Source: Acidobacteriota bacterium
GTDB taxonomy: Bacteria > Acidobacteriota > UBA6911 > RPQK01 > JAJDTT01
NCBI GenBank assembly: GCA_965263035.1
Contig: OZ253580.1
Span: 4,416,001 to 4,480,000, forward strand
Length of the DNA stretch: 64,000 bases
Direction: 5' to 3'
In this document: in pieces, positions 1-64,000 of the stretch
How the letters are laid out: each line of letters starts with the position of its first letter
Position numbering within the stretch: the first letter of the stretch is position 1
Notes under the pieces: generated by a model
What the model was told of the DNA's origin: nothing
The model's input: only the letters and a program-made list of their open reading frames with translations
The model's database searches: none
Made by a program: the position numbers and the translations under genes

Positions 1-384
1 CCGGCCGGACAGGTCCCGGTCCGCCTGGGCCTGTTCGCCACGTCCACCCGCGAGATGGCTCCGGTAGGCGAGCTTCAGGGCGGCGTCGCTGAGCATGTCG
101 TTCAACGACCAGCGCCAGGCGCTGTCATAGGGCTCGCCGCTGTGGACGGCGCCGTCCACGGGGCAGACGTGGTGGTGGTGGTCCCGAGGGTCGTAAATGA
201 GCTGGACGGCGTGCTCCGGGCAGAAGAAGTCGTGGTAATAGCCGGCCTGCCGTACGGGGACCTGAGGCAGGAACCGGTGATACTCGGAAAGTCTTTGATC
301 CAGCGCCTTCCGGGCCACAGAGAAGGAGGGGTCCGAGGTGCGCCGGCGCAGGTCCCGGCTCCATTCCGGTGTCAGAAGTGTCAT
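1..384 (-). CDS. heparinase II/III-like or alginate-lyase-domain protein, 5' part (runs off window)
   Basis: Not in ORF track. ATG at 384 overlaps the upstream TGA (ATGA). Manual translation MTLLTPEWSRDLRRR...AGYYHDFFCPEHAVQLIYDPRDHHHHVCPVDGAVHSGEPYDSAW matches the YxHxxxCP...HxCP...GEPYD-W N-terminus of heparinase II/III / oligo-alginate lyase-like proteins. Confidence 0.65.
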   Translation of the reverse strand, partial: MTLLTPEWSRDLRRRTSDPSFSVARKALDQRLSEYHRFLPQVPVRQAGYYHDFFCPEHAVQLIYDPRDHHHHVCPVDGAVHSGEPYDSAWRWSLNDMLSDAALKLAYRSHLAGGRGEQAQADRDLSGR

Positions 385-1445
385 CTTCGATAAGCCTCCA
401 GGGTGATCTCGGCGATACGTTCCCAATCGTACCGTTGGATGCTGGCCAGGGCGGTACGGGACGCCTCTTCCAGATCCCAGCCCTGGATCTCCTGCATGGC
501 TTCCAGGAGCCCGTCGGGCCGGTTCGGATCGTAGAGCAGACCGCCGCCGGGAAGGATGACTTCGGGCAGACAGCCCAGGTTAGGCGCGATCACGGGACGG
601 GACTCGGATAGGGCCAGGGTGACGGTCCCCGACGACAGGGTGGCCAGAAACGGCAGCACCATGGCGTTGCTGGCGCGCAGGACCCGTATCAGGTCCGGCG
701 TGGGCACACGGGGTTCGACGATCCGGTCCAGGATCCGGGGATGACCGGCGGCCAGCTTTCGAATCTTGTTCAGGTAAGGCTTGTGACGACCGCCGCCGGC
801 GAGCAGGAGCCAGGAGTCATCACCAGGAAGCCTGAGAAAGGTCTCGATCAGAGTCTCCAGACCCTTGTAGGGAAGGACGCCGCCGATGAATCCGTAGGCG
901 AAATCCCGAGCCGGAATGCCCAGATCCAGGCGAGCCTGCCTCCGGGAAGCGAGGTCCGGGTAGACCCCGATGAAATGACCGTGGGGCGCAAGGAAGATGT
1001 CGTGGGAACGGCCGAAGGTTTGCCTGACGCCGGCTGCGGACGCTCCGCAATGGGCGATGATGGCGGTGCAGAGCCGGCAGAGGTGGAGCCGGAACTCGTG
1101 ATCGATCTCCTGGTGGGTCCGGTTGTGGGGATAGATGTTGTGGGCGGTCCAGACCACCTTGTAGCCCAGTTCCCGGGCCAGTTCCAGGGAGGCGGCCAGC
1201 TCCTCCATCTGCTGCTGCATGACGCCGGCGTCGTCGTTGTAGTAGTCGTGGTGGGGCCAGTGGAGGTGCAGAATCTGGATTCTGCCCCGGTTCCTTCGGA
1301 GGTACTCGGGACTGCAGTCCGTCTCAAATTCCATTTCCACGCCCCGCCGTTCCAAGGCTTCCGCCAGCAGGGCTCCGTAGGGATTGTTCCCCTCATGGTT
1401 GGTGGGGAGACGTTTCTGCTGGTGGTAGTAGAAGGCGACGCGCAA
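381..1445 (-). CDS. glycosyltransferase family 4 (GT-B fold)
   Basis: 354 aa, TTG start; LHLHWP, VWTAHNIYPH, GxVLPYKG and LPF..LSSG motifs typical of GT4. Confidence 0.85.
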   Translation of the reverse strand: MRVAFYYHQQKRLPTNHEGNNPYGALLAEALERRGVEMEFETDCSPEYLRRNRGRIQILHLHWPHHDYYNDDAGVMQQQMEELAASLELARELGYKVVWTAHNIYPHNRTHQEIDHEFRLHLCRLCTAIIAHCGASAAGVRQTFGRSHDIFLAPHGHFIGVYPDLASRRQARLDLGIPARDFAYGFIGGVLPYKGLETLIETFLRLPGDDSWLLLAGGGRHKPYLNKIRKLAAGHPRILDRIVEPRVPTPDLIRVLRASNAMVLPFLATLSSGTVTLALSESRPVIAPNLGCLPEVILPGGGLLYDPNRPDGLLEAMQEIQGWDLEEASRTALASIQRYDWERIAEITLEAYRR

Positions 1446-1484
1446 GATGAATCCGGAAATCCGATCCGGCCGGCGTAAGCTCGC

Positions 1485-2642
1485 TCAGCGCGGGTCGGGC
1501 TCGATGAAGAAGACGTATTCGTTCGTGTCCAGACCGTCGTAGATGATGCTGTATTCCACCATCAGCTTGAGCGGTTCCTCGTCGTTGTACCGGTTGATGA
1601 TGCAGTTGTGGCTGTACCCGTCGGGGTGTCTGGTGTCTCCGCTGACGATGATCCCGCTGCCCCAGTCGATGCCGTCGTCGGACTGGTAGAGGACAAAACG
1701 GTGGCTGCCTTCCCCCTCGTGGCCCGACCGTCCGTGCAGGTAGTACTTGCCCCCCAGGTAGGCCAGCTCCGGGTCGCGGATCATCTTGTCCACGTAGGTC
1801 CGCTGCTGTTCGCTCCAGGTCCGTCCCTGGTCCTGGCTGATGCAGTAGTAGAAATGGTGCTCGTCCTTTTCGGTATAGGCGCCGGCCAAAAGGCGCCCGT
1901 CCGCCATCAGGCACATGGTGCCGTACCACTTGTCGTTGTCGAGAGAGAGTGCGCTCCTCCGGTTCCAGCTCAGACCGTCGTCGGTGCTGGCGTAAAGGAC
2001 GTGAGGTCCGCCGTCGTTGCTGTCGTAGAGGACATAGTTGGTCTCGCCGGACACCGCCACGGCACAGGGGTACCCGATGAAGTCCCCATCGATACGCTGG
2101 TATTTGCTCCAGGTGGAGCCGTGGTCCAGGCTCCGCATGAATCCGCTTCCTTCTTTGCCCGTGCCGATCTTGAAATGGGTCAGGAACAGGACGGCGCTTC
2201 CCTTTTCGGTGACCAGACCCTCCTCGACCCAGACGGATCGCTTCTGATCCTGGTCGTAATGGTCGTAGGAATACTGGAGTTTGTTGTACCTGCTCCAGGT
2301 CTTGCCGCCGTCGGCGCTTTCGGCGTATTCGGACCAACCGTCCACGTTGTGATCGGTGGTGTTGGTGTGGAAGGCCACGACCCGGCCGTCGGCATACTCC
2401 ATGCAGACGGGCCCGCCATGGGTGCAGCGTCCCGGAGCGTCGTGCTCGAGGTCGGCAATGATGTCCCCGAAGATGCCGTCACCGAGCTCGGTAGACGGGT
2501 CGTAGTCGTAGATCCGCGCGCCGTCGATTCGGCCCGATTCGTCGACGTTTTCACCGGCTGCCGGCTCCTGCACCATTTCTCCGGAGCCGCAACCCACCAG
2601 GCACAGCACGGTGATCATGTAAACCGTTGCTCGGATGGTCAT
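1485..2642 (-). CDS. BNR/Asp-box (sialidase-fold) lipoprotein
   Basis: Lipobox-like LVGC; Asp-boxes [39 protein letters not shown]. Confidence 0.8.
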
Positions 2643-2695
2643 CCGTTCCTCCCCCTCACGTCGGCCCGCGTCGATTCGCGAGATACTACCATTTT

Positions 2696-2830
2696 GGGAA
2701 AGGAAAGAGGAAAGAGGAAAGAGGAAATGAGAAAAGAGTTAAGACGGAAGAAGCGCCCCCAAGTGGCCGGCGTCCGGCAACACGAACCCCTTTTCTTCAC
2801 TCTTTCCTATTTCCTCTTTTCTCTTTCCTC
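2696..2830. repeat. imperfect inverted repeat made of GAGGAAA / TTTCCTC heptamers
   Basis: Purine arm gaggaaagaggaaagaggaaatgagaaaagagttaaga (~2700-2743) is near-complementary to pyrimidine arm tcttcactctttcctatttcctcttttctctttcctc (~2794-2830). Confidence 0.8.
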
Positions 2831-2878
2831 GCTCGTAGTAGACTTGGGCCGCAACGGCAAAAGGAGGTCGGGAGTCCC

Positions 2879-4165
2879 ATGATGCATCGACGTGATTTCT
2901 TGAGGCCGCTGGGAGTCGGGGCGGCCGTTGCGGCGGGGAAGGTCCATGGCCTGTTCTCGGGGCCGCTTCCGGCCGGGTCGGGACAGGCGTTCTTCGAGAA
3001 GACGACGGTCTTCACCCCGGGAAAGGGTTTCGGAGTCCGGCTCCCTGGACTGCTGGCGACGAGCCGAGGCACCGTGGTCGCCGTCTGCCAGCGGCGGTGG
3101 GACAACATGACCGACTTCGGCCACGAGACCGATGTCCTGGTGCAGAGGAGCACGGACGGGGGCCGGACCTGGGGGAAGCAGCGAGTCCTCTTCCGGGAGC
3201 GGGGGGCATTCTGCCTCGTCGGGCCGCTGATCGAAGATCGGATCAGCGGGACGATCTTTTCCGCCTTCTGGAAACTGCCAACCACGGCGCCTCATGACCT
3301 GAGGTATTTTCCCACCTACGCCAAGACCGACGGGCGCTTCTGGCTGGCGAAGAGCACCGACCAGGGCCTCACCTGGTCCGAACCGTCGCCCAAGAAGGCC
3401 CGTCCCAACCCGGACGGATGGACCGGTTGGACCAACAACTCGGTCCACGGCATCCAGTTGGCCCGGGGTCCGCGCACAGGACGGCTGGTGATCCCCGGCT
3501 TCCTGTACAAGGACGGAGAAGAAGGGCAGATTCCCGGGGTCCGCGGAGGCGTTCTCTACAGCGACGACCATGGATCGACTTGGCAGGTGGGGGGTGTCCT
3601 GCCGGTGGGCTCGGACGAGGTCACCGTGGTGGAGACGGCTGACGGCGGTGTTTACGCCAATTACCGCAAGAATCGCCCCTTTCACAACGAGTGGCGATGG
3701 CACGCCTGGAGCCGGGACGGAGGGGAGAGTTTCGAACCGCAGGAGACGCAACCCCGCGATCTCCCTACTACGGTCTGTCACGCCGGGTTGACCAGCTACC
3801 CCACGGGGGAGAACGGAGGGAAGAACATCTTCCTCTTCTCCAATCCTGCGGGTCCTGATCCCTCCAATCCGACGAAGGGGCGGAGACAGCGGCTCACCTT
3901 GCGGGCCAGCTATGACGAGGGCCGGACTTGGCCGCTGTCGAAACTGTTGGATGACGGTCCGTCCGCCTATTCCGACCTGGCTGTGCTGGAGGACAAGACG
4001 ATTCTCTGTCTGCACGAAGACAGCCTCGACTGGCCCGAGTCCAAGCTCGCCGAGTGGTACGGCAGCTTTTCGCGCCTGGACCATCGCCGGCGCTGGTGCG
4101 AGAGAATCAGCATCGCCCGTTTCAAACTGGAATGGCTCAACAGCCCACGGACGGTCCAAGGATGA
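2879..4165 (+). CDS. exo-alpha-sialidase (GH33-like), Tat-exported
   Basis: AAGGAGGT upstream of ATG 2879; Tat motif HRRDFL; RIP-like VRLP; five Asp-boxes; SDE..V, conserved Arg residues and SAYSDL. Confidence 0.85.
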
Positions 4166-4183
4166 CGAGGAGGAAGACGTAAC

Positions 4184-5176
4184 ATGTACAGAATGGCCAT
4201 CATCGGAGTGGGGATGATATCCACTAAGGCCATGATTCCCGGGATTCGCCAAGCCAAGACGGCGGAATTGACGGCTCTGGGGACCAGCTCCCCGGAGAAG
4301 GCGCAAGCCCTCTCCGCCAAGCACGGCGTCGACCGCTGCTATTCGAGTTACCAGCAGCTACTGGAGGACCCCGGCATCGACGGTGTCTACATCGGTCTTC
4401 CCAACCATCTCCACAAGGAGTGGACCCTGAAGGCGTTGGCCCACGGCAAGCATGTTCTTTGCGACAAGCCGCTGGGGATGGATCTGGCGGAAGCCCGGGA
4501 GATGGAGGCGGCCGCCAGAGCGGCCGGGCGGGTGCTGATGGAGGGGTTCATGTACCGCTTCCATCCCCAGCATGCCCTGGTGAAGGAGCTCATCCGGAAG
4601 GGCGCCATCGGACGGGTTTTTCTGTTCGAAGCCCACTTCCACTACTTCATGGAAGATCCGGACAACATTCGTCTGAAGCGTGAGACCGGAGGCGGAGGCC
4701 TCTACGACGTGGGTTGCTACGGGATCAACAGCGCCCGGTACATCCTTGGGGCGGAACCTCGTTCCGTTTCCGGAAATTGGAGGCTGGGGGCCGAGACTGG
4801 AGTCGACGAGTTCTGCCACTTCACCCTGCGGTTCGACGGCGGCCCCGTGGCCACCGTCACCTGTGGGACCCATCTTCCCCGGGAGCAGGGCTACACCGTC
4901 TACGGGGAGCGGGGGATCATCAGGGCGCCCCAGGCCTACGTGCCCGCACCGCGAAAGCGGGTCCAGGTGACGGTCATCGACCAGGTTGGCAAACACGAGC
5001 AGCACCGGGTCCGAGGCGTCAACCAGTATGCCGACGAGGTCGACGCCTTCGTCGCCGCCTGCGGCGGCGCAACGGACGCCAGGATCGAGACGGGTGTCGA
5101 GAACATGGCCGTGATAGACGCGGTGCGGAGGGCTTGCCTGTCGGGGGCTATCGAGAGTTGCAGCGCATCCTCCTGA
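4184..5176 (+). CDS. Gfo/Idh/MocA family oxidoreductase
   Basis: IIGVGMIS Rossmann start, GLPNHLH, GKHVLCDKP, EGFMYRFHP, GGGLYDVGCY. Confidence 0.92.
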   Translation: MYRMAIIGVGMISTKAMIPGIRQAKTAELTALGTSSPEKAQALSAKHGVDRCYSSYQQLLEDPGIDGVYIGLPNHLHKEWTLKALAHGKHVLCDKPLGMDLAEAREMEAAARAAGRVLMEGFMYRFHPQHALVKELIRKGAIGRVFLFEAHFHYFMEDPDNIRLKRETGGGGLYDVGCYGINSARYILGAEPRSVSGNWRLGAETGVDEFCHFTLRFDGGPVATVTCGTHLPREQGYTVYGERGIIRAPQAYVPAPRKRVQVTVIDQVGKHEQHRVRGVNQYADEVDAFVAACGGATDARIETGVENMAVIDAVRRACLSGAIESCSASS

Positions 5177-5204
5177 AGATGTTCCAGCTATGCGGAACCT
5201 ACAC

Positions 5205-5247
5205 ACTTTTCTTCGCTCTTTCCTCCTTTTCTCTTTCCTCTTTCCTC
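5205..5247. repeat. TTTCCTC heptamer tract (same family as 2696-2830)
   Basis: tcttcgctctttcctccttttctctttcctctttcctc matches the pyrimidine arm at 2794-2830. Confidence 0.7.
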
Positions 5248-5270
5248 GGCCGCCTGGGAGGAATCCCGGA

Positions 5271-6779
5271 TTGTTGCTATTCGTGATCTTGCTCGCGCTC
5301 GGTATGGGAGCCGCCGCCACGGGCGCCTCCGCGGACGCCGTCGACGTGGGTTCGCGTCTCGAGCTCATGGTGGATGAACATCTCATCGACCGCATGTCGG
5401 GAGGAGCCCGCCTGCAACTCCACCGGCCCGTCCGGCGGAACGTGGCCCTGGTGACCGGCGAGCCCTGGGAGGGCAACGCCTCCTTCTACCGCACGGTGTT
5501 GCAGGATGGAAGCGCCTACCGGATGTACTACGGCACTTGGCACTACGAAACGACGGAGACGGGACAGACTTACCCCCACCGCCAGTATCTCTGCTATGCT
5601 GAGAGCAGCGACGGCATCCGCTTCCGGAAACCGAAGCTGGGACTGGTGGAGTTCCGAGGCAGCACAGACAACAACATCGTCCTCTCCGAGACGACGCTGA
5701 GTTCGGTCGAAGCCGACCCCGGCCACGCCGCCATCTTCATTGACGACAATCCCGACTGCCCCGAGGATGCCCGCTACAAGATGATCATCCGGTCCAACGG
5801 CGAGAAGGGCCTGCTGGCGCTCAAGTCGCCGGATGGACTCCGCTTCACCCCCATGTCGGACCGGGTGGTGATCTCCGAAGGGGCCTTCGATTCGCAGAAC
5901 CTGGCCTTCTGGGACCCGGTGCGGCGAGAGTACCGGGCCTACTTCCGAGGGTTCCGCCAGAAGGTCAGGGACATCCTGACGGCCACTTCTTCCGATTTCC
6001 TCACCTGGACGGACCCGGTCTGGTGCGAGTATCCGGAGGCACCCACGGAGCATCTCTACACCAACCAGTTGCGCCCCTACCACCGGGCGCCCCACATCCT
6101 GGTGGGCTTTCCCATGCGCTACAAGGATCGGGGCCCCACCGAAGCGACCTGGCGCCTGCCGGGCCGTGAAGCCCGGGAGCACAGGTCGAGGGTCTCCCAA
6201 CGCTACGGGACGGCGGTGTCCGACGCGCTCCTGATGACCGGCCGGGACCGGCTCCACTTCAAGCGCTGGGGAGAGGCCTTCATTCGACCCGGGCCCGCCC
6301 GGACCGACAGTTGGGTCTACGGGGACAACTGCATCGCCTGGGGAATCGTCCAGACGCGGTCCGACCGGGTCGGATCTCCCGACGAGCTCTCCATCTACGT
6401 GGTGGAAGGGTACTGGATGGGGCGAAGCATCAAAGTTCGCCGCTATTCCCTCCGCATGGACGGGTTCGTCTCCGTGCAGGCACCTTTGGCCGGTGGAGAG
6501 GTCGTGACCCGTCCACTTCGCTTTGACGGCAATCGGCTGCGCCTCAACTATTCCACCTCGGGCAGCGGCGGGATCTGGGTCGAGCTCCAGGATGCGGACG
6601 GCAAGCCGTTGGAGGGTTTCAGCCAGGCGGATACGGATGAAGTCTTCGGAGACCAGATCGAAGGCGTGGTGTCCTGGAAGGGGAACCGCAACGTCAGCTC
6701 CCTGGCCGGCAAACCGGTCCGGATTCGCTTCGTCCTCAAGGACGCCGACCTGTATGCCTTCCGGTTTGCCGCCGACTAG
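5271..6779 (+). CDS. secreted five-bladed beta-propeller glycoside-hydrolase-like protein (GH32/43/130-like fold), paralog 1
   Basis: Signal peptide; TTG 5271 aligns with ATG 7084 of its paralog, GGGAGG upstream; YAESSDGI, FDSQNLAFWD, LYTNQ, LRMDGFVS motifs and C-terminal beta-sandwich. Confidence 0.75.
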   Translation: MLLFVILLALGMGAAATGASADAVDVGSRLELMVDEHLIDRMSGGARLQLHRPVRRNVALVTGEPWEGNASFYRTVLQDGSAYRMYYGTWHYETTETGQTYPHRQYLCYAESSDGIRFRKPKLGLVEFRGSTDNNIVLSETTLSSVEADPGHAAIFIDDNPDCPEDARYKMIIRSNGEKGLLALKSPDGLRFTPMSDRVVISEGAFDSQNLAFWDPVRREYRAYFRGFRQKVRDILTATSSDFLTWTDPVWCEYPEAPTEHLYTNQLRPYHRAPHILVGFPMRYKDRGPTEATWRLPGREAREHRSRVSQRYGTAVSDALLMTGRDRLHFKRWGEAFIRPGPARTDSWVYGDNCIAWGIVQTRSDRVGSPDELSIYVVEGYWMGRSIKVRRYSLRMDGFVSVQAPLAGGEVVTRPLRFDGNRLRLNYSTSGSGGIWVELQDADGKPLEGFSQADTDEVFGDQIEGVVSWKGNRNVSSLAGKPVRIRFVLKDADLYAFRFAAD

Positions 6780-6801
6780 GAGGGGCGACTTCCAGTCGCC
6801 C
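6780..6801 (+). repeat. REP-like hairpin directly after stop codon
   Basis: GGGCGACT-TCC-AGTCGCCC; a related hairpin follows the xerC stop at 63283-63307. Confidence 0.5.
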
Positions 6802-6872
6802 TCTTGGGGAGCATAGGGGGGACGATAGTCTCCACTTCGCGATTGCTGCGTAATCGATTTGAGGGCCGTGCC

Positions 6873-7065
6873 ATAGAAATCGCACCCATCAGGACCGACC
6901 GAGATTTCCGCCGGACGCTCAAGGAGATCGAAGGCCTGATGACCGCTGAGCGCGGCACGCCCGAAGGCGACCGGCTGGAACTTCTGGTAACGTTGGTCGA
7001 GGCTTGGGAGGCGCGCAATTTTCCTCTTGATCTACCCGAGCCGATCGCCGCTGTCCGCTACCACT
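6873..7065 (+). pseudogene. truncated HigA-type antitoxin / HTH regulator N-terminus
   Basis: Frame reads (I)EIAPIRTDRDFRRTLKEIEGLMTAERGTPEGDRLELLVTLVEAWEARNFPLDLPEPIAAVRYH, the typical N-terminal half of this family. ATA sits where ATG is expected after GAGGG, and the HTH half is missing. Confidence 0.75.
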
Positions 7066-7083
7066 CAGGGAGGAATTCGAAAA

Positions 7084-8604
7084 ATGTCGCTATTCGTGAT
7101 CTTGCTTGTCCTCGGCATGGGAACCGCCGTCATGGGCGCCTCCGAGGGGGTCGCCGACGTGGGTTCGCGTCTTGAGCTCATGGTGGATGAACATCTCATC
7201 GACCGCATGTCGGGAGGAGCCCGGCTGCAGCTCCACCGGCCTGTCCGGAGAAACGTGGCACTGGTGACCGATGAGGCTTGGGAAGGAAACGCCTGCCATT
7301 ACCGCACCGTGTTCCAGGATGGAACCCCAAACCGGATGCGCTACCGGATGTACTACGGCGCCTATCAGTACGAGGTGACGGAGACAGGGCAGACTTATCC
7401 CCACCGCCCGTACATGTGCTATGCGGAGAGCAGCGACGGCATCCACTTTCGGAAACCGAAGCTGGGCCTGGTGGAGTTCCAGGGCAGCACAGACAACAAC
7501 ATCATCCTCTCCCAGACGACGCTGAGTTCGGTCGAAGCCGACCCGGGTCACGCCGCCATCTTCAAGGACGACAGTCCCGACTGCCCCGAGGACGCCCGCT
7601 ACAAGATGATCATCCGGTCCAACGGCGAGAAGGGCCTGCTGGCTCTCAAGTCGCCGGACGGACTCCGTTTCACCCCCATGTCGGACCGGGTGGTGATCTC
7701 CGAAGGGGCCTTCGATTCGCAGAATCTGGCCTTCTGGGATCCGGTCCGGCGCGAGTACCGGGCCTATTTCCGCGGGTTTAACCAGAGGGTCAGGGACATC
7801 CTGACGGCCACCTCATCCGACTTCGTGAACTGGACCGACCCGGTCTGGTGCGAGTACCCGGACGCCCCCCGGGAGCATCTCTACACCAATCAACTGCGCC
7901 CCTACTACCGGGCGCCCCACATCCTGGTGGGCTTTCCCATGCGCTACAAGGACCGGGGCTCGACCGAAGCGACTTGGCGCCTGCCGGGCCGGGAAGCCCG
8001 GGAGCACAGATCGAAGGTCTCCCAGCGCTACGGGACGGCGGTGACCGATTCCCTCCTGATGACGGGCCGGGACCGGCTCCACTTCAAACGTTGGGGAGAG
8101 GCCTTCATTCGACCCGGCCCGGCCCGGATCGACAGTTGGGTCTACGGAGACAACAGCATCGCCTGGGGAATCGTCCAGACCCGCTCCGACCGGATCGGTT
8201 CTCCCGAGGAGCTCTCCATCTACGTGGTGGAAGGGTACTGGATGGGCCGGAGCCTGAACGTGCGACGCTATTCCCTCCGCATGGACGGATTCGTCTCCGT
8301 GCAGGCGCCTTTGGCCGGTGGAGAGATGGTGACCCGTCCGCTTCGCTTTGAAGGCAATCGGCTGCGCCTCAACTATTCCACCTCGGGCAGCGGCGGAATC
8401 TGGGTCGAGCTGCAGGACGCGGACGGCAAGCCGCTGGAGGGTTTCAGCCAAGCGGATGCGGATGAAGTCTTCGGAGATCAGATCGAAGAGGTGGTGACCT
8501 GGAAGGGGAACCGTGACGTCGCCTCACTGGCCGGCAAACCGGTCCGGATTCGGTTCGTCCTCAAGGACGCCGACCTGTACGCTTTTCGCTTCGCCGCCGA
8601 CTGA
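7084..8604 (+). CDS. secreted beta-propeller glycoside-hydrolase-like protein, paralog 2 (near-identical to 5271-6779)
   Basis: GGGAGG upstream of ATG 7084; long stretches identical to paralog 1 at protein and DNA level. Confidence 0.78.
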   Translation: MSLFVILLVLGMGTAVMGASEGVADVGSRLELMVDEHLIDRMSGGARLQLHRPVRRNVALVTDEAWEGNACHYRTVFQDGTPNRMRYRMYYGAYQYEVTETGQTYPHRPYMCYAESSDGIHFRKPKLGLVEFQGSTDNNIILSQTTLSSVEADPGHAAIFKDDSPDCPEDARYKMIIRSNGEKGLLALKSPDGLRFTPMSDRVVISEGAFDSQNLAFWDPVRREYRAYFRGFNQRVRDILTATSSDFVNWTDPVWCEYPDAPREHLYTNQLRPYYRAPHILVGFPMRYKDRGSTEATWRLPGREAREHRSKVSQRYGTAVTDSLLMTGRDRLHFKRWGEAFIRPGPARIDSWVYGDNSIAWGIVQTRSDRIGSPEELSIYVVEGYWMGRSLNVRRYSLRMDGFVSVQAPLAGGEMVTRPLRFEGNRLRLNYSTSGSGGIWVELQDADGKPLEGFSQADADEVFGDQIEEVVTWKGNRDVASLAGKPVRIRFVLKDADLYAFRFAAD

Positions 8605-8635
8605 GCAGAGGATCGGCTTGGAAGGGGCGGCGACT

Positions 8636-8703
8636 GTGCGCCAGGCTAACTGGCACAAGATAGGCGGTGAAAGTCCGCTGAAACGAAGGATTAACCATCC
8701 ACT
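8636..8703 (+). mobile_element. probable 5' stub of a group II intron
   Basis: Starts GTGCG, then stem GCCAG-GCTAA-CTGGC, then GCGGTGAAAGTCCGC and GAAGGATTAACCATCCAC, resembling the start of domain I of bacterial group II introns. No RT ORF or domain V nearby. Confidence 0.45.
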
Positions 8704-8731
8704 GCTTCCATCTACCGCACGATAAGCAGCT

Positions 8732-9034
8732 TTATCGGGCTATCTCCAAGGTCTGAATCTTTGCGTAGTCTGTTGAGTGCTCGCGCTCAGCGTCCCACAT
8801 GTCAATCGCCTTCTGCATGTTGACCCAGAGCGTCGGACCATTGCCGAAGAGCTTCCCGATCCGGTGCGCCATGTCGGTGCTCATTGGTCTTCGTCCTTGG
8901 CAAATCTCGTTAATGGTCCTGCGCCCGACACCGACAAGATCCGCCACCTGCTTCTGATTGAGTTTCCGAGCCTCGATCTCGCTCCGTAGCAACCTGCCTG
9001 GATGTGTCGGTCGCCTTTCCAGATTTCTAGCCAT
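8732..9034 (-). CDS. higA: HigA family addiction-module antitoxin (HTH-XRE)
   Basis: RRPTHPGRLL start, HTH, MSTDMAHRIGKLFGNGPTLWVNMQ..D.W; GGAGG upstream. Confidence 0.9.
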   Translation of the reverse strand: MARNLERRPTHPGRLLRSEIEARKLNQKQVADLVGVGRRTINEICQGRRPMSTDMAHRIGKLFGNGPTLWVNMQKAIDMWDAEREHSTDYAKIQTLEIAR

Positions 9035-9052
9035 GTCCCGCCCTCCGTACTA

Positions 9053-10271
9053 GTACCCAATAACATGTAATTGTTCGTATACTATGGTGGGAGGCTGGAG
9101 GACTCGGAAGGAGGAGTTCTCATGGCACCACGCTATCGTGTCACGCTCACTGTGGAAGAGCGCTCAGAATTGAAGGCCTTGACCCGGGCCGCGACCAAGA
9201 CCACCGGCAAGCGGTTCCTGTACGCGCGGGCTCTGTTGTTGTGCGACCGCGGGCCGGAAGGGCCGGGATGGACCGTGGCCCGGGTGGCCGAGGCGCTGGG
9301 CGTCTCGGCCCGCACGATCGAGCACTTGAAACGGCGGTTTGTGGAGCAGGGTTTGGAGTTCGCCTTGGAGCGCAAGCGGCGGGTGCGGCCGCCGCGGAAA
9401 GTGATCTTCGACGGCGCGTTCGAGGCTCGCCTGGTCGCCTTGGCCTGCTCCCCGGCCCCGCCAGGACGGAAGCGCTGGACCCTGCGCCTGCTGGCGGAGA
9501 AAGTAGTGGAACTGGGCTGGGTCGAGCGGGTGTCGGTGATGACGGTGCAGCGGACGCTAAAAAAAACCAACTGCAGCCTCATCGGAAGAAGTATTGGCGG
9601 ATCCCGCCCCGGGGCAGCGCCGCATTCGTAGCCTGCATGGAGGACGTTTTAGAAGTCTATGCCCGTCCGTACGACCCCCGTCGTCCGGTGGTCTGCATGG
9701 ACGAGACCAACAAGCAGTTGATCGGAGAAGTGCGGGAGCCTTTGCCGGTCGCGCCCGGCCAGCCGGAGCGAGTCGAGCATGAGTATGTGCGCAACGGGGT
9801 CGCGCAGATCTTCCTGGAGGTGGAGCCACTGACCGGCCGCTGCCATGTGGAGGCGACCGAGCGGCGCACGCGACAGGATTGGGCCCGGTGGATCGAGGGC
9901 ATGTTGGAGAGGCGATACCCGGAGGCCGAGCGGGTGGTCCTGGTCTTGGACAACCTGAACCCGCACGGAATCGAATCGCTGTACGCGACCTACGAGCCTC
10001 GACACGCTCGCCAACTGGCACAACGACTGGAAATCCACTACACGCCGAAGCACGGCAGTTGGCTCAACATTGCAGAAATCGAATTGAGCGCGCTGTGCGG
10101 ACAATGCCTGGACCGCCGGATTCCAAGCCTGGCCGGGATGCAACGTGAGATCGGGGCTTGGGTTGCGGATCGGAACCAACGGCAAACCGAGATCGACTGG
10201 CAGTTCAAGACGGAGGATGCACGGATCAAGCTGAAGAGCCTGTATCCACAACTTTAAGTGTTACGGGGTAC
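9053..10271 (+). mobile_element. IS630 family insertion sequence
   Basis: Imperfect terminal inverted repeats GTACCCAATAACA / TGTTACGGGGTAC, flanked by TA at 9051-9052 and 10272-10273; encodes a DDE transposase. Confidence 0.92.
9122..10257 (+). CDS. IS630 transposase (two overlapping ORFs joined by a -1 frameshift)
   Basis: HTH ORF from ATG 9122 and DDE ORF (CMDET, LVLDNL, WLNIAEIE) in the -1 frame; A8 run at 9559-9566 at the junction. Confidence 0.88.
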
Positions 10272-10458
10272 TAGTGATAATCTTTCAGGTCTACCTTGAC
10301 GGCGTCTCCCGCATCGAATCTGAAGGTAATCCTCCAGTTCTTCGTCACGGTCATTGCCCACTCACCCTTTCGATTGCCCTCCATTGGGGGTTGATCCTCC
10401 GGTAGTTTCCGTCTTCAAATGCCCTCCTGAGAACCTTGGAAGCGAACCCCTTGATCAC
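10271..10458 (-). pseudogene. higB: HigB/RelE-type 'killer' toxin with internal deletion and frameshift
   Basis: From GTG 10458: MIKGFASKVLRRAFEDGNYRRINPQW. In another frame: GNRKGEWAMTVTKNWRITFRFDAGDAVKVDLKDYH*. Span is 188 bp (not a multiple of 3) and the central part is missing. Confidence 0.85.
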
Positions 10459-10464
10459 AAAAGA

Positions 10465-10487
10465 AGTGTAACATTGAATGTTACACT
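10465..10487. promoter_or_regulatory. perfect palindrome, likely HigA operator
   Basis: AGTGTAACATT-G-AATGTTACACT (11-bp arms) a few bases upstream of the higB start. Confidence 0.75.
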
Positions 10488-10824
10488 ACAGCCGCCATCA
10501 CCGGTGACGGTGGTCCGAAAGAGGATCAAGACCTGGTTACGGAATAGCCCACAATGATCGAGCGCTTGCGGAGGCGGGAACAAGCACTGGAACCGCTCGA
10601 ATGGACGGGGCGGGAAGAGGATTCAACTCCATGTCGGCAGGACTGGATCTGGCCACGGGCCAATCCATTCTCGACAAGTTGGAACGCTTGTCTACTCGTA
10701 TTTCCGGGACAGTACACCAGGACGCTTTTTGTTTCGCCTCCGATGGAGCTGGGAATCGGCGCCGAGTCGGGAGAGTTGCCAAGAATCTCTGCAGCATGCA
10801 TTCTGTCCGCGGGAGGATAACCGG

Positions 10825-12369
10825 ATGAGATCGTTTCGTTTCCTGGGGTTTCTGTTGCTGGGGCTCAGTCTTGTGGCGCCGAGTGTCGTGTGGGCGGGGT
10901 CGAGCAATGACTCTCTTCCCCGGGAGATCGGTTCTCGCCGGGAGCTATTCGTCGACCATTTTCTGATCGACCGCCTGCAGGGGGTTCGACTGCAGTTGCA
11001 CGAACCGCGACCCGCCGAGCAGGTGATCCGCATCGATCGTCCCTGGGAAAACGAGTTCAACTACGGCTACAAGGTCTTTCAGGAGGGAGGGATCTACCAC
11101 CTCTTCTATCTGGCCCGGACCACCCTACCGTCGGAGCAGAGATTCCGCCGCGCCATCAGCTACGCCCGGAGCCGGGACGGCATCCACTGGGAGAAGCCGA
11201 ACCTGGGACTGGTGGAGGTGGACGGCAGCCGTGAGAACAACGTGATCATGCTGGGGCGGCTGGTCCCCTTCGTGGACAACCGGCCGGGCGTGCCGGCCGA
11301 TCGCCGCATCAAGGCCACCAGCTCCCAGTACCGGGACCGGCCCGAGTGGAAGAACGAGCATCCCCTGGACGGGAGGAAGTATGTGGACCTGTTCCTGTAC
11401 GAGTCCTCCGACGGGGTGGATTTCCGGAAGGTTCAGGAAGATCCGGTCTTCATCACCACGCTCCCCAACGGCTTCGACGGCATTCAATCCATCTTCTGGT
11501 CCGAATCCGAGGGGAAGTATGTTCTCTACTTCCGATTCATGACCGCCAACGTCCGGCCCCGAAAACGCTCCGTGGCCCGGAGCACATCCCCGGATCTCCT
11601 GAGTTGGACCGATCCCGTCCCCATGGAGTACACCACGGGAGGCATCGTCCCGCCCGAACATCTCTATGAGCACCAGACGGTTTCGTATTTTCGGGCCCCC
11701 CATATCTACGTGGCCTTCCCGCCGCGGTTCATGTATGGCCGCTCCGCGCTCACCAAGGAGCGGGCCAAGGCCGCCGGCGTTGTCTCGGACGCCACCCAAC
11801 CCAATAATCCGGACTGGCTGAGCCACGACTGCGCGGACGCCGCCTTCATGACCTCCCGGGGGGGCACGCTCTACGACCGCACCTTCATGGGCGTCTTCGT
11901 CCGCCCGGGACCGGACACCCTCAACTGGGTGTCCCGCACCAACTATCCGCTTCAGGGCGTGGTCCGGACGGGTCCGGCCGAGATGTCCATCTACGCGGGC
12001 CGGCACTACGGGCATCCCTCGTGGCACATCCAGCGGCTGACCCTGCGGTTGGACGGGTTCGCTTCCGTCAACGCGCCCTACGCCGGCGGGGAGATGCTGA
12101 CGAAGCCCCTGAAGTTTTCGGGGAACCGGCTGGAGATCAACTACTCCACCTCGGCCGCGGGGGGTTTGAGAGTGGAGATTCAAGACACCGAGGGGAAGCC
12201 GATACCCGGGTTCTCGCTTGCGGAGTGTCCCGAGATCATTGGAGACGAGATTGCCCGGGACGTGTCGTGGGACGGGGGTAGCGACGTGGGCCGTCTGGCC
12301 GGAACCGCCGTTCGGCTCCGCTTCGTGATGAAGGATGCGGACCTCTACTCCATCCGTTTCTACGAGTGA
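10825..12369 (+). CDS. secreted beta-propeller glycoside-hydrolase-like protein, paralog 3 (divergent)
   Basis: GGGAGG upstream of ATG 10825; signal peptide; IGSRRELFVD, YARSRDGIHWEKPNLG, FDG.Q, LRLDGFAS shared with paralogs 1 and 2. Confidence 0.75.
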   Translation: MRSFRFLGFLLLGLSLVAPSVVWAGSSNDSLPREIGSRRELFVDHFLIDRLQGVRLQLHEPRPAEQVIRIDRPWENEFNYGYKVFQEGGIYHLFYLARTTLPSEQRFRRAISYARSRDGIHWEKPNLGLVEVDGSRENNVIMLGRLVPFVDNRPGVPADRRIKATSSQYRDRPEWKNEHPLDGRKYVDLFLYESSDGVDFRKVQEDPVFITTLPNGFDGIQSIFWSESEGKYVLYFRFMTANVRPRKRSVARSTSPDLLSWTDPVPMEYTTGGIVPPEHLYEHQTVSYFRAPHIYVAFPPRFMYGRSALTKERAKAAGVVSDATQPNNPDWLSHDCADAAFMTSRGGTLYDRTFMGVFVRPGPDTLNWVSRTNYPLQGVVRTGPAEMSIYAGRHYGHPSWHIQRLTLRLDGFASVNAPYAGGEMLTKPLKFSGNRLEINYSTSAAGGLRVEIQDTEGKPIPGFSLAECPEIIGDEIARDVSWDGGSDVGRLAGTAVRLRFVMKDADLYSIRFYE

Positions 12370-12418
12370 CGCCGAGGACTGAAGAACGGGCGATGCGGGG
12401 CTTCGCTACGGACTTCCG

Positions 12419-15400
12419 TCAGTCCTCCAGCATGTCTCCAGCTTGGATATAGGCGATGAGGTCCGCCATCTCCTGCGGGTCGATGTTCTCTTCCAGACCC
12501 TCGGGCATGAGCGAAACCTGGGACGCACGGATTTCGGAGATGCGGGCCCTCAGAATCGTCTCCTCCTCTCCGGGGCCGCTGCGCAACGTCAGGCTTCCGG
12601 GACCCTCCGCCGCCAGGACGCCGCCGTAGACCAGACCCTCTCGGGTGGTCACGATGTAGTTCTGGAACAGGCCCAGGATCTGGGCGTTGGGATTCAGAAT
12701 CGCCTGGAGCAACTCCTCCCGGGTGTGCCCCTGCACCCCGACGCGAAGATCCGGGCCCACCGCGTCCCCTTCCTGGGGTTGGTGACAACGGGCGCACTCC
12801 CGTTCGAAGACCTGCTCTCCCCGCTCCGAGTCGGCGGCCAGGTCTAGAACTTTCCGGTAGTGCTGTACCACGCGGTCCCTCTCGTCCGGGGAGTCGGGCT
12901 GAAACCAGGCCAGGGCCCGGTTTCGAATCGCTTCGTCCGGGTGCTGGGCCAGCAGGACCCGGTGGTCCTGCTCCAACGCCGCTGTCTCCACGGTCCCCCG
13001 CTCCAGCGCGTCCAGCAGCCGGGACGCCCGTCCGAGGTGGGCGATCAGCGCGTGAAGGGCCGGTCTCCGCTCGCGGGGAGAGAGGGTGCTCCAGCGGGAG
13101 AGAATCAGGTCGCCGACCTCCACGTCGCCGTATCCTCCCAGGAGCCGAAGAACCTCGGAACGCAGGGCGGAATCGGAAACGGAATCCAAAAAGTGTCCGA
13201 AAATGGGACGCGCGTCCCGAAATCGGACACTTGCCAGGGTGCGGACGGCCTGTATCCGCTGCTGGGGCGAGGCGCTTGGGTCCAATGCCTGCCGACGGGC
13301 CTGAGCTCGGAGCCGCGGCATCCGGAAGTGCCGGGACACACGAGCCGCCGCCGTACGGACGCGGGTCGAACCATTTTCCAATAGTTGCCGGAGCGCGGTT
13401 CGGGCGCCTGCCGGATCCAGGCCGGCGACCCTTCCCATTTCCAGACCCTGAGCCAGTCCGTCGAGTCCGGCTCCCTGCCAGGCCTCGTCCGCCAAACCGG
13501 GAGATCGAAAAACCAGTTCCAGGATTCGCCTGATCTCCGTGGGCCGTTGACGGGCACCGATCACGGCCGCGAATTCCTCCAGGAATTCTTCCCTCTGCTT
13601 CCGATCCGCTGCTCCGAAGAAGTCCAGGTTCAGGAGATGTTCTACAAGATCCGGCGAGGACCCGGCCTCCGAGCTCAGGATGGCCGCCCGAAAGCCAGGT
13701 GTCAGGCTCTGGTGCAGAGCCAACCGGGACAGGGCCCGGGTGACGGCTTTGCCCTGGAACCGGCCCAGACTCAGAGCCAGTTGGAACCCGACCCGCGGCT
13801 CCTCTCCCACCGTCATTGCCAGCAGTCTCGGGAGCAGTCGGGGAAACTCCTCAGCCATCCGGACGGCATGCTCCCGCACCCCTGGGATCGAGTCCTTCAG
13901 CGCCAGGGTCAGGGTTTCGGAATCCAGTGCGGAGAGCCCCTCCAAGGCATTCAACGCGTGCAAGCGGCCCTTGGCGGATGTTCCCTGGCGAACGGTGTGC
14001 TTCAGTTCCGTGACGGCCGAGTTCTCCTGACGCTGGACCAGCAGGCGCTGAGCCGTGAGTCTCCACCAGCGGTTTGGATGGGAGAGAAGCCGAACCAGGC
14101 TCCGGGGGTCCTTTCCGGTCAGGGACGGCTTTACGGGAGCCGGAGCCGGATCGCGGGCGGAGGCGACCCGATAGATTCGGCCACGGCCGGTCCCGGCATA
14201 GAAGTCCAGATCCCGCTTGATGGGCTCCGGGATCGACTCGGGATCCTCCACCAGTTTTCGATAGATGTCCACGATGTAGAGGTTCCCGTCCCAGCCGGTG
14301 GTGAACTGAACGGGCCGGAACCAGGGATCGGTAGAGGACAGGAACTCCCGCTGCCGTTCATCCGGCGCGCGGCTGGCCACGAAGCTGATGCCGCTCGGCG
14401 CCAGCAGATCCCGGTGAACCAGATTCCCGGCGACTCCTCCCGTAAAAAGGCTTCCCCGGTAGGACGGCGGAAGCCGGTCGCCCGAATAGACGGTGCCCCC
14501 CGTCGCGCCGGTGAAGTACCCGTGGACTTGTCCGGTGCGCCCCAGGCCCATCTGATCGGAACGCTCCTGTCTCACCCGGGTTCGGAGTTCGCGCCACTTC
14601 TCGGGTGGCGTCCGGGAGTAGATGCGGCGGTCATGGTCCGAGACGTCCCGGATGATCTCAGCGGGTGCCGCCAGGTAGGGGTTTCTCTCCAAATAGCGGC
14701 GGGGCAGGAGCACGTGCAGGACGTGGGTTCCGGTCCGCGTAACGAAGCGGTGGCCCCAATCGTCGAAGGTCTGGCCGAAGCGGGCGGCTCCCGAAGCCGC
14801 TTCGAAAACGCCCCGGCCGGGGCGGAACCGGAAATCGGTTCCCAGGACCGAGATCGAGTCGGCCCCGGGCCGGTCCGGAGATCTGACCCGTCCCGGATGT
14901 CCGTCGTTCGAGACGTAGATCCAGTTGTCCAGGGAGTAGCGAAGGTTGCTGACCCGCCCCTGAGGCTGACCCACTTCGAAGCCGGTAAACAGGACTCGCC
15001 GTTCATCCGCGCGGAGGTCGCCGTCCGTGTCCTTGAAGAAGAGGAGGTCCGGCGCCGCGGAGGCAATGACGCCTCCATCCCACAAGGCCAAGCCTTTGAG
15101 TTGGAGAATCCCGTCGGCGAAGACCACCGAGTGGTCCACTCTACCGTCGCCGTCCCGATCTTCCAGGACCCGGATCCGGCTCCGAGGCGGCTGCCCCGGT
15201 GGAGGGTCGTAGGGGTAGTCCAGCATCTCGGCCACGAAGGCTCTCCCCTCCTCGTCGAAGACCAGGTCCACCGGGTCCCGCACATACGGTTCGGCGGCAA
15301 AGATCTCTATCCGGACGTCACCGGGGTGCTGAAAACCGGCCAGCGACTCCTCCGGTGAGAGCGGACCGGTTTCGTTACTCTCGCCGCAGCCGTAGAGGAA

Positions 15401-15433
15401 CAGCAGTCCGAGCAGGAGACGAGACCATCGCAT
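12419..15433 (-). CDS. PVC-type heme-binding membrane-bound dehydrogenase (beta-propeller, HEAT-like repeats, C-terminal cytochrome c)
   Basis: Lipoprotein-like signal LYGC; FAAEP..DPV...FDEEGR..VAEMLDYP; WFRPV; C-terminal CARCH...VGPDL...SLMPEG. Confidence 0.87.
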   Translation of the reverse strand: MRWSRLLLGLLFLYGCGESNETGPLSPEESLAGFQHPGDVRIEIFAAEPYVRDPVDLVFDEEGRAFVAEMLDYPYDPPPGQPPRSRIRVLEDRDGDGRVDHSVVFADGILQLKGLALWDGGVIASAAPDLLFFKDTDGDLRADERRVLFTGFEVGQPQGRVSNLRYSLDNWIYVSNDGHPGRVRSPDRPGADSISVLGTDFRFRPGRGVFEAASGAARFGQTFDDWGHRFVTRTGTHVLHVLLPRRYLERNPYLAAPAEIIRDVSDHDRRIYSRTPPEKWRELRTRVRQERSDQMGLGRTGQVHGYFTGATGGTVYSGDRLPPSYRGSLFTGGVAGNLVHRDLLAPSGISFVASRAPDERQREFLSSTDPWFRPVQFTTGWDGNLYIVDIYRKLVEDPESIPEPIKRDLDFYAGTGRGRIYRVASARDPAPAPVKPSLTGKDPRSLVRLLSHPNRWWRLTAQRLLVQRQENSAVTELKHTVRQGTSAKGRLHALNALEGLSALDSETLTLALKDSIPGVREHAVRMAEEFPRLLPRLLAMTVGEEPRVGFQLALSLGRFQGKAVTRALSRLALHQSLTPGFRAAILSSEAGSSPDLVEHLLNLDFFGAADRKQREEFLEEFAAVIGARQRPTEIRRILELVFRSPGLADEAWQGAGLDGLAQGLEMGRVAGLDPAGARTALRQLLENGSTRVRTAAARVSRHFRMPRLRAQARRQALDPSASPQQRIQAVRTLASVRFRDARPIFGHFLDSVSDSALRSEVLRLLGGYGDVEVGDLILSRWSTLSPRERRPALHALIAHLGRASRLLDALERGTVETAALEQDHRVLLAQHPDEAIRNRALAWFQPDSPDERDRVVQHYRKVLDLAADSERGEQVFERECARCHQPQEGDAVGPDLRVGVQGHTREELLQAILNPNAQILGLFQNYIVTTREGLVYGGVLAAEGPGSLTLRSGPGEEETILRARISEIRASQVSLMPEGLEENIDPQEMADLIAYIQAGDMLED

Positions 15434-15531
15434 GGCCGCTGATTCTCTCCCGCGGAAGTCGGCTTCGGCAACAGCCGGGAGGCCACGAGATTCCTGGGAT
15501 GCCGGCGGATCGATTCTGATAGGGTGAACCC

Positions 15532-15978
15532 ATGGTCAGAAGCGCTGCCGCCACGGTCGAGGAGTACTTGCAAGAGCTTGTCCCGGACCGCCGGGAGGAG
15601 ATTCAGGCGGTGAGGGAGTTGGTCTTGGACAACCTGCCGCCAGGTTATGTCGAGACCATGAACTGGGGGATGATCACTTATGAGATTCCCTTGGAGCGTT
15701 ATCCCGAGACGTACAACAAGCAGCCCCTCATGTACGCTGCTCTGGCCTCTCAGAAACGGTACATGTCCCTCTACCTGATGTGCGTCTACAGCCACCGGGA
15801 ATCCAGGATCCGGTTCGAGGAGAGGTTCAAGGCAAGCGGGAAAAAACTCAACATGGGCAAGTCGTGCGTCCGCTTCAGGCGGGTGGAAGACCTGCCTCCG
15901 GACCTCATTGCCGAGACCGTCGCCGGCACCTCGGTGGACGACTACATCAAGTTCTATGAGGCGTCCCGCAGGCGGTAG
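15532..15978 (+). CDS. DUF1801 domain-containing protein
   Basis: TVEEYL...[16 protein letters not shown]...[11 protein letters not shown]...MGKSCVRF. Confidence 0.85.
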
Positions 15979-16163
15979 AAGGACGCCGCCTGGAACTCTG
16001 CTCCGGAACCCCGGACGGCTCCGGTTGGCTGACTTTCTGCTATTCTAACTACCCTTGGGAAAGGGTCGTCGCACCCTGGACGCCGGGTTCAATGCCGTTC
16101 GGGACGTTCATTCCCGGGCTTCCGGCGATCGATATCAGATTTGACGGAAGGGAATCCAGACTC

Positions 16164-17597
<1,434 letters not shown>

Positions 17598-17831
17598 GGC
17601 GGAGTCGCGGCAGCGGTCCCTCCCCTCTTTGTCGGAATGCCCTGACACCACGCCACGATTCGCTGGCGCCCGCATCGAAGCGAAGGCCGCATGGTGCTTG
17701 CAGCCGGTTCTGAACCGTTCGGAGTCGGCACGGCGAACGATAGACGATGACCTGGGTACAGGACTCGTATCCTTTGGCCTGCGTGAAACGGAAGGCATGT
17801 TTCATCCCACCACCCGAAAGGGAGCCTGTCA

Positions 17832-18986
17832 TTGAGCGAATATCAGTATTACGAGTTTCAAGCCATCGACCGGCCACTCGGTGAGGCGGACATTCGGGCC
17901 CTGGGAGGGCTGTCGACACGGGCGCGGATCACCGCCACGAGCTTCGTCAATCACTACAACTGGGGCGACTTCGGCGGCGATCCCGAAAATATGATGGAGC
18001 GCTGGTTCGACCTGCATCTCTATCTCGCCAATTGGGGGACGAGGCGGCTCATGATCCGAATGCCCAAGCGGTTCCTGGACCGTTCGCGGTTGAAGGTCTT
18101 CCTGCGTGAGGTCGACGGGGTCCAGGTCCGGATTTCGGGAAGGAATCTGATCGTCGACATCTGGTCCGAAGACGAGGAGCGTGAATACGACCATTTGGAC
18201 GACGGCCCCGGCTTGCTTGGCGCGATGGCGCCGTTGCGCTCCGACCTGCTCTCGGGCGATCTGAGGCTCTTCTACCTCCTCTGGTTGACGGCGGTAGAAG
18301 CCGGAGACCTGGAGGATGACGAAAAGGAGCCGCTGCCGGGCATCGGTCCCCTCACCGGTTCGCTCGAAGCGTTCGCCGATTTCTTCCATATCGATCCGGA
18401 CCTGGTGCAAGTCGCCGCCGAGGCCCCCCTGAACGCGGATCTCGGAAAGGTATCCGCGGCCGCGCGCCGCAGGGCCGTCGAGGCCATCCCCCACGCGGAG
18501 AAAACAGCGCTTCTCCGGCGCCTCGTCGATGCCGATCCCCATGTGATGGTCGAAGTCCAGCGCAGGGTTCGTGAGGCGGTCACATTGCCGGCAGGCGAGC
18601 CGCAAGCCAGGCGCCGGACGGTTGCGGACCTGCGCGACCGCGCGGAGGAGATTCGCGAGGCGCGTCGGGTCGCGACGGCCAAACGGGTGGAGGCCGAACG
18701 ACGCCGGCAGGCGGAAGAGGCCGAGCGGGCGCGGCGTGCACGAATCAAAGCCGTCAGGCAACGGGGGGAGAGTGTCTGGGGCGAGATCGAAACGGAGATC
18801 GAAAGACGTAACCCCAGCGGCTACGATCGGGCGGTCGGCTTGATCTTCGACCTCCGGGCACTGGCCGAAGAGGATGGTACGACGGAGGAGTTCTCGAAAC
18901 GGGTCCGATCCATCTGCGACCGGCATGCACGCAAGTGGAGTTTCCTCGAACGACTGGCGGGACTTGCCCTCGACGACCGGACATAA
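17832..18986 (+). CDS. conserved hypothetical protein (MSEYQYYEFxAIDRPL family)
   Basis: TTG start after AAGGGAG; recognisable N-terminus MSEYQYYEFQAIDRPL...YNWGDF...YLANWG; helical C-terminus. Confidence 0.8.
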   Translation: MSEYQYYEFQAIDRPLGEADIRALGGLSTRARITATSFVNHYNWGDFGGDPENMMERWFDLHLYLANWGTRRLMIRMPKRFLDRSRLKVFLREVDGVQVRISGRNLIVDIWSEDEEREYDHLDDGPGLLGAMAPLRSDLLSGDLRLFYLLWLTAVEAGDLEDDEKEPLPGIGPLTGSLEAFADFFHIDPDLVQVAAEAPLNADLGKVSAAARRRAVEAIPHAEKTALLRRLVDADPHVMVEVQRRVREAVTLPAGEPQARRRTVADLRDRAEEIREARRVATAKRVEAERRRQAEEAERARRARIKAVRQRGESVWGEIETEIERRNPSGYDRAVGLIFDLRALAEEDGTTEEFSKRVRSICDRHARKWSFLERLAGLALDDRT

Positions 18987-19067
18987 AAGTTGCCGACGCG
19001 TTCGACCGGGTTTGTGATCCGTTGGACGGTAACGCCGGGCGACCACAAGGGTTCGGCCCTACGAGAC

Positions 19068-19304
19068 GTGCCAAAGGGCTTGGAGGTCTGGCTCATGAAA
19101 GAAGATCGAGAGCGTCAATCCGCCGGGCGGCGAAAGACCGTTGCCGAGTGGGTCCCCCAAGCGCTACGAAAGGCCGGGCCTGGCCAAGCCGGGACGGTCG
19201 AAGCCAAACTGCGAGCGGTGGCTGAAGCAGCGCGAAACGAGTTTCCCACCGGCGACATTGACGTCATGCTGCTTGAGATCGGAGCCGGGCAAGGCCTCGA
19301 GTGA
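19068..19304 (+). CDS. VapB13-like (RHH) antitoxin, possibly degenerate
   Basis: MPKGLEVWL...TVAEWV..ALR...KLRAVAEAARNEFPTGDIDVMLLEI resembles mycobacterial VapB13 as recalled (TVSEWVRR...[25 protein letters not shown]). Confidence 0.65.
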   Translation: MPKGLEVWLMKEDRERQSAGRRKTVAEWVPQALRKAGPGQAGTVEAKLRAVAEAARNEFPTGDIDVMLLEIGAGQGLE

Positions 19305-19407
19305 CCTCCACCGAGTCCAAGGTCCCCCACGCATGGCCGCCGCAGCCCGTGCAGAAACGGAGCGCGCCCTTCAAATGGTTGAGGCATGTGGCCGCGACGG
19401 CTCCTAG
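19301..19407 (+). pseudogene. possible VapC (PIN) 5' relic
   Basis: GTGA overlap with the antitoxin stop; MTSTESKVP then (frameshifted) ETERALQMVE weakly echoes a PIN N-terminus (DSNVPMY...K.RA..LLE); cut off by the convergent gene. Confidence 0.35.
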
Positions 19408-20738
19408 ATCAACTCCGACACCGGCTGGCCCGTTTCGTCGTCGATGGAGTTGGCGATCTTCACGGGGCGGCCGATGGGACTCATGTATTCCTTGTGCCAG
19501 TCGATGCCGAAGGCCTTGTAGAGGGTGGCGAACAGGTCCCCGATGGTGACCCTTCGCTCCGCCACGTAGGCTCCCCGGTCGTCGCTGGCGCCCACCACCT
19601 TGCCGCCTTCGATACCGCCCCCTCCCAGCAGCAGGGACCAGCAGTGGGGCCAATGGTCTCTTCCCAGCTTGGAGTTGTGGTGGGGACTGCGTCCGAACTC
19701 GCCCATGACCACCACGACGGTGGACTCCAGCAGGCCCCGCTGGTGGAGGTCCTCCAGCAGGACCGGCAGGGACTCGTCCAATTTTGCCGTCTGCTTGAGG
19801 TTCCGCCGGTCGTTGTGCGAGTGGGTGTCCCAGCCGTTGAGGTCGTGGCCGGCCGCCGTGATGAATCGGCTTCCCGACTCCACCAGGCGCCGGGCCAGAA
19901 GGAGGCTCTGGCCGAAGCTGGTGCGGCCGTAGGCGTCCCGGGTCTTCTCCGATTCCTGGCTCAGGTCGAAGGCTTGCCGCACCTCCGGCGCCGTGATCAT
20001 CTCCAGGGCCTGTTGGCTGAAACGGTCCATCTTGGTGTGCTCGGCGGCCTGGACCTTCTTCCGGTAGTAGCTGTCCACCAGGTTCAGGAAAGTCCGCCGG
20101 TCTTCCAGGTGTTCCCGGGTCAGGGTCTTGGGAAGAACGAGGTCGAGCACCTGGAAGTCCTTGTCGTTGGGGTTCCCCACCCGCATGGGATCGAACTCGG
20201 GCCCCAGAAACTGTCCCTTCTGGCAGTCGTAGTGCCGGTTTCCCACCTTGGCCGGAAGCACGACGTTGGGCGGGACATGGTTGATCCGACCCAGCTCCCG
20301 GCAGACGATGGACCCGATGCCGGGAAAGTCCATGGCCGGTGTGGGCCGGTGGCCGGTGAGGCCGTAGTAGATGGCCCTTTCGTGGTTCGGCTCCAGCGAC
20401 TGCATGGAGCGGATGATGGAGACCTTGTCCAAGTGCCGGGACATGTTGGGGAGGAGCTCGGAGATCCGGATGCCGGGCACATTGGTGGATATGGACCGAA
20501 AGCTGCTGTTGGGCTTGGGGTCCCACGTATCCATTTGGGCAGGCCCCCCCTCCAACCAGATGAGGATGCAAGAACGGGCCTTGGCCGGCGCGGCGTCCTT
20601 TCCCGCCTTGGCCATGAGGTGGGCGGCCTCCAGGTAACGGCTCAAGGACATTCCGAGGAGGCTCAGAGACCCTACCTTCAGGAAGGATCGCCTCGCCAGG
20701 ACGCCCGGAGTCGGCAACAGACACCCCGTATATTTCAT
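19404..20738 (-). CDS. DUF1501 domain-containing protein (Tat)
   Basis: ARRSFLKVG; ILIWLEGGPAQMDTWDPKP; GWDTH; GEFGRSP; GRDHWP. Confidence 0.92.
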   Translation of the reverse strand: MKYTGCLLPTPGVLARRSFLKVGSLSLLGMSLSRYLEAAHLMAKAGKDAAPAKARSCILIWLEGGPAQMDTWDPKPNSSFRSISTNVPGIRISELLPNMSRHLDKVSIIRSMQSLEPNHERAIYYGLTGHRPTPAMDFPGIGSIVCRELGRINHVPPNVVLPAKVGNRHYDCQKGQFLGPEFDPMRVGNPNDKDFQVLDLVLPKTLTREHLEDRRTFLNLVDSYYRKKVQAAEHTKMDRFSQQALEMITAPEVRQAFDLSQESEKTRDAYGRTSFGQSLLLARRLVESGSRFITAAGHDLNGWDTHSHNDRRNLKQTAKLDESLPVLLEDLHQRGLLESTVVVVMGEFGRSPHHNSKLGRDHWPHCWSLLLGGGGIEGGKVVGASDDRGAYVAERRVTIGDLFATLYKAFGIDWHKEYMSPIGRPVKIANSIDDETGQPVSELI

Positions 20739-20761
20739 GTCGTTTCTCTCAATTCGTCCGC

Positions 20762-23299
20762 TCAGTGGTTGTGGGCGAATTCCCGCGATGCCAAGAGCGC
20801 CCAGACCAGGTTCTTCAGACCCTCTCCCCGGGAGGGACTCCGCTGGATCAGTTGCTCCAGCCCGTCCCGCTCTTCCTGGCGGGGATAGCGGGTCAGGGCG
20901 GCGAGATAGAGCTCCTCGATGATCTCGGCGTCGGTGGCGCCGGTAGCCATCAGGCGCTCCAGACGGCTCCCCTCACGGGCGAGCTTCTCCGTATAGGTCG
21001 ATCCCACCAGGAGATGAAGCGCCTGATTCAGGCTGGGCTCGGCGCTCCGCTCCGGGACCTGCGCGCGATCGGTTCTCCCGTACATGTCCAAGAAGGCCGA
21101 GGGGAAGATGTCCGGCATGGTCAGCTCGATGGCCCGAGTGCCCGGCGGCGCCATTCCCTTGTCGGTGTTCTCGAAGGTCTGGGCCACTGCCGTCACCGAA
21201 GTCACGGCGTCCAGTAGAACTTCGGCGTCCAGCGGGCGGGGCAGGGAGTGGGAATAGTTGATTCGGTCTGCCTCCGAGCCGGGACGCGGCAGGGAGGAGA
21301 GCTGGTAAGTCTCCGATAGGACCATGCGGCGGAGCAACTGCTTCAGATCGTATCCCTGCTCCCGGAAATCGCGGGCCAGGATCTTCAGCAGCCGGGGATG
21401 AGTCGGAGGATTGGTCGATCGAAAGTCGTCCACCGGTTCCACCAGGCCTCGTCCGAAGATGGTGCCCCAGAAACGGTTGACCGCGGCTTCGGCGAACCAG
21501 GGGTGGTTGGTGACCCAACGGGCAAAGGTCTGGCGGGGACTGGAGTGGGCGTGAGCGGGGACCGGTGAGCCGTCGGGCAGGACCGGCTCCACTTCCCGGC
21601 CGGTGCGGGGATGAATGGTTTTCTTGCTGTTGGGGTCGGTGCCGAAATCGGGGTCGGGTCCCTCCGGGTCGTCGTAGATCAAGGAAGTGCCGAAACCGGA
21701 CCACTCGGACCGGGTGACCCGTTTGAAGAAGGCGGCCAAGCCCCAGAATTCGTCCTGGCTCCAGGATTCATAGGGATGGTTGTGGCACTGGGCGCAGTCC
21801 AGCCGCCGTCCCAGGAAGACCCGGAACTGCTCGGCCATGGCGTTCTCGGGCCTGGTGACGACCCCGTTCTGCAGATAGTGGCGCGAGGCCCCGTCGTAGC
21901 CCTGGGCCGTGATCCGTTCACGGGCCAGCTGGTCGTAGGGTTTGTTGGTGGCCACCGAATCCCGGATCCATTGCCAGTAAACGTGGCCGTGCTCGGCCAT
22001 GCCGGTGGCGGTCTGGCCGACCCGCATCAGGTCGGCCAGACGGAAGGTCCAGTAGTCGGTGAACTCCAACGACTCCAGAAGAAGGTCCACCAGCTGCTCC
22101 CGCTTGTCCGGGTCCCGGCTGGCCAGAAACTCGCGGACCCGATGGGGAGGGGGCAGGGTCCCGGTCAGATCCAGGCAGATGCGCCGGAGAAACTCGGCAT
22201 CGGTGGAACGGCGCGCGGGCCGGAGGTGGAACTTCCGCAGTTTGGCCAGCACGTGCTCGTCGATGTAGTTGCGCGAGGCGTAGGTGACGGAGTCGGTCAC
22301 GGCATCGGCGATGACTCCGATCCGAGCGTTCACCACGTGACCCGGAGCCCGCACCAGGACGCTGGTTTCGCCCGGACTCACGCCTCGGATCGTGCCCTGG
22401 GAATCCACCTTCACCGTCTCCAGGTTGGAGGATTCATACCGCACCTGGTCGGTCACGTCCTCGCGGGAACCGTCCGGAAGATGCGCCAGCACCACCAGCC
22501 CGTGGCGGGACCCGGATTCCAGGACCACCTTGGAAGGAAGGACCTCCAGGCGCCGGATCTTCCCCGCCGTCTCGGCCGATTCGTCACCGTAGCGGGCGCC
22601 CTGCCGGATCCAGTCCAGCAGCGCCCGGTAGTCCGTCGAGTCCGAGGATAGGCGTTCCCCGCCGCCGTGGGGGATTTGGAGCGCGGGTTTCTGCAGCAGG
22701 AGGCTCCGATCCGGAGCGTCCAGGTCAACGCGGGGCTCAATGGCGCCGCCCGCCTCGGTGCTCATGACCTGATAGTCTCCGCCCTGGACGATCCAGCGGT
22801 AGTCGTCGCGGGGATGGAGGGCGTCGATGGAGAGCTTGAAGCCGGCTCGGCCCTTGACTCCGCCATGACAGTCGCTGGAGTTGCATCCCCGTTTGGTGAG
22901 GATGGTTCCGATGTCCCGCGAAAAGCTGAAGGGTCTTAGCACCCCATTCTTGGAGACTCTTATCGAGGCCCGGGCCGTCAACTCGCCCATGCGGACCTGG
23001 AGCGTGGTCTCTCCTGCCGCCAGGGAAGTCACTCGTCCCGCCGGGTCCACTTGGGCGACTCCGCCCGAAGCCAGGGAAAACCGGCTCTGGGAGGTGACGT
23101 CTCGCTCCAGACCGTCGGCTCCCCGTCCCAGGACCAGAATGCGTTGAGAGGCGCCGGTGTTCGGGAGCACGACCTCTTCCGGCAGTAGTTGCAGCGTCAG
23201 GACGGCCGGCGAGGCGGCCGGCGCCGGGGTCAGAGCGCCCAGGAGAACGGTTGCCATGACGCAGGAGAACAGAATTCCGACCAAGCTCGGTGACTTCAT
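20762..23299 (-). CDS. DUF1549/DUF1553 (PSCyt2/PSD1) protein with Ig-like domains
   Basis: GCNSSDCHGG, PHGGG, EFLRRICLDLTG, CAQCHNHP, VNRFWG..FGRGLVEPVDD, C-terminal WALLASREF. Confidence 0.9.
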   Translation of the reverse strand: MKSPSLVGILFSCVMATVLLGALTPAPAASPAVLTLQLLPEEVVLPNTGASQRILVLGRGADGLERDVTSQSRFSLASGGVAQVDPAGRVTSLAAGETTLQVRMGELTARASIRVSKNGVLRPFSFSRDIGTILTKRGCNSSDCHGGVKGRAGFKLSIDALHPRDDYRWIVQGGDYQVMSTEAGGAIEPRVDLDAPDRSLLLQKPALQIPHGGGERLSSDSTDYRALLDWIRQGARYGDESAETAGKIRRLEVLPSKVVLESGSRHGLVVLAHLPDGSREDVTDQVRYESSNLETVKVDSQGTIRGVSPGETSVLVRAPGHVVNARIGVIADAVTDSVTYASRNYIDEHVLAKLRKFHLRPARRSTDAEFLRRICLDLTGTLPPPHRVREFLASRDPDKREQLVDLLLESLEFTDYWTFRLADLMRVGQTATGMAEHGHVYWQWIRDSVATNKPYDQLARERITAQGYDGASRHYLQNGVVTRPENAMAEQFRVFLGRRLDCAQCHNHPYESWSQDEFWGLAAFFKRVTRSEWSGFGTSLIYDDPEGPDPDFGTDPNSKKTIHPRTGREVEPVLPDGSPVPAHAHSSPRQTFARWVTNHPWFAEAAVNRFWGTIFGRGLVEPVDDFRSTNPPTHPRLLKILARDFREQGYDLKQLLRRMVLSETYQLSSLPRPGSEADRINYSHSLPRPLDAEVLLDAVTSVTAVAQTFENTDKGMAPPGTRAIELTMPDIFPSAFLDMYGRTDRAQVPERSAEPSLNQALHLLVGSTYTEKLAREGSRLERLMATGATDAEIIEELYLAALTRYPRQEERDGLEQLIQRSPSRGEGLKNLVWALLASREFAHNH

Positions 23300-25302
23300 G
23301 GGGCCAACGCCACCTCCTGCGGGTCGGTAATGGCTACGGTGTTCTCAGGTGAGTCCAGGATCAGAAGAGGAATTCTGCCCGCTATGATCGGGGGACCGGT
23401 CCGGTTCTCCGACATGGGGCGGGCCCGGATCCTCAGGAACCGGGGCAGGGAAGTGGGTTGAACCTCGGAATCCGCTCGCAGTAACAGCGTGACCGCCTGC
23501 CGCTTTGGACGATGGGTCTTGGGGTCCACGATATGTTCCCCCGGCGGCCGATACTGGATGCCTTGGATCAGCAGCGCACTCCAACTGGCCGGAGTGGCGG
23601 CCTGGACCTGTATTCCGTCCGGCAGGCCGTCGACTTCGACCAGAATCCCTCCGTCGAAGCCTTCCTCCAGGTCGGCCACCAGGGTCAGGCTCCTGGATTC
23701 ACCCGGCTTCAGGTTGAGGCGGTCCGTGATCTCGATGAGCTGGGACGACACCGAGAAGACGCCCAAAGAGAACTCCATCCGGCCCACGTGGGGAACCTGC
23801 GGCCGGATCAGTACCCGATACTGGAATTCGTCTCCCCAGGCGTGGTCGGTCAGGTCCCGGACCAACAGCCAATAGTCGCCTTCCTCCTCGAAGGTGTGCA
23901 GTGTCTTCCGCTCGATGGTCTTGTTGGGATCGATGCCGTTGCCGCCGTATTCCCGGTAGATATTGTGGGCCACCACCTCCCCCTGGGCGTCCAACACCTT
24001 GAGCCAGGGACTGAAGTGGGGGGGAGCGAGCCGGGGCGTCTCGACCTCCAGGGCCAGCGCCTGTCCCGCGGTGACCCGGAACCGGAAACGGTCCACGTCG
24101 CCGGGAAAGTCGATGCGGCCCTCGGCGAAGCCGGGCAAAGTCAACTCCTGGGCGGCCTCCGCCGTGTCGTTGGGCTCGTGATCCCGGATGGAGGACATTG
24201 GGGGCGAGGTATCGCTTCCAGGCGAGGAGGCGGCCACCGATCGGGTTCTCAACTCGGCCAGCCGGTCGTCGCCCAGTCGCCGGTAGAAACTCCCGAACTG
24301 GCGCAGGGTCGAGGAATCCCTCTCCAGCCAGTCTGCCGGGTCGGCGTGGGCCGGTTGGCCGAAGCCGCCGATCACGCGGCGCGAGACCATCTCGTTCCGG
24401 GCCGGTCCGACCCGCAACTGATAGCCGTTGTCCCGGCTCCGCCCCAGAAACGTGCCCACGGACAGCAGATAGCGTCCCGCCTTCTCGAAACGGTGCTCCA
24501 AGAGGGGGTGCAGGACGAACTGGGTCACGAAGTCGCGGCGGTCGAACCACGAACTCCGGACCCGGATCGGCTCCCAGGAAAGGCGCGGACCCTTCAGGAC
24601 CAGGGGACGCGCCCGGTCGGTCCCGAACCAGCTCTGGTGGGGCTCGTAGAGCCGAACCTCGGTCTGTGCCCAGTAATTGACGCCCAGCTCGAATCCGGAC
24701 AGCACCTGGAAGGCCAACGTCTCGCCCGCCTCCACCTCGAAGGAGTAGTAGTCCAGTTCTCCCTTCTCCTCGATGGTCCCGTTGACGATGGCCGGGAGGC
24801 GCAGTTCCTGGGCCTGCGAGGGTCGATGGTGAGGAGATTTCTCTTCGTTCTGGAGCGGTTGATCCACGAGATGCAGGCTCAGGGAGTTGGAGAGGCCTGT
24901 GGGACCCACGAGGCGGAAGTGATGCAGTCCGGGACGAGTGTCGGGGGAGGTCAGCACTTCCAGCACGGCCAGAAATTCCAGCTCCTGCCCGTCCTGTCCC
25001 AGAAGGGCCAATGTCCTCTTCCTGTAGTACTGGTCTTCGTCCAGTTCCCCCGTCTCCGCGATCTCCTTCACCGCCAGGACCCGGGCTTGAACATCGTCAC
25101 ATTCGAACCAGACGGTGTGGGCACCTGGAAGGCGCTTTCCCCGCACCCGGATCTCGAAAGGAGTGCCTATGGACCCGCCCAGAGGGTGGTGGGAACGCAA
25201 CTCGGGGTCCGAGGGCTGGGGCTTGTCATTGGCATGAGCGCCCTGAAAGCTCCAAACGGCGAGCCAGAGAACGCTCCCTGCCAGATGGCGTTGCAATTGC
25301 AT
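23296..25302 (-). CDS. secreted pre-peptidase C-terminal (PPC)-like domain protein
   Basis: Signal peptide; HEPNDT..AQ.L.LP...EGRI..PGDVD.F.F repeats; overlaps the DUF1549 gene start (ATGA). Alternative start at 25329. Confidence 0.75.
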   Translation of the reverse strand: MQLQRHLAGSVLWLAVWSFQGAHANDKPQPSDPELRSHHPLGGSIGTPFEIRVRGKRLPGAHTVWFECDDVQARVLAVKEIAETGELDEDQYYRKRTLALLGQDGQELEFLAVLEVLTSPDTRPGLHHFRLVGPTGLSNSLSLHLVDQPLQNEEKSPHHRPSQAQELRLPAIVNGTIEEKGELDYYSFEVEAGETLAFQVLSGFELGVNYWAQTEVRLYEPHQSWFGTDRARPLVLKGPRLSWEPIRVRSSWFDRRDFVTQFVLHPLLEHRFEKAGRYLLSVGTFLGRSRDNGYQLRVGPARNEMVSRRVIGGFGQPAHADPADWLERDSSTLRQFGSFYRRLGDDRLAELRTRSVAASSPGSDTSPPMSSIRDHEPNDTAEAAQELTLPGFAEGRIDFPGDVDRFRFRVTAGQALALEVETPRLAPPHFSPWLKVLDAQGEVVAHNIYREYGGNGIDPNKTIERKTLHTFEEEGDYWLLVRDLTDHAWGDEFQYRVLIRPQVPHVGRMEFSLGVFSVSSQLIEITDRLNLKPGESRSLTLVADLEEGFDGGILVEVDGLPDGIQVQAATPASWSALLIQGIQYRPPGEHIVDPKTHRPKRQAVTLLLRADSEVQPTSLPRFLRIRARPMSENRTGPPIIAGRIPLLILDSPENTVAITDPQEVALAP

Positions 25303-25433
25303 GGATTTGAAACACTCCCTCGGATGCAACTTTGGGCGCGATTATATCCCGAACCCGCTCCCCCCTACCACCGTTCCTCAGGTTCCGGGTCAAGTGGGTC
25401 GAATGGTCTCAAGCCGCCGATTCGGTCCAAAGA

Positions 25434-25458
25434 GGGCACCCACGAGGGGTGCCCCTAC
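25434..25458 (-). repeat. GTAG-type REP hairpin
   Basis: Minus strand GTAG-GGGCACCC-CTCGT-GGGTGCCC; its TAG is the sulfatase stop codon. Confidence 0.7.
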
Positions 25459-26957
25459 CGGATTTGACGTCGAGGCTCTCCCCGGTCCCATTCCCGGGCC
25501 ATGCGCTTCAGTTCCGCCACCACGCCGTTGTAGGCGGGGTCGCCGTACAGATTGCGCTGCTCCCAGGGATCGTTCCGGAGCTGGTAGAGGGACCCGTCCT
25601 CTTCCGGGATCCGCTCGTCCATGAAGAAGACCAGCTTCCATTCCCGGGTCCGGACCATGACCCGCCGCCCGCCGCCGCGGCGGAGTTCCTCGTAGGCGTC
25701 TTCGCTGTGATCGTGCTCGGAAAAGCAGGCCCGGCGCCATTCCCGGACCTCACCCCGGATCAAGGGCAGCAGACTCCGTCCTCGAATCCCGGCGGGCGGA
25801 TCGAAACCGGACAGTTCCAGCAGGGTCGGAAGGAAATCCACCATCTCCACCGGCTCCGTCACCACCTTTCCCTGAGGCAGCAGCCCAGGCGCCCTCAGGA
25901 TGAAGGGGACTTTTACATTGGTGTCGTAGAAATCCCGTTTCTTCCAGGTGCGGTGTTCTCCCAGCTGGAACCCTTGATCCGAGTTGATGACGATGATGGT
26001 GTGATCCAGGCGCCCGGCCTGTTCCAGGACCGAAAGCAGCTGCCCCACCTCCCGGTCCACGGCCCGGATCATGCCGTAGTAGGTTCCGCGGGCCAGCCCG
26101 ATCTCTTCTTGAGTGAGGTGGGGAGCGCCGCTGTAGACGTGGATGTTCTCCCGTTCGTACCGGGGCTTTCCCCCGATCTCCTCGGGTGTCGGAAGCGGCA
26201 GATCGATCCGGCTGGGGTCGACGAAATAGGAGGGCGTGGTGGAGCAGGCGACGTGCGGCGCATGGAAGGAGACGCGCAGGAAGAAGGGCTCCGGCGATCG
26301 GACCAGATCCCGCAGGCGGCCGAGCGCCAAGTCCCCCAACCGGGCCGTCCGGATCTGGCCGGGGGGAATGTCGAGCAGGCCTCCGATCATCCACCGATGG
26401 GTCTTGGTTCGGACCACCGAGAGGAGACGGCGATGCCACTCGGGGGGCAGGTGCGAGGTAGGCCGTCCCCGGTTGTCCAGAAAGCGGGGAGCATCGCCCA
26501 GTAGACGCCAATCCTCTCGGAAGGCGTGGGCCTTCCCCACGTTCTCGGGAGTGATTCCAGCCATGCTCCACGCATTGAGAAGATTCGGGTATCTGTTCAG
26601 AGATCTGGTCCGGTAGCGTCCGGGCGTCGAAGCCGGTTTTCCCATGGCCATAACGCCAGTCTGATGGGCGTAGAGACCCGATTTCATGGAGGTCCGGGAA
26701 GGGACGCAGACCGGATTCTGGACGATGGCCGTTTCGAAACGGACTCCCTCCCGTGCGATGCGGTCCATGTGAGGCGTATCGGCCCAGGATCGGCCGTAGC
26801 AACTCAGCGTATCCGCCCGCGCGTCGTCCAGCATGATCCAGAGGATGCTGGGAGGAGCGGACGAAGCGGCGCGGACGTTACCCATAGAGGCGAGCAGGGC
26901 CGAACACAGTAACATCAATCCCGTAAGCTTCCGGTGAGTCCGTTCCGGAGCCTTCAT
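25455..26957 (-). CDS. sulfatase (formylglycine-dependent, Cys type)
   Basis: ILWIMLDD, CVPSR (CxPxR), GKAH, SFHAPH, SDQG...GEH. Confidence 0.9.
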   Translation of the reverse strand: MKAPERTHRKLTGLMLLCSALLASMGNVRAASSAPPSILWIMLDDARADTLSCYGRSWADTPHMDRIAREGVRFETAIVQNPVCVPSRTSMKSGLYAHQTGVMAMGKPASTPGRYRTRSLNRYPNLLNAWSMAGITPENVGKAHAFREDWRLLGDAPRFLDNRGRPTSHLPPEWHRRLLSVVRTKTHRWMIGGLLDIPPGQIRTARLGDLALGRLRDLVRSPEPFFLRVSFHAPHVACSTTPSYFVDPSRIDLPLPTPEEIGGKPRYERENIHVYSGAPHLTQEEIGLARGTYYGMIRAVDREVGQLLSVLEQAGRLDHTIIVINSDQGFQLGEHRTWKKRDFYDTNVKVPFILRAPGLLPQGKVVTEPVEMVDFLPTLLELSGFDPPAGIRGRSLLPLIRGEVREWRRACFSEHDHSEDAYEELRRGGGRRVMVRTREWKLVFFMDERIPEEDGSLYQLRNDPWEQRNLYGDPAYNGVVAELKRMAREWDRGEPRRQIR

Positions 26958-27000
26958 GGGTTCAGCTCGGGATCCGGCATTCTGTGATTTCCCTCCAGCG

Positions 27001-28545
27001 TCACGGAAATTTCGGCTGGCCACCCCTCCGCTGGGGCCAGGGTTGGTTCAGATCCAGCACGACCGGATCTTCGACTTCCTTCATGCGCGCCCGCAACCGG
27101 TCCCACATTTTCCGGACCTGCTCCTGATACTCCGGCAGAAAATACAGGTTCTTCATCTCTTTGGGGTCGCGGCCCAGGTGGTAGAGCTCTCCATCCCCGG
27201 CGTCGCTCACGGTCATCTTCCATCCCTCGGGCGTGATCAGGGTCCGGTGGTGATAGATGTGCCGCGCGTTCCAGGGCGGGGCGTAGCCCGGTTCGTCGCC
27301 GACGACCAGAATGTCCCGGTCGGGGAACTCCCTTCCCGTACGCAGGTCGTCAGCCCAGCTCTCTCCCTGCAGGTGGTCCGGCAACGGTTGCCCCATCAGG
27401 TCCAGCAGAGTCGGCGTCACGTCCACTTGGCTCACCGGCTTCTTGATGCGCCGCGAGCGGTCCCACAGGCCCGGCACCGAAAGCAGAAACGGAACCGTCG
27501 CTGCCTCCTCGTAGCTGTTCATCTTGGACATGAGGCGGTGGTCGCCCATCATCTCGCCGTGCTCGCTGGTGAAGACGACGATGGTGTTCTGTTCCAGCCC
27601 CAACTCCCGCAGCCGCTCCAGCACGCGCCCCACCATCTCGTCCACCAGGGTGACCAGGCCCCAGTAGCGGGCCATGGCCTCCCTCAGCTCCTGGACGGTC
27701 TGGGGATAGGCGATGGGAAGCTCCCCCCGAGCCAACGCCAGCCGCATCAACCGCTTGGCGAAGGATACGGTGGGGTCCATCTCTTCGAAAAAGGAATCCG
27801 GGATCGGCATGTCGGCCGGGTCGTAAAGGTCCCCGTAGACGTTGGTGAAGGGAGGCCCCTGCTTGTGATCGGCGAAGGCGTGGGGCTCCAGGAAGCTCAA
27901 ATAGAGGACGAAGGGCCGGTCCCGGTGCTGCTCCAGGAACCGGATTCCCCGCTGGGCCAGGTAGACGGGCTTGGAGAGTTCCTTGGACAAGCGGTTGGTC
28001 AGGTCCCGGGAGTGGCCGTAGGGGGTGTCCGCCTCGATCCCCTTCTGCTTCAGGAAGTGGTAGTAGCCGGAGCGCTGGGAATGATCCTGGTCCTCGGACC
28101 ACCACTTCCGATAGATCTCGGTGCTGTCGAAGTCGGTGAAGCCGCGCTGCCTGAAGATCTCGTTTCCCAGGTGCCACTTGCCGTAGTAGGCCGAGGCGTA
28201 CTCGGGGTCCCGGAGCATCTCCACCAGAATGGGGACCTTGGGATCCAGGGGGATGCTGTTCATCCAGGAGCCGTGCTTGTTGGGGTAAAGGCCGGTCAGC
28301 AGACTGGCCCGGGAGGGGGTGCAGACCGGATTGACCACGTAGAAGGAGTCGAAGACGAAGCTTCGGCGAGCCATGCGGTCCAGGTGGGGTGTCCGGATCT
28401 GCGTGTTGCCGTAGGCGCCCAGGGTGTCCACCCGCTGTTGGTCGGTCAGGAATACGATCAGGTTCGGCGGCTTCTTCCCGGCTTCCGCGACGGGCGAACC
28501 AGGGAGAAACACTGCGATCAGGCAAGTCAGAAACCAGTGCGGCAT
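27001..28545 (-). CDS. sulfatase (formylglycine-dependent, Cys type), secreted
   Basis: Signal peptide; PNLIVFLTDQQR, CTPSRASLLTG, GKWHLG, EPH, SEHGEMMGDH. Confidence 0.93.
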   Translation of the reverse strand: MPHWFLTCLIAVFLPGSPVAEAGKKPPNLIVFLTDQQRVDTLGAYGNTQIRTPHLDRMARRSFVFDSFYVVNPVCTPSRASLLTGLYPNKHGSWMNSIPLDPKVPILVEMLRDPEYASAYYGKWHLGNEIFRQRGFTDFDSTEIYRKWWSEDQDHSQRSGYYHFLKQKGIEADTPYGHSRDLTNRLSKELSKPVYLAQRGIRFLEQHRDRPFVLYLSFLEPHAFADHKQGPPFTNVYGDLYDPADMPIPDSFFEEMDPTVSFAKRLMRLALARGELPIAYPQTVQELREAMARYWGLVTLVDEMVGRVLERLRELGLEQNTIVVFTSEHGEMMGDHRLMSKMNSYEEAATVPFLLSVPGLWDRSRRIKKPVSQVDVTPTLLDLMGQPLPDHLQGESWADDLRTGREFPDRDILVVGDEPGYAPPWNARHIYHHRTLITPEGWKMTVSDAGDGELYHLGRDPKEMKNLYFLPEYQEQVRKMWDRLRARMKEVEDPVVLDLNQPWPQRRGGQPKFP

Positions 28546-28600
28546 GTTCGTCTCCAGGGAGATGCGAGTCTCATCAGATCACCCTACTGCCGAGAATGAT

Positions 28601-28722
28601 GTAGGGGCGCCGTGGAGGAGCGGCTTCCAGGCGCCCGTTCTCTTCTGGCTCGCCGTGTTCTTCCGGAGCTCGGCGGCAAGAAAGCCGCCGCTCCCATTCG
28701 GCGGCAGGAAAGCCGCCGCTCC
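28601..28722. repeat. cluster of REP-like hairpins
   Basis: GTAGGGGCGCC at 28601; tandem CGGCGGCA(A/G)GAAAGCCGCCGCTCC units at 28671-28694 and 28699-28722. Confidence 0.7.
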
Positions 28723-28751
28723 TGTCCGGAATAGAATAGTCCATTCCCACG

Positions 28752-29870
28752 TCATTCTTCGGCGACTGCCAGTTCCAGGTCACGGGCAGCCTGGCTCAAT
28801 GCCCTCACCATTCCGGTCGCCGTGTCCACTCCCCAGACGAAGTGGACCGGGTTCCCGCCAAACTGTTCGGCGATCAGATCCACCAGGAGCACCGAGCCCC
28901 TCCGGCCGGCGATGCTCCATTCCGTGAAACGCAGGCTGGGAACCTGTCCTTCCACCAGCCGTTGCGCTGCCTTCGACCCCGAGACCAGATCCCGGTATGC
29001 CTTCTCGGCCTCTTCCAGCTGCCGCTTTTCCTCCGCTGCCTCCTCGGAGGTCTTCGGCTCGGGCGCGCGGGGTGCGGCTGCAGCAGCGGGCTTGCCGCCG
29101 TCGGGCTCGCGGACCAGGACCGGCCGGCCGTCGGGCGGGGGTGGCCGTGCGGGCTTGGGCTTTTCCGGTTTGGGCTGAGAAGCCACGGCGGCTTCGGGAG
29201 GAGCGGGAGCCGGTGCTTTGGGAGGCGGATCGATCTCCCGTTGGGGCGGGGGAGTGGAGACTGCCGGGGTCTTGGAGGCAGCGGATTCGACCTCCTTGAC
29301 GGGACCGGAGCCGGCGGACGTTTCGGCACCGGATTCGACGGGGGGCCCGGCAGGCTCGGGAGGGGTCGGCGGCACCGGTGCGGGAACCGTGAGACTGGTC
29401 GGATCCGGCTCTTGTGGAGAGTCCCCGCCGCCGATCAACAACAGGATCAGAACCACAGACAGAGCCACCACCGCTCCGGCCAGAATGGGCCCCATGGGCA
29501 GGCGACGTCTCTTCTCGGGTTTCCGGTCTCGAAAGACCTCGTCGAAGAGGGAAGCGGAGCCGCTCACCGGTTGAACCGGCACGTCCATGGAAGGACCCGG
29601 TTCGGACGCCACGGCCGGGGTGGAAGACAGGTCGGGAGAAGCCTCCCGTTCAGTCGCGCCCTCTCCCTGCCCGGGATGTTGCATCAAGACTTGGTAGGCG
29701 CCGTGAATCTCCCGGATCTTGACGGCGGCCCTGGACCGGAGTCGCGGGTGCGATTTCAAGCGGTCCGGGTCCCAGAGCACCAGCAGGTCGTCCCGGGCCT
29801 CCACGATCTCCTTGATGCTGGCCCCCGGCTTCAGGTCCAGGGTGCGATAGGAGTTCTCAATCTCGTTCAT
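28752..29870 (-). CDS. J-domain-like membrane protein with Pro-rich linker
   Basis: N-terminal YRTLDL.PGAS..EI...R..L...WDPD J-domain pattern, one TM helix, long Pro/Ala-rich region. Confidence 0.75.
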   Translation of the reverse strand: MNEIENSYRTLDLKPGASIKEIVEARDDLLVLWDPDRLKSHPRLRSRAAVKIREIHGAYQVLMQHPGQGEGATEREASPDLSSTPAVASEPGPSMDVPVQPVSGSASLFDEVFRDRKPEKRRRLPMGPILAGAVVALSVVLILLLIGGGDSPQEPDPTSLTVPAPVPPTPPEPAGPPVESGAETSAGSGPVKEVESAASKTPAVSTPPPQREIDPPPKAPAPAPPEAAVASQPKPEKPKPARPPPPDGRPVLVREPDGGKPAAAAAPRAPEPKTSEEAAEEKRQLEEAEKAYRDLVSGSKAAQRLVEGQVPSLRFTEWSIAGRRGSVLLVDLIAEQFGGNPVHFVWGVDTATGMVRALSQAARDLELAVAEE

Positions 29871-29898
29871 GCGATGGTCTTGGACAGGTTCTCGTTGC

Positions 29899-31326
29899 TC
29901 AGAAACGCCATACGGGCCGGCTCTCTCCTCCGGTCAGAACCTCCTCCAGGTAAGCGCCTGTATGGGGAGACGGGGCCTCTCCTCGAAGGACCTCGCCCAG
30001 ATCGCAGATCCGCATGCCGATGACGTCATGCCACTGCCCGTCGGCCAGGCGCACGGTATGGGCGGAAGGGTGGTCCACTCCCCAGGTGAAGCCCGACGGA
30101 GCCGGCCCGAAATCGCCGGCGCAATGGCGCACCAGGAGAGGCGTCTCCAGCCCCCGCCGTTCCTGGTCCAGCGGCCAGAACGCCAAGCGCTCCCGGAGCC
30201 ATCCGCCCAGCCGCGTGTTCCCCTGCTCGTCTCGGGGGTAACGGTGCCCGGGAACCATCGGTTCCTCCAGGACGCTGTACAGGTTGGAGGCCACATAGGG
30301 ATCGCCGCTGCGGCTCGTGTTGATGGCGATGGGAGCCGTGGAGACGACTCCACGGACGTGGATGACCTTCTTCCACGGGGCGTCCGCACCGGTCGATTGC
30401 CAGACCCGGACGTCGTTGTAGTCGGGCGCACGGCCGCCCCGGGCGCAGAAGAGGAGCTTGTCGTCCCGGTCCCGGACCACGCTGGGCTCGAAGGCGTTGT
30501 CCGGCCCCGTGATGGGCGTCCAGGAGACGGGGCGCCAACCCTCCTGGCCGCGCCGCCAGCGGGTCAGTCCCGAACCGCGGGCCTGTTCGATCTGGCCGCC
30601 CATGGCGAAGAGCAGATCCTCGCCGTCGGGAATGGCCGTGGTGATACCGGGGTTGGAGAGCACCGCGCCGTCCAGGAGCCGGCCGAACCTCAGCCGCGCG
30701 GTTGCCGTGACCTCAAATCTCCGGCCGTCGTAGGCCAGTTGGTAGACCTCCATGTAGTCTTCGCGCTGGTCTTCGGGGTAGACCCCCTTGCGGTCCGGTG
30801 TCCAGGCGATGACCTGGCTGCATCCGAATCCGGTTCCGGCGTGAGGGTGGGGCGAGCCGTCCTCAAGCAATGCGCCCATGGGGACGAAGCCGCCCCGTAC
30901 CGGATACTTGACCATGATGGCCGGCCGTCCCGGGGGATCGGAGTGGGGGTTCGTCTCCTCATGATTGCGGGAGATGGGGATGGCTTCCCGCTCCTGGAGG
31001 CCGGAGAGGTTCCGGAAGAGGAAGACGTCGGTCCCGATTTCGAAATCGTGCCCCGACTGCCCCCGAAGGTTGCAGAAGATGGCCGCGGTGTCGGAGGAGA
31101 CCTGAAAGGGGAACGTCAGGCCGTATCGCCAGATCTCGTCCGCGGGTTGATCGGGAGGGATGGCCACGTCGGGAGGGCCCGTGGTCATGGAGAGCGTCCC
31201 CGCGCCGGAAGGGGCCGGCGAAGGCGGTGACTCCGGCAGGCAACCCCATGAAGAGGCCCATCCGGAACCGGCCAGACTGAACCCCATGGCCTTCGCGAAG
31301 CTGCGTCTCGTCAGTGGATGGGACAT
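29899..31326 (-). CDS. Tat-exported BNR/sialidase-fold protein, paralog of 31425-32924
   Basis: AAGGAGG upstream of ATG 31326; TRRSF Tat motif; shares WRYGL.FPFQV, VKYP.RGGF.P.GA..DGSPHPHAGTGFG, EPS and DHPS with its neighbour. Confidence 0.75.
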   Translation of the reverse strand: MSHPLTRRSFAKAMGFSLAGSGWASSWGCLPESPPSPAPSGAGTLSMTTGPPDVAIPPDQPADEIWRYGLTFPFQVSSDTAAIFCNLRGQSGHDFEIGTDVFLFRNLSGLQEREAIPISRNHEETNPHSDPPGRPAIMVKYPVRGGFVPMGALLEDGSPHPHAGTGFGCSQVIAWTPDRKGVYPEDQREDYMEVYQLAYDGRRFEVTATARLRFGRLLDGAVLSNPGITTAIPDGEDLLFAMGGQIEQARGSGLTRWRRGQEGWRPVSWTPITGPDNAFEPSVVRDRDDKLLFCARGGRAPDYNDVRVWQSTGADAPWKKVIHVRGVVSTAPIAINTSRSGDPYVASNLYSVLEEPMVPGHRYPRDEQGNTRLGGWLRERLAFWPLDQERRGLETPLLVRHCAGDFGPAPSGFTWGVDHPSAHTVRLADGQWHDVIGMRICDLGEVLRGEAPSPHTGAYLEEVLTGGESRPVWRF

Positions 31327-31424
31327 GTCATCCTCCTTGGGTCGCCTCGGTATCCCACGGCCGCCGAATTCCCCGGAACCGAACGGAGGATCGCTCCCGG
31401 AATCCGGACACACGGCCGCGTGGT

Positions 31425-32924
31425 TCAGAATTTCCAGGTGGGAATCGGTTCTCCTGCCGAAATGACCTCTTCCAGATACGCCCCGGTCTGGGGCGGAGAC
31501 GGCAGTTCGTGGCTCTCCACGTCGTCATGGATCCGGTAACCCATGACGTTGTGCCAGTTGCCGTCGGCCAGTTGAACCGTGGTGGACGAGGGGTGGTCCG
31601 CTCGCCACATGGAGCCACTCGGAGCCGGACCGAATTCGGCCTTGCAGTGGCGGCCCAGGATCGGCGCCTCCAAGCCGGCCCGGTCGTCGCTCAAGGGCCA
31701 GAGGTACAGCTTCTGCCGGGTCCATCCGCCTCCCCGGACCCGGCCTTCCACGTCGGCCGGTATCCGGAACCGCTTGGGTATGGGGTCCAGAGGCACCAGG
31801 TACATGTTGGAGGCGATGTAGGGAGTCCCGTCCGCCGCCTGGTTCAGGGTGATGGGGCAGCTTGAGATGACTCCCACCACGTGGATGATCTTTTTCCAGG
31901 TCTCCCCGCCGTCCCGGGAGCGCCAGACGCGAATGGCGTGGGGACGGGTGCCGCCCTTGCCCCGGGCCGAAAAGAGAAGGTCGCCGTTGGTGTCGCGGAT
32001 CAGGCTGGGCTCGGTGGACTCGTCCGTGCCGGTCACCGGGACGAAGGAGACGGGCCGCCAGAGCCCGTTGGTCCTTTGCCAGCGCAGGACGCCGGATCCG
32101 CGGGGACCCAGCGGTTCCGGGCTGCCCGTACCGTCCACCTTGGAGGCGTGCATCCCGACCAGCAGGTCCTCACCGTCGGCGATGGCGTTGGTGAGGCCGC
32201 CGTTGCTGATGTTCCAGCCGGACACGAGCTCGGATGGGGAGACTCGCTCTTCACCGGTCACCCGGAATTGGTCGCCGTCGTAGCTGAACTGGAAGACCTC
32301 CATGATCTGGTAACGCTCGGCATCCTCGTACATGCCTCCCCCATGGGCGCTCTTGGGGTCGCCCGGCCGCCGAGCCAAACCGGTGTCGATCCCGAACCCG
32401 GTTCCGGCGTGGGGGTGGGGCGAACCGTCCGGGTTCTTTGCCCCCAGGGGGATGAATCCGCCCCGCATGGGGTACTTGACCATGATGGCGGTCTGGTGGG
32501 GCGGATTGGAGTTGGGATTGGCCTCCTCGTGGTTTCGGGTCACGGGTACGGCAGGCGCTGAAGGAGGGAGATTGATGTCGTCGAAAAGGACCACGTCGTT
32601 GCCCACCTCGTAGTCGTCGCCGCTACGGGCCGGCGCCATGACGCCGTTGCGGATCCGGATGTTGACGAAGGCGGCGGCCATGCGAGGAGCCACCTGGAAG
32701 GGAAAGATGAGGCCATAGCGCCAGCTCTTGCCCGGCGGAACGTCGGCGGGGGTGGTCAGATCCGCTTCCCCGCGAGTCACGCTCAGGATCCCGTGGCTCG
32801 GGCCGCTGGATGACGGGAGGCTCTCCTCTCCGGGCGAGCAGCCGCCGATGGTTCCCAGCGAAGCGCCTCCCAGGAGCAGGGTCAATCTCTTCTGAAAATC
32901 TCGGCGGTGAATTCGAGAGTTCAT
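31425..32924 (-). CDS. Tat-exported BNR/sialidase-fold lipoprotein
   Basis: HRRDF Tat motif, IGGC lipobox-like, Asp-box SRDGGETW. Confidence 0.78.
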   Translation of the reverse strand: MNSRIHRRDFQKRLTLLLGGASLGTIGGCSPGEESLPSSSGPSHGILSVTRGEADLTTPADVPPGKSWRYGLIFPFQVAPRMAAAFVNIRIRNGVMAPARSGDDYEVGNDVVLFDDINLPPSAPAVPVTRNHEEANPNSNPPHQTAIMVKYPMRGGFIPLGAKNPDGSPHPHAGTGFGIDTGLARRPGDPKSAHGGGMYEDAERYQIMEVFQFSYDGDQFRVTGEERVSPSELVSGWNISNGGLTNAIADGEDLLVGMHASKVDGTGSPEPLGPRGSGVLRWQRTNGLWRPVSFVPVTGTDESTEPSLIRDTNGDLLFSARGKGGTRPHAIRVWRSRDGGETWKKIIHVVGVISSCPITLNQAADGTPYIASNMYLVPLDPIPKRFRIPADVEGRVRGGGWTRQKLYLWPLSDDRAGLEAPILGRHCKAEFGPAPSGSMWRADHPSSTTVQLADGNWHNVMGYRIHDDVESHELPSPPQTGAYLEEVISAGEPIPTWKF

Positions 32925-33116
32925 GGGGTTCCTCCGTCCCAGATCTTGGGTTTTGCCACCCAGTCTACTACGCTGCCGACACGCTCCGCCACGGTCCCCG
33001 ACAGGTCCTCGCGATGGGCCGGCGGCAGCTCGGCCGGAGCCGGCCGGTCACCGGAGTCGAGGATGGGATCGCGAACGACATGCTTGGTTGTTAAGCTAAA
33101 CCAAAGACAACAGAAA

Positions 33117-36100
33117 TTGAAAAAACGGCCCGAGGTCGGTCTACTCGTCGCAATCGTCTGCCTCGCCGCAATCAGTGCTCCCGTCGCCGCGCAGCAGCAG
33201 TTCGGCGGTCTCCGTGTCCTCGTCACCGACCAGACCGGTAGCGTCATCCCCGGCGCCGAAGTCGAGTTCGGCGGCAAGGTGTTGATCCGGCCGGTCTTTG
33301 GGGTCTCCGACGATCACGGATTGGTGATCAGGAACAGCCTTCCACCCGGAAACTACACGGTAACCGTCCGATTCCCGGGGTTCCAGACTGCAGTGAATGA
33401 AGAAGTCGTCGTCCAGGCGGGACGGATTTTTTCGGTTGAGATAGCTCTCAAGGTCGGTCAACTCGACAGTACGATCGTCGTCGAGGCAGGCCAAGCGGCG
33501 ATCGATACGTTCAAGAGCGAGTCCGCGGCGACGTATGCCGGGCAAGGGATAACGGACGCCCCCGGCGGTCGAGACTTCAGCGACTACGCGCGCTTTACGC
33601 CGAGCGTCAACATCGAAGCCCAGGCGGGCAACGTGACCTACAGGGGACAGAGTGTCCGTGGCATCTCCGTCGACGGGTCCTCCGGCGCGGAGAACGTCTT
33701 CTACATCGACGGTGTCGATACCACGAGCATGTACAACGGGTTGAACAACCAGAATCTACGGGTCGAAACGGTGCAGGAGTTCCAGTTGAAGACGGCCGGG
33801 TACGAGGCCGAATTCGGCGGCGCCATGGGGGGCGTGCTCAGCATCCGGACCAAGAGCGGATCGAACGACTTTCACGGCAGCGTTCTGTGGTACGGGAGTG
33901 GAAGCGCCTTGGCGGGTGCGCCGAGCAAGCGTCTGCGCCTGGACCCGGCCCAGTCCGCCGACGTGGCCGAATACGTGTTCGACGCCGAAGACGATGAGGC
34001 GATCAACGAATTCGGCTTCACCTTGGGGGGGCCGATCTGGCGCGACCGCATCTGGTTCTTCGGGGCGCTCCTGCCGCAAATCCGAAACCGGACGCGCTCC
34101 GTCACCTTCACATCCGGGGAAACGGGCGATTTCAGACGCCAGGACCGGTTGCGCAGCACGACCGCCAAGATCGACTTCCAGCCTGCGGATAAAGTGAGAT
34201 TCATGACCTCGTACGTTTCGGACCGGTCGCGATGGAAGGGTGGATTGCCCGATCGCGACGGTACCTCCAACCCGAATTACGAGTGGGCGGAAGAAGGGTT
34301 CGAACATCCCGGCTACACGGTGACGGGAGCCCTGACCGTCACCCCGTCTCCGGTTTCGATCGTGGACGCCCGTTGGGGATTGAACGCCATCCAGACCGAA
34401 CAACTGCTGGGGCCGAACCAGGTCCGTCACCGGTTCCTCCAAACGCCGGGAGTGATCGGATATTCGCCGGACGACCCCCTGTATCGGCCACGCGACTTCT
34501 CCTCGATCGGACACTCGGCAAGCTACAATACCTCCCAGGATTTCCAGAAAAAGAGCACCATATCAGTCCGTGGTGAAAGTCCCGCGAGCACCGAGACCGG
34601 TCCTGCGCCCGCCGGACAAGGCGCGATGAGGGAGCATACCGGGAGTATGAGACCGAGTCGCAACGCAGTCCGCGCACGATGCAGGGAAGGTCGAATGCCG
34701 TGACGACTTTTGCCACGGGCTGATATCTCTGAGTGGGAGTTATCTGGCCACCCTGGCAGGCCAGCAGCATGAGGTGCGCGTCGGCTGGCAGTTCAATGGG
34801 CTCGCCCACGACGTCAACGACGCCTACAAGTTCGACTACATCCTGTACAACTACACCCGCCCCTACAACACCGTGGACGGGAACGTCCGGACCAGCACCT
34901 GCACGGGTCCGGACGGCGTCCGTTACGATCCTTGCGGTTATTACGAGCTGCGCACGCCGTTCGGCGTCGTGGCGAACGTCGTTACGCACCGCCATGCCCT
35001 TTTCTTCCAGGATGCCTGGACCATCAACGGTTCGCTCACCCTGAACCTCGGACTTCGCTTCGAGCACGAAGAGATCCCCTCCTTCAGCGATCTTCCGGAG
35101 TTTTCCGGAACGGTCTTCAAGTGGGGCTTCCTGGACAAGGCCGCGCCTCGTCTGGGCTTTGCCTATGACCCACTCGGTAACGCGAAGGTCAAGCTCTTCG
35201 GTAGTTGGGCCCGGTTCTACGACGCCATGAAACTCGAGATGGCCAACGGATCGTTCGGCGGGTTCAAATGGTTGAGCCATTACTACCTGATGGACGACAC
35301 CACGCTCGATTGGACCCGAATCGGAGGGCTGTCGGGACAAGGGGAATATCCTGGAACTTTCGTCGAGACCAGGAACTGGCGACTCCCGTCATTCGAGGAC
35401 CTGGACCCCGATCTGAAACCCATGCGGATGACGGGAGTCGTGGCCGGGGTCGAGTACGAGGCCGCGACGGACTATGTGGTTTCGGTCCGGTACACGCGAA
35501 AGAATCTGGATGAGGCGATCGAGGACGTCGGCCGGCAGACACCGGCGGGTGAGGCCTACTACATCACCAACCCGGGGCGCGGCCTTTCCGTCGACCGTTT
35601 CCTGGAAGCGGGACTGCCGGTTACCCCCCATCCCAAGCGAACCTACAACGCGGCCGAATTCCGCTTACGGAAATCCATCCGAGACCATTGGTTCGCGGAT
35701 GTCGCGTATGTGTATTCCCGGCTTTACGGCCTCTATTCAGGCTTGGGAAGCTCCGACGAGAACGGACGCCTCAGTCCGAACGTCGACCGCGATTTCGATC
35801 TCTGGTTCCTCAACTACGACTCCGCCGGCAACCTGATCGATGGACCGCTGGGCACCGACAGAACGCACCAGCTCAAGGTCAATTGGATGGTCCTCACTCC
35901 GTGGGACATGGCTGTGAGCGGTTTCTTCCGCGCCATGAGCGGAACGCCCGTCACCCGGACCGTCGATCTGGAACACGTGGACGTCATGGTGAACAACCGC
36001 GGCAGCGACGGACGAAACCCGTTCTGGACTCAGACGGACCTCTCACTGGTCCAGCGCTTCTACCCTTTCCCGGATGAAACCAGATCGTTCGAGATCAACT

Positions 36101-36333
36101 TCAACGTCATCAACCTCTTCAACCAGAAGACGGGCTTGCGGACATTCCGAAGCCTGTACCGCCAGTCCCTTCCCTTGTGGCAACCCGGCGATCCCGTCTC
36201 GCAAGTCCTGAACGGCTACGACTATCGCGCCATAGCCGCCTCCCAGGGCGCGACCCAGGATCCTCGCTTCCTGCAGCCGGACCGGTTCCTGGATCCAGTT
36301 GCGGCACGCTTCGGAGTTCGTTTCGTCTTCTGA
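33117..36333 (+). pseudogene. Oar-like TonB-dependent receptor interrupted by a 159-bp element
   Basis: N-terminal part has a CarboxypepD_reg-like domain, plug ENVFYIDGVD and YEAEFGGAMGG. C-terminal part has FFQDAWTI...LNLGLRFE, APRLGFAYD and terminal RFGVRFVF. Removing 34560-34722 joins ...[28 protein letters not shown] in frame. Confidence 0.9.
34564..34722 (+). mobile_element. 159-bp palindromic MITE, family A (ERIC-like core)
   Basis: Terminal inverted repeats CAGTCCGTGGTGAAAGTC / GACTTTTGCCACGGGCTG; ATAT target duplication at 34560-34563 and 34723-34726; second copy inverted at 48363-48521. Confidence 0.92.
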
Positions 36334-36338
36334 CCTGG

Positions 36339-36497
36339 GAGCCTGCGCGGCAGAAATTGATCTACTGCGAAAGCGGTAGAATCGGTCCATATTTCCCCGA
36401 TTTCTCGGCGAATAGAACAACTATGCACCTCCAAATCGAGAAAATCTGGCCTCGATTCCCCTCTTTCTCGCTACGATCATTCTTACCGCGCAGACTC
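36339..36497 (+). mobile_element. 159-bp palindromic MITE, family B
   Basis: Ends GAGCCTGCGCGGCAGAAAT / ATTCTTACCGCGCAGACTC with CTAG-like flanks; near-identical copy at 43039-43197. Confidence 0.88.
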
Positions 36498-36563
36498 TTA
36501 GTGTGTCCTCCGGTGTGAAATGCGGGCTGGAATGAGCAATTTTGGACGGAGCATGAAGGTCGC

Positions 36564-36710
36564 ATGACTTGTCCGCGCTGCCGCACCAAGATGACGGTCG
36601 CCGCCCATCGGCCTCACAAGCAAGAGAAGTGGCGCTGCCCCAAGTGCGGCAAGGTGCGGATGAAACCGGCCAGCTACCGCCGATCCAAGTACGGCAAACG
36701 AGAGGCCTGA
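36564..36710 (+). CDS. 48-aa basic zinc-ribbon microprotein
   Basis: Below ORF-track cutoff. MTCPRCRTKMTVAAHRPHKQEKWRCPKCGKVRMKPASYRRSKYGKREA* has two CxxC motifs; GAAGGT upstream. Confidence 0.6.
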   Translation: MTCPRCRTKMTVAAHRPHKQEKWRCPKCGKVRMKPASYRRSKYGKREA

Positions 36711-36793
36711 GCGCCGGACGGCAGGCAAAAAAGCGGGTTCAGGCCCGTGGTCCATCGCGTCCGGCCGCCGAGGGCCTTGATCCGCTCCGCCCG

Positions 36794-38284
36794 CTATTTA
36801 ACTCCGGCGGCCAGCCACCGGATCGGTCGGGCGCAGATCAGGAACAGGGCCCCGGCCACGATCGAGGTGACGGCGACGCTGAAAAACAGCTCTTCAGCGG
36901 TCATGGTCTCGAGTCGGCCGGACATGAGCCCGGCGATGAGATTCCCCAGGGCGGCTCCCATGAACCAGGTTCCCATCATCTGCCCCACGAGACGCGTCGG
37001 CGAGAGCTTGGTGATGCTGCTCAACCCGACCGGGCTGAGGCAGAGTTCCCCCACGGTGTGAAAAAAGTAGGTCGTCACCAGCCACACGGGGCTCACCTTG
37101 CCCGCCGCGATGAATTGGGAGCCCCAGGCCATGACGAAAAAACCCGCTCCGAGCAGTACGAGCGCGAAGGCGAACTTGACTCCAAGCGACGGGTTCCTCG
37201 ACCCGAGACCGACCCACAGCATTCCCATCAAGGGCGCCAACAGGACGATGAACAGGGGATTGACCTGCTGCAGCCAACCGGCGGGAAACTCCCAGGAGAG
37301 GATCACCAGGTCGGTGTGTTCCTTGGCGAAGAGATTCATGCTGGATCCGGCCTGCTCGAAGCCGGACCAGAACAGCGCGGCTCCGATGAAGAGGACGAAG
37401 ATGAGGCCTACCCTCCGCCTCTCCAGGCTGTCTCTGCAGGCGAACAGGATGACGTAGCTGAAATAGAGGACGGCCAAGACCGAAATCGAAAGCGAGACGG
37501 TTCGGGCCACGGCCTCGACGGTGAGCGTCAGGAGCCCGGCCGAGGTCAGAGCGGCGAGAGCCAGTGCCGCGGCAGCCACCACTCCCAGACCCCTCAGGAA
37601 CTGGCCGCGAGACCGGGCCTGCGCCTGGAGACTGGACGCATCCCCCTTGAGTTCACCGGCCCCGTCCAGATGCCGCCGTCCCAGCACGTACTGCAGCACG
37701 GCGAAGGTCATGCCCACGCCGGCGGCGCCGAAACCCAGATGCCAATCCACCTTCTCGCCCAGGAACGAGCAGATCCCCGGCCCCAGGAAGGCTCCGACGT
37801 TGATTCCCATGTAGAAAATGGTGAAACCGGCGTCCCGCCGAGCGTCGTTTCCCGTATAGAGGTCTCCGACGATGGCGCTGACGTTGGGTTTCAACAGACC
37901 GGTGCCCAGGGCCACCAGGGCCAACCCCACGTAGAACGTGACCTCGGCCGGAATCGCCAGCGCATAGTGGCCGGCGGCGATGATGATGCCTCCCACCAGG
38001 ACGGCGCGGCGCTGGCCGATGAGCCGGTCCGCCACCCATCCTCCGGGGAGAGCCAGCGCGTAGACTCCGAAGGTATACAGACCGTAGATCGCGCCCGCCT
38101 CGGCCTTGCCCATGCCCATCCCTCCCCGGGCGCTGTCGATCATGAACAGGACCAGGAGGGCCCTCATTCCGTAGTAGCTGAAACGCTCCCACATCTCGGT
38201 GAAGAAGAGGGTCGAGAGCCCTCGGGGATGACCGAAAAAAGTCTGCGGCCGGCGATCGCCGCCGGGTGTCTGCGATGGGTCCAT
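36794..38284 (-). CDS. POT/PTR family proton-dependent oligopeptide MFS transporter
   Basis: GHPRGL...FFTEMWERFSYYGMR (ExxERF), GTGLLKPN, FYMGINVG, GELCLSPVG. Confidence 0.95.
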   Translation of the reverse strand: MDPSQTPGGDRRPQTFFGHPRGLSTLFFTEMWERFSYYGMRALLVLFMIDSARGGMGMGKAEAGAIYGLYTFGVYALALPGGWVADRLIGQRRAVLVGGIIIAAGHYALAIPAEVTFYVGLALVALGTGLLKPNVSAIVGDLYTGNDARRDAGFTIFYMGINVGAFLGPGICSFLGEKVDWHLGFGAAGVGMTFAVLQYVLGRRHLDGAGELKGDASSLQAQARSRGQFLRGLGVVAAAALALAALTSAGLLTLTVEAVARTVSLSISVLAVLYFSYVILFACRDSLERRRVGLIFVLFIGAALFWSGFEQAGSSMNLFAKEHTDLVILSWEFPAGWLQQVNPLFIVLLAPLMGMLWVGLGSRNPSLGVKFAFALVLLGAGFFVMAWGSQFIAAGKVSPVWLVTTYFFHTVGELCLSPVGLSSITKLSPTRLVGQMMGTWFMGAALGNLIAGLMSGRLETMTAEELFFSVAVTSIVAGALFLICARPIRWLAAGVK

Positions 38285-38312
38285 GGAGACCTCCATACTC
38301 ACGTCTGCGGGA

Positions 38313-39272
38313 TCAGCGAACGGCGATGGGATTTCCCGGGGATCCGGTGGCTCCCTTCAGGCGAAGCGGGGAGAAGACGAAGGCGAACTCGTAGACCTTG
38401 TCCCGCGCCAACTCCTCCAGCGTGAGATTTTCCAGGTTGTAGATCCCGTGGCGCACCAGCATCCACTGATGCACCTCGAAGGGCCGGTCCGGATTCTCGT
38501 GCGGGACCACCTCGATGGCCCAGTTGTCGGCTCCGGTCAGGACCGTTTTCCGGCTGCTGAGCCAGCGGGCCGCCTCCATGCCGATTCCCGGCTCACCCGA
38601 GTTGTACAGGTCGTTGTCCCGCATCCACAGCTTCTCGTGTCCGGTGCGGATCAGGACCGCGTCCCCTTCTCGGACTTCCACGCCCTGTTTCTTCAGAGCT
38701 CCCTGCAGGTCGTCTGCGGTGATGACGTATCCCGGCTGCAGTCGGTCCACGCCCTTGAATGAGGCCACGTCGATGAGGACCCCGCGGGTAAAGAAGACGC
38801 CCACGTTCTCTACGCCCAGCTTCGTGAGCCCGTAGGGAGTGGCGAACCGGGACCGCTTGAAACCGTTATAGAAGTAGTCGTCGTCGGCCAGTCGAACTCC
38901 GACATGGCCGAGTCCGTCGAACTGAGTTCCGACCTGACCGATCTCGCCGCTGAACATCTCGTCGAAACCCACGAGCCCGTTCGATCCGGTCGGGTCGCCC
39001 GAAGTGGGAGATCCTGGGATCGTGAGCTTGAAATGCCGCTTGCCCGCCAGCGGCATCCCTTCCTGGTAGACCTGACCCAGCGAGTAGATCTTGCCGGTGC
39101 GGATGAGCCGGCTGGCTTCCAGGACTTTGGCCGGGGTGATCCGGTTGGCGGCGCCGCGTTGATCCGCGGTGCCCCACTCGGAAGGCCACCAGCGGGAGCC
39201 GATGGGTGTCTCCTGGGGCCAGGCAACCGACTGCATGGACCAGCAGAGCGCTATGAACCCGATGAGCCTCAT
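38313..39272 (-). CDS. cyclase family (kynurenine formamidase-like) metal-dependent hydrolase, secreted
   Basis: WGTADQRGAAN, GTQFDGLGH, GDAVLIRTG, GADN, LENL, GATGSP. Confidence 0.88.
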   Translation of the reverse strand: MRLIGFIALCWSMQSVAWPQETPIGSRWWPSEWGTADQRGAANRITPAKVLEASRLIRTGKIYSLGQVYQEGMPLAGKRHFKLTIPGSPTSGDPTGSNGLVGFDEMFSGEIGQVGTQFDGLGHVGVRLADDDYFYNGFKRSRFATPYGLTKLGVENVGVFFTRGVLIDVASFKGVDRLQPGYVITADDLQGALKKQGVEVREGDAVLIRTGHEKLWMRDNDLYNSGEPGIGMEAARWLSSRKTVLTGADNWAIEVVPHENPDRPFEVHQWMLVRHGIYNLENLTLEELARDKVYEFAFVFSPLRLKGATGSPGNPIAVR

Positions 39273-39309
39273 GGTTTGTCTCTCCCTCGTGTCATGGCCG
39301 GCTTCCGAA

Positions 39310-40425
39310 TCAATTCGTTTCCGTCGGCTCGGAGAGACCGGCATTCAGGGCCGGAACCACTTCCCGAGCCAGGAGTTCCACACTCCGGATCCAGCTCTCC
39401 TTGTCGTCCCAGTCGTGGGCTACCAGGATCAGAGTCCCAAAGCCGCCGACTTCGTCTCTCAACTCCCGGAGCATCTGCGTGACCCGGGACGAATCCCCCG
39501 CGATCACCACCTCGTCCAGGAAATAGTCCAGATTGCAATCGGCGTCGCTCATGGACGGATCCCGTTTCCAGATTCCCACGCCGGGACCCCTCCGGGTCAG
39601 CTCCAGAATGTATTCGATGCATTTCCCCATGGAGTTGCCGGCGGCCAACCGGCGAGCTTCTTCGGTCGTTTCGGCCACAAACACGTTGCGGGAGACTCTC
39701 CAGTCGCTGATCCGTGCCCGGCGGCCGTGTTGGCGAGCGCCCGATTCGTAGGTCGACCAGTGGTTCCGCAAGGTGTCTGTCGACACCATGTGGTGGCTGA
39801 TGGGAAGAAAACCACGGCCGGCCGCTTTCTGGACGCCGACCGAGTCGCGGCTGATGCACGGGACCATAATGGGCGGGTGGGGCCGCTGCAGCGGTCGGTG
39901 CAGGACGCCGACGCCCATTTCGGGGTCGATTTGCTCGGAAAGGCGGAAATCCCAGAACTTCCCATGGAACTCGATGGGCGGGTCCTGGCTCCAGATTCTC
40001 AAGATGGCCTCGATGGCTTCGGAAACCAGACCGCCGGATTGCCGGGGATCGACGCCGTAGATCTCCATATCGCTGGGAATCGCTCCGGGACCGAAGCAGA
40101 GATTGAGGCGCCCGTGGGACAGGTGATCCAGAAAGGCCAGGCGCGAGGCGACGTGTGCCGGGTGGTGGTATTGGAGGCAGACCGGCGCCGGTCCGATCCG
40201 GATCCGGGAGGTCATTCCCAGCGCCTTGCCGATGAAGATCTCGGGCATGACGATGTTCTCCACGCTGGAGGAATGATGTTCTCCTACCCAGAACTCGGAA
40301 AATCCCAGCTCCTCGCATCGCACGACCAGTTCAAGGTCCTCGTCGAAGCATTGGGCCAGAGGCTTATCCGGATCGTGCACGGGCATGAGGAACATCCCCA
40401 GCTTGAGGGATGGCTGATGGGGCAT
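39310..40425 (-). CDS. LLM-class flavin-dependent monooxygenase
   Basis: KLGMFLMP.H, WVGEHHS, LDHLSHGRL, PLQRPHPP. Confidence 0.9.
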   Translation of the reverse strand: MPHQPSLKLGMFLMPVHDPDKPLAQCFDEDLELVVRCEELGFSEFWVGEHHSSSVENIVMPEIFIGKALGMTSRIRIGPAPVCLQYHHPAHVASRLAFLDHLSHGRLNLCFGPGAIPSDMEIYGVDPRQSGGLVSEAIEAILRIWSQDPPIEFHGKFWDFRLSEQIDPEMGVGVLHRPLQRPHPPIMVPCISRDSVGVQKAAGRGFLPISHHMVSTDTLRNHWSTYESGARQHGRRARISDWRVSRNVFVAETTEEARRLAAGNSMGKCIEYILELTRRGPGVGIWKRDPSMSDADCNLDYFLDEVVIAGDSSRVTQMLRELRDEVGGFGTLILVAHDWDDKESWIRSVELLAREVVPALNAGLSEPTETN

Positions 40426-40652
40426 GGCGGGATCCTTTCCTGAATCGGGGCTCGTCATGGGCCTGGTCCTCGTGTCGCCAATCAGGATGGGCGCGATCGG
40501 GGGCAGAGTCAACGAGCCCCTCCAGGTCCCGAGTTGCACCTCGACCTTGGGAACGAATAACATTATGCAAGGTTTCCGAAGAGACAAGATAGCCTTGTCC
40601 CGGGTGGAAGCGAGTTCGGCGCCGCGACCGGCAGTGGCACAAGCGTGATGCG

Positions 40653-41747
40653 ATGATGTGGCACCTGATTCTCTCCAATCTCCGCCAGCGGCCGACCCGC
40701 ACCTGCGTCAACATCATGGCCGTTTGCCTGGGAGTGGTTCTGGTTCTGGTCTGCGTCGGACTCTCCTACGGCCAGTTGCTGGATCAGGCGCAACGGACCC
40801 GCCGTATCGGAGGGGACTTCATGCTCCAGCCTCCGGACGCCTCCTTTTTCCTGGCGCTCAACAGCGGCGCCATGGACGTCAGGATCGGACGCGTCATCGA
40901 TAAGGTGGATGGGGTCGAGGCCTCGACTCCGATCATGGTCAAGGTTGTCAGCAGGAACTTCTTCGCGGTTTACGGCGTGGACGCGTCCAGCTTTCAGAAT
41001 GTCAACGACGGGCTGAGGTTCGTCCAAGGCCGGTTTTTCGAGTCAGGGGACGAAGCCATCGTCGACGAACTCTTCGCCTCCAACAATCAGATGGACGTCG
41101 GACAGGACGTCGATCTCCTGGGGCACCGGTTCAAGATCACCGGGATCTTCCAGAGGGGAACCGCCGGCCGGGCCATGATTCCCCTCGAGACCATGCAGAA
41201 GATCAACGGAACTCCGGGCAAGTGCTCGGTCTTCTTCATCCGGGCTGAGGATGGGAAGCCCCACGATCAGGTTCGAACGGCGCTGGACACCCGTTTCGAG
41301 AATTACAGGGTCACAGCTACCGAAAATCTGGAACAACTCTTCACTACGACCACACCCGTTTTCCGCGAATTCCTCCTGGTGATCGTCGCGCTGGCCGTGG
41401 CCATGAGTTTCCTGGTGACGCTCACGGCCACTTACAGCACCATCGTGGAGAGGACCCGGGAGATCGGCATCCTCAAATCTCTTGGCGCCTCCAAGTCCTA
41501 TATCGTCCGCCTCTTTCTCGAGGAATCCCTGCTGGTCTCGGTGTTGGGCCTGATCTCCGGTTTCATCCTGACCTGGGGAGTCCTCAGCCTGATTGCCGTC
41601 AAGTTCCCCTCCTTGCCGGTGATTATCCAGCCCTACTGGAGAGTGGCGGTGGTGGGGATTTCGATGGGCGGAACCGTGTTGGGAGCCCTCTACCCGGCGT
41701 GGAAGGCCGCCAAGCTGGACCCGGTCACGGCTCTCGGTTACGAGTAG
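40653..41747 (+). CDS. MacB/FtsX-type ABC transporter permease
   Basis: ERTREIGILKSLGAS...EES, YPAWKAAKLDPVTAL. Confidence 0.92.
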   Translation: MMWHLILSNLRQRPTRTCVNIMAVCLGVVLVLVCVGLSYGQLLDQAQRTRRIGGDFMLQPPDASFFLALNSGAMDVRIGRVIDKVDGVEASTPIMVKVVSRNFFAVYGVDASSFQNVNDGLRFVQGRFFESGDEAIVDELFASNNQMDVGQDVDLLGHRFKITGIFQRGTAGRAMIPLETMQKINGTPGKCSVFFIRAEDGKPHDQVRTALDTRFENYRVTATENLEQLFTTTTPVFREFLLVIVALAVAMSFLVTLTATYSTIVERTREIGILKSLGASKSYIVRLFLEESLLVSVLGLISGFILTWGVLSLIAVKFPSLPVIIQPYWRVAVVGISMGGTVLGALYPAWKAAKLDPVTALGYE

Positions 41748-41823
41748 CGCCCCTTCATCGGGGAACACCGCCCGCCTCGGATGGTTCTCCCCAGCTTTGA
41801 GAAACAGCCGCCGAACAGATCCG

Positions 41824-42984
41824 TCAAATCAATTCGGTTTCGACGTCCCGAGCCGGACTGGCTGAGTAGCGGCAGGCAATCTCGTCTACGATCCGGACCA
41901 TCCGCTCATGGTGCTCCTCCATGGATTCCACCACTTTGAACTGGGCACGGCAGCGATCCAGGTTCTGGCCCTCCCGGTGGACCTTGAAATAGACGTCCCC
42001 TTCCAAATGGTCGGTGAGGAAGCGGAGTCCCAACTCGTAAGCGATGAGCTTTCCCGAGAAGGGGAGATATTGTCGCTCCACAGGAGTGAGGAAGCCGACG
42101 GTCTCCGAAAGGTACCCGCGAGCGAGAGCCTTGAAGTGAGGCAACTCGACACCCACTCTCGAGAGGTCGCGCTCGTCTTCCTGATGGGTTCCGCAGCCGC
42201 TGCGCATCAGGTCTCCGAAATCATGATCGGACAGGCCGGGCATGACCGTGTCCAGGTCGATGACGCAAAGCATCTTGCCGGTCATCGCGTCCAAGAGGAC
42301 GTTGTTGATCTTGGAGTCGTTGTGAGTGACCCTCTCGGGTAGCCGTCCCTGTTCCCGCAGGCGGGGCAGGACCCGGATCAGCCGCTTGGAGGAGTGGGCG
42401 AAGCGGATCTGCTCCTGGACTTCCCGGGCTCGATTGCAAGGGTCCCGGTCGAGCGCCGAAAGGAACTGCCGGTAACGGTGCTCCGTATCGTGGAAGCCGG
42501 GTATGGTTTCGACGAGGCGCGGGGACGGTAGATCCAGGAGAAGTTTCTGGAAACGCCCGAAGGCGCGACCTGCTTCATAGGCGATCCGGGGAGAGGTGAC
42601 GGTGTCGAAGATCGAGGCGCCCTCGACGAAGTCGTAGGTGCGCCAGTAATTTCCCTCGGCATCTCGATGGAAGCTGGACCCGTCGTTTGTCGGCACCAGA
42701 GACAGGGAGCGGCGCCCCACATCCTCAGCTCCCGCCTGCCGCAGCTTGTGCTCGAGATGCCGGGTGACCCTTACAATGTTCTTCATCAGGGCGGGCGGGT
42801 TCCGGAAGACTCTCTGGTTGATCCGCTGGTGAACGTAGCGTTTCCACCGGCCGCGATGCCAATAGCTGGCCAGGTAGGTGTCATTGATGTGGCCGTTCCC
42901 ATAGGGATGGATCCGGACCAGGTCGCCGCGCACAGAAAAACAAGAGCTGACGGCCGCGAGATCACCTTGGTGCTGCCGGTTCAT
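41824..42984 (-). CDS. aminoglycoside phosphotransferase family kinase (N-acetylhexosamine-1-kinase-like)
   Basis: GNGHINDTY, QRIN, THNDSKINN, VIDLDTVMPG, RFLTDHLEGD.YFK. Confidence 0.88.
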   Translation of the reverse strand: MNRQHQGDLAAVSSCFSVRGDLVRIHPYGNGHINDTYLASYWHRGRWKRYVHQRINQRVFRNPPALMKNIVRVTRHLEHKLRQAGAEDVGRRSLSLVPTNDGSSFHRDAEGNYWRTYDFVEGASIFDTVTSPRIAYEAGRAFGRFQKLLLDLPSPRLVETIPGFHDTEHRYRQFLSALDRDPCNRAREVQEQIRFAHSSKRLIRVLPRLREQGRLPERVTHNDSKINNVLLDAMTGKMLCVIDLDTVMPGLSDHDFGDLMRSGCGTHQEDERDLSRVGVELPHFKALARGYLSETVGFLTPVERQYLPFSGKLIAYELGLRFLTDHLEGDVYFKVHREGQNLDRCRAQFKVVESMEEHHERMVRIVDEIACRYSASPARDVETELI

Positions 42985-43038
42985 TCCTGCGCCTTTCATG
43001 AGAGGCCGCGGCAATCGCCATGAATTCGGGGATTCCAG

Positions 43039-43197
43039 GAGCCTGCGCCGCAGAAATTGATCTACTGCGAAAGCGGTAGAATCGGTCCATATTTCCCCGA
43101 TTTCTCGGCGAATAGAACAACTATGCACCTCAAAATCGAGAAAATCTGGCCTCGATTCCCCACTTTCTCGCTACGATCATTTCTACCGCGCAGACTC
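43039..43197 (+). mobile_element. 159-bp palindromic MITE, family B (second copy)
   Basis: Near-identical to 36339-36497; flanks CCAG / CTAG. Confidence 0.88.
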
Positions 43198-43225
43198 CTA
43201 GCGCTGACGATCCTGAAGGCATGGG

Positions 43226-43420
43226 CGAGAGAGAGGAAAGAGAAAAGAGGGGAGAGGAAAGAGAGAGGAGAGGTGTTCGCACAACGGGGAAGAGCGCGAG
43301 AAAACGATCTGGCCGGGTACGCTCAGGCAAGCCTGGCTCGACGCCCTGTTTCTCCAATGACTTCGCTGGCTGCAGGCAAGTAGGAGACCTTCCGTCTTCA
43401 CTCTTTCCTCTTTCCTTCCT
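43226..43420. repeat. GAGGAAA / TTTCCTC heptamer inverted-repeat element
   Basis: Purine arm 43226-43273 and pyrimidine arm cttccgtcttcactctttcctctttcc (~43389-43420), sharing the tcttcactctttcct motif with 2794-2808. Confidence 0.7.
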
Positions 43421-44871
43421 CACAAGGGATAGACACGGCGGCCCAGCCGCTCGTATTTGAGGGCGTCCGGACTGTGCACTCCCGGCTCCGATACGGCCTG
43501 GATCTGACCGGCCCATGCTTCGAAGCCAGCCCGGAAGTGCGCAGCCGATTTCAAGCCGATGTATCGCATTTGCCTGGGATCGAGCCCCAAAGTCAGCGAA
43601 AAGGCGGTGTCGAAGGGCTGCTCCCGGACACTGACCAGCAGCACGTGGACGCCGTCGACTCGGATCCGGGCCGAGACTCCCATATTTCCACGGAGACCGG
43701 CGTACATGGGACCGTTGTAGGCGAATGCTCCGTCAGAAACAGCTTCGACTACGGCCTCCACGGGGACCGGCGGCCCCTGTCTGGGCGTCGATTTCCCGCC
43801 AACCTGGAGCGATACGGTGGCGCCGACACCGGCGCGATGACAAGCCAGCACGGATTCGTGATCCACGATGTAGAGGATGCAGGCATCCTTGAGCCCAGAG
43901 TCCAGAAAGGTTCTGAGCATGCCGGTGCTGTCCCCCGGAGAACCGCCGCCCGTATTGTCGTTTCTGTCCGCGAAGACCGCGGGATATCGGCCCAACATCT
44001 CCGCCTTGGCCAGGGCTTCCCGGGTCGAGGGGAGATGCTGTTGCCAATCGGCCCGGCGGCGATAGATCCACGCCGCCAGTTCGTCGGCGTGGCGTTGAGC
44101 CGAGGCGCGGTCGTTGTCCGTGACCACGTGTACCGAGGCCCCCACGTGGGGTGCGTCAGCCAAGGGAAAACAGGTGGCGATGGATGCGGCCACGACGCCC
44201 GGTTCGGCCTCCAATCGGTGCAGGCGCTCGATGGCTTCGCTCATGGGCGGGTGTGCGGTCACCTGGTTCAGACCCCAGAACATGGGGATCTGGGACAGGG
44301 CCATGGTGGGACGGAGACCGTCCCTGACGATCCGGACCATCACGTCAGCGCACTCCCGGCCCCGCGCCGCCATGTCCACCTCGGGGTAGGTTTCTCGTCC
44401 GATGAGGGCGTCGGCCAGTTCGACCATGCGGTGCGAGACGTTGGAGTGGATGTCCAACTGTCCGACGATGGGAACCTCCGGGCCCACCAGATCTCGAACC
44501 GCCGCCAGGATGTAGGCCTCGCCGTCGTCGATGCCTTCGGCCACCATGGAGCCGTGGAGCTCCAGCAGGATCCCGTCCGCCGGAGACGCGGCCTTCATCA
44601 GACCCAACATCCGGTCCAGGAGGCGGTCCAGGTCTCGCCTGGGGACGGGGCCGCTGGGATGGGCTTCGGCGAAAATGGTAGGCACCAGCTCGAAGCCGTG
44701 TGCTTCAGCCGCCTCGATGAAACCGCCGGTGGGAATGTTGACACCCCGAAACGCCGGGATGATCTGGTCGGGTTGAAGCTCCCCGAATCTCTCGCTGAAG
44801 CTCTGCATGGTGGTGGGAATGGGAGTGAAGGTGCTGGTTTCGTGGCTGATGGTGCCGCTGAGGATCTTCAT
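43420..44871 (-). CDS. M81 family metallopeptidase (MlrC-like)
   Basis: SHETSTF, LELHGSMV..DDGE, LDIHSN, TYPEVD, DNTGGGSPGD, KSAAHFRA. Confidence 0.92.
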   Translation of the reverse strand: MKILSGTISHETSTFTPIPTTMQSFSERFGELQPDQIIPAFRGVNIPTGGFIEAAEAHGFELVPTIFAEAHPSGPVPRRDLDRLLDRMLGLMKAASPADGILLELHGSMVAEGIDDGEAYILAAVRDLVGPEVPIVGQLDIHSNVSHRMVELADALIGRETYPEVDMAARGRECADVMVRIVRDGLRPTMALSQIPMFWGLNQVTAHPPMSEAIERLHRLEAEPGVVAASIATCFPLADAPHVGASVHVVTDNDRASAQRHADELAAWIYRRRADWQQHLPSTREALAKAEMLGRYPAVFADRNDNTGGGSPGDSTGMLRTFLDSGLKDACILYIVDHESVLACHRAGVGATVSLQVGGKSTPRQGPPVPVEAVVEAVSDGAFAYNGPMYAGLRGNMGVSARIRVDGVHVLLVSVREQPFDTAFSLTLGLDPRQMRYIGLKSAAHFRAGFEAWAGQIQAVSEPGVHSPDALKYERLGRRVYPL

Positions 44872-45012
44872 CGGATCAGTCTCCACTCATGCCGTGATCT
44901 GTCCGCGGCCGATCGGAATACCCTGGTTCCGCGTGCGATCTGTAAATTCAAGATCATCATTCCATAAAGGTCTGATAGACACGGCCGGCCTGAATCGGCG
45001 AGGTGTCGGATT

Positions 45013-45036
45013 GTGACGACTTTTACCACGGACTGG
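45013..45036 (+). repeat. solo right end of MITE family A
   Basis: gtgacgacttttaccacggactg matches the 3' terminus of 34564-34722. Confidence 0.7.
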
Positions 45037-45048
45037 TAAACTCCAGGA

Positions 45049-45822
45049 GTGTTGCGAATTCATAGAGCCAGTCGCCTCCTGAAAGCGCGGGGAATTCGCG
45101 TCGGATTCGGATGGGTCTTATTGTGGCTCCTGCTGACTCCCCCGCAGACTCGTGCAAGCGATTGGTTTGCCGTGTTCAACGGAGAGAATCTGGAGGGGTG
45201 GGAGTCCGTCGGGTCGGGCCTCTGGAACCCCACTCCCGAAGGCTATCTGCTGGGCCAGTGGGACCCCTTCGATCTGCCCGATCCCGAACCCTGGCTCAAT
45301 GGGCTGAAGGGGCGTCTGAACCGCTCCCGGTTCAAGACCGATTTCAAGGTCGTCATCAACCAGGCCTGGCTCTATACCCGCCGGGAATTCTACGAATACG
45401 ACCTTCATCTGGAGTGGAAGGTCCCCCCGGGCGGCAACAGCGGCATTGCATTGCACGATCCGAGCCGGGGGCGCTATACGTCCGGTCCCGAGGCCGACCT
45501 TGCCCGAACCCCGTCCCAGATCGCCTACGAAGTCCAGATCGTCAATCTGGACGTGGAGCAGGATCCCACGGGGAGCATCTACATGGTCCAGTCGGCACGC
45601 GAGGACTTCCGAAATGAGGATGACTGGAACGTGTTCGACATCGAGGTTCGGCGGGGATTGATTCGGGTCCGCCTCAACGGACACCTGGTCACCGAGGGAA
45701 CTCCGATTCCCGGACGTCCCGAATCAGGACCCATCGGCATCCAACTCCACGATCCCGCCAGCGTCATTCTGTTGCGGGACATCCGGATTCGAGAGCTGAC
45801 CCCGGCCACGACTCGCGAGTAA
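45049..45822 (+). CDS. DUF1080 (3-keto-disaccharide hydrolase-like) domain protein
   Basis: FNGENLEGW, LEWK...GNSGI, YEVQI, TGSIY, WN, GPIGIQLH. Start codon uncertain. Confidence 0.87.
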   Translation: MLRIHRASRLLKARGIRVGFGWVLLWLLLTPPQTRASDWFAVFNGENLEGWESVGSGLWNPTPEGYLLGQWDPFDLPDPEPWLNGLKGRLNRSRFKTDFKVVINQAWLYTRREFYEYDLHLEWKVPPGGNSGIALHDPSRGRYTSGPEADLARTPSQIAYEVQIVNLDVEQDPTGSIYMVQSAREDFRNEDDWNVFDIEVRRGLIRVRLNGHLVTEGTPIPGRPESGPIGIQLHDPASVILLRDIRIRELTPATTRE

Positions 45823-45833
45823 CGTCTGCCCGT

Positions 45834-46589
45834 TCAATGGGCCAGATACCCGCCGTCAATGGGCAGCGCCAGGCCGTTGACGTAGGCAGCGGCGTCGCTA
45901 CAGAGCCACACGGCCGCTTCCGCAATCTCGTCCGGAGTCCCGAATCGAGCCATGGGGATAAATTGCGCCATGCGCTCCGACCGTTCGGGGTCGGCCCCCA
46001 GCAGCCGATCGGTCATCGGTGTCTGGATGGCTCCCGGACAGAGCGCGTTGATCCGGATCCCTTTGGCTCCGTACTCGACGGCGGCGGTCCTGGTCAGGCC
46101 GAGCACTCCGTGCTTGCTGGCGATGTAGGCGGACATGCCGCCCCGGGAGCCGACCAGGCCGGCGGTCGAGGAGGTGTTGACGATGGCCCCTTTGCCCTGT
46201 TTCAGCATCTGGCGCAACTCGTACTTCATGCAGAGCCAGGTCCCCTTGAGATTGACCTGGATGATCCGGTCCCACACCGTATCCGGGTACTCGTGCAATC
46301 GGGCGATGGCACCCTCGATGGCCGCATTGTTGAACCCGCAATCCAGCCTTCCATAGAAGTCGACAGCCTTCCGGATCAGGTGCTCGACCTGAGACGTGAC
46401 GGAGATGTCGGCCTGGATGAAGGTCGCCGGCGTCGGCATCATCTGCACGGTTTCGGCGCCTTTTCCCGGGTCGACATCGGAGACGACGACTCTGGCTCCG
46501 GCGCGGGCGAAGGCCAGAGCGGCGGCTCGACCGATTCCGGAACCGCCTCCGGTCACCAGGGCGACTCGGTCTCGAAGTGAATTCTTCAT
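45834..46589 (-). CDS. SDR family oxidoreductase
   Basis: ALVTGGGSGIG, FNNAA, YIASK (YxxxK), IRINALCPG, DGG. Confidence 0.93.
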   Translation of the reverse strand: MKNSLRDRVALVTGGGSGIGRAAALAFARAGARVVVSDVDPGKGAETVQMMPTPATFIQADISVTSQVEHLIRKAVDFYGRLDCGFNNAAIEGAIARLHEYPDTVWDRIIQVNLKGTWLCMKYELRQMLKQGKGAIVNTSSTAGLVGSRGGMSAYIASKHGVLGLTRTAAVEYGAKGIRINALCPGAIQTPMTDRLLGADPERSERMAQFIPMARFGTPDEIAEAAVWLCSDAAAYVNGLALPIDGGYLAH

Positions 46590-46697
46590 CGGGATCCGGC
46601 CTCCGTTGTGGCAGGGCGCCAAGTCTCTCACACTTTTCCCGAGCCCACATGCGCGTTGGCGACAGGGATGGAGCGGTTCTTTGGTACACTCCGGAGC

Positions 46698-48362
46698 ATG
46701 ATTCGATCCGCACGTGGATTCGGTTTCCCGGTGCCGGCCTTGATTCTGCTTGCCCTCGCGGCCGGAAGCATGCGGGGTCAGGATGGGCCCACCGGTGCGG
46801 ACTGGCCCCACTATGGCGGGAGCTACCAATTCTGGCGCTACAGCACCCTGGACCAGGTGAATCAGAAGACGGTGAAGAGACTGGTTCCGGTCTGGGCCTT
46901 CCAGACCGGAATCGTGGACGGCGGACTTCAGGCCACCCCCATCGTTCTGGACGGAGTCATGTATCTGACCTCGTCCTGGAACCGCGTCTTCGCCATCGAC
47001 GCCGCGACTGGCGAGGAGATCTGGCACTACTACTACGAGAACCCCCGGCAGATCGGGGTCATCTACAGCCCCTGGAACCGCGGCGTCGCGGTCTCGGGGC
47101 CGCGCGTCTTCATGGGGACTCTCGACAACCATGTCGTGGCCCTGGATCGGAAGACGGGCCGCGAGTTGTGGAAGGTCAACGTCGAGGATCTGAGACAGTG
47201 CGGCTGCAACATCACCGGGGCGCCGCTTGTGGTGAAGGACAAAGTGATCGTCGGCGTCACCGGGGGGGATTCGGCTCACCGGGGCTATCTGACCGCCTTC
47301 GACGCAGCCACCGGACGCCTGGCTTGGCGTTTCTACACCATCCCCGGTCCCGGAGAGAAGGGGCACGAGACTTGGGAAGGAGACAGCTGGACGTACGGAG
47401 GCGGAGCGACCTGGATGACCGGTTCCTACGATCCCCAGTTGGACCTCCTCTACTGGGGAGTGGGAAATCCGGCGGCCGACTTCTACGGGGGAGACCGGCG
47501 GGGAAGCAACCTGTACACCGACTCCGTCATCGCCTTGGATCCGGACACGGGAGAGCTCAAGTGGTACCACCAGCAGATCCCCCACGACGTGTGGGACTGG
47601 GACGCAGCCTACGAGTGCGTGCTGCTGGATCTGAAAGTGAATGGGAGAGACCGGAAGCTCCTCCTGAACACCAACAAAGGGGGCTACACCTACGTGGTGG
47701 ATCGGACCACCGGAGAGTTCATCTCAGCCTGGCCGGTCGTGGAACATCTGAATTGGATCGAAGGGGTGGGTCCGAACGGTGAACTGATCGGCCGCAATGA
47801 GCCGGTTCTGGACCAGGCCAAACTGATCTGCCCTTCCATCGGCGGTGGCAGGCAGTGGAACCAGGGCGCCTATTCTCCGCGCACCGGGTGGTACTACACG
47901 ACCGGCATCGAATGGTGTCAGGAGGTGACGGCCCGGGAGGAGGAGCCTCAGGAGGGGATGAACTTTTTTGGAGGCGTCTTCGAGTTGAAGGCGACGCCGG
48001 AAGTCGACCATCATGGACATCTGGACGCCTACGATCCGCTGACGGGGAAGAAGCACTGGAGCTACCGGTCCCCTTATCCCTTTCTGGCTTCACAGCTGGC
48101 CACGGCCGGGGACCTGATTTTCAGCGGTGACGCGGAGGGTCTCTTCTTCGCCCTGGACGCCATGACGGGACGGAAGCTGTGGAGCTTTCAGACCGGGTCG
48201 GGGCACCGGGGCTCGGCCATCACCTACTCGGTGGCGGGACGCCAGTTTATCGCCACCCCGTCCGGCTGGGGGTCGGCGGTGGCCGGCATTCTGCCCCAGC
48301 TCTGGCCCGAGACGGAGGATTTTCGGGCCGGGTCCACACTCTTCGTCTTCGCCCTGCCTTAA
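46698..48362 (+). CDS. PQQ-dependent dehydrogenase-like protein (methanol/ethanol family fold)
   Basis: Signal peptide; DWPHYGG, QATP, GGATWMTGSYD, GVGNP, NLYTDS, PHDVWDWD, W-docking repeats. Confidence 0.9.
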   Translation: MIRSARGFGFPVPALILLALAAGSMRGQDGPTGADWPHYGGSYQFWRYSTLDQVNQKTVKRLVPVWAFQTGIVDGGLQATPIVLDGVMYLTSSWNRVFAIDAATGEEIWHYYYENPRQIGVIYSPWNRGVAVSGPRVFMGTLDNHVVALDRKTGRELWKVNVEDLRQCGCNITGAPLVVKDKVIVGVTGGDSAHRGYLTAFDAATGRLAWRFYTIPGPGEKGHETWEGDSWTYGGGATWMTGSYDPQLDLLYWGVGNPAADFYGGDRRGSNLYTDSVIALDPDTGELKWYHQQIPHDVWDWDAAYECVLLDLKVNGRDRKLLLNTNKGGYTYVVDRTTGEFISAWPVVEHLNWIEGVGPNGELIGRNEPVLDQAKLICPSIGGGRQWNQGAYSPRTGWYYTTGIEWCQEVTAREEEPQEGMNFFGGVFELKATPEVDHHGHLDAYDPLTGKKHWSYRSPYPFLASQLATAGDLIFSGDAEGLFFALDAMTGRKLWSFQTGSGHRGSAITYSVAGRQFIATPSGWGSAVAGILPQLWPETEDFRAGSTLFVFALP

Positions 48363-48521
48363 CAGCCCGTGGTAAAAGCCGCCGCGGCATTCGACCGTCC
48401 TTGCATCGTGCGCGGAATGCGTTGCGACTCGGTCACATACCCCCGGCATACTCCCTCATCGCGCCTTGTCCGGTGGGCGCTGGAACGGTCTCGGTGCTAG
48501 CGGGACTTTCACCACGGACTG
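48363..48521 (-). mobile_element. 159-bp palindromic MITE, family A (second copy, inverted)
   Basis: Reverse complement of 34564-34722 (about 90% identical by eye); TTAA duplication at 48359-48362 and 48522-48525; the left copy includes the dehydrogenase stop codon. Confidence 0.92.
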
Positions 48522-48597
48522 TTAACCCACGTTTCTGCCCAGGGAGCGTGATTATCACGCAGGACCGGTGAGGGCGCGCCAACTGCCGGCGGGCTAC

Positions 48598-48614
48598 CTA
48601 GGAGTCTGCGCGGT
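48598..48614 (+). repeat. solo end of MITE family B
   Basis: CTAG-GAGTCTGCGCGGT matches the family B terminus. Confidence 0.6.
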
Positions 48615-48699
48615 GAACACTCCGGTCTATTCAGGTCCCGACTCAGCGCTCAATCCGAGCGGCGCGCCGGGGCCCCTAAAGCAGCTTGTTCCGCACCCA

Positions 48700-50922
48700 T
48701 CAAAGCCGATCGAAGCGGTCCAGAGTCATGACTTTCGTCCATGCCTTGATGAAGTCATGCACGAACTTTTCCTGCGCGTCGTCAGCCGCATAGAGCTCAG
48801 CAACTGCGCGCAGCTCAGAGTTGGAACCGAAGATCAGATCAACCGGAGTCGCTGTCCATTTGAGCTCACCCGTGGCATGATCGCGACCTTCATAAAGGCC
48901 TTCGGTGGATGACTTGGTCCACTGCGTCGACATGTCGATCAGGTTGACAAAGAAGTCGTTGCTCAGGGTGCCGGGACGGTCTGTGAACACGCCGTGAGCA
49001 GAGCCCCCCGCATTGGCATTCATGACTCGCATGCCGCCGACAAGTACCGTCATTTCAGAGGCCGTCAGGTTCAGCAGAGCCGCCTTCTCCACCAGCTTCT
49101 CCGCCGGAGATCGGGTGTCAGCGCTGGTGAAGTAGTTGCGGAATCCATCCGCGGTGGGCTCAAGCACGGCAAAGGAGTCCACGTCGGTCTGTTCCTGCAT
49201 GGCGTCCATGCGACCAGGTACAAAGGGCACATCCACGTCGACCCCGGCTCTCGCGGCCGCCTGCTCAATGGCAGCAGCACCGCCGAGAACGACCAGGTCC
49301 GCCAGAGAGACCCGTTTGTCGCCGGACCGAGCGCTGTTGAAATCACTCTGGATTCCCTCCAGGGTCTTCAACACGCGGTCCAGTTCAGCCGGATCGTTTA
49401 CAGCCCAATCCTTCTGCGGCGCGAGACGAATACGTGCCCCGTTGGCGCCACCGCGCATATCGGTCCCGCGGAAAATGGATGCCGAGGCCCAGGCGGCCCT
49501 GGCCAATTCGGCGGAAGACAGCCCGGAAGCAAGAATCTTATCTCTCAGCGCGGCCGCATCCTGTGCATCGATCAGGGTGTGATCGACTTCAGGAATCGGG
49601 TCTTGCCATACGAATTCCTGGTCGGGCGCCAGATCGCCGAGATAACGCGACCTGGGACCCAGGTCGCGGTGCGTCAGCTTGAACCATGCCCGGGCGAAAG
49701 CGTCTTCGAACTCTTCCGGGTTCTTGAGCCAGCGCGAGGTGACCTCGCGATAGGCCGGGTCGACTTTCAGGGCGAGGTCGGTGGTGAGCATCATCGGCGC
49801 ATGCCGTTTGGACTGATCGTGGGCATCCGGCACCAAGTCCGACGCGGCACCCCCAGCGGGCTTCCACTGGATTGCACCGGCGGGGCTCCGTGTCTGCTCC
49901 CACTCATAGCCGTACAAGTTCTCAAGGAAGTTATGAGTCCAGGCTGCGGGGTTTATGGTCCACGCACCTTCCAGGCCGCTGGTGATCGTGTCGGCCCGAT
50001 TGCCGGTGCCGTAGCTGTTTTTCCAACCTAATCCTTGGGCTTCGATATCGCCGCCCTCGGGCTCGGCACCTACGTACCGGGACGGATCGGCGGCGCCATG
50101 GGCTTTACCGAAGGTATGGCCGCCGGCAATCAGCGCAATCGTCTCTTCATCGTTCATCGCCATGCGGCCGAAAGCCTCACGGATGGCGTGAGCGGCTGCC
50201 TGCGGATCCGGATTTCCGCCCGGGCCCTGAGGATTCACGTAAATCAGGCCCATCTGAGAGGCGCCGAAAGGATGATTCAATTCTCCCTTCTCAGTTCTCC
50301 GGTCGGCGGCAAGCCACTGGCCCTCGGGTCCCCAGTTCACTTCTTCGGCTTGCCAAGCATCGATACGACCGCCGGCGAAACCCAGGGTCTCGAAGCCCAT
50401 GGACTCCATGGCGACGGTACCCGCGAGAATCAGCAGGTCGGCCCAGAAGATCTTGCGACCGTACTTTTGCTTGATCGGCCAGAGCAATCGGGTCGCTTTT
50501 TCCAGGTTTGCGTTGTCGGGCCAGCTGTTGAGCGGCGCGAAGCGTTGCAGCCCGCCGTCAGCGCCACCCCGGCCGTCGATGGTTCGATAGGTGCCTGCAC
50601 TGTGCCACGCCATACGAATGAAAAACGGCCCGTAGTGGCCATAGTCCGCTGGCCACCAGTCCTGCGAGGTCGTCATCAACGTTTCAAGATCTGCTTTCAG
50701 CGCCTTCAGGTCCAGACTCTCGAACGCCTCCGCATAGTTGAAGTCTTCGCCCAGGGGATTGGATTCCCGAGACGCTTGGCGCAGTGGATCGAGGCTCAGC
50801 CGGTTAGGCCACCAATAGTCATTGTCCGGTGCATCGTCCTTGGCAACCGCTACGCTGATCGGCATGACCGGAGAGATCCCAATCGTCAGCATCGCAAAAA
50901 CAGCTATGGTTCGTCTAAGCAT
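48700..50922 (-). CDS. katG: catalase-peroxidase with N-terminal signal peptide
   Basis: [18 protein letters not shown] distal triad, [28 protein letters not shown]. Confidence 0.97.
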
Positions 50923-51387
50923 CTAAGTCGTCTCCTGTAGGTGATTTGCCGTGATTTGACGTCCTTGCCAGGTTGAGGCCGGTTGACTCAAACTCATTGG
51001 CCTCAGTCTTTTCTTGGCGGGCCAAGAGATCCAGGGCCGCTCCCCCCAAGAGGAAAGGTGGACCGTACTCCCGTAACTCGTCACTCCGTTCCTCTGAATT
51101 TCTGTTCCCGACCCTGACGGAATTTTACCACGAAGCCACTTCGCGTACCGTCCGCTGAAGAACCTCTACAACGTCCGCCCGCAATGGCTCTGAGAGGCCC
51201 ACGAAGCCCTTGACGCCACGGTGCCTGCCGCGTACGGTTGGTCCGCAGACGGCTTCGATGGTTCCGTAGATCCCGGTTTGGAAATGAGGGATAAAACGAG
51301 GGACGCATGGCTGAACGTCTGCTACCAAGTGACTTTGTTTCAATAATATACGAGTATTGGATCGCTATCCCCGCCTGAGAACGACCC

Positions 51388-52173
51388 ATGATCTGGTTGC
51401 TCCTGGTACTGGTACAGAGTTCCCCTGATCCGGACCTGGCCTCTCGGGGCAAGGTGGTGTTCGCCCAGAGTTGCGCCACCGGATACTGCCATGGTTCCGT
51501 GGGGACGGCCGGCCGGGGGCCTCGGCTTCGAGGCACGGGACTTAGCCGTGATCGGATTCTGGAAGCCACCCGCGACGGGATCCCCCGTTCGGCCATGCCG
51601 GGCTGGGAAGGGAAGTTGAATGAGACGGACCTGTCGGCGGTGGTGGAATACGTGTGGAATCTGGCCATGGACACTCGTGAACCGCCGTCGGACGATGCCA
51701 TGCCTCCCGGAACGGGTCCGGCTGCTTATGTGGGATTCGAAGGGCCGGAGGAGGCGTCCCAAGGGCGGGACTTGTTCTTCGACGCGACGCGGGAGGCCCG
51801 TTGCGCGACCTGTCACGAGGCCGGCGGTCGAGGCATTCCCATCGGTCCCGACCTGCTGGCTCTGGGGGATGGGCTGCACGCTACCCTGATGGGCAAGACC
51901 CAGGGTCGGAGTTCCCGTCACGTTCTGCGAGCCCAGCTCGCGGACGGCCAGAGTTTTGCCGCTCTACGAGTCGCTCAGGAGGAAGATCGGGTCAAGCTCT
52001 ATGACCTCACGACGATTCCTCCCGTCTTGCGCACGCTCCTGTCGGACGAGCTCGAGTCCCTTGTCCAGGATGGGAGTTGGGAGCATCGGACCGTCGCCGC
52101 CGAGTACAGCGACGACGAACTCGGAGCCATCGTCCATTACCTGGACTGGCTGAATTCACGCAAATCCGAATAG
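51388..52173 (+). CDS. diheme c-type cytochrome
   Basis: CATGYCH...AMP.W and CATCH...GPDL motifs; hydrophobic N-terminus. Confidence 0.85.
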   Translation: MIWLLLVLVQSSPDPDLASRGKVVFAQSCATGYCHGSVGTAGRGPRLRGTGLSRDRILEATRDGIPRSAMPGWEGKLNETDLSAVVEYVWNLAMDTREPPSDDAMPPGTGPAAYVGFEGPEEASQGRDLFFDATREARCATCHEAGGRGIPIGPDLLALGDGLHATLMGKTQGRSSRHVLRAQLADGQSFAALRVAQEEDRVKLYDLTTIPPVLRTLLSDELESLVQDGSWEHRTVAAEYSDDELGAIVHYLDWLNSRKSE

Positions 52174-52272
52174 CGGTCAGCCGCTGTTCTCCCCAGGCGG
52201 TGGAGTGTGCGGCGAGGAAGATCCTACCCTCGGCCGGTTGATCCTCGGTGGGATAATTCCTGGGAATGCGCG

Positions 52273-52473
52273 TCACTTGACGCGGCGAAGAACGGTCCGG
52301 CCCTGAACCTGCGTCAGCTCGGTCCGATAGTGCCGAATCTGCTGCAGGAGCTCGTCCCGTCGGATCTGGAGACGGTCCAGGTCACTTTGGATATTCTCCA
52401 ACTCGGCTTCGAGAATGCAGAGTTGGAGTTGAAGAGGTAAAGCCGCTTCCGAGCCCGAGGTCTTGTGACTCAT
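52273..52473 (-). CDS. small coiled-coil hypothetical protein
   Basis: 66 aa heptad pattern; ATGA overlap with the upstream VWA gene. Confidence 0.5.
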   Translation of the reverse strand: MSHKTSGSEAALPLQLQLCILEAELENIQSDLDRLQIRRDELLQQIRHYRTELTQVQGRTVLRRVK

Positions 52474-53402
52474 GGATTCGATTCCGCTGCATAATACCCC
52501 TCACGGTGTCTGACTTTCAACCCGGACCGTTCCAGCCTAATCCGGATCTTTCGGAATGATCCGTCGGCCTTGGAGTTGGAGGAAACATAGCCGAGGCTGT
52601 ACTGATTTCCCAAGTCCCGGCGGATGCCGTTGAAGGCTTGGCGGAGGCGCTTCAGGTTGGCCTTGGAGTTGACGAAACGGCCCCCGGTGGCCTCGGCAAA
52701 GCGCTTCAACTTCTCGAAATCCGCGTCGAAACCGGAACTCTTCACCCCGATTCCGTAGATCACCACATCGTGGGATTGGGCCGTCCGAATCGCTCGTACC
52801 CACGGCACGGAGCTCCGAGTATCGGCGCCGTCCGAGAGCACCAGCAGGACTCGTCGCCCGGCCTGGTGCCGCAACAGATCCCTTGCCGTCACCCAAATGG
52901 CATCGTAGAGTCGGGTGGCGCCTCCGGCCCGAACCTCCATAATGGCGTCCGCGAGCTTCGATGGATCGGTGCTGAAATCGTGGAGGAGCCGGACATCACT
53001 GTCGAACTGGACCACGGCTCCCGCCTCCCCATCCCCTGTCAGGATCTCGCCGAAGAACTCGATGGCGGCGTTCTGCTCGAACGCCAACTTGTCCTTGACG
53101 CTGGCACTGGAATCCATGACCAGCGCGACGGATAAGGACCGCGCCGTCCCGGCCTTCTCCCGATGGAAGAAAAGAAGCTCTTGGCGGACTCCGTCTTCGT
53201 AGACCTGGAAGTCGTGTCGGGTCAGGTCCTCCACGTATCGGCCCCGCCGGTCCCGGACGATGCAGGAGACGTCCACGACGTCGACCTTGGCTCGAATGGA
53301 TGGGCGCTGCTGTCCGCCGGCCGTCCAGGAGGAGGTGAGGATCAGGGCCGATCCAAAGAGGATGGAACTCCAAACGGAGAAAGGCCGTATCCGGTCCTTC
53401 AA
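52470..53402 (-). CDS. VWA domain-containing protein (acidobacterial type)
   Basis: DF.VYEDG..Q, MIDAS DSSAS, T.LYDA, LSDGAD, TGG, QYSLGY, R.GYY. Confidence 0.9.
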   Translation of the reverse strand: MKDRIRPFSVWSSILFGSALILTSSWTAGGQQRPSIRAKVDVVDVSCIVRDRRGRYVEDLTRHDFQVYEDGVRQELLFFHREKAGTARSLSVALVMDSSASVKDKLAFEQNAAIEFFGEILTGDGEAGAVVQFDSDVRLLHDFSTDPSKLADAIMEVRAGGATRLYDAIWVTARDLLRHQAGRRVLLVLSDGADTRSSVPWVRAIRTAQSHDVVIYGIGVKSSGFDADFEKLKRFAEATGGRFVNSKANLKRLRQAFNGIRRDLGNQYSLGYVSSNSKADGSFRKIRIRLERSGLKVRHREGYYAAESNP

Positions 53403-54175
53403 CGGGCCGTCTTCTCCGCCATTATTCTGCTTGTCGCCATGTAGGTGTAGATGCCCGTGGTTGCCAGAGAGATCACTTCCAGGTAGTCGATGGACAGACC
53501 GGTCATGGTCACTGCCGTTTCAATCGCCACGGCGGGAGTCAGACTGTAGATGGCGATAGTCAGATAGGCGGGAAAAGGGAACCTCACCTGGTAACGGCTT
53601 GTCACCGAGAGCGCAAGCAGCGTAAAGAGCAAGGCCAGAACCAGTTTGACCGCAAAGGTGAATACCAGAATCAACGAATACGCGGTCGGGAAATAGGCCC
53701 ATTTCATGAACTCGAGCCAGTTCCGGATCAGGTCCGGAGTGACTTCAAACGGGCCGAAATCTCTCCAGGGAAAGGTTTCCAACGTCTGGTTCTGGCGTAG
53801 CACAAGGGCGTCTTGGGTGAAGAGAAGCAAGGGTTCCGGGAAACGAGCCAGGTCCTGCCGGCTTTCTGTGGTGTCGAAGATCAGTGTGACGGGCCGGCGG
53901 CCCGAGTAGGTCTGGATCAGCGGTTGGTCGGCCTCGATTCGGAGCCGGCCCTCGCTCACCTGCATGGGAGGGACGTTCTCCTGGAGCCAAATGCCGAATT
54001 CCCGAAACTCCGGCCCGAAGTGAAATGCGTAGGCCAAAGTCACGATCAAGGAGGCGTGGGCGCAAAGATACAGCAGATAGAGCAGAGTCTGCCGGAGGGG
54101 CTGCGCCAGAATCGTCTTGTAAAAAGGGAATTCAGTGATGGCCCAGTAGAGCTGGTGGTAGAAGGTGGTCCGCAT
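53399..54175 (-). CDS. DUF1189-like membrane protein
   Basis: N-terminal TM, P...V.EG.L extracytoplasmic loop, three C-terminal TMs with YSLTP. Confidence 0.65.
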   Translation of the reverse strand: MRTTFYHQLYWAITEFPFYKTILAQPLRQTLLYLLYLCAHASLIVTLAYAFHFGPEFREFGIWLQENVPPMQVSEGRLRIEADQPLIQTYSGRRPVTLIFDTTESRQDLARFPEPLLLFTQDALVLRQNQTLETFPWRDFGPFEVTPDLIRNWLEFMKWAYFPTAYSLILVFTFAVKLVLALLFTLLALSVTSRYQVRFPFPAYLTIAIYSLTPAVAIETAVTMTGLSIDYLEVISLATTGIYTYMATSRIMAEKTAR

Positions 54176-54243
54176 AGCGGGCTCTCGAGAGGTTCTCCCA
54201 GAGTCGCTGATTCAAGTACCCGCGGCAACAACCGAAACGGCAA

Positions 54244-54644
54244 TCACCAAGAATTGCTTGTAAACGCACACTGGGGAGAGGTGCGTCTCCATCTGGCCTC
54301 CACGATTCTCTCGATCACCCCTTCCGGCTTGCCCGTGATCAGGACCCGATTCCGGCAGCTCGTTTTTTCAAGATGGATCAAGAGGGTTCTAGCGGACACC
54401 CACTTGGTTTCGACGAACTGAGAGGGATTCGGAGGCGGCCTCCGGCATGGATTTACTGGCTCACCATCCCCTCGCTGGTGGCTCGACCCGACCGTTTACC
54501 GGCTGCGGCCAGACCCGGTTCGCGCAGGATGATGACTCCCTGATCCAAGACGACTCCGGCCTTGATCAATGCCCTCTTGCAATCCGTCATTCTGGCGCGG
54601 GTCCTGCCCCGGAGTGTCGTGACGTGTGCAGCGGTTACACTCAT
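54244..54644 (-). pseudogene. tsf: degenerate elongation factor Ts copy
   Basis: MSVTAAHVTTLRGRTRARMTDCKRAL...GLAAAGKRSGRATSEGMVSQ*IHAGGR, with the stop at the expected Tyr. Later TGKPEGVIERIVE and, frameshifted, QMETHLSPVCVYKQF. Confidence 0.85.
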
Positions 54645-55825
54645 TTCGGGTCGCCCTTCCCGCTGAAAAAGCTCGATGCATCAATTCCTAGCTTCTGGAT
54701 CTCGCCTATGAGCCAGTCAATCCCGGGCCAACCATCTGCTCTGCCCAGCCCTCTTCTCCACGTCTGAGGAAGCGCCACATGGCGTTGGGCCGTGTCACGA
54801 GAGATTCCCTGCCGTGGATCCGAAATCCATATCGCGGACTTGATCGACAACCCGTACGGCCATTGATCTGCTCCTGCAACGGAAGCCGGTAGTTCGTGTG
54901 GCCCCTCTTCGGCGGCTGTCTGTAGACCCATGTAGATCCTTTTCCCGGGCCCGGGCCAGTAGATCAGCATGAGGTCACCCTTTTTGATCTGATTCTCGAA
55001 TTCCCGTCCTGTCGTTCGGGAAAAGTGCTGGTACTCAACGTCTTCGCGAATCCACTCCCGCTTCGGGTTTTGAGAATCTCCCTTCATTGCCTGCCATATG
55101 GCCTGCTTGGAAACTTTGGGTGGAACGTAGTAGAGGATTCGGTTACAGGACTCGCAGGTCAGGATCTTCAGCCCGCTCTTGACCTCGGTATAGAACTGGG
55201 GACGAAGCTTCACGTTGCAGGCTTGGCAGGACTCCCTGCGGACCGCTGCAAGGGCCTGCCCGTTACTGGCCGAAGCGATTCTGCGGTACTGTTCGAGCAA
55301 TGACTCGGGCAGGTCCCGTTCCAACTGGTTTCTCTCCTGCTCAAAACCGGCCATGTTCGTCTCGGAACGAGCAACAAAGGTCTCCAGTTCCTTTTGTCGG
55401 GACGACACCTCCGATGCCCGTTCCTCTGCCAGCCGGCGGCCTTCCCGGATCTGGTCTTCCAGCTCATCCAGGTCCATCATGATTTCCAGGATCTCGTCTT
55501 CCTTGCTGGATATCTGAGCCCGGACGCCGGCGATTTCGTGGCGCATGGCCCGGTACTCCCGGTTGGTTTTGACGTCCATGAGCTGCTCCTCGTATCGGGA
55601 CAGCTTCTGTTGCACCAACTCGACTTCACCCTCGAGCTGGCGTTGGATCCGGGCTCTTCGGTCGGCTTGCTCCCGGAGCTTTTCTACGGCGTCTTGACTC
55701 TCCTGAAGCGACTCGGCCTGAGTCTCGATCTCGTCAGGAATCGACAAGACCCGCTGCCGCAACTCGACGATTCTGGCGTCGAGTTGCTGAAGCTGGATCA
55801 ACCTCTGCAACTCTTCGCTCAACAC
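54641..55825 (-). CDS. C4-type zinc-ribbon (zf-RING_7, HP0958/CT398-like) coiled-coil protein with extra ~160-aa C-terminal domain
   Basis: LQQLD, VKTNREY, Y.RI, CQACNV...CESCNRILY, then continues in frame with IKKGDLMLIYWPG...WPY. Confidence 0.85.
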   Translation of the reverse strand: MLSEELQRLIQLQQLDARIVELRQRVLSIPDEIETQAESLQESQDAVEKLREQADRRARIQRQLEGEVELVQQKLSRYEEQLMDVKTNREYRAMRHEIAGVRAQISSKEDEILEIMMDLDELEDQIREGRRLAEERASEVSSRQKELETFVARSETNMAGFEQERNQLERDLPESLLEQYRRIASASNGQALAAVRRESCQACNVKLRPQFYTEVKSGLKILTCESCNRILYYVPPKVSKQAIWQAMKGDSQNPKREWIREDVEYQHFSRTTGREFENQIKKGDLMLIYWPGPGKRIYMGLQTAAEEGPHELPASVAGADQWPYGLSIKSAIWISDPRQGISRDTAQRHVALPQTWRRGLGRADGWPGIDWLIGEIQKLGIDASSFFSGKGDPK

Positions 55826-55871
55826 ATGCCTCCATGGGACGGTGCGGACCGGCAGCCGGCATCGGTGGGTA

Positions 55872-55945
55872 TGGGCCCAGTAGGACTCGAACCTACGACC
55901 ACCTGATTATGAGTCAGACGCTCTAACCGACTGAGCTATGGGCCC
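55872..55945 (-). tRNA. tRNA with CAT anticodon, most likely tRNA-Ile2 (lysidine)
   Basis: GGGCCCATAGCTCAGTCGGTTAGAGCGTCTGACTCATAATCAGGTGGTCGTAGGTTCGAGTCCTACTGGGCCCA; G1-C72 pair (not initiator); downstream of rpoD; CCA not encoded. Confidence 0.93.
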
Positions 55946-55949
55946 ACCG

Positions 55950-55976
55950 AAAAAAAAAGGGCGCTTCCAAGCGCCC
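55950..55976 (-). terminator. intrinsic terminator-like hairpin after rpoD
   Basis: GGGCGCT-TGGA-AGCGCCC followed by T9 on the minus strand. Confidence 0.7.
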
Positions 55977-56117
55977 GTGTGAAACAGTTGCCGCGCCATT
56001 CGGACAGCGCCGCGTCCCGGCCGGGGATCCTGTCCCCAGGTCGAGACTCGGTGGCGGCAACGGCCGTCACCGCCTGGTCGCGCCAAGTCCGCCCCGCAGT
56101 CTTCCGTCGCCGTGCTG

Positions 56118-57839
56118 CTATGAAAGTGTCCGACCCGAATTCCCATTGTCTTCATGGAATGTTTTCAACTTCCGGCTGCGGGACGGGTGCCGCAGCTTTC
56201 GCAAGGCCTTGGCTTCGATCTGACGGATCCGCTCACGGGTGACAGAGAACCGCTGACCCACTTCTTCCAGGGTGTGCTCACTTCCGTCCCCGATGCCGAA
56301 TCTCATGCGGATCACCTGTTCCTCTCTGTCGGTGAGAGTCTTGAGAACGGCCGCCGTCTGTTCCTTTAGATTGAGATTGATCACCGCCTCGGCCGGTGAG
56401 GTAACGCCTCGGTCCTCGATAAAGTCACCGAGATGACTGTCCTCCTCCTCGCCGATAGGTGTCTCCAGAGAAATGGGTTCTTGAGCGATCTTGAGGATCT
56501 TCCGAACCTTGCTGACTGAAAGGCCCATTTTCACCGAGATCTCTTCGTTGGTCGGTTCCCGACCATATTCCTGCACCAGCGCCCGGGAGGTTCGAATCAG
56601 TTTGTTGATGGTCTCGATCATGTGGACCGGGATCCGGATGGTCCGGGCCTGATCCGCTATGGCCCGGGTGATGGCCTGCCGAATCCACCAAGTGGCGTAG
56701 GTCGAGAACTTGTATCCCCTTCGATACTCGAACTTCTCAACCGCCTTCATGAGTCCGATGTTCCCTTCCTGGATCAGATCCAGGAACTGCAGGCCCCGGT
56801 TCGTGTATTTCTTGGCTATGGAAACTACCAGTCTCAGGTTCGCTTCCACCAACTCCTTCTTGGCAATATCGGCTTCGAGCTCACCCTGCTTTATGGTAGC
56901 CAGAGTACGCTTGAGTTCCGCGGGGCTGGCCAGAACCTCGTCTTCGATCTCCTTCAGCTGTTTGTCGATCTCCCGTAAGCGTAGCTTGATCTTCTTGGAG
57001 TCCTCCAACTTCAGCGGGGCTTCCTGCAACTTCTTGAGTTTCTTGGTTTCCTGGTCCAGGGCGACGATCCGGTCGACGGCTCGCTTGATGACATTGACCA
57101 ACCGCTCGTAAGTCAGAGGGGTGAGATCCAGGGCCCGGATGTGGCGCGCGATGGGAATTCGATAACGGGCCAACTGCGACAGGAACTTCTTGTATTCGGG
57201 CGAATCCTTGGATTTCCTGATCCGTCGCAACTTGCCCCGAATCCTGCTGGCTCCATCTTCCAGCACTCCCACCTCTCGCACCACGCGGATAGTGGTTTCC
57301 CGCCGGGTCTCGCAAACCTCGACGGTGACCTCGGCTTCACGGAAGACGACCAGTGCCTTGATGTTGAGGTTGCCCTGGTCCAGCGCTTCCCCGTAGCGCA
57401 TGATCTCGTTGACGACCACGGGAGATCGGGACAGCACCTTGAGCACCACCTTTCGACCCTTCTCGATCCGCTTGGCGATTGCCACCTCCCCCTCTCGGGT
57501 CAGGAGGGGTACCGTGCCCATCTCCCGCAAATACATGCGGACCGGATCATTGGTCTTCTCGAGCGTGGGGTCCGGGGGCTCCGTCCCCGCCCCCTTGGCC
57601 TTGGTCCGAATCCTACGTTGGGTAGACTCGAAATCCTCCTCCGAGTCGATGACCTCGATCCCGGCATCCCCGAACAGGTAGAAGATGCTGTCCAGGTCTT
57701 CCGAGGATTGGATATCGTCGGGGAGGTAGTCGTTGACTTCGTCGTAAAGGAGATAGCCCTTTTCCTTACCCAGGGCGATCAGTTCCTTTACGCCGTCGTA
57801 CTTCTGCTCAATGGGAATCTTCTCTTCGTTTTCCGTCAT
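56118..57839 (-). CDS. rpoD: RNA polymerase primary sigma factor
   Basis: [66 protein letters not shown]. Confidence 0.98.
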
Positions 57840-57856
57840 GCCGCCAGCCGCCCCCA

Positions 57857-59602
57857 TTATACAAGATCGAACTCTATTTTCTTGCGGATCCGCTCCTTCC
57901 TTGCCAGAAGCTCCCGCAAGATTCCGGTTGACGTAGCGTTCTTCTCCTCTTCCATAATCTGTTCCTGTACCCGCCGGCTCAGGTTCTCGAAATGCTTTCG
58001 TCTCAATGCTCGAATGCACTCGACCACGACCTCGTCCGAAAGCGAGTCGTCGGTCAGGGCCAAATATTCCAGGAGATCCCTGTTCTCCGGGTCGAGCCGC
58101 TCCGAGGCCGCTGCCACCGTCGGGCCCTGCTGCTGGCGGTTCAAGTCGAACAAGACCTCGAAGATCTTGCCCGATCCCAGGTTCCCGAACCAGTCGGGTT
58201 CCACCTCGCTGAAGACTCGATTTCGGTGGGCCGGATCCAGGGCGGCCAGCACCAGCGTCTTCTCCGCCAGAGTGACGGTCGCCGGCCGCGGAGACGGCGT
58301 CGCCAGGAGGTGTCCGGACTGGGGTTTCCGGACGTAGCGCATCTCCGCCAGGATCAGGTTCTCATCCAGTCTCAGCCGCGTGGCGGTCCGGGACACGGCT
58401 TCGGCACGCTCGATTCGATTGGCGATCGCAGCGAGGTGGGGCACAACCTGTTCGACGATTTCCTGTTTGCCCCCGGGACTGTACGGATCCTTCTGCTGTT
58501 GAATCAGCCAGGAGAGCAGGAAGGACAGGAACGGGACCGAAGATCGCAGCACGTCGCCGTAGGCCTGGGCGCCGTGGTCTCTCAAAAAGGAGTCCGGATC
58601 CTGGCCTCCGGGAATCTGGGCAATGCTCATGTGGAAGCCTTCGCGCACGAAGATGTCGGCCGAGCGCAAAGTCGCGTTGGCTCCGGCCTGGTCCGGATCG
58701 TAGTTGATAACGACTCGACGCGTGTAGTGTCGCAGCAGCTTGGCCTGATCCGTGGTCAGACTGGTGCCCAGGGCGGCGATCACGTTCCCGAAGCCGAACT
58801 GATGGGGTATGACACAGTCGAAATAGCCCTCGACCAGAATGGCGAATCCCCGCCGTCTGATCTCCGGGCGGCTCAGTTCCAGAGCGTACAGGTTGGCACC
58901 CTTCTTGTAGAGATCGGTGTCCGGAGAGTTGAGGTATTTGGGAATTCCGTCTCCCATGATCCGTCCGCCGAAGGCCACAATCCGTCCTTGAAGATCCCGG
59001 ATCGGGAAAACCACGCGCCGCCGCAGATGCTCGTAGCTGTGGCCTCCGCGTCCCTCCTTGACCAGGCCGCAGGCCCTCAGTTCCTGATCCGTGAATCCTT
59101 CACGCTGAAGGTTGGCAATCAGTTGGCCTCCGCCCGGGGCGTACCCGATCTGGAATCGATCGGTGGTCTCACGGTTGATCTGCCGGTTCTGAAGATAGTT
59201 CCTGGCCGCTTCCGACCGCTCCAGGAACTGGCTGTAGAGTCTCCCGGCCAGCTCCATGGCTTGACGGAGGCGCTGCGTCCGGTCGGTCCGGGGACTCTGG
59301 CTCCCGGCGTCATGGCGCACCGTGATACCCGAGCGCTCCCCCAGAAACTTCACCGCTTCGGGAAACGTCCGGTTTTCCATCAGCATGACGAACTTGAAGA
59401 TGTCCCCTCCGGCGCCGCACCCAAAACACTTGAAGATCTGCTTGCTGTCGCTGACCAGAAACGAAGGGGTCTTTTCGGCATGGAAGGGACAGAGGGCGGA
59501 GTGGTTCTGCCCCTGCTTTTTCAGGGGGAAGTAGCCGCCGATCAGATCCACGATATTGATGCTGTTGCGGATCTGTTCCACGATCCGGTCGTCGAACTTC
59601 AT
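57857..59602 (-). CDS. dnaG: DNA primase
   Basis: CPFH.EKTPSF...CFGC zinc finger, FGGR, KYLNSP, EGYFD, YDPDQAG. Confidence 0.97.
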
Positions 59603-59756
59603 CCCTTATTCGTACTCGGGGACTCGCCCGCCCCAGCTTGGTCCCGGATGACTTCCAGACCGAGGGGGTAAGTGCCTGAAAAAGGGTCCTTGCTTCGTTG
59701 TGCCCCCAACGACCCGGTGAGAAATTCCGGTTAGAATTTACCAGAATCAGGCCGGG

Positions 59757-60515
59757 TCAGTCGCAGTCTCGCCGCCGGTTGATCATGCTTGCCACATAGC
59801 CGGCTCCGAACCCATTGTCGATGTTGACCACGGACACGTTTGCGGCACAGCTGTTGAGCATGCCCAGGAGTGCGGCCAGACCGCCGAAGGAAGCCCCGTA
59901 CCCCACGCTGGTGGGAACCGCGATCACAGGCAGATCGACCAGGCCGCCGACCACGCTGGGAAGGGCTCCTTCCATGCCCGCAACGGCGATCACCACCGTG
60001 CATGACGCCAACAGCTCCCGCTGTCCCAGGATCCGATGCAGCCCCGCCACGCCCACGTCGTAGCAGGGGACGGCCTGGTTTCCCATGACCGTTGCCGTGA
60101 TCAAGGCCTCTTCGGCAACCGGGATGTCCGCGGTGCCGGCGGCGAAGACCCCGATGGTGCCCCGGCCCTGATCGACCGGGTCCCGGACCACCTCCAGAAT
60201 CCGGCTCCGGCAGTGGAACACGGCTTCCGGGCAAGACGCTTTCACTCGAGCGTGGACTTCCTCGCTCGTGGAAGTGATGAGCAGGTTGGAGTGGTTCTCC
60301 AACAGCGACTCGGCAATCCCGAGGATCTGGTCCGGACTCTTGCCCCTCCCGAAAATGACCTCGGGGAAGCCGTGCCGGAGACTCCGGTGGTGGTCCACCT
60401 TGGCATAGTCCAGATCTTCGTAGGGCAGATCATGGAGAAGCCGAAGCAACTCCGTCTCGGGCAGACGGCCCTCCCTGAAATCGCGAAGAGCCTGCTTCAG
60501 CGATTCCGGGATCAT
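59757..60515 (-). CDS. larB: nickel pincer cofactor biosynthesis protein LarB (PurE-like)
   Basis: [58 protein letters not shown]. Confidence 0.93.
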
Positions 60516-62686
60516 CGGCGCTGCCGGCGGCGCCTCCGGCGATTCTCGGGCTGCTCCCGAACTCCTTGCTGGTCTCGATTCTCGGGCTGCTCTCGAACTC
60601 CTTGCTGGTCTCTGAGCACGGCGCGGCGGCTGAGCCGGATCTTGTTGTTGTCGTCGACATTGAGGACCTTCACCAGCATCTTGTCCCCATTGTTGATCTC
60701 CTGGTAGATGTCCCGGATCCGATGTTCCGCGACCTCGGAGATGTGGAGGAGACCGTCCGTTCCCGGGAAAATCTCGACGAAGGCTCCGAAGTCCACCACT
60801 TTCACCACCGTTCCCAGATAGGTCTTGCCGATCTCGGCGGTGGCCGTCAGTTCCTCGATGATCCGGATCGCCTTTTCGGTGGCCTCGCTGCTGGTGGAAG
60901 CGATGTTGACCGTGCCGTCGTCTTCGATGTCGATCTTGACCCCCGTCTGATCGATGATGCTGCGGATCATCTTCCCACCGGGACCGATGACGCCGCCGAT
61001 CTTCTTGACCGGGATCTTGATGGTGACGATACGGGGCGCGAACCTGGAAATGTCGGGGCGCGGCTCGGCAATGGTCTCCGCCATCCGATCCAGGATATGC
61101 AGCCGGCCCTCCCGGGCCTGGAGCAGGGCTTCCTCCATGATCTCTCGCGTGACCCCCGCAATCTTGATGTCCATCTGCAGGGCGGTGATGCCCTTCCGGC
61201 TGCCGGCGACCTTGAAGTCCATATCGCCGTAGTGGTCCTCGAATCCGGCGATGTCCGACAGGACGGCGTAGTCATCACCCTCCTTGACCAGTCCCATGGC
61301 GATGCCGGCGATGGAGCCCCCGAGGGGCACGCCTGCGTCCTGCAGCGCCATAATGGCGCCGCAGACCGTTGCCATGGACGACGAGCCGTTGGACTCCAGG
61401 ATGTCTGACACCACGCGGACGGTGTAAGGGAACTTCTCCTCGGACGGAAGCATCGGCGTGACGGCTCTCTCCGCCAGGACGCCGTGCCCGATTTCCCGGC
61501 GCCCCGGGCCTCTCAGGAATCTCACCTCACCCACGCTGAAGGGAGGGAAGTTGTAGTGGAGCATGAAGCGTTTCGAACTCTCCCCGGTGAGCAGATCCAG
61601 GCGTTGGGCGTCATCTCCGGTGCCCAGCGTAGCCGTCACCAGAGCCTGGGTCTCTCCTCGCGTGAAAAGGGCCGATCCATGTGCCCGGGGCAGAAAGCCG
61701 ACTTCGCTGGAGATGGCCCTGACCTGGTCGAATCCCCGGCCGTCGGGGCGACGTCCATCCCGCAGCAACCGCTCCCGAAACAGCCTTTCCTTGAGCCGGT
61801 TGAAGCAGTCTCCCGCCTCGGCCCTCTTCTCGCCGGTCTCGTCGGGGATGGAATCGAGGACCTCGCCCTTGGAGTCACTCATTTTCCGTTCGCTGGCCAA
61901 CTTCCCGGGGGTATGGAGAGCCTCCAGAATCTTCTCCTTGGCCAGGGACTCAACCTGCTCCACGAGTCCCGGGTCGAGAGTTTTGGGCTCCACGGTCCGT
62001 TTGGTAACCGGACGGCGCCCCGCCAGCTCTCGAATCCCCTCGATGACGGGCCGGATTCCCTGCTTGTGACCATATTCGATGGCCTCGACGACGACCTGCT
62101 CGGAGACCTCCCGCATGGTGGCTTCCACCATGGTGATGCCGTCCCAGGAGCCGGAAAGGATCAGGTTCAGATCGCTCTCTTCCAACTGGGAATAGCTGGG
62201 GTTGAGGATGAACCGGCCGTCGACGCGGCCCACCCGCACCGCCCCCAGGGGATACGGGAACGGGATGTCGGACAGGGCCAGTGCCGCCGACGCACCATTC
62301 AGAGCCAGAATATCCGGGTTCGTCTCCGGGTCGGCCGACAGCACCATGGCCACGATCTGAGTCTCGCAAGCAAAGCCGTCCGGGAAGAGCGGGCGGATGG
62401 GACGGTCGATGAGGCGACTCGTCAGAACCTCTTTTTCGGAGGGCCTGCCCTCCCGTTTGAAAAAGCCTCCGGGAATCTTGCCCGCGGCATAGGTGTATTC
62501 CCGGTAGTCACAGGTGAGCGGGAAGAAACTCAAGTTCTTCCGAGGCTCACGTTGAGAACAGGCCGAAACCAGGACCATCGTCTCTTCGAGGCCAACCACG
62601 ACGGCGCCGTCGGCTTGCTTGGCCATTCTGCCGGTTTCTATGGAAAGGACTTTACCGTCCAGGTGAACTTCTATTTTCTCCGCCAT
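60512..62686 (-). CDS. pnp: polyribonucleotide nucleotidyltransferase
   Basis: [47 protein letters not shown] and S1 domains. Confidence 0.98.
60541..60612 (-). repeat. 36-bp tandem duplication in the pnp 3' end
   Basis: Two copies encoding [12 protein letters not shown], differing at one synonymous base. Confidence 0.9.
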
Positions 62687-62861
62687 TCTTTACTCCTTAA
62701 AACTGTTAGGGTGTGTGAAACTGATCGAAGCCACTCCGGCTACCGGGAGAGCAGATTCTCACCGGGAGTGTGGGAGCCATTTCCCGTCCGGCTCGGAAGC
62801 CGGTTACCGGAGGGTCGTCGCGGTCAAGAATTCGAACCTCTGTGGTCGGGTGTACCCCAGT

Positions 62862-63128
62862 TCACTTGCGAATTCCCAGACGACCTATCAGCTCCTGGTA
62901 GCGGACGAAGTCCATTCGCTTCAGATAGTCCAGAAGCCGCCGCCTCTGGCCGACGAGTTTCAGGAGTCCCCGCCGGGAGTGGTGGTCTTTCTTGTGGGAC
63001 TTGAAGTGTTCAGTGAGGTAGCCGATACGGTGGCTCAGAATGGCGACCTGGACTTCGGGCGAACCGGTATCGGTTCGGTGCAGTTGGTAGCCGCTGATGA
63101 GCTCTTCTTTCTGTTCCTTCGTCAACAT
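62862..63128 (-). CDS. rpsO: 30S ribosomal protein S15
   Basis: [12 protein letters not shown]...[24 protein letters not shown]. Confidence 0.98.
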
Positions 63129-63150
63129 CTTTCTTCTTCGTTCGCGCGTC

Positions 63151-63180
63151 AATTTAGCAGAGAAGGGTGTCGTCTGGCAA
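63151..63180 (-). promoter_or_regulatory. putative sigma70 promoter of rpsO-pnp
   Basis: TTGCCA-18 nt-TAAATT with an extended -10 TG, about 22 nt upstream of the rpsO ATG. Confidence 0.5.
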
Positions 63181-63282
63181 CCGAACCGGTGGGTCCGTCG
63201 GAGAAATCAAGGGGCCTTCGGACAGATTCCATATCCCGAACCGCTCCCAGATCCCAGGTCGCGAATCGTAAAACCGGAGTGT

Positions 63283-63307
63283 GGGCGGCTGAAAAGTCGC
63301 CCCCCTC
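63283..63307 (-). repeat. REP-like hairpin after xerC stop
   Basis: GGGCGACT-TTTC-AGCCGCCC, similar to 6780-6801. Confidence 0.5.
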
Positions 63308-63309
63308 CG

Positions 63310-64000
63310 TCAGGCCTTGGGGTGGGCCGCTCGGTAGACTTTCTGCAGATGCTCGATGGAGACATGGGTGTAGCGCTGAGTTGTGGAGAGGCTCTCGTGT
63401 CCCAGGAGCTCCTGAATCGAGCGAAGGTCGGCGCCGTTGTTGAGCAGGTGCGTGGCGAAGGAATGGCGCAGAAGGTGAGGATGGACGTCCAGCAGCAACG
63501 CAGTTTGCCGGATGTAGGCTCCCAGGTTTCTCTGGACCGACCGGGCGCTGAGACGGCCTCCGCGAAGATTCAGGAATAGGGCCGGGGTTTCCGGACTGTC
63601 CTTGCGCTTGGCCAGGATCTGCCGCCTGGCCTCCAGGTAGGCGGCCAGACTTGCCCGCGAAGGCTTTCCGAAGGGGACCACACGCTCCTTGTTGCCCTTT
63701 CCCAGGACGCGTACCAGTTGGCGGGTCATGGAGAGGTCGATCAGGTTCAGGCCGACCAGCTCTCCCACCCGCAGGCCGCTGGCATAGAGGAGTTCGAGGA
63801 TGGCCCGGTCCCGGAGTCCCTTCGAGGTCGCTGCCGGGGGCAGGGTCAGGATGGATTCGATCTCCGGGAGAGAGAGAAAGCGGGGTGTCTTGTGTGGCTG
63901 GCGGGGAGTCCGAACCAACTTGGCCGGGTTCTGGTCCAGATGGCCCTCCCGATAGAGGTAGCGGAAGAAGGACCGCAATACCGACAGTTTTCGAGCGATG
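63310..64000 (-). CDS. xerC: tyrosine recombinase XerC (5' end outside window)
   Basis: RDRAILELLYASGLRVGEL, GKGNKERVVP, HPHLLRHSFATHLL..GADLRSIQELLGH..LSTTQRYTH. Confidence 0.88.
   Translation of the reverse strand, partial: IARKLSVLRSFFRYLYREGHLDQNPAKLVRTPRQPHKTPRFLSLPEIESILTLPPAATSKGLRDRAILELLYASGLRVGELVGLNLIDLSMTRQLVRVLGKGNKERVVPFGKPSRASLAAYLEARRQILAKRKDSPETPALFLNLRGGRLSARSVQRNLGAYIRQTALLLDVHPHLLRHSFATHLLNNGADLRSIQELLGHESLSTTQRYTHVSIEHLQKVYRAAHPKA

Follow-up and report, generated by a model that had tools for sequence, protein, structure and literature searches.

Two high-copy MITE families with IS1182-type ends and predicted rod-like interiors in an Acidobacteriota genome, one with an ERIC-type core

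Elements of the window and their copies in the genome

The window, a 64,000-nucleotide stretch of an Acidobacteriota genome, holds four 159-bp elements of two families, A and B, and a solo end of each. A TonB-dependent receptor-like gene on the forward strand (32907..36333) is split by the first family A element, A1 (34564..34722; + strand, folded strand +), through a frameshift: without A1 the gene reads as one frame of 1087 codons, and with A1 the first stop follows residue 598 (the true start is probably downstream of 32907). ATAT is duplicated on both sides of A1 (34560-34563 and 34723-34726), and the site is unoccupied in six of eight genomes of the same genus. The second copy, A2 (48363..48521; − strand, folded strand −), lies between duplicated TTAA, and a solo family A end of 23 bp lies at 45013..45035. 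Family B is represented by B1 (36339..36497; − strand, folded strand −; flanks CTGG/TTAG), which lies 5 nt past the stop codon of the receptor gene, by B2 (43039..43197; − strand, folded strand −; flanks CCAG/CTAG), and by a 13-bp solo end directly after CTAG (48602..48614, + strand). These positions agree with the original prediction, as do the CAG..CTG ends and 4-bp duplications of family A, the GAG..CTC ends of family B and a central hairpin with a 5-nt loop in each; the CTAG-like flanks described for family B are present and are not true duplications, and solo ends had been placed at 45013 and 48598. Contigs from two RNA-labelled runs contained no joint skipping A1 or B1, an absence that contigs cannot demonstrate. 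The 42-47-kb contigs in both runs suggest DNA in the libraries, and no expression levels can be derived from them.

Quantification across the genome revealed 162 near-full copies of family A and 164 of family B, as the solo ends had led the original prediction to expect. A and B are two separate high-copy MITEs with no direct similarity to each other (best blastn E 1.5; 48/159 ungapped), and both have type II MITE traits (<500 bp, non-coding, multi-copy, terminal inverted repeats). The claim that both are exactly 159 bp long held for all four window copies and for family B (157 of 164 copies) and failed for family A, where 159 bp was found in 32 of 162 copies beside 158 bp (42), 160 bp (60), 161 bp (20) and other lengths (8); the exact figure in the window's A copies is luck, and the size class is nonetheless real. 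Identical 4-bp flanks occur in 73 of 145 family A copies, compared with 10.4 when shuffled, and in 71 of 157 family B copies, compared with 55.5 (maximum 70), a signal that is weak in family B because CTAG dominates its flanks. Unoccupied 4-bp sites were found in relatives at 21 loci in addition to the A1 site. Insertions inside genes are few, 19 of 161 for A and 21 of 163 for B, although 88% of the sequence is called coding. Since 47 of the 164 family B copies have an identical partner copy, family B appears to have spread recently. Derivatives that keep both ends and lack the core make up 15 of 175 paired B ends and 2-4 of 158 paired A ends, a scarcity that fits the preferred reading below, although recent deletion alone may account for it. 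Natural core-less forms of 104 and 38 bp occur.

Several candidate patterns were dropped. In-frame selection of family A inside genes gave 11/19 versus 52/142 (p = 0.085). A preference of family B for a single orientation behind stop codons did not hold up (18:16). Target conversion at insertion seemed strong at first (mismatch 30% versus 9-10%) and was rejected, since the motifs CTAG and TTAA vary from one of these genomes to another in any case; of the identical-flank sites, 7 of 12 differ against 5.1 expected. Three 754-bp elements with A ends and the same flanks all lie inside one larger repeat and are not independent.

IS1182-type partners

The proposal that the ends are IS-derived (IS5/IS1182-like), and that an autonomous IS with matching ends should be sought, led to IS1182-type partners for both families. 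The partner of family B, a 1599-bp element (G000:203087-204685), is flanked by CTAG on either side and encodes a protein of 441 aa that scores 363 bits against the NCBIfam IS1182 cut-off of 270; the ends of the element share 13/14 and 15/18 bases with those of family B. For family A, an intact 1478-bp element with duplicated TTAA occurs in a congener (G005, locus L416) and matches the family A 3' end at 18/18 bases; its 454-aa transposase, with DUF772 and DDE domains, has IS1182 as its best family at 180 bits versus the cut-off of 270. Copies of the A partner in the source genome are all deleted or frameshifted. The transposases are apparently intact, one in the source genome and one in congeners.

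The overlap of each family with its IS is limited to 14-18 terminal bases, and the interiors of A and B matched neither partner. IS similarity is confined to the ends, and the interiors are not IS-derived. Type II MITEs are defined by IS similarity limited to terminal repeats (PMC10969869), and A and B resemble the type II MITEs of the IS1182 family in their end-only similarity, 4-bp targets and partner IS. They differ from these in that half of the copies have non-identical flanks and in that the interior is a conserved, covarying fold found across unrelated ends rather than decayed filler.

The predicted rod and the ERIC-type core

The original prediction described both elements as self-complementary rods, and the predicted folds were indeed stronger than those of shuffled sequence. 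A1 folded as the + strand gave z = −7.1 (opposite strand −2.9) and B1 folded as the − strand gave z = −8.8 (opposite strand −5.9), with 0 of 200 shuffles reaching either value. The internal stems also covary, as had been put forward for checking: double changes occur in 51 of 65 pairs among 30 B-class elements, where pairing holds in 94% of cells, a level that none of 500 shuffles attains and for which slid controls give 34-47%, and in 39 of 47 pairs among 16 A-type elements. Arms can copy each other without selection, as the near-perfect arms of loci L317 and L385 indicate, so this covariation is inflated.

Such copying is the basis of a neutral account, in which many IS ends captured one old palindrome, the compensatory changes arise when replication switches template between arms, and the tip is unselected. 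Visible arm homogenisation fits it, as does the patchy distribution of the core (9 of 301 genomes of the phylum), which suits horizontal spread of a few lineages, and so does the spread of family B despite loss of its inner ladder. However, arm copying should remove mismatches, whereas in fact the stems turn over and conservation is highest in the columns of unpaired purines. Non-standard tip positions also covary (n = 123: GGAG/TGAC 16, GGCG/TAAC 103, mixed 4), length is retained despite end swaps, and the AAGGC/AACGC loop described below is also found flipped. We therefore regard neutral inheritance as unlikely.

The stems contain frequent G·U pairs, which fit RNA no less well than DNA. This raises the possibility that transposases drive mobility and that the rod is selected as RNA, shielding upstream mRNA or avoiding RNase III or termination, with intact copies tolerated and becoming donors. 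Besides the G·U-rich, strand-specific fold, the many copies that follow or precede a stop codon at no more than 30 nt (at 65 gene ends in family A and 66 in family B) speak for it, as do reported effects of ERIC and Correia repeats on mRNA stability (PMC10969869, PMC2229807, PMC3184786). Against it, no consistent orientation was found relative to transcription or replication: between co-directional genes A leans antisense (36:53) and B sense (51:37), nothing being significant (p 0.09-0.36); relative to replication the counts are 77:84 and 90:73; and after stop codons family B splits 33:33. The lack of consistent orientation is easier to reconcile with an effect on the donor than with an effect on transcripts, and we consider selection as RNA possible but rather doubtful. 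Rfam gave 0 matches at E ≤ 5 in window positions 33000-50000; in 20 related loci it gave, apart from chance hairpins, a weak, below-threshold match of the Vibrio antisense RNA V_AS5 to ERIC, which also counts for the RNA account. An attC site, an SRP-like loop and a kink-turn were weighed as candidates by eye and set aside.

ERIC (IRU, RU-1), which we take to be MITEEc1_IS630, is a 127-bp repeat of Enterobacteriaceae and Vibrionaceae. In A1, the tip hairpin (34631..34653, + strand) reads GGAG-CATAC-loop-GTATG-AGAC, the last element being TGAC in the majority of family A, and a mirrored internal loop (34618..34666, + strand) places AAGGC (34618-34622) and AACGC (34662-34666) 8 nt either side of it. 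CAAGGCG and CAACGCAG were found in family A as had been described, in the order of the consensus printed in PMC2759123 Table 1a. With a core matrix built from ERIC only and a background of 12.3 million positions, family A scored a median of 26.2 bits, a value reached by 0 background positions; exact core matches number only 55 among ~162 copies, and AAGGC/CAGGC is polymorphic within the family. Family B was claimed to share the ERIC-like hairpin and does not: it scored −4.0 bits, as high as 19,030 background positions, and 0 of 164 copies have the plan GG[AC]G-stem-T[GA]AC. The window's GTATGAGAC is a rare variant, the majority form of the family being GTATGTGAC. The B1 tip (36404..36431, − strand) reads GAG-GTG-CATAG-loop-CTATT-CGCC-GAG. 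Of the two G·A tandems typical of its class it retains the outer and has lost the inner, whose G·A pairs are replaced by ordinary pairs (GGTG/CGCC).

A full-length model built from 15 ERIC-type copies returned 8 matches at E ≤ 10, none on A or B, contrary to the ERIC-model match that the original prediction had looked for; A and B are thus not ERICs. They resemble ERIC as rod-like, intergenic, high-copy, non-coding repeats, and family A further in its tip (GGAG-CNTAC-loop-GTANG-TGAC) and AAGGC/AACGC loop. Unlike ERIC, with its 127 bp and TA ends, they are 158-161 bp long with IS1182-type CAG/GAG ends and 4-bp YTAR-like targets; the loop lies 8 nt from the tip in A versus 20 nt in ERIC, and the family B tip has no counterpart. 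On balance, the observation behind the original prediction was partly confirmed and its interpretation partly supported.

A wider class and a possible role of the interior

The G·A-rich tip is shared with the ERIC repeat of E. coli and with repeats from about 12 phyla, and the family A tip (GGAG, 5-bp stem, loop, TGAC) recurs with the mirrored AAGGC/AACGC in about 12 phyla in covarying form. Of 103 distinct matches, 97 have a Watson-Crick pair at the free position of GGAGCNTAC/GTANGTGAC (A-T 40, G-C 30, T-A 26, C-G 1), with loops of 3-8 nt. AACGC, absent from the search pattern, is placed precisely at the mirrored distance in 27 of the 103, compared with 5-6 of 103 anywhere in control windows. 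A-type cores are carried by CAG-, GAG-, AGG- and TA-GTG-type ends. The family B interior occurs with other ends at loci L255 and L224, and several more end types appear in metagenomes, where 48 of 56 B-class elements with called ends are 158-161 nt long. These end swaps, with the covarying stems, bear out a broader class in which a conserved fold sits on differing IS-derived ends. Family B belongs, in degenerate form, to a widespread class of 158-161 nt with the same G·A plan and variable IS ends; its exact tip was found 0 times in metagenomes, and the plasmid collection gave no A or B match and one partial Pseudomonas match for the L255 element.

Of the proposed core shared by A and B, the ERIC core of A stood; the hairpin of B differs, and the link between them is indirect: it runs by way of the wider class of B and a family that bridges the two. 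The B-class model scores family A at 31-33 bits in register, which is no proof, since rod shape alone can score so (family B on the wrong strand, 36-38 bits). Within B-class tips GGAG/TGAC interchanges with GGCG/TAAC; a search of viral contigs for the GGCG/TAAC variant of the A/ERIC-type tip gave apparently chance matches and one ERIC variant, so this covariation is shown in the B class only.

Size clustering at the class level supports the predicted length constraint, with 159 as one length among several: the lengths of elements with the core group around 125 and around 159 nt, and two-arm forms of 271-282 nt occur. The ~125-nt elements (G325, G331, G333) have copy-specific self-complementary outer arms, are in some cases tandem and show no clear duplication, and adding two 18-bp ends to 123-125 nt comes close to 159. 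Both points would suit a folded rod that is mobilised as the substrate of some other enzyme, either a reverse transcriptase or one of the single-strand HUH type, with the IS ends secondary. This is improbable given that A and B end sharply in IS1182-type sequence, use 4-bp YTAR-like targets and have transposases that match.

Taking together the directly observed copy number, empty sites, end matches, covarying stems, strand-specific fold, purine-rich tip and size classes, the reading we prefer, at somewhat short of even odds (about 0.45), is that A and B are MITEs likely moved by IS1182-type transposases and that the predicted non-IS rod likely helps copying as folded single-stranded DNA. The transposases would act on the 14-18-bp ends. 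A 159-bp duplex is too short for easy looping, so one strand folding back would bring both ends together at a fixed distance, with G·A pairs keeping the folded strand stable while the palindrome stays imperfect. The near-invariant tip is a putative host-protein binding site. Once such an interior has acquired the ends of a transposase, that transposase could use it again, and this would account for a core common to ERIC and IS1182 elements. Against this reading, family B has spread recently without the inner G·A pairs, and the ERIC-shared part is thus not required in B.

More tentatively, and more probably wrong than right, ERIC would be one branch of a superfamily, so far unrecognised and spanning phyla, whose folded passengers are mobilised by capturing unrelated DDE transposon ends; A and B would be two of its lineages, each of which acquired a different IS1182 end within the same genome. 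The module would be ~125 nt, a G·A-ladder tip with an orientation-independent AAGGC/AACGC loop, and its fold would either act in cis during transposition or be bound by a conserved host protein. The movement of ERIC and other bacterial MITEs, and the reason for the conservation of their interiors, are long-standing questions; in 2007, transposase-driven movement was described as lacking experimental support (PMC2229807). With identifiable transposases and natural fold variants, the role of the interior in spread is directly testable. If the folded interior does control spread, many species-specific repeats would be united into one class and a new structured nucleic-acid motif, absent from Rfam, would be defined.

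Our literature search found no paper describing this shared class. Small structured repeats of similar size include RPE of Rickettsia (105-146 bp), YPAL/RU-2 (168 bp), Correia/NEMIS (104-157 bp), bcr1 (~155 bp) and CIR (~110 bp), which in the descriptions available to us, the sole basis of this comparison, are treated singly and with no shared core reported. Long stem-loops with A-G mispairs are listed among such repeats (PMC2229807, Table 1), and CIR and bcr1 are two-armed, as are the 271-282-nt relatives of A and B.

Two MITE families and their IS1182-type partners

The four elements lie where the original prediction had placed them (family A, CAG..CTG ends, 34564..34722 and 48363..48521 of the window; family B, GAG..CTC ends, 36339..36497 and 43039..43197); each is 159 bp long, with the predicted ends, flanks and hairpins all present. 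A single long rod fold beat shuffled sequences (z = -7.1 for A1 and -8.8 for B1, the first copy of each family; 0 of 200 shuffles were as good), and one strand folded better than the other (RNA parameters, means of 80 copies per family; A: -92 versus -78 kcal/mol; B: -88 versus -57 kcal/mol). In the host genome (G000) the window occupies C1:4416001-4480000. A blastn census of this genome revealed 162 near-full copies of family A and 164 of family B (aligned ≥140 nt), and by k-mer census the two are its largest repeat clusters. By a purpose-made hexamer gene caller 88% of the genome is coding, yet only 19 of 161 A and 21 of 163 B copies lie inside called genes, indicating that genes are avoided. 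A1 is one exception, as it frameshifts a TonB-dependent receptor-like gene; 6 of 8 congeners have no insertion at this position. Family A was present in 8/8 congeners, 0/6 sister-genus genomes and 1/26 others of the order, with near-identical copies at three Acidobacteriota loci (L131, L132 and L140), and family B in 14/14 family members, 5/26 others of the order and 11/301 genomes of a phylum sample. A small share of the window region is present in sponge metatranscriptomes.

An autonomous IS with matching ends, which the original prediction had proposed to look for, was found for family B in the host genome: a 1599-bp element with an intact IS1182 transposase and CTAG at both sides. The A ends are matched in the host genome by four defective elements, three of 754 bp that carry deletions and one of 1072 bp that is broken, and congeners hold intact 1478-bp elements (L405, L416) whose 454-aa protein has IS1182 as its best family at a score below the cut-off. 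The two partner transposases are similar only over a 114-residue stretch (31%). Because the IS-to-MITE match ends after 14–19 bases in both families, A and B are type II MITEs, in the sense given in the accessible text of PMC10969869. Judging from the end match, the targets and the empty sites, they would have been moved in trans by IS1182-type transposition. A and B are real and are two new MITE families, of a sort already known.

The 4-bp flanks are non-identical in half of the host genome copies (72/145 A; 86/157 B), despite rare substitutions inside the copies of only 0.4–1% per base. The closest A sisters share flanks in 18–29% of 34 pairs, versus about 7% (p = 0.005 in a nearest-neighbour permutation, which gave p = 0.076 for B). 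Of 9 mismatched sites, 7 have flanks that both differ from the empty allele, where 2.2 would be expected. There are hints here that IS1182-type insertion carries along donor flank bases, as piggyBac insertion does.

An ERIC-type core in family A

The ERIC motifs named in the original prediction are present in the consensus of PMC2759123 (Table 1a), with which an E. coli-type ERIC locus (L038) agrees by eye; L038 has a near-full-length match in 5426/5426 E. coli genomes. The predicted ERIC-like core (GGAG, 5-bp stem, loop, TGAC) was recovered in family A, whose copies score above all background under an ERIC-core matrix (9+9 core bases from 15 ERIC-type copies found by core pattern, and therefore narrow). 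A full-length ERIC model, one of the prediction's refutation checks, matches neither A nor B. Scanning genomes with the pattern AAGGC-N6-12-core gave at least 115 stretches, and the matches listed span about twelve phyla by record title (lower-rank names were assigned by us). Among the matches listed are 103 distinct core hits, of which 97 have a Watson-Crick pair at the unconstrained stem position; 27 carry AACGC precisely at the mirror distance (33 if a deviation of 2 nt is allowed) versus 5–6 in control windows, the 103 being mutually non-independent and including family A itself. A looser core scan of viral contigs yielded 70 distinct hits; 50 of these are paired, both halves of the loop occur in 16, and the remainder are partly chance. 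Separately, L038:102-225 matches the Vibrio antisense RNA V_AS5 (Rfam RF02818; E = 7e-8, below threshold), and RF02818 may be an ERIC-like repeat.

Family B and the wider structured class

The ERIC hairpin was not recovered in family B, contrary to prediction: under the ERIC matrix its tip scores as background. In diverged loci found by blast to B (L255 and L224), the B interior is bounded by different IS-type ends, and its tip reads GAG-GCG-AATAG-loop-CTATT-TAAC-GAG. A metagenome scan with this tip gave at least 120 stretches; in the 123 matches listed, the free tip positions read GGCG/TAAC in 103, GGAG/TGAC, the form carried by ERIC and family A, in 16, and mixed in 4. The matches listed comprise 116 distinct elements bearing several end types, and 48 of the 56 with called ends are 158–161 nt. 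A model built from 30 of these elements, complete and less than 92% alike, scores the window B copies at 118–120 bits and has strong covariation in the internal stems, as the original prediction had asked to see; in its alignment the A2 tip falls into register, carrying one pair more, the score itself not being decisive. A TA-ended family (L275, L293, L316, L375 and others) combines the B-type tip with the A-type AAGGC/AACGC loop at the A spacing.

In the shared tip plan, five pairs are followed by a G·U, then by a purine-rich tandem and, after one or two pairs, by a second G·A tandem; the window B copies have kept the outer tandem and lost the inner one. C·A may be able to replace A·G in sheared pairs. 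Since the relatives' tips, the model alignment and the TA-ended bridging family agree, family B is, judged by sequence, a degenerate branch of the class sharing the A/ERIC plan. The A/B interior belongs to a wider structured class, apparently undescribed, that includes the core of ERIC. The literature searched, as far as accessible, yielded no description of a core shared across MITE families; the supplementary MITE catalogue of PMC11602168 may hold A or B.

Length classes, selection and neighboring repeats

A length constraint is real, but the single value of 159 bp gave way to several size classes. In the host genome, family B measures 159 bp in 157/164 copies, and family A 158–161 bp in 154/162, exactly 159 in only 32. 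Ends called for 68 of 110 A-type cores put 24 at 119–129 nt, 28 at 153–179 nt (palindromic targets counted; 11 are family A and one is ERIC with flanking repeats) and 16 elsewhere, with only 2 of the 68 between 130 and 152 nt. Thirteen long A-type elements, chosen and trimmed by hand, measure 157–162 nt and represent no fewer than four end types. Elements with two arms also occur: those of 271 nt (L550-L558 in genome G029) have family A ends and are flanked by CTAG, those of 282 nt (L549-L557 in G016) have TA-GTG ends, and both have one core-like arm per strand and are alike in outline to CIR and bcr1. Chen and Shapiro reportedly likened CIR to ERIC/IRU in 2003, which would be a partial precedent. 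Core-bearing repeats of ~125 nt (L483-L494 in G325, with 362 first-look candidates; L520-L548 in G331 and G333; L495-L499) have outer arms that vary from copy to copy and remain self-complementary, without clear target duplication; their AAGGC/AACGC loop is found in either orientation.

Because the fold persists while stems and ends turn over, the A/B interior is likely under selection. A role of the core as a duplex operator was considered, and its variable loop length argues against this. The host genome copies have no consistent orientation relative to transcription or replication, which argues against a role needing the fold in host transcripts and favors an effect on the donor; for this reason our first choice is that the fold might act as single-stranded DNA on the donor element, with RNA second. 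A preference of B copies for one orientation behind stop codons was looked for and not found. Family B spread recently without the ERIC-shared tip; no other result speaks so clearly against that tip being essential in any way.

B copies also sit inside A copies (G000:3161708-3162031, 3245123-3245446 and 3755278-3755600 of the host genome), two of them at one and the same position within the tip that marks the CATATTCGACC subfamily of A, and A and B occur as end-to-end tandems. A third repeat, AT-rich and ~121 bp long (G000:1608390-1608523 and 8 similar), is bounded by GAGGCTGTCCGAGAAT, an end type that bears the B interior in L255. A ~690-bp repeat (G000:4022846-4023535 and 18 similar) we take, by its motifs, to resemble a group II intron 3' region. 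Purine/pyrimidine-tract repeats (GAGGAAA units) form inverted pairs at window positions 2689-2834, 5209-5247 and 43229-43428, and a 14-copy host genome family of about 160 bp has tracts of this type. Tandem paralogous gene blocks for exported proteins lie at 5272-8424 and 29899-32924, with spacings of 1825 bp and 1568 bp, respectively.
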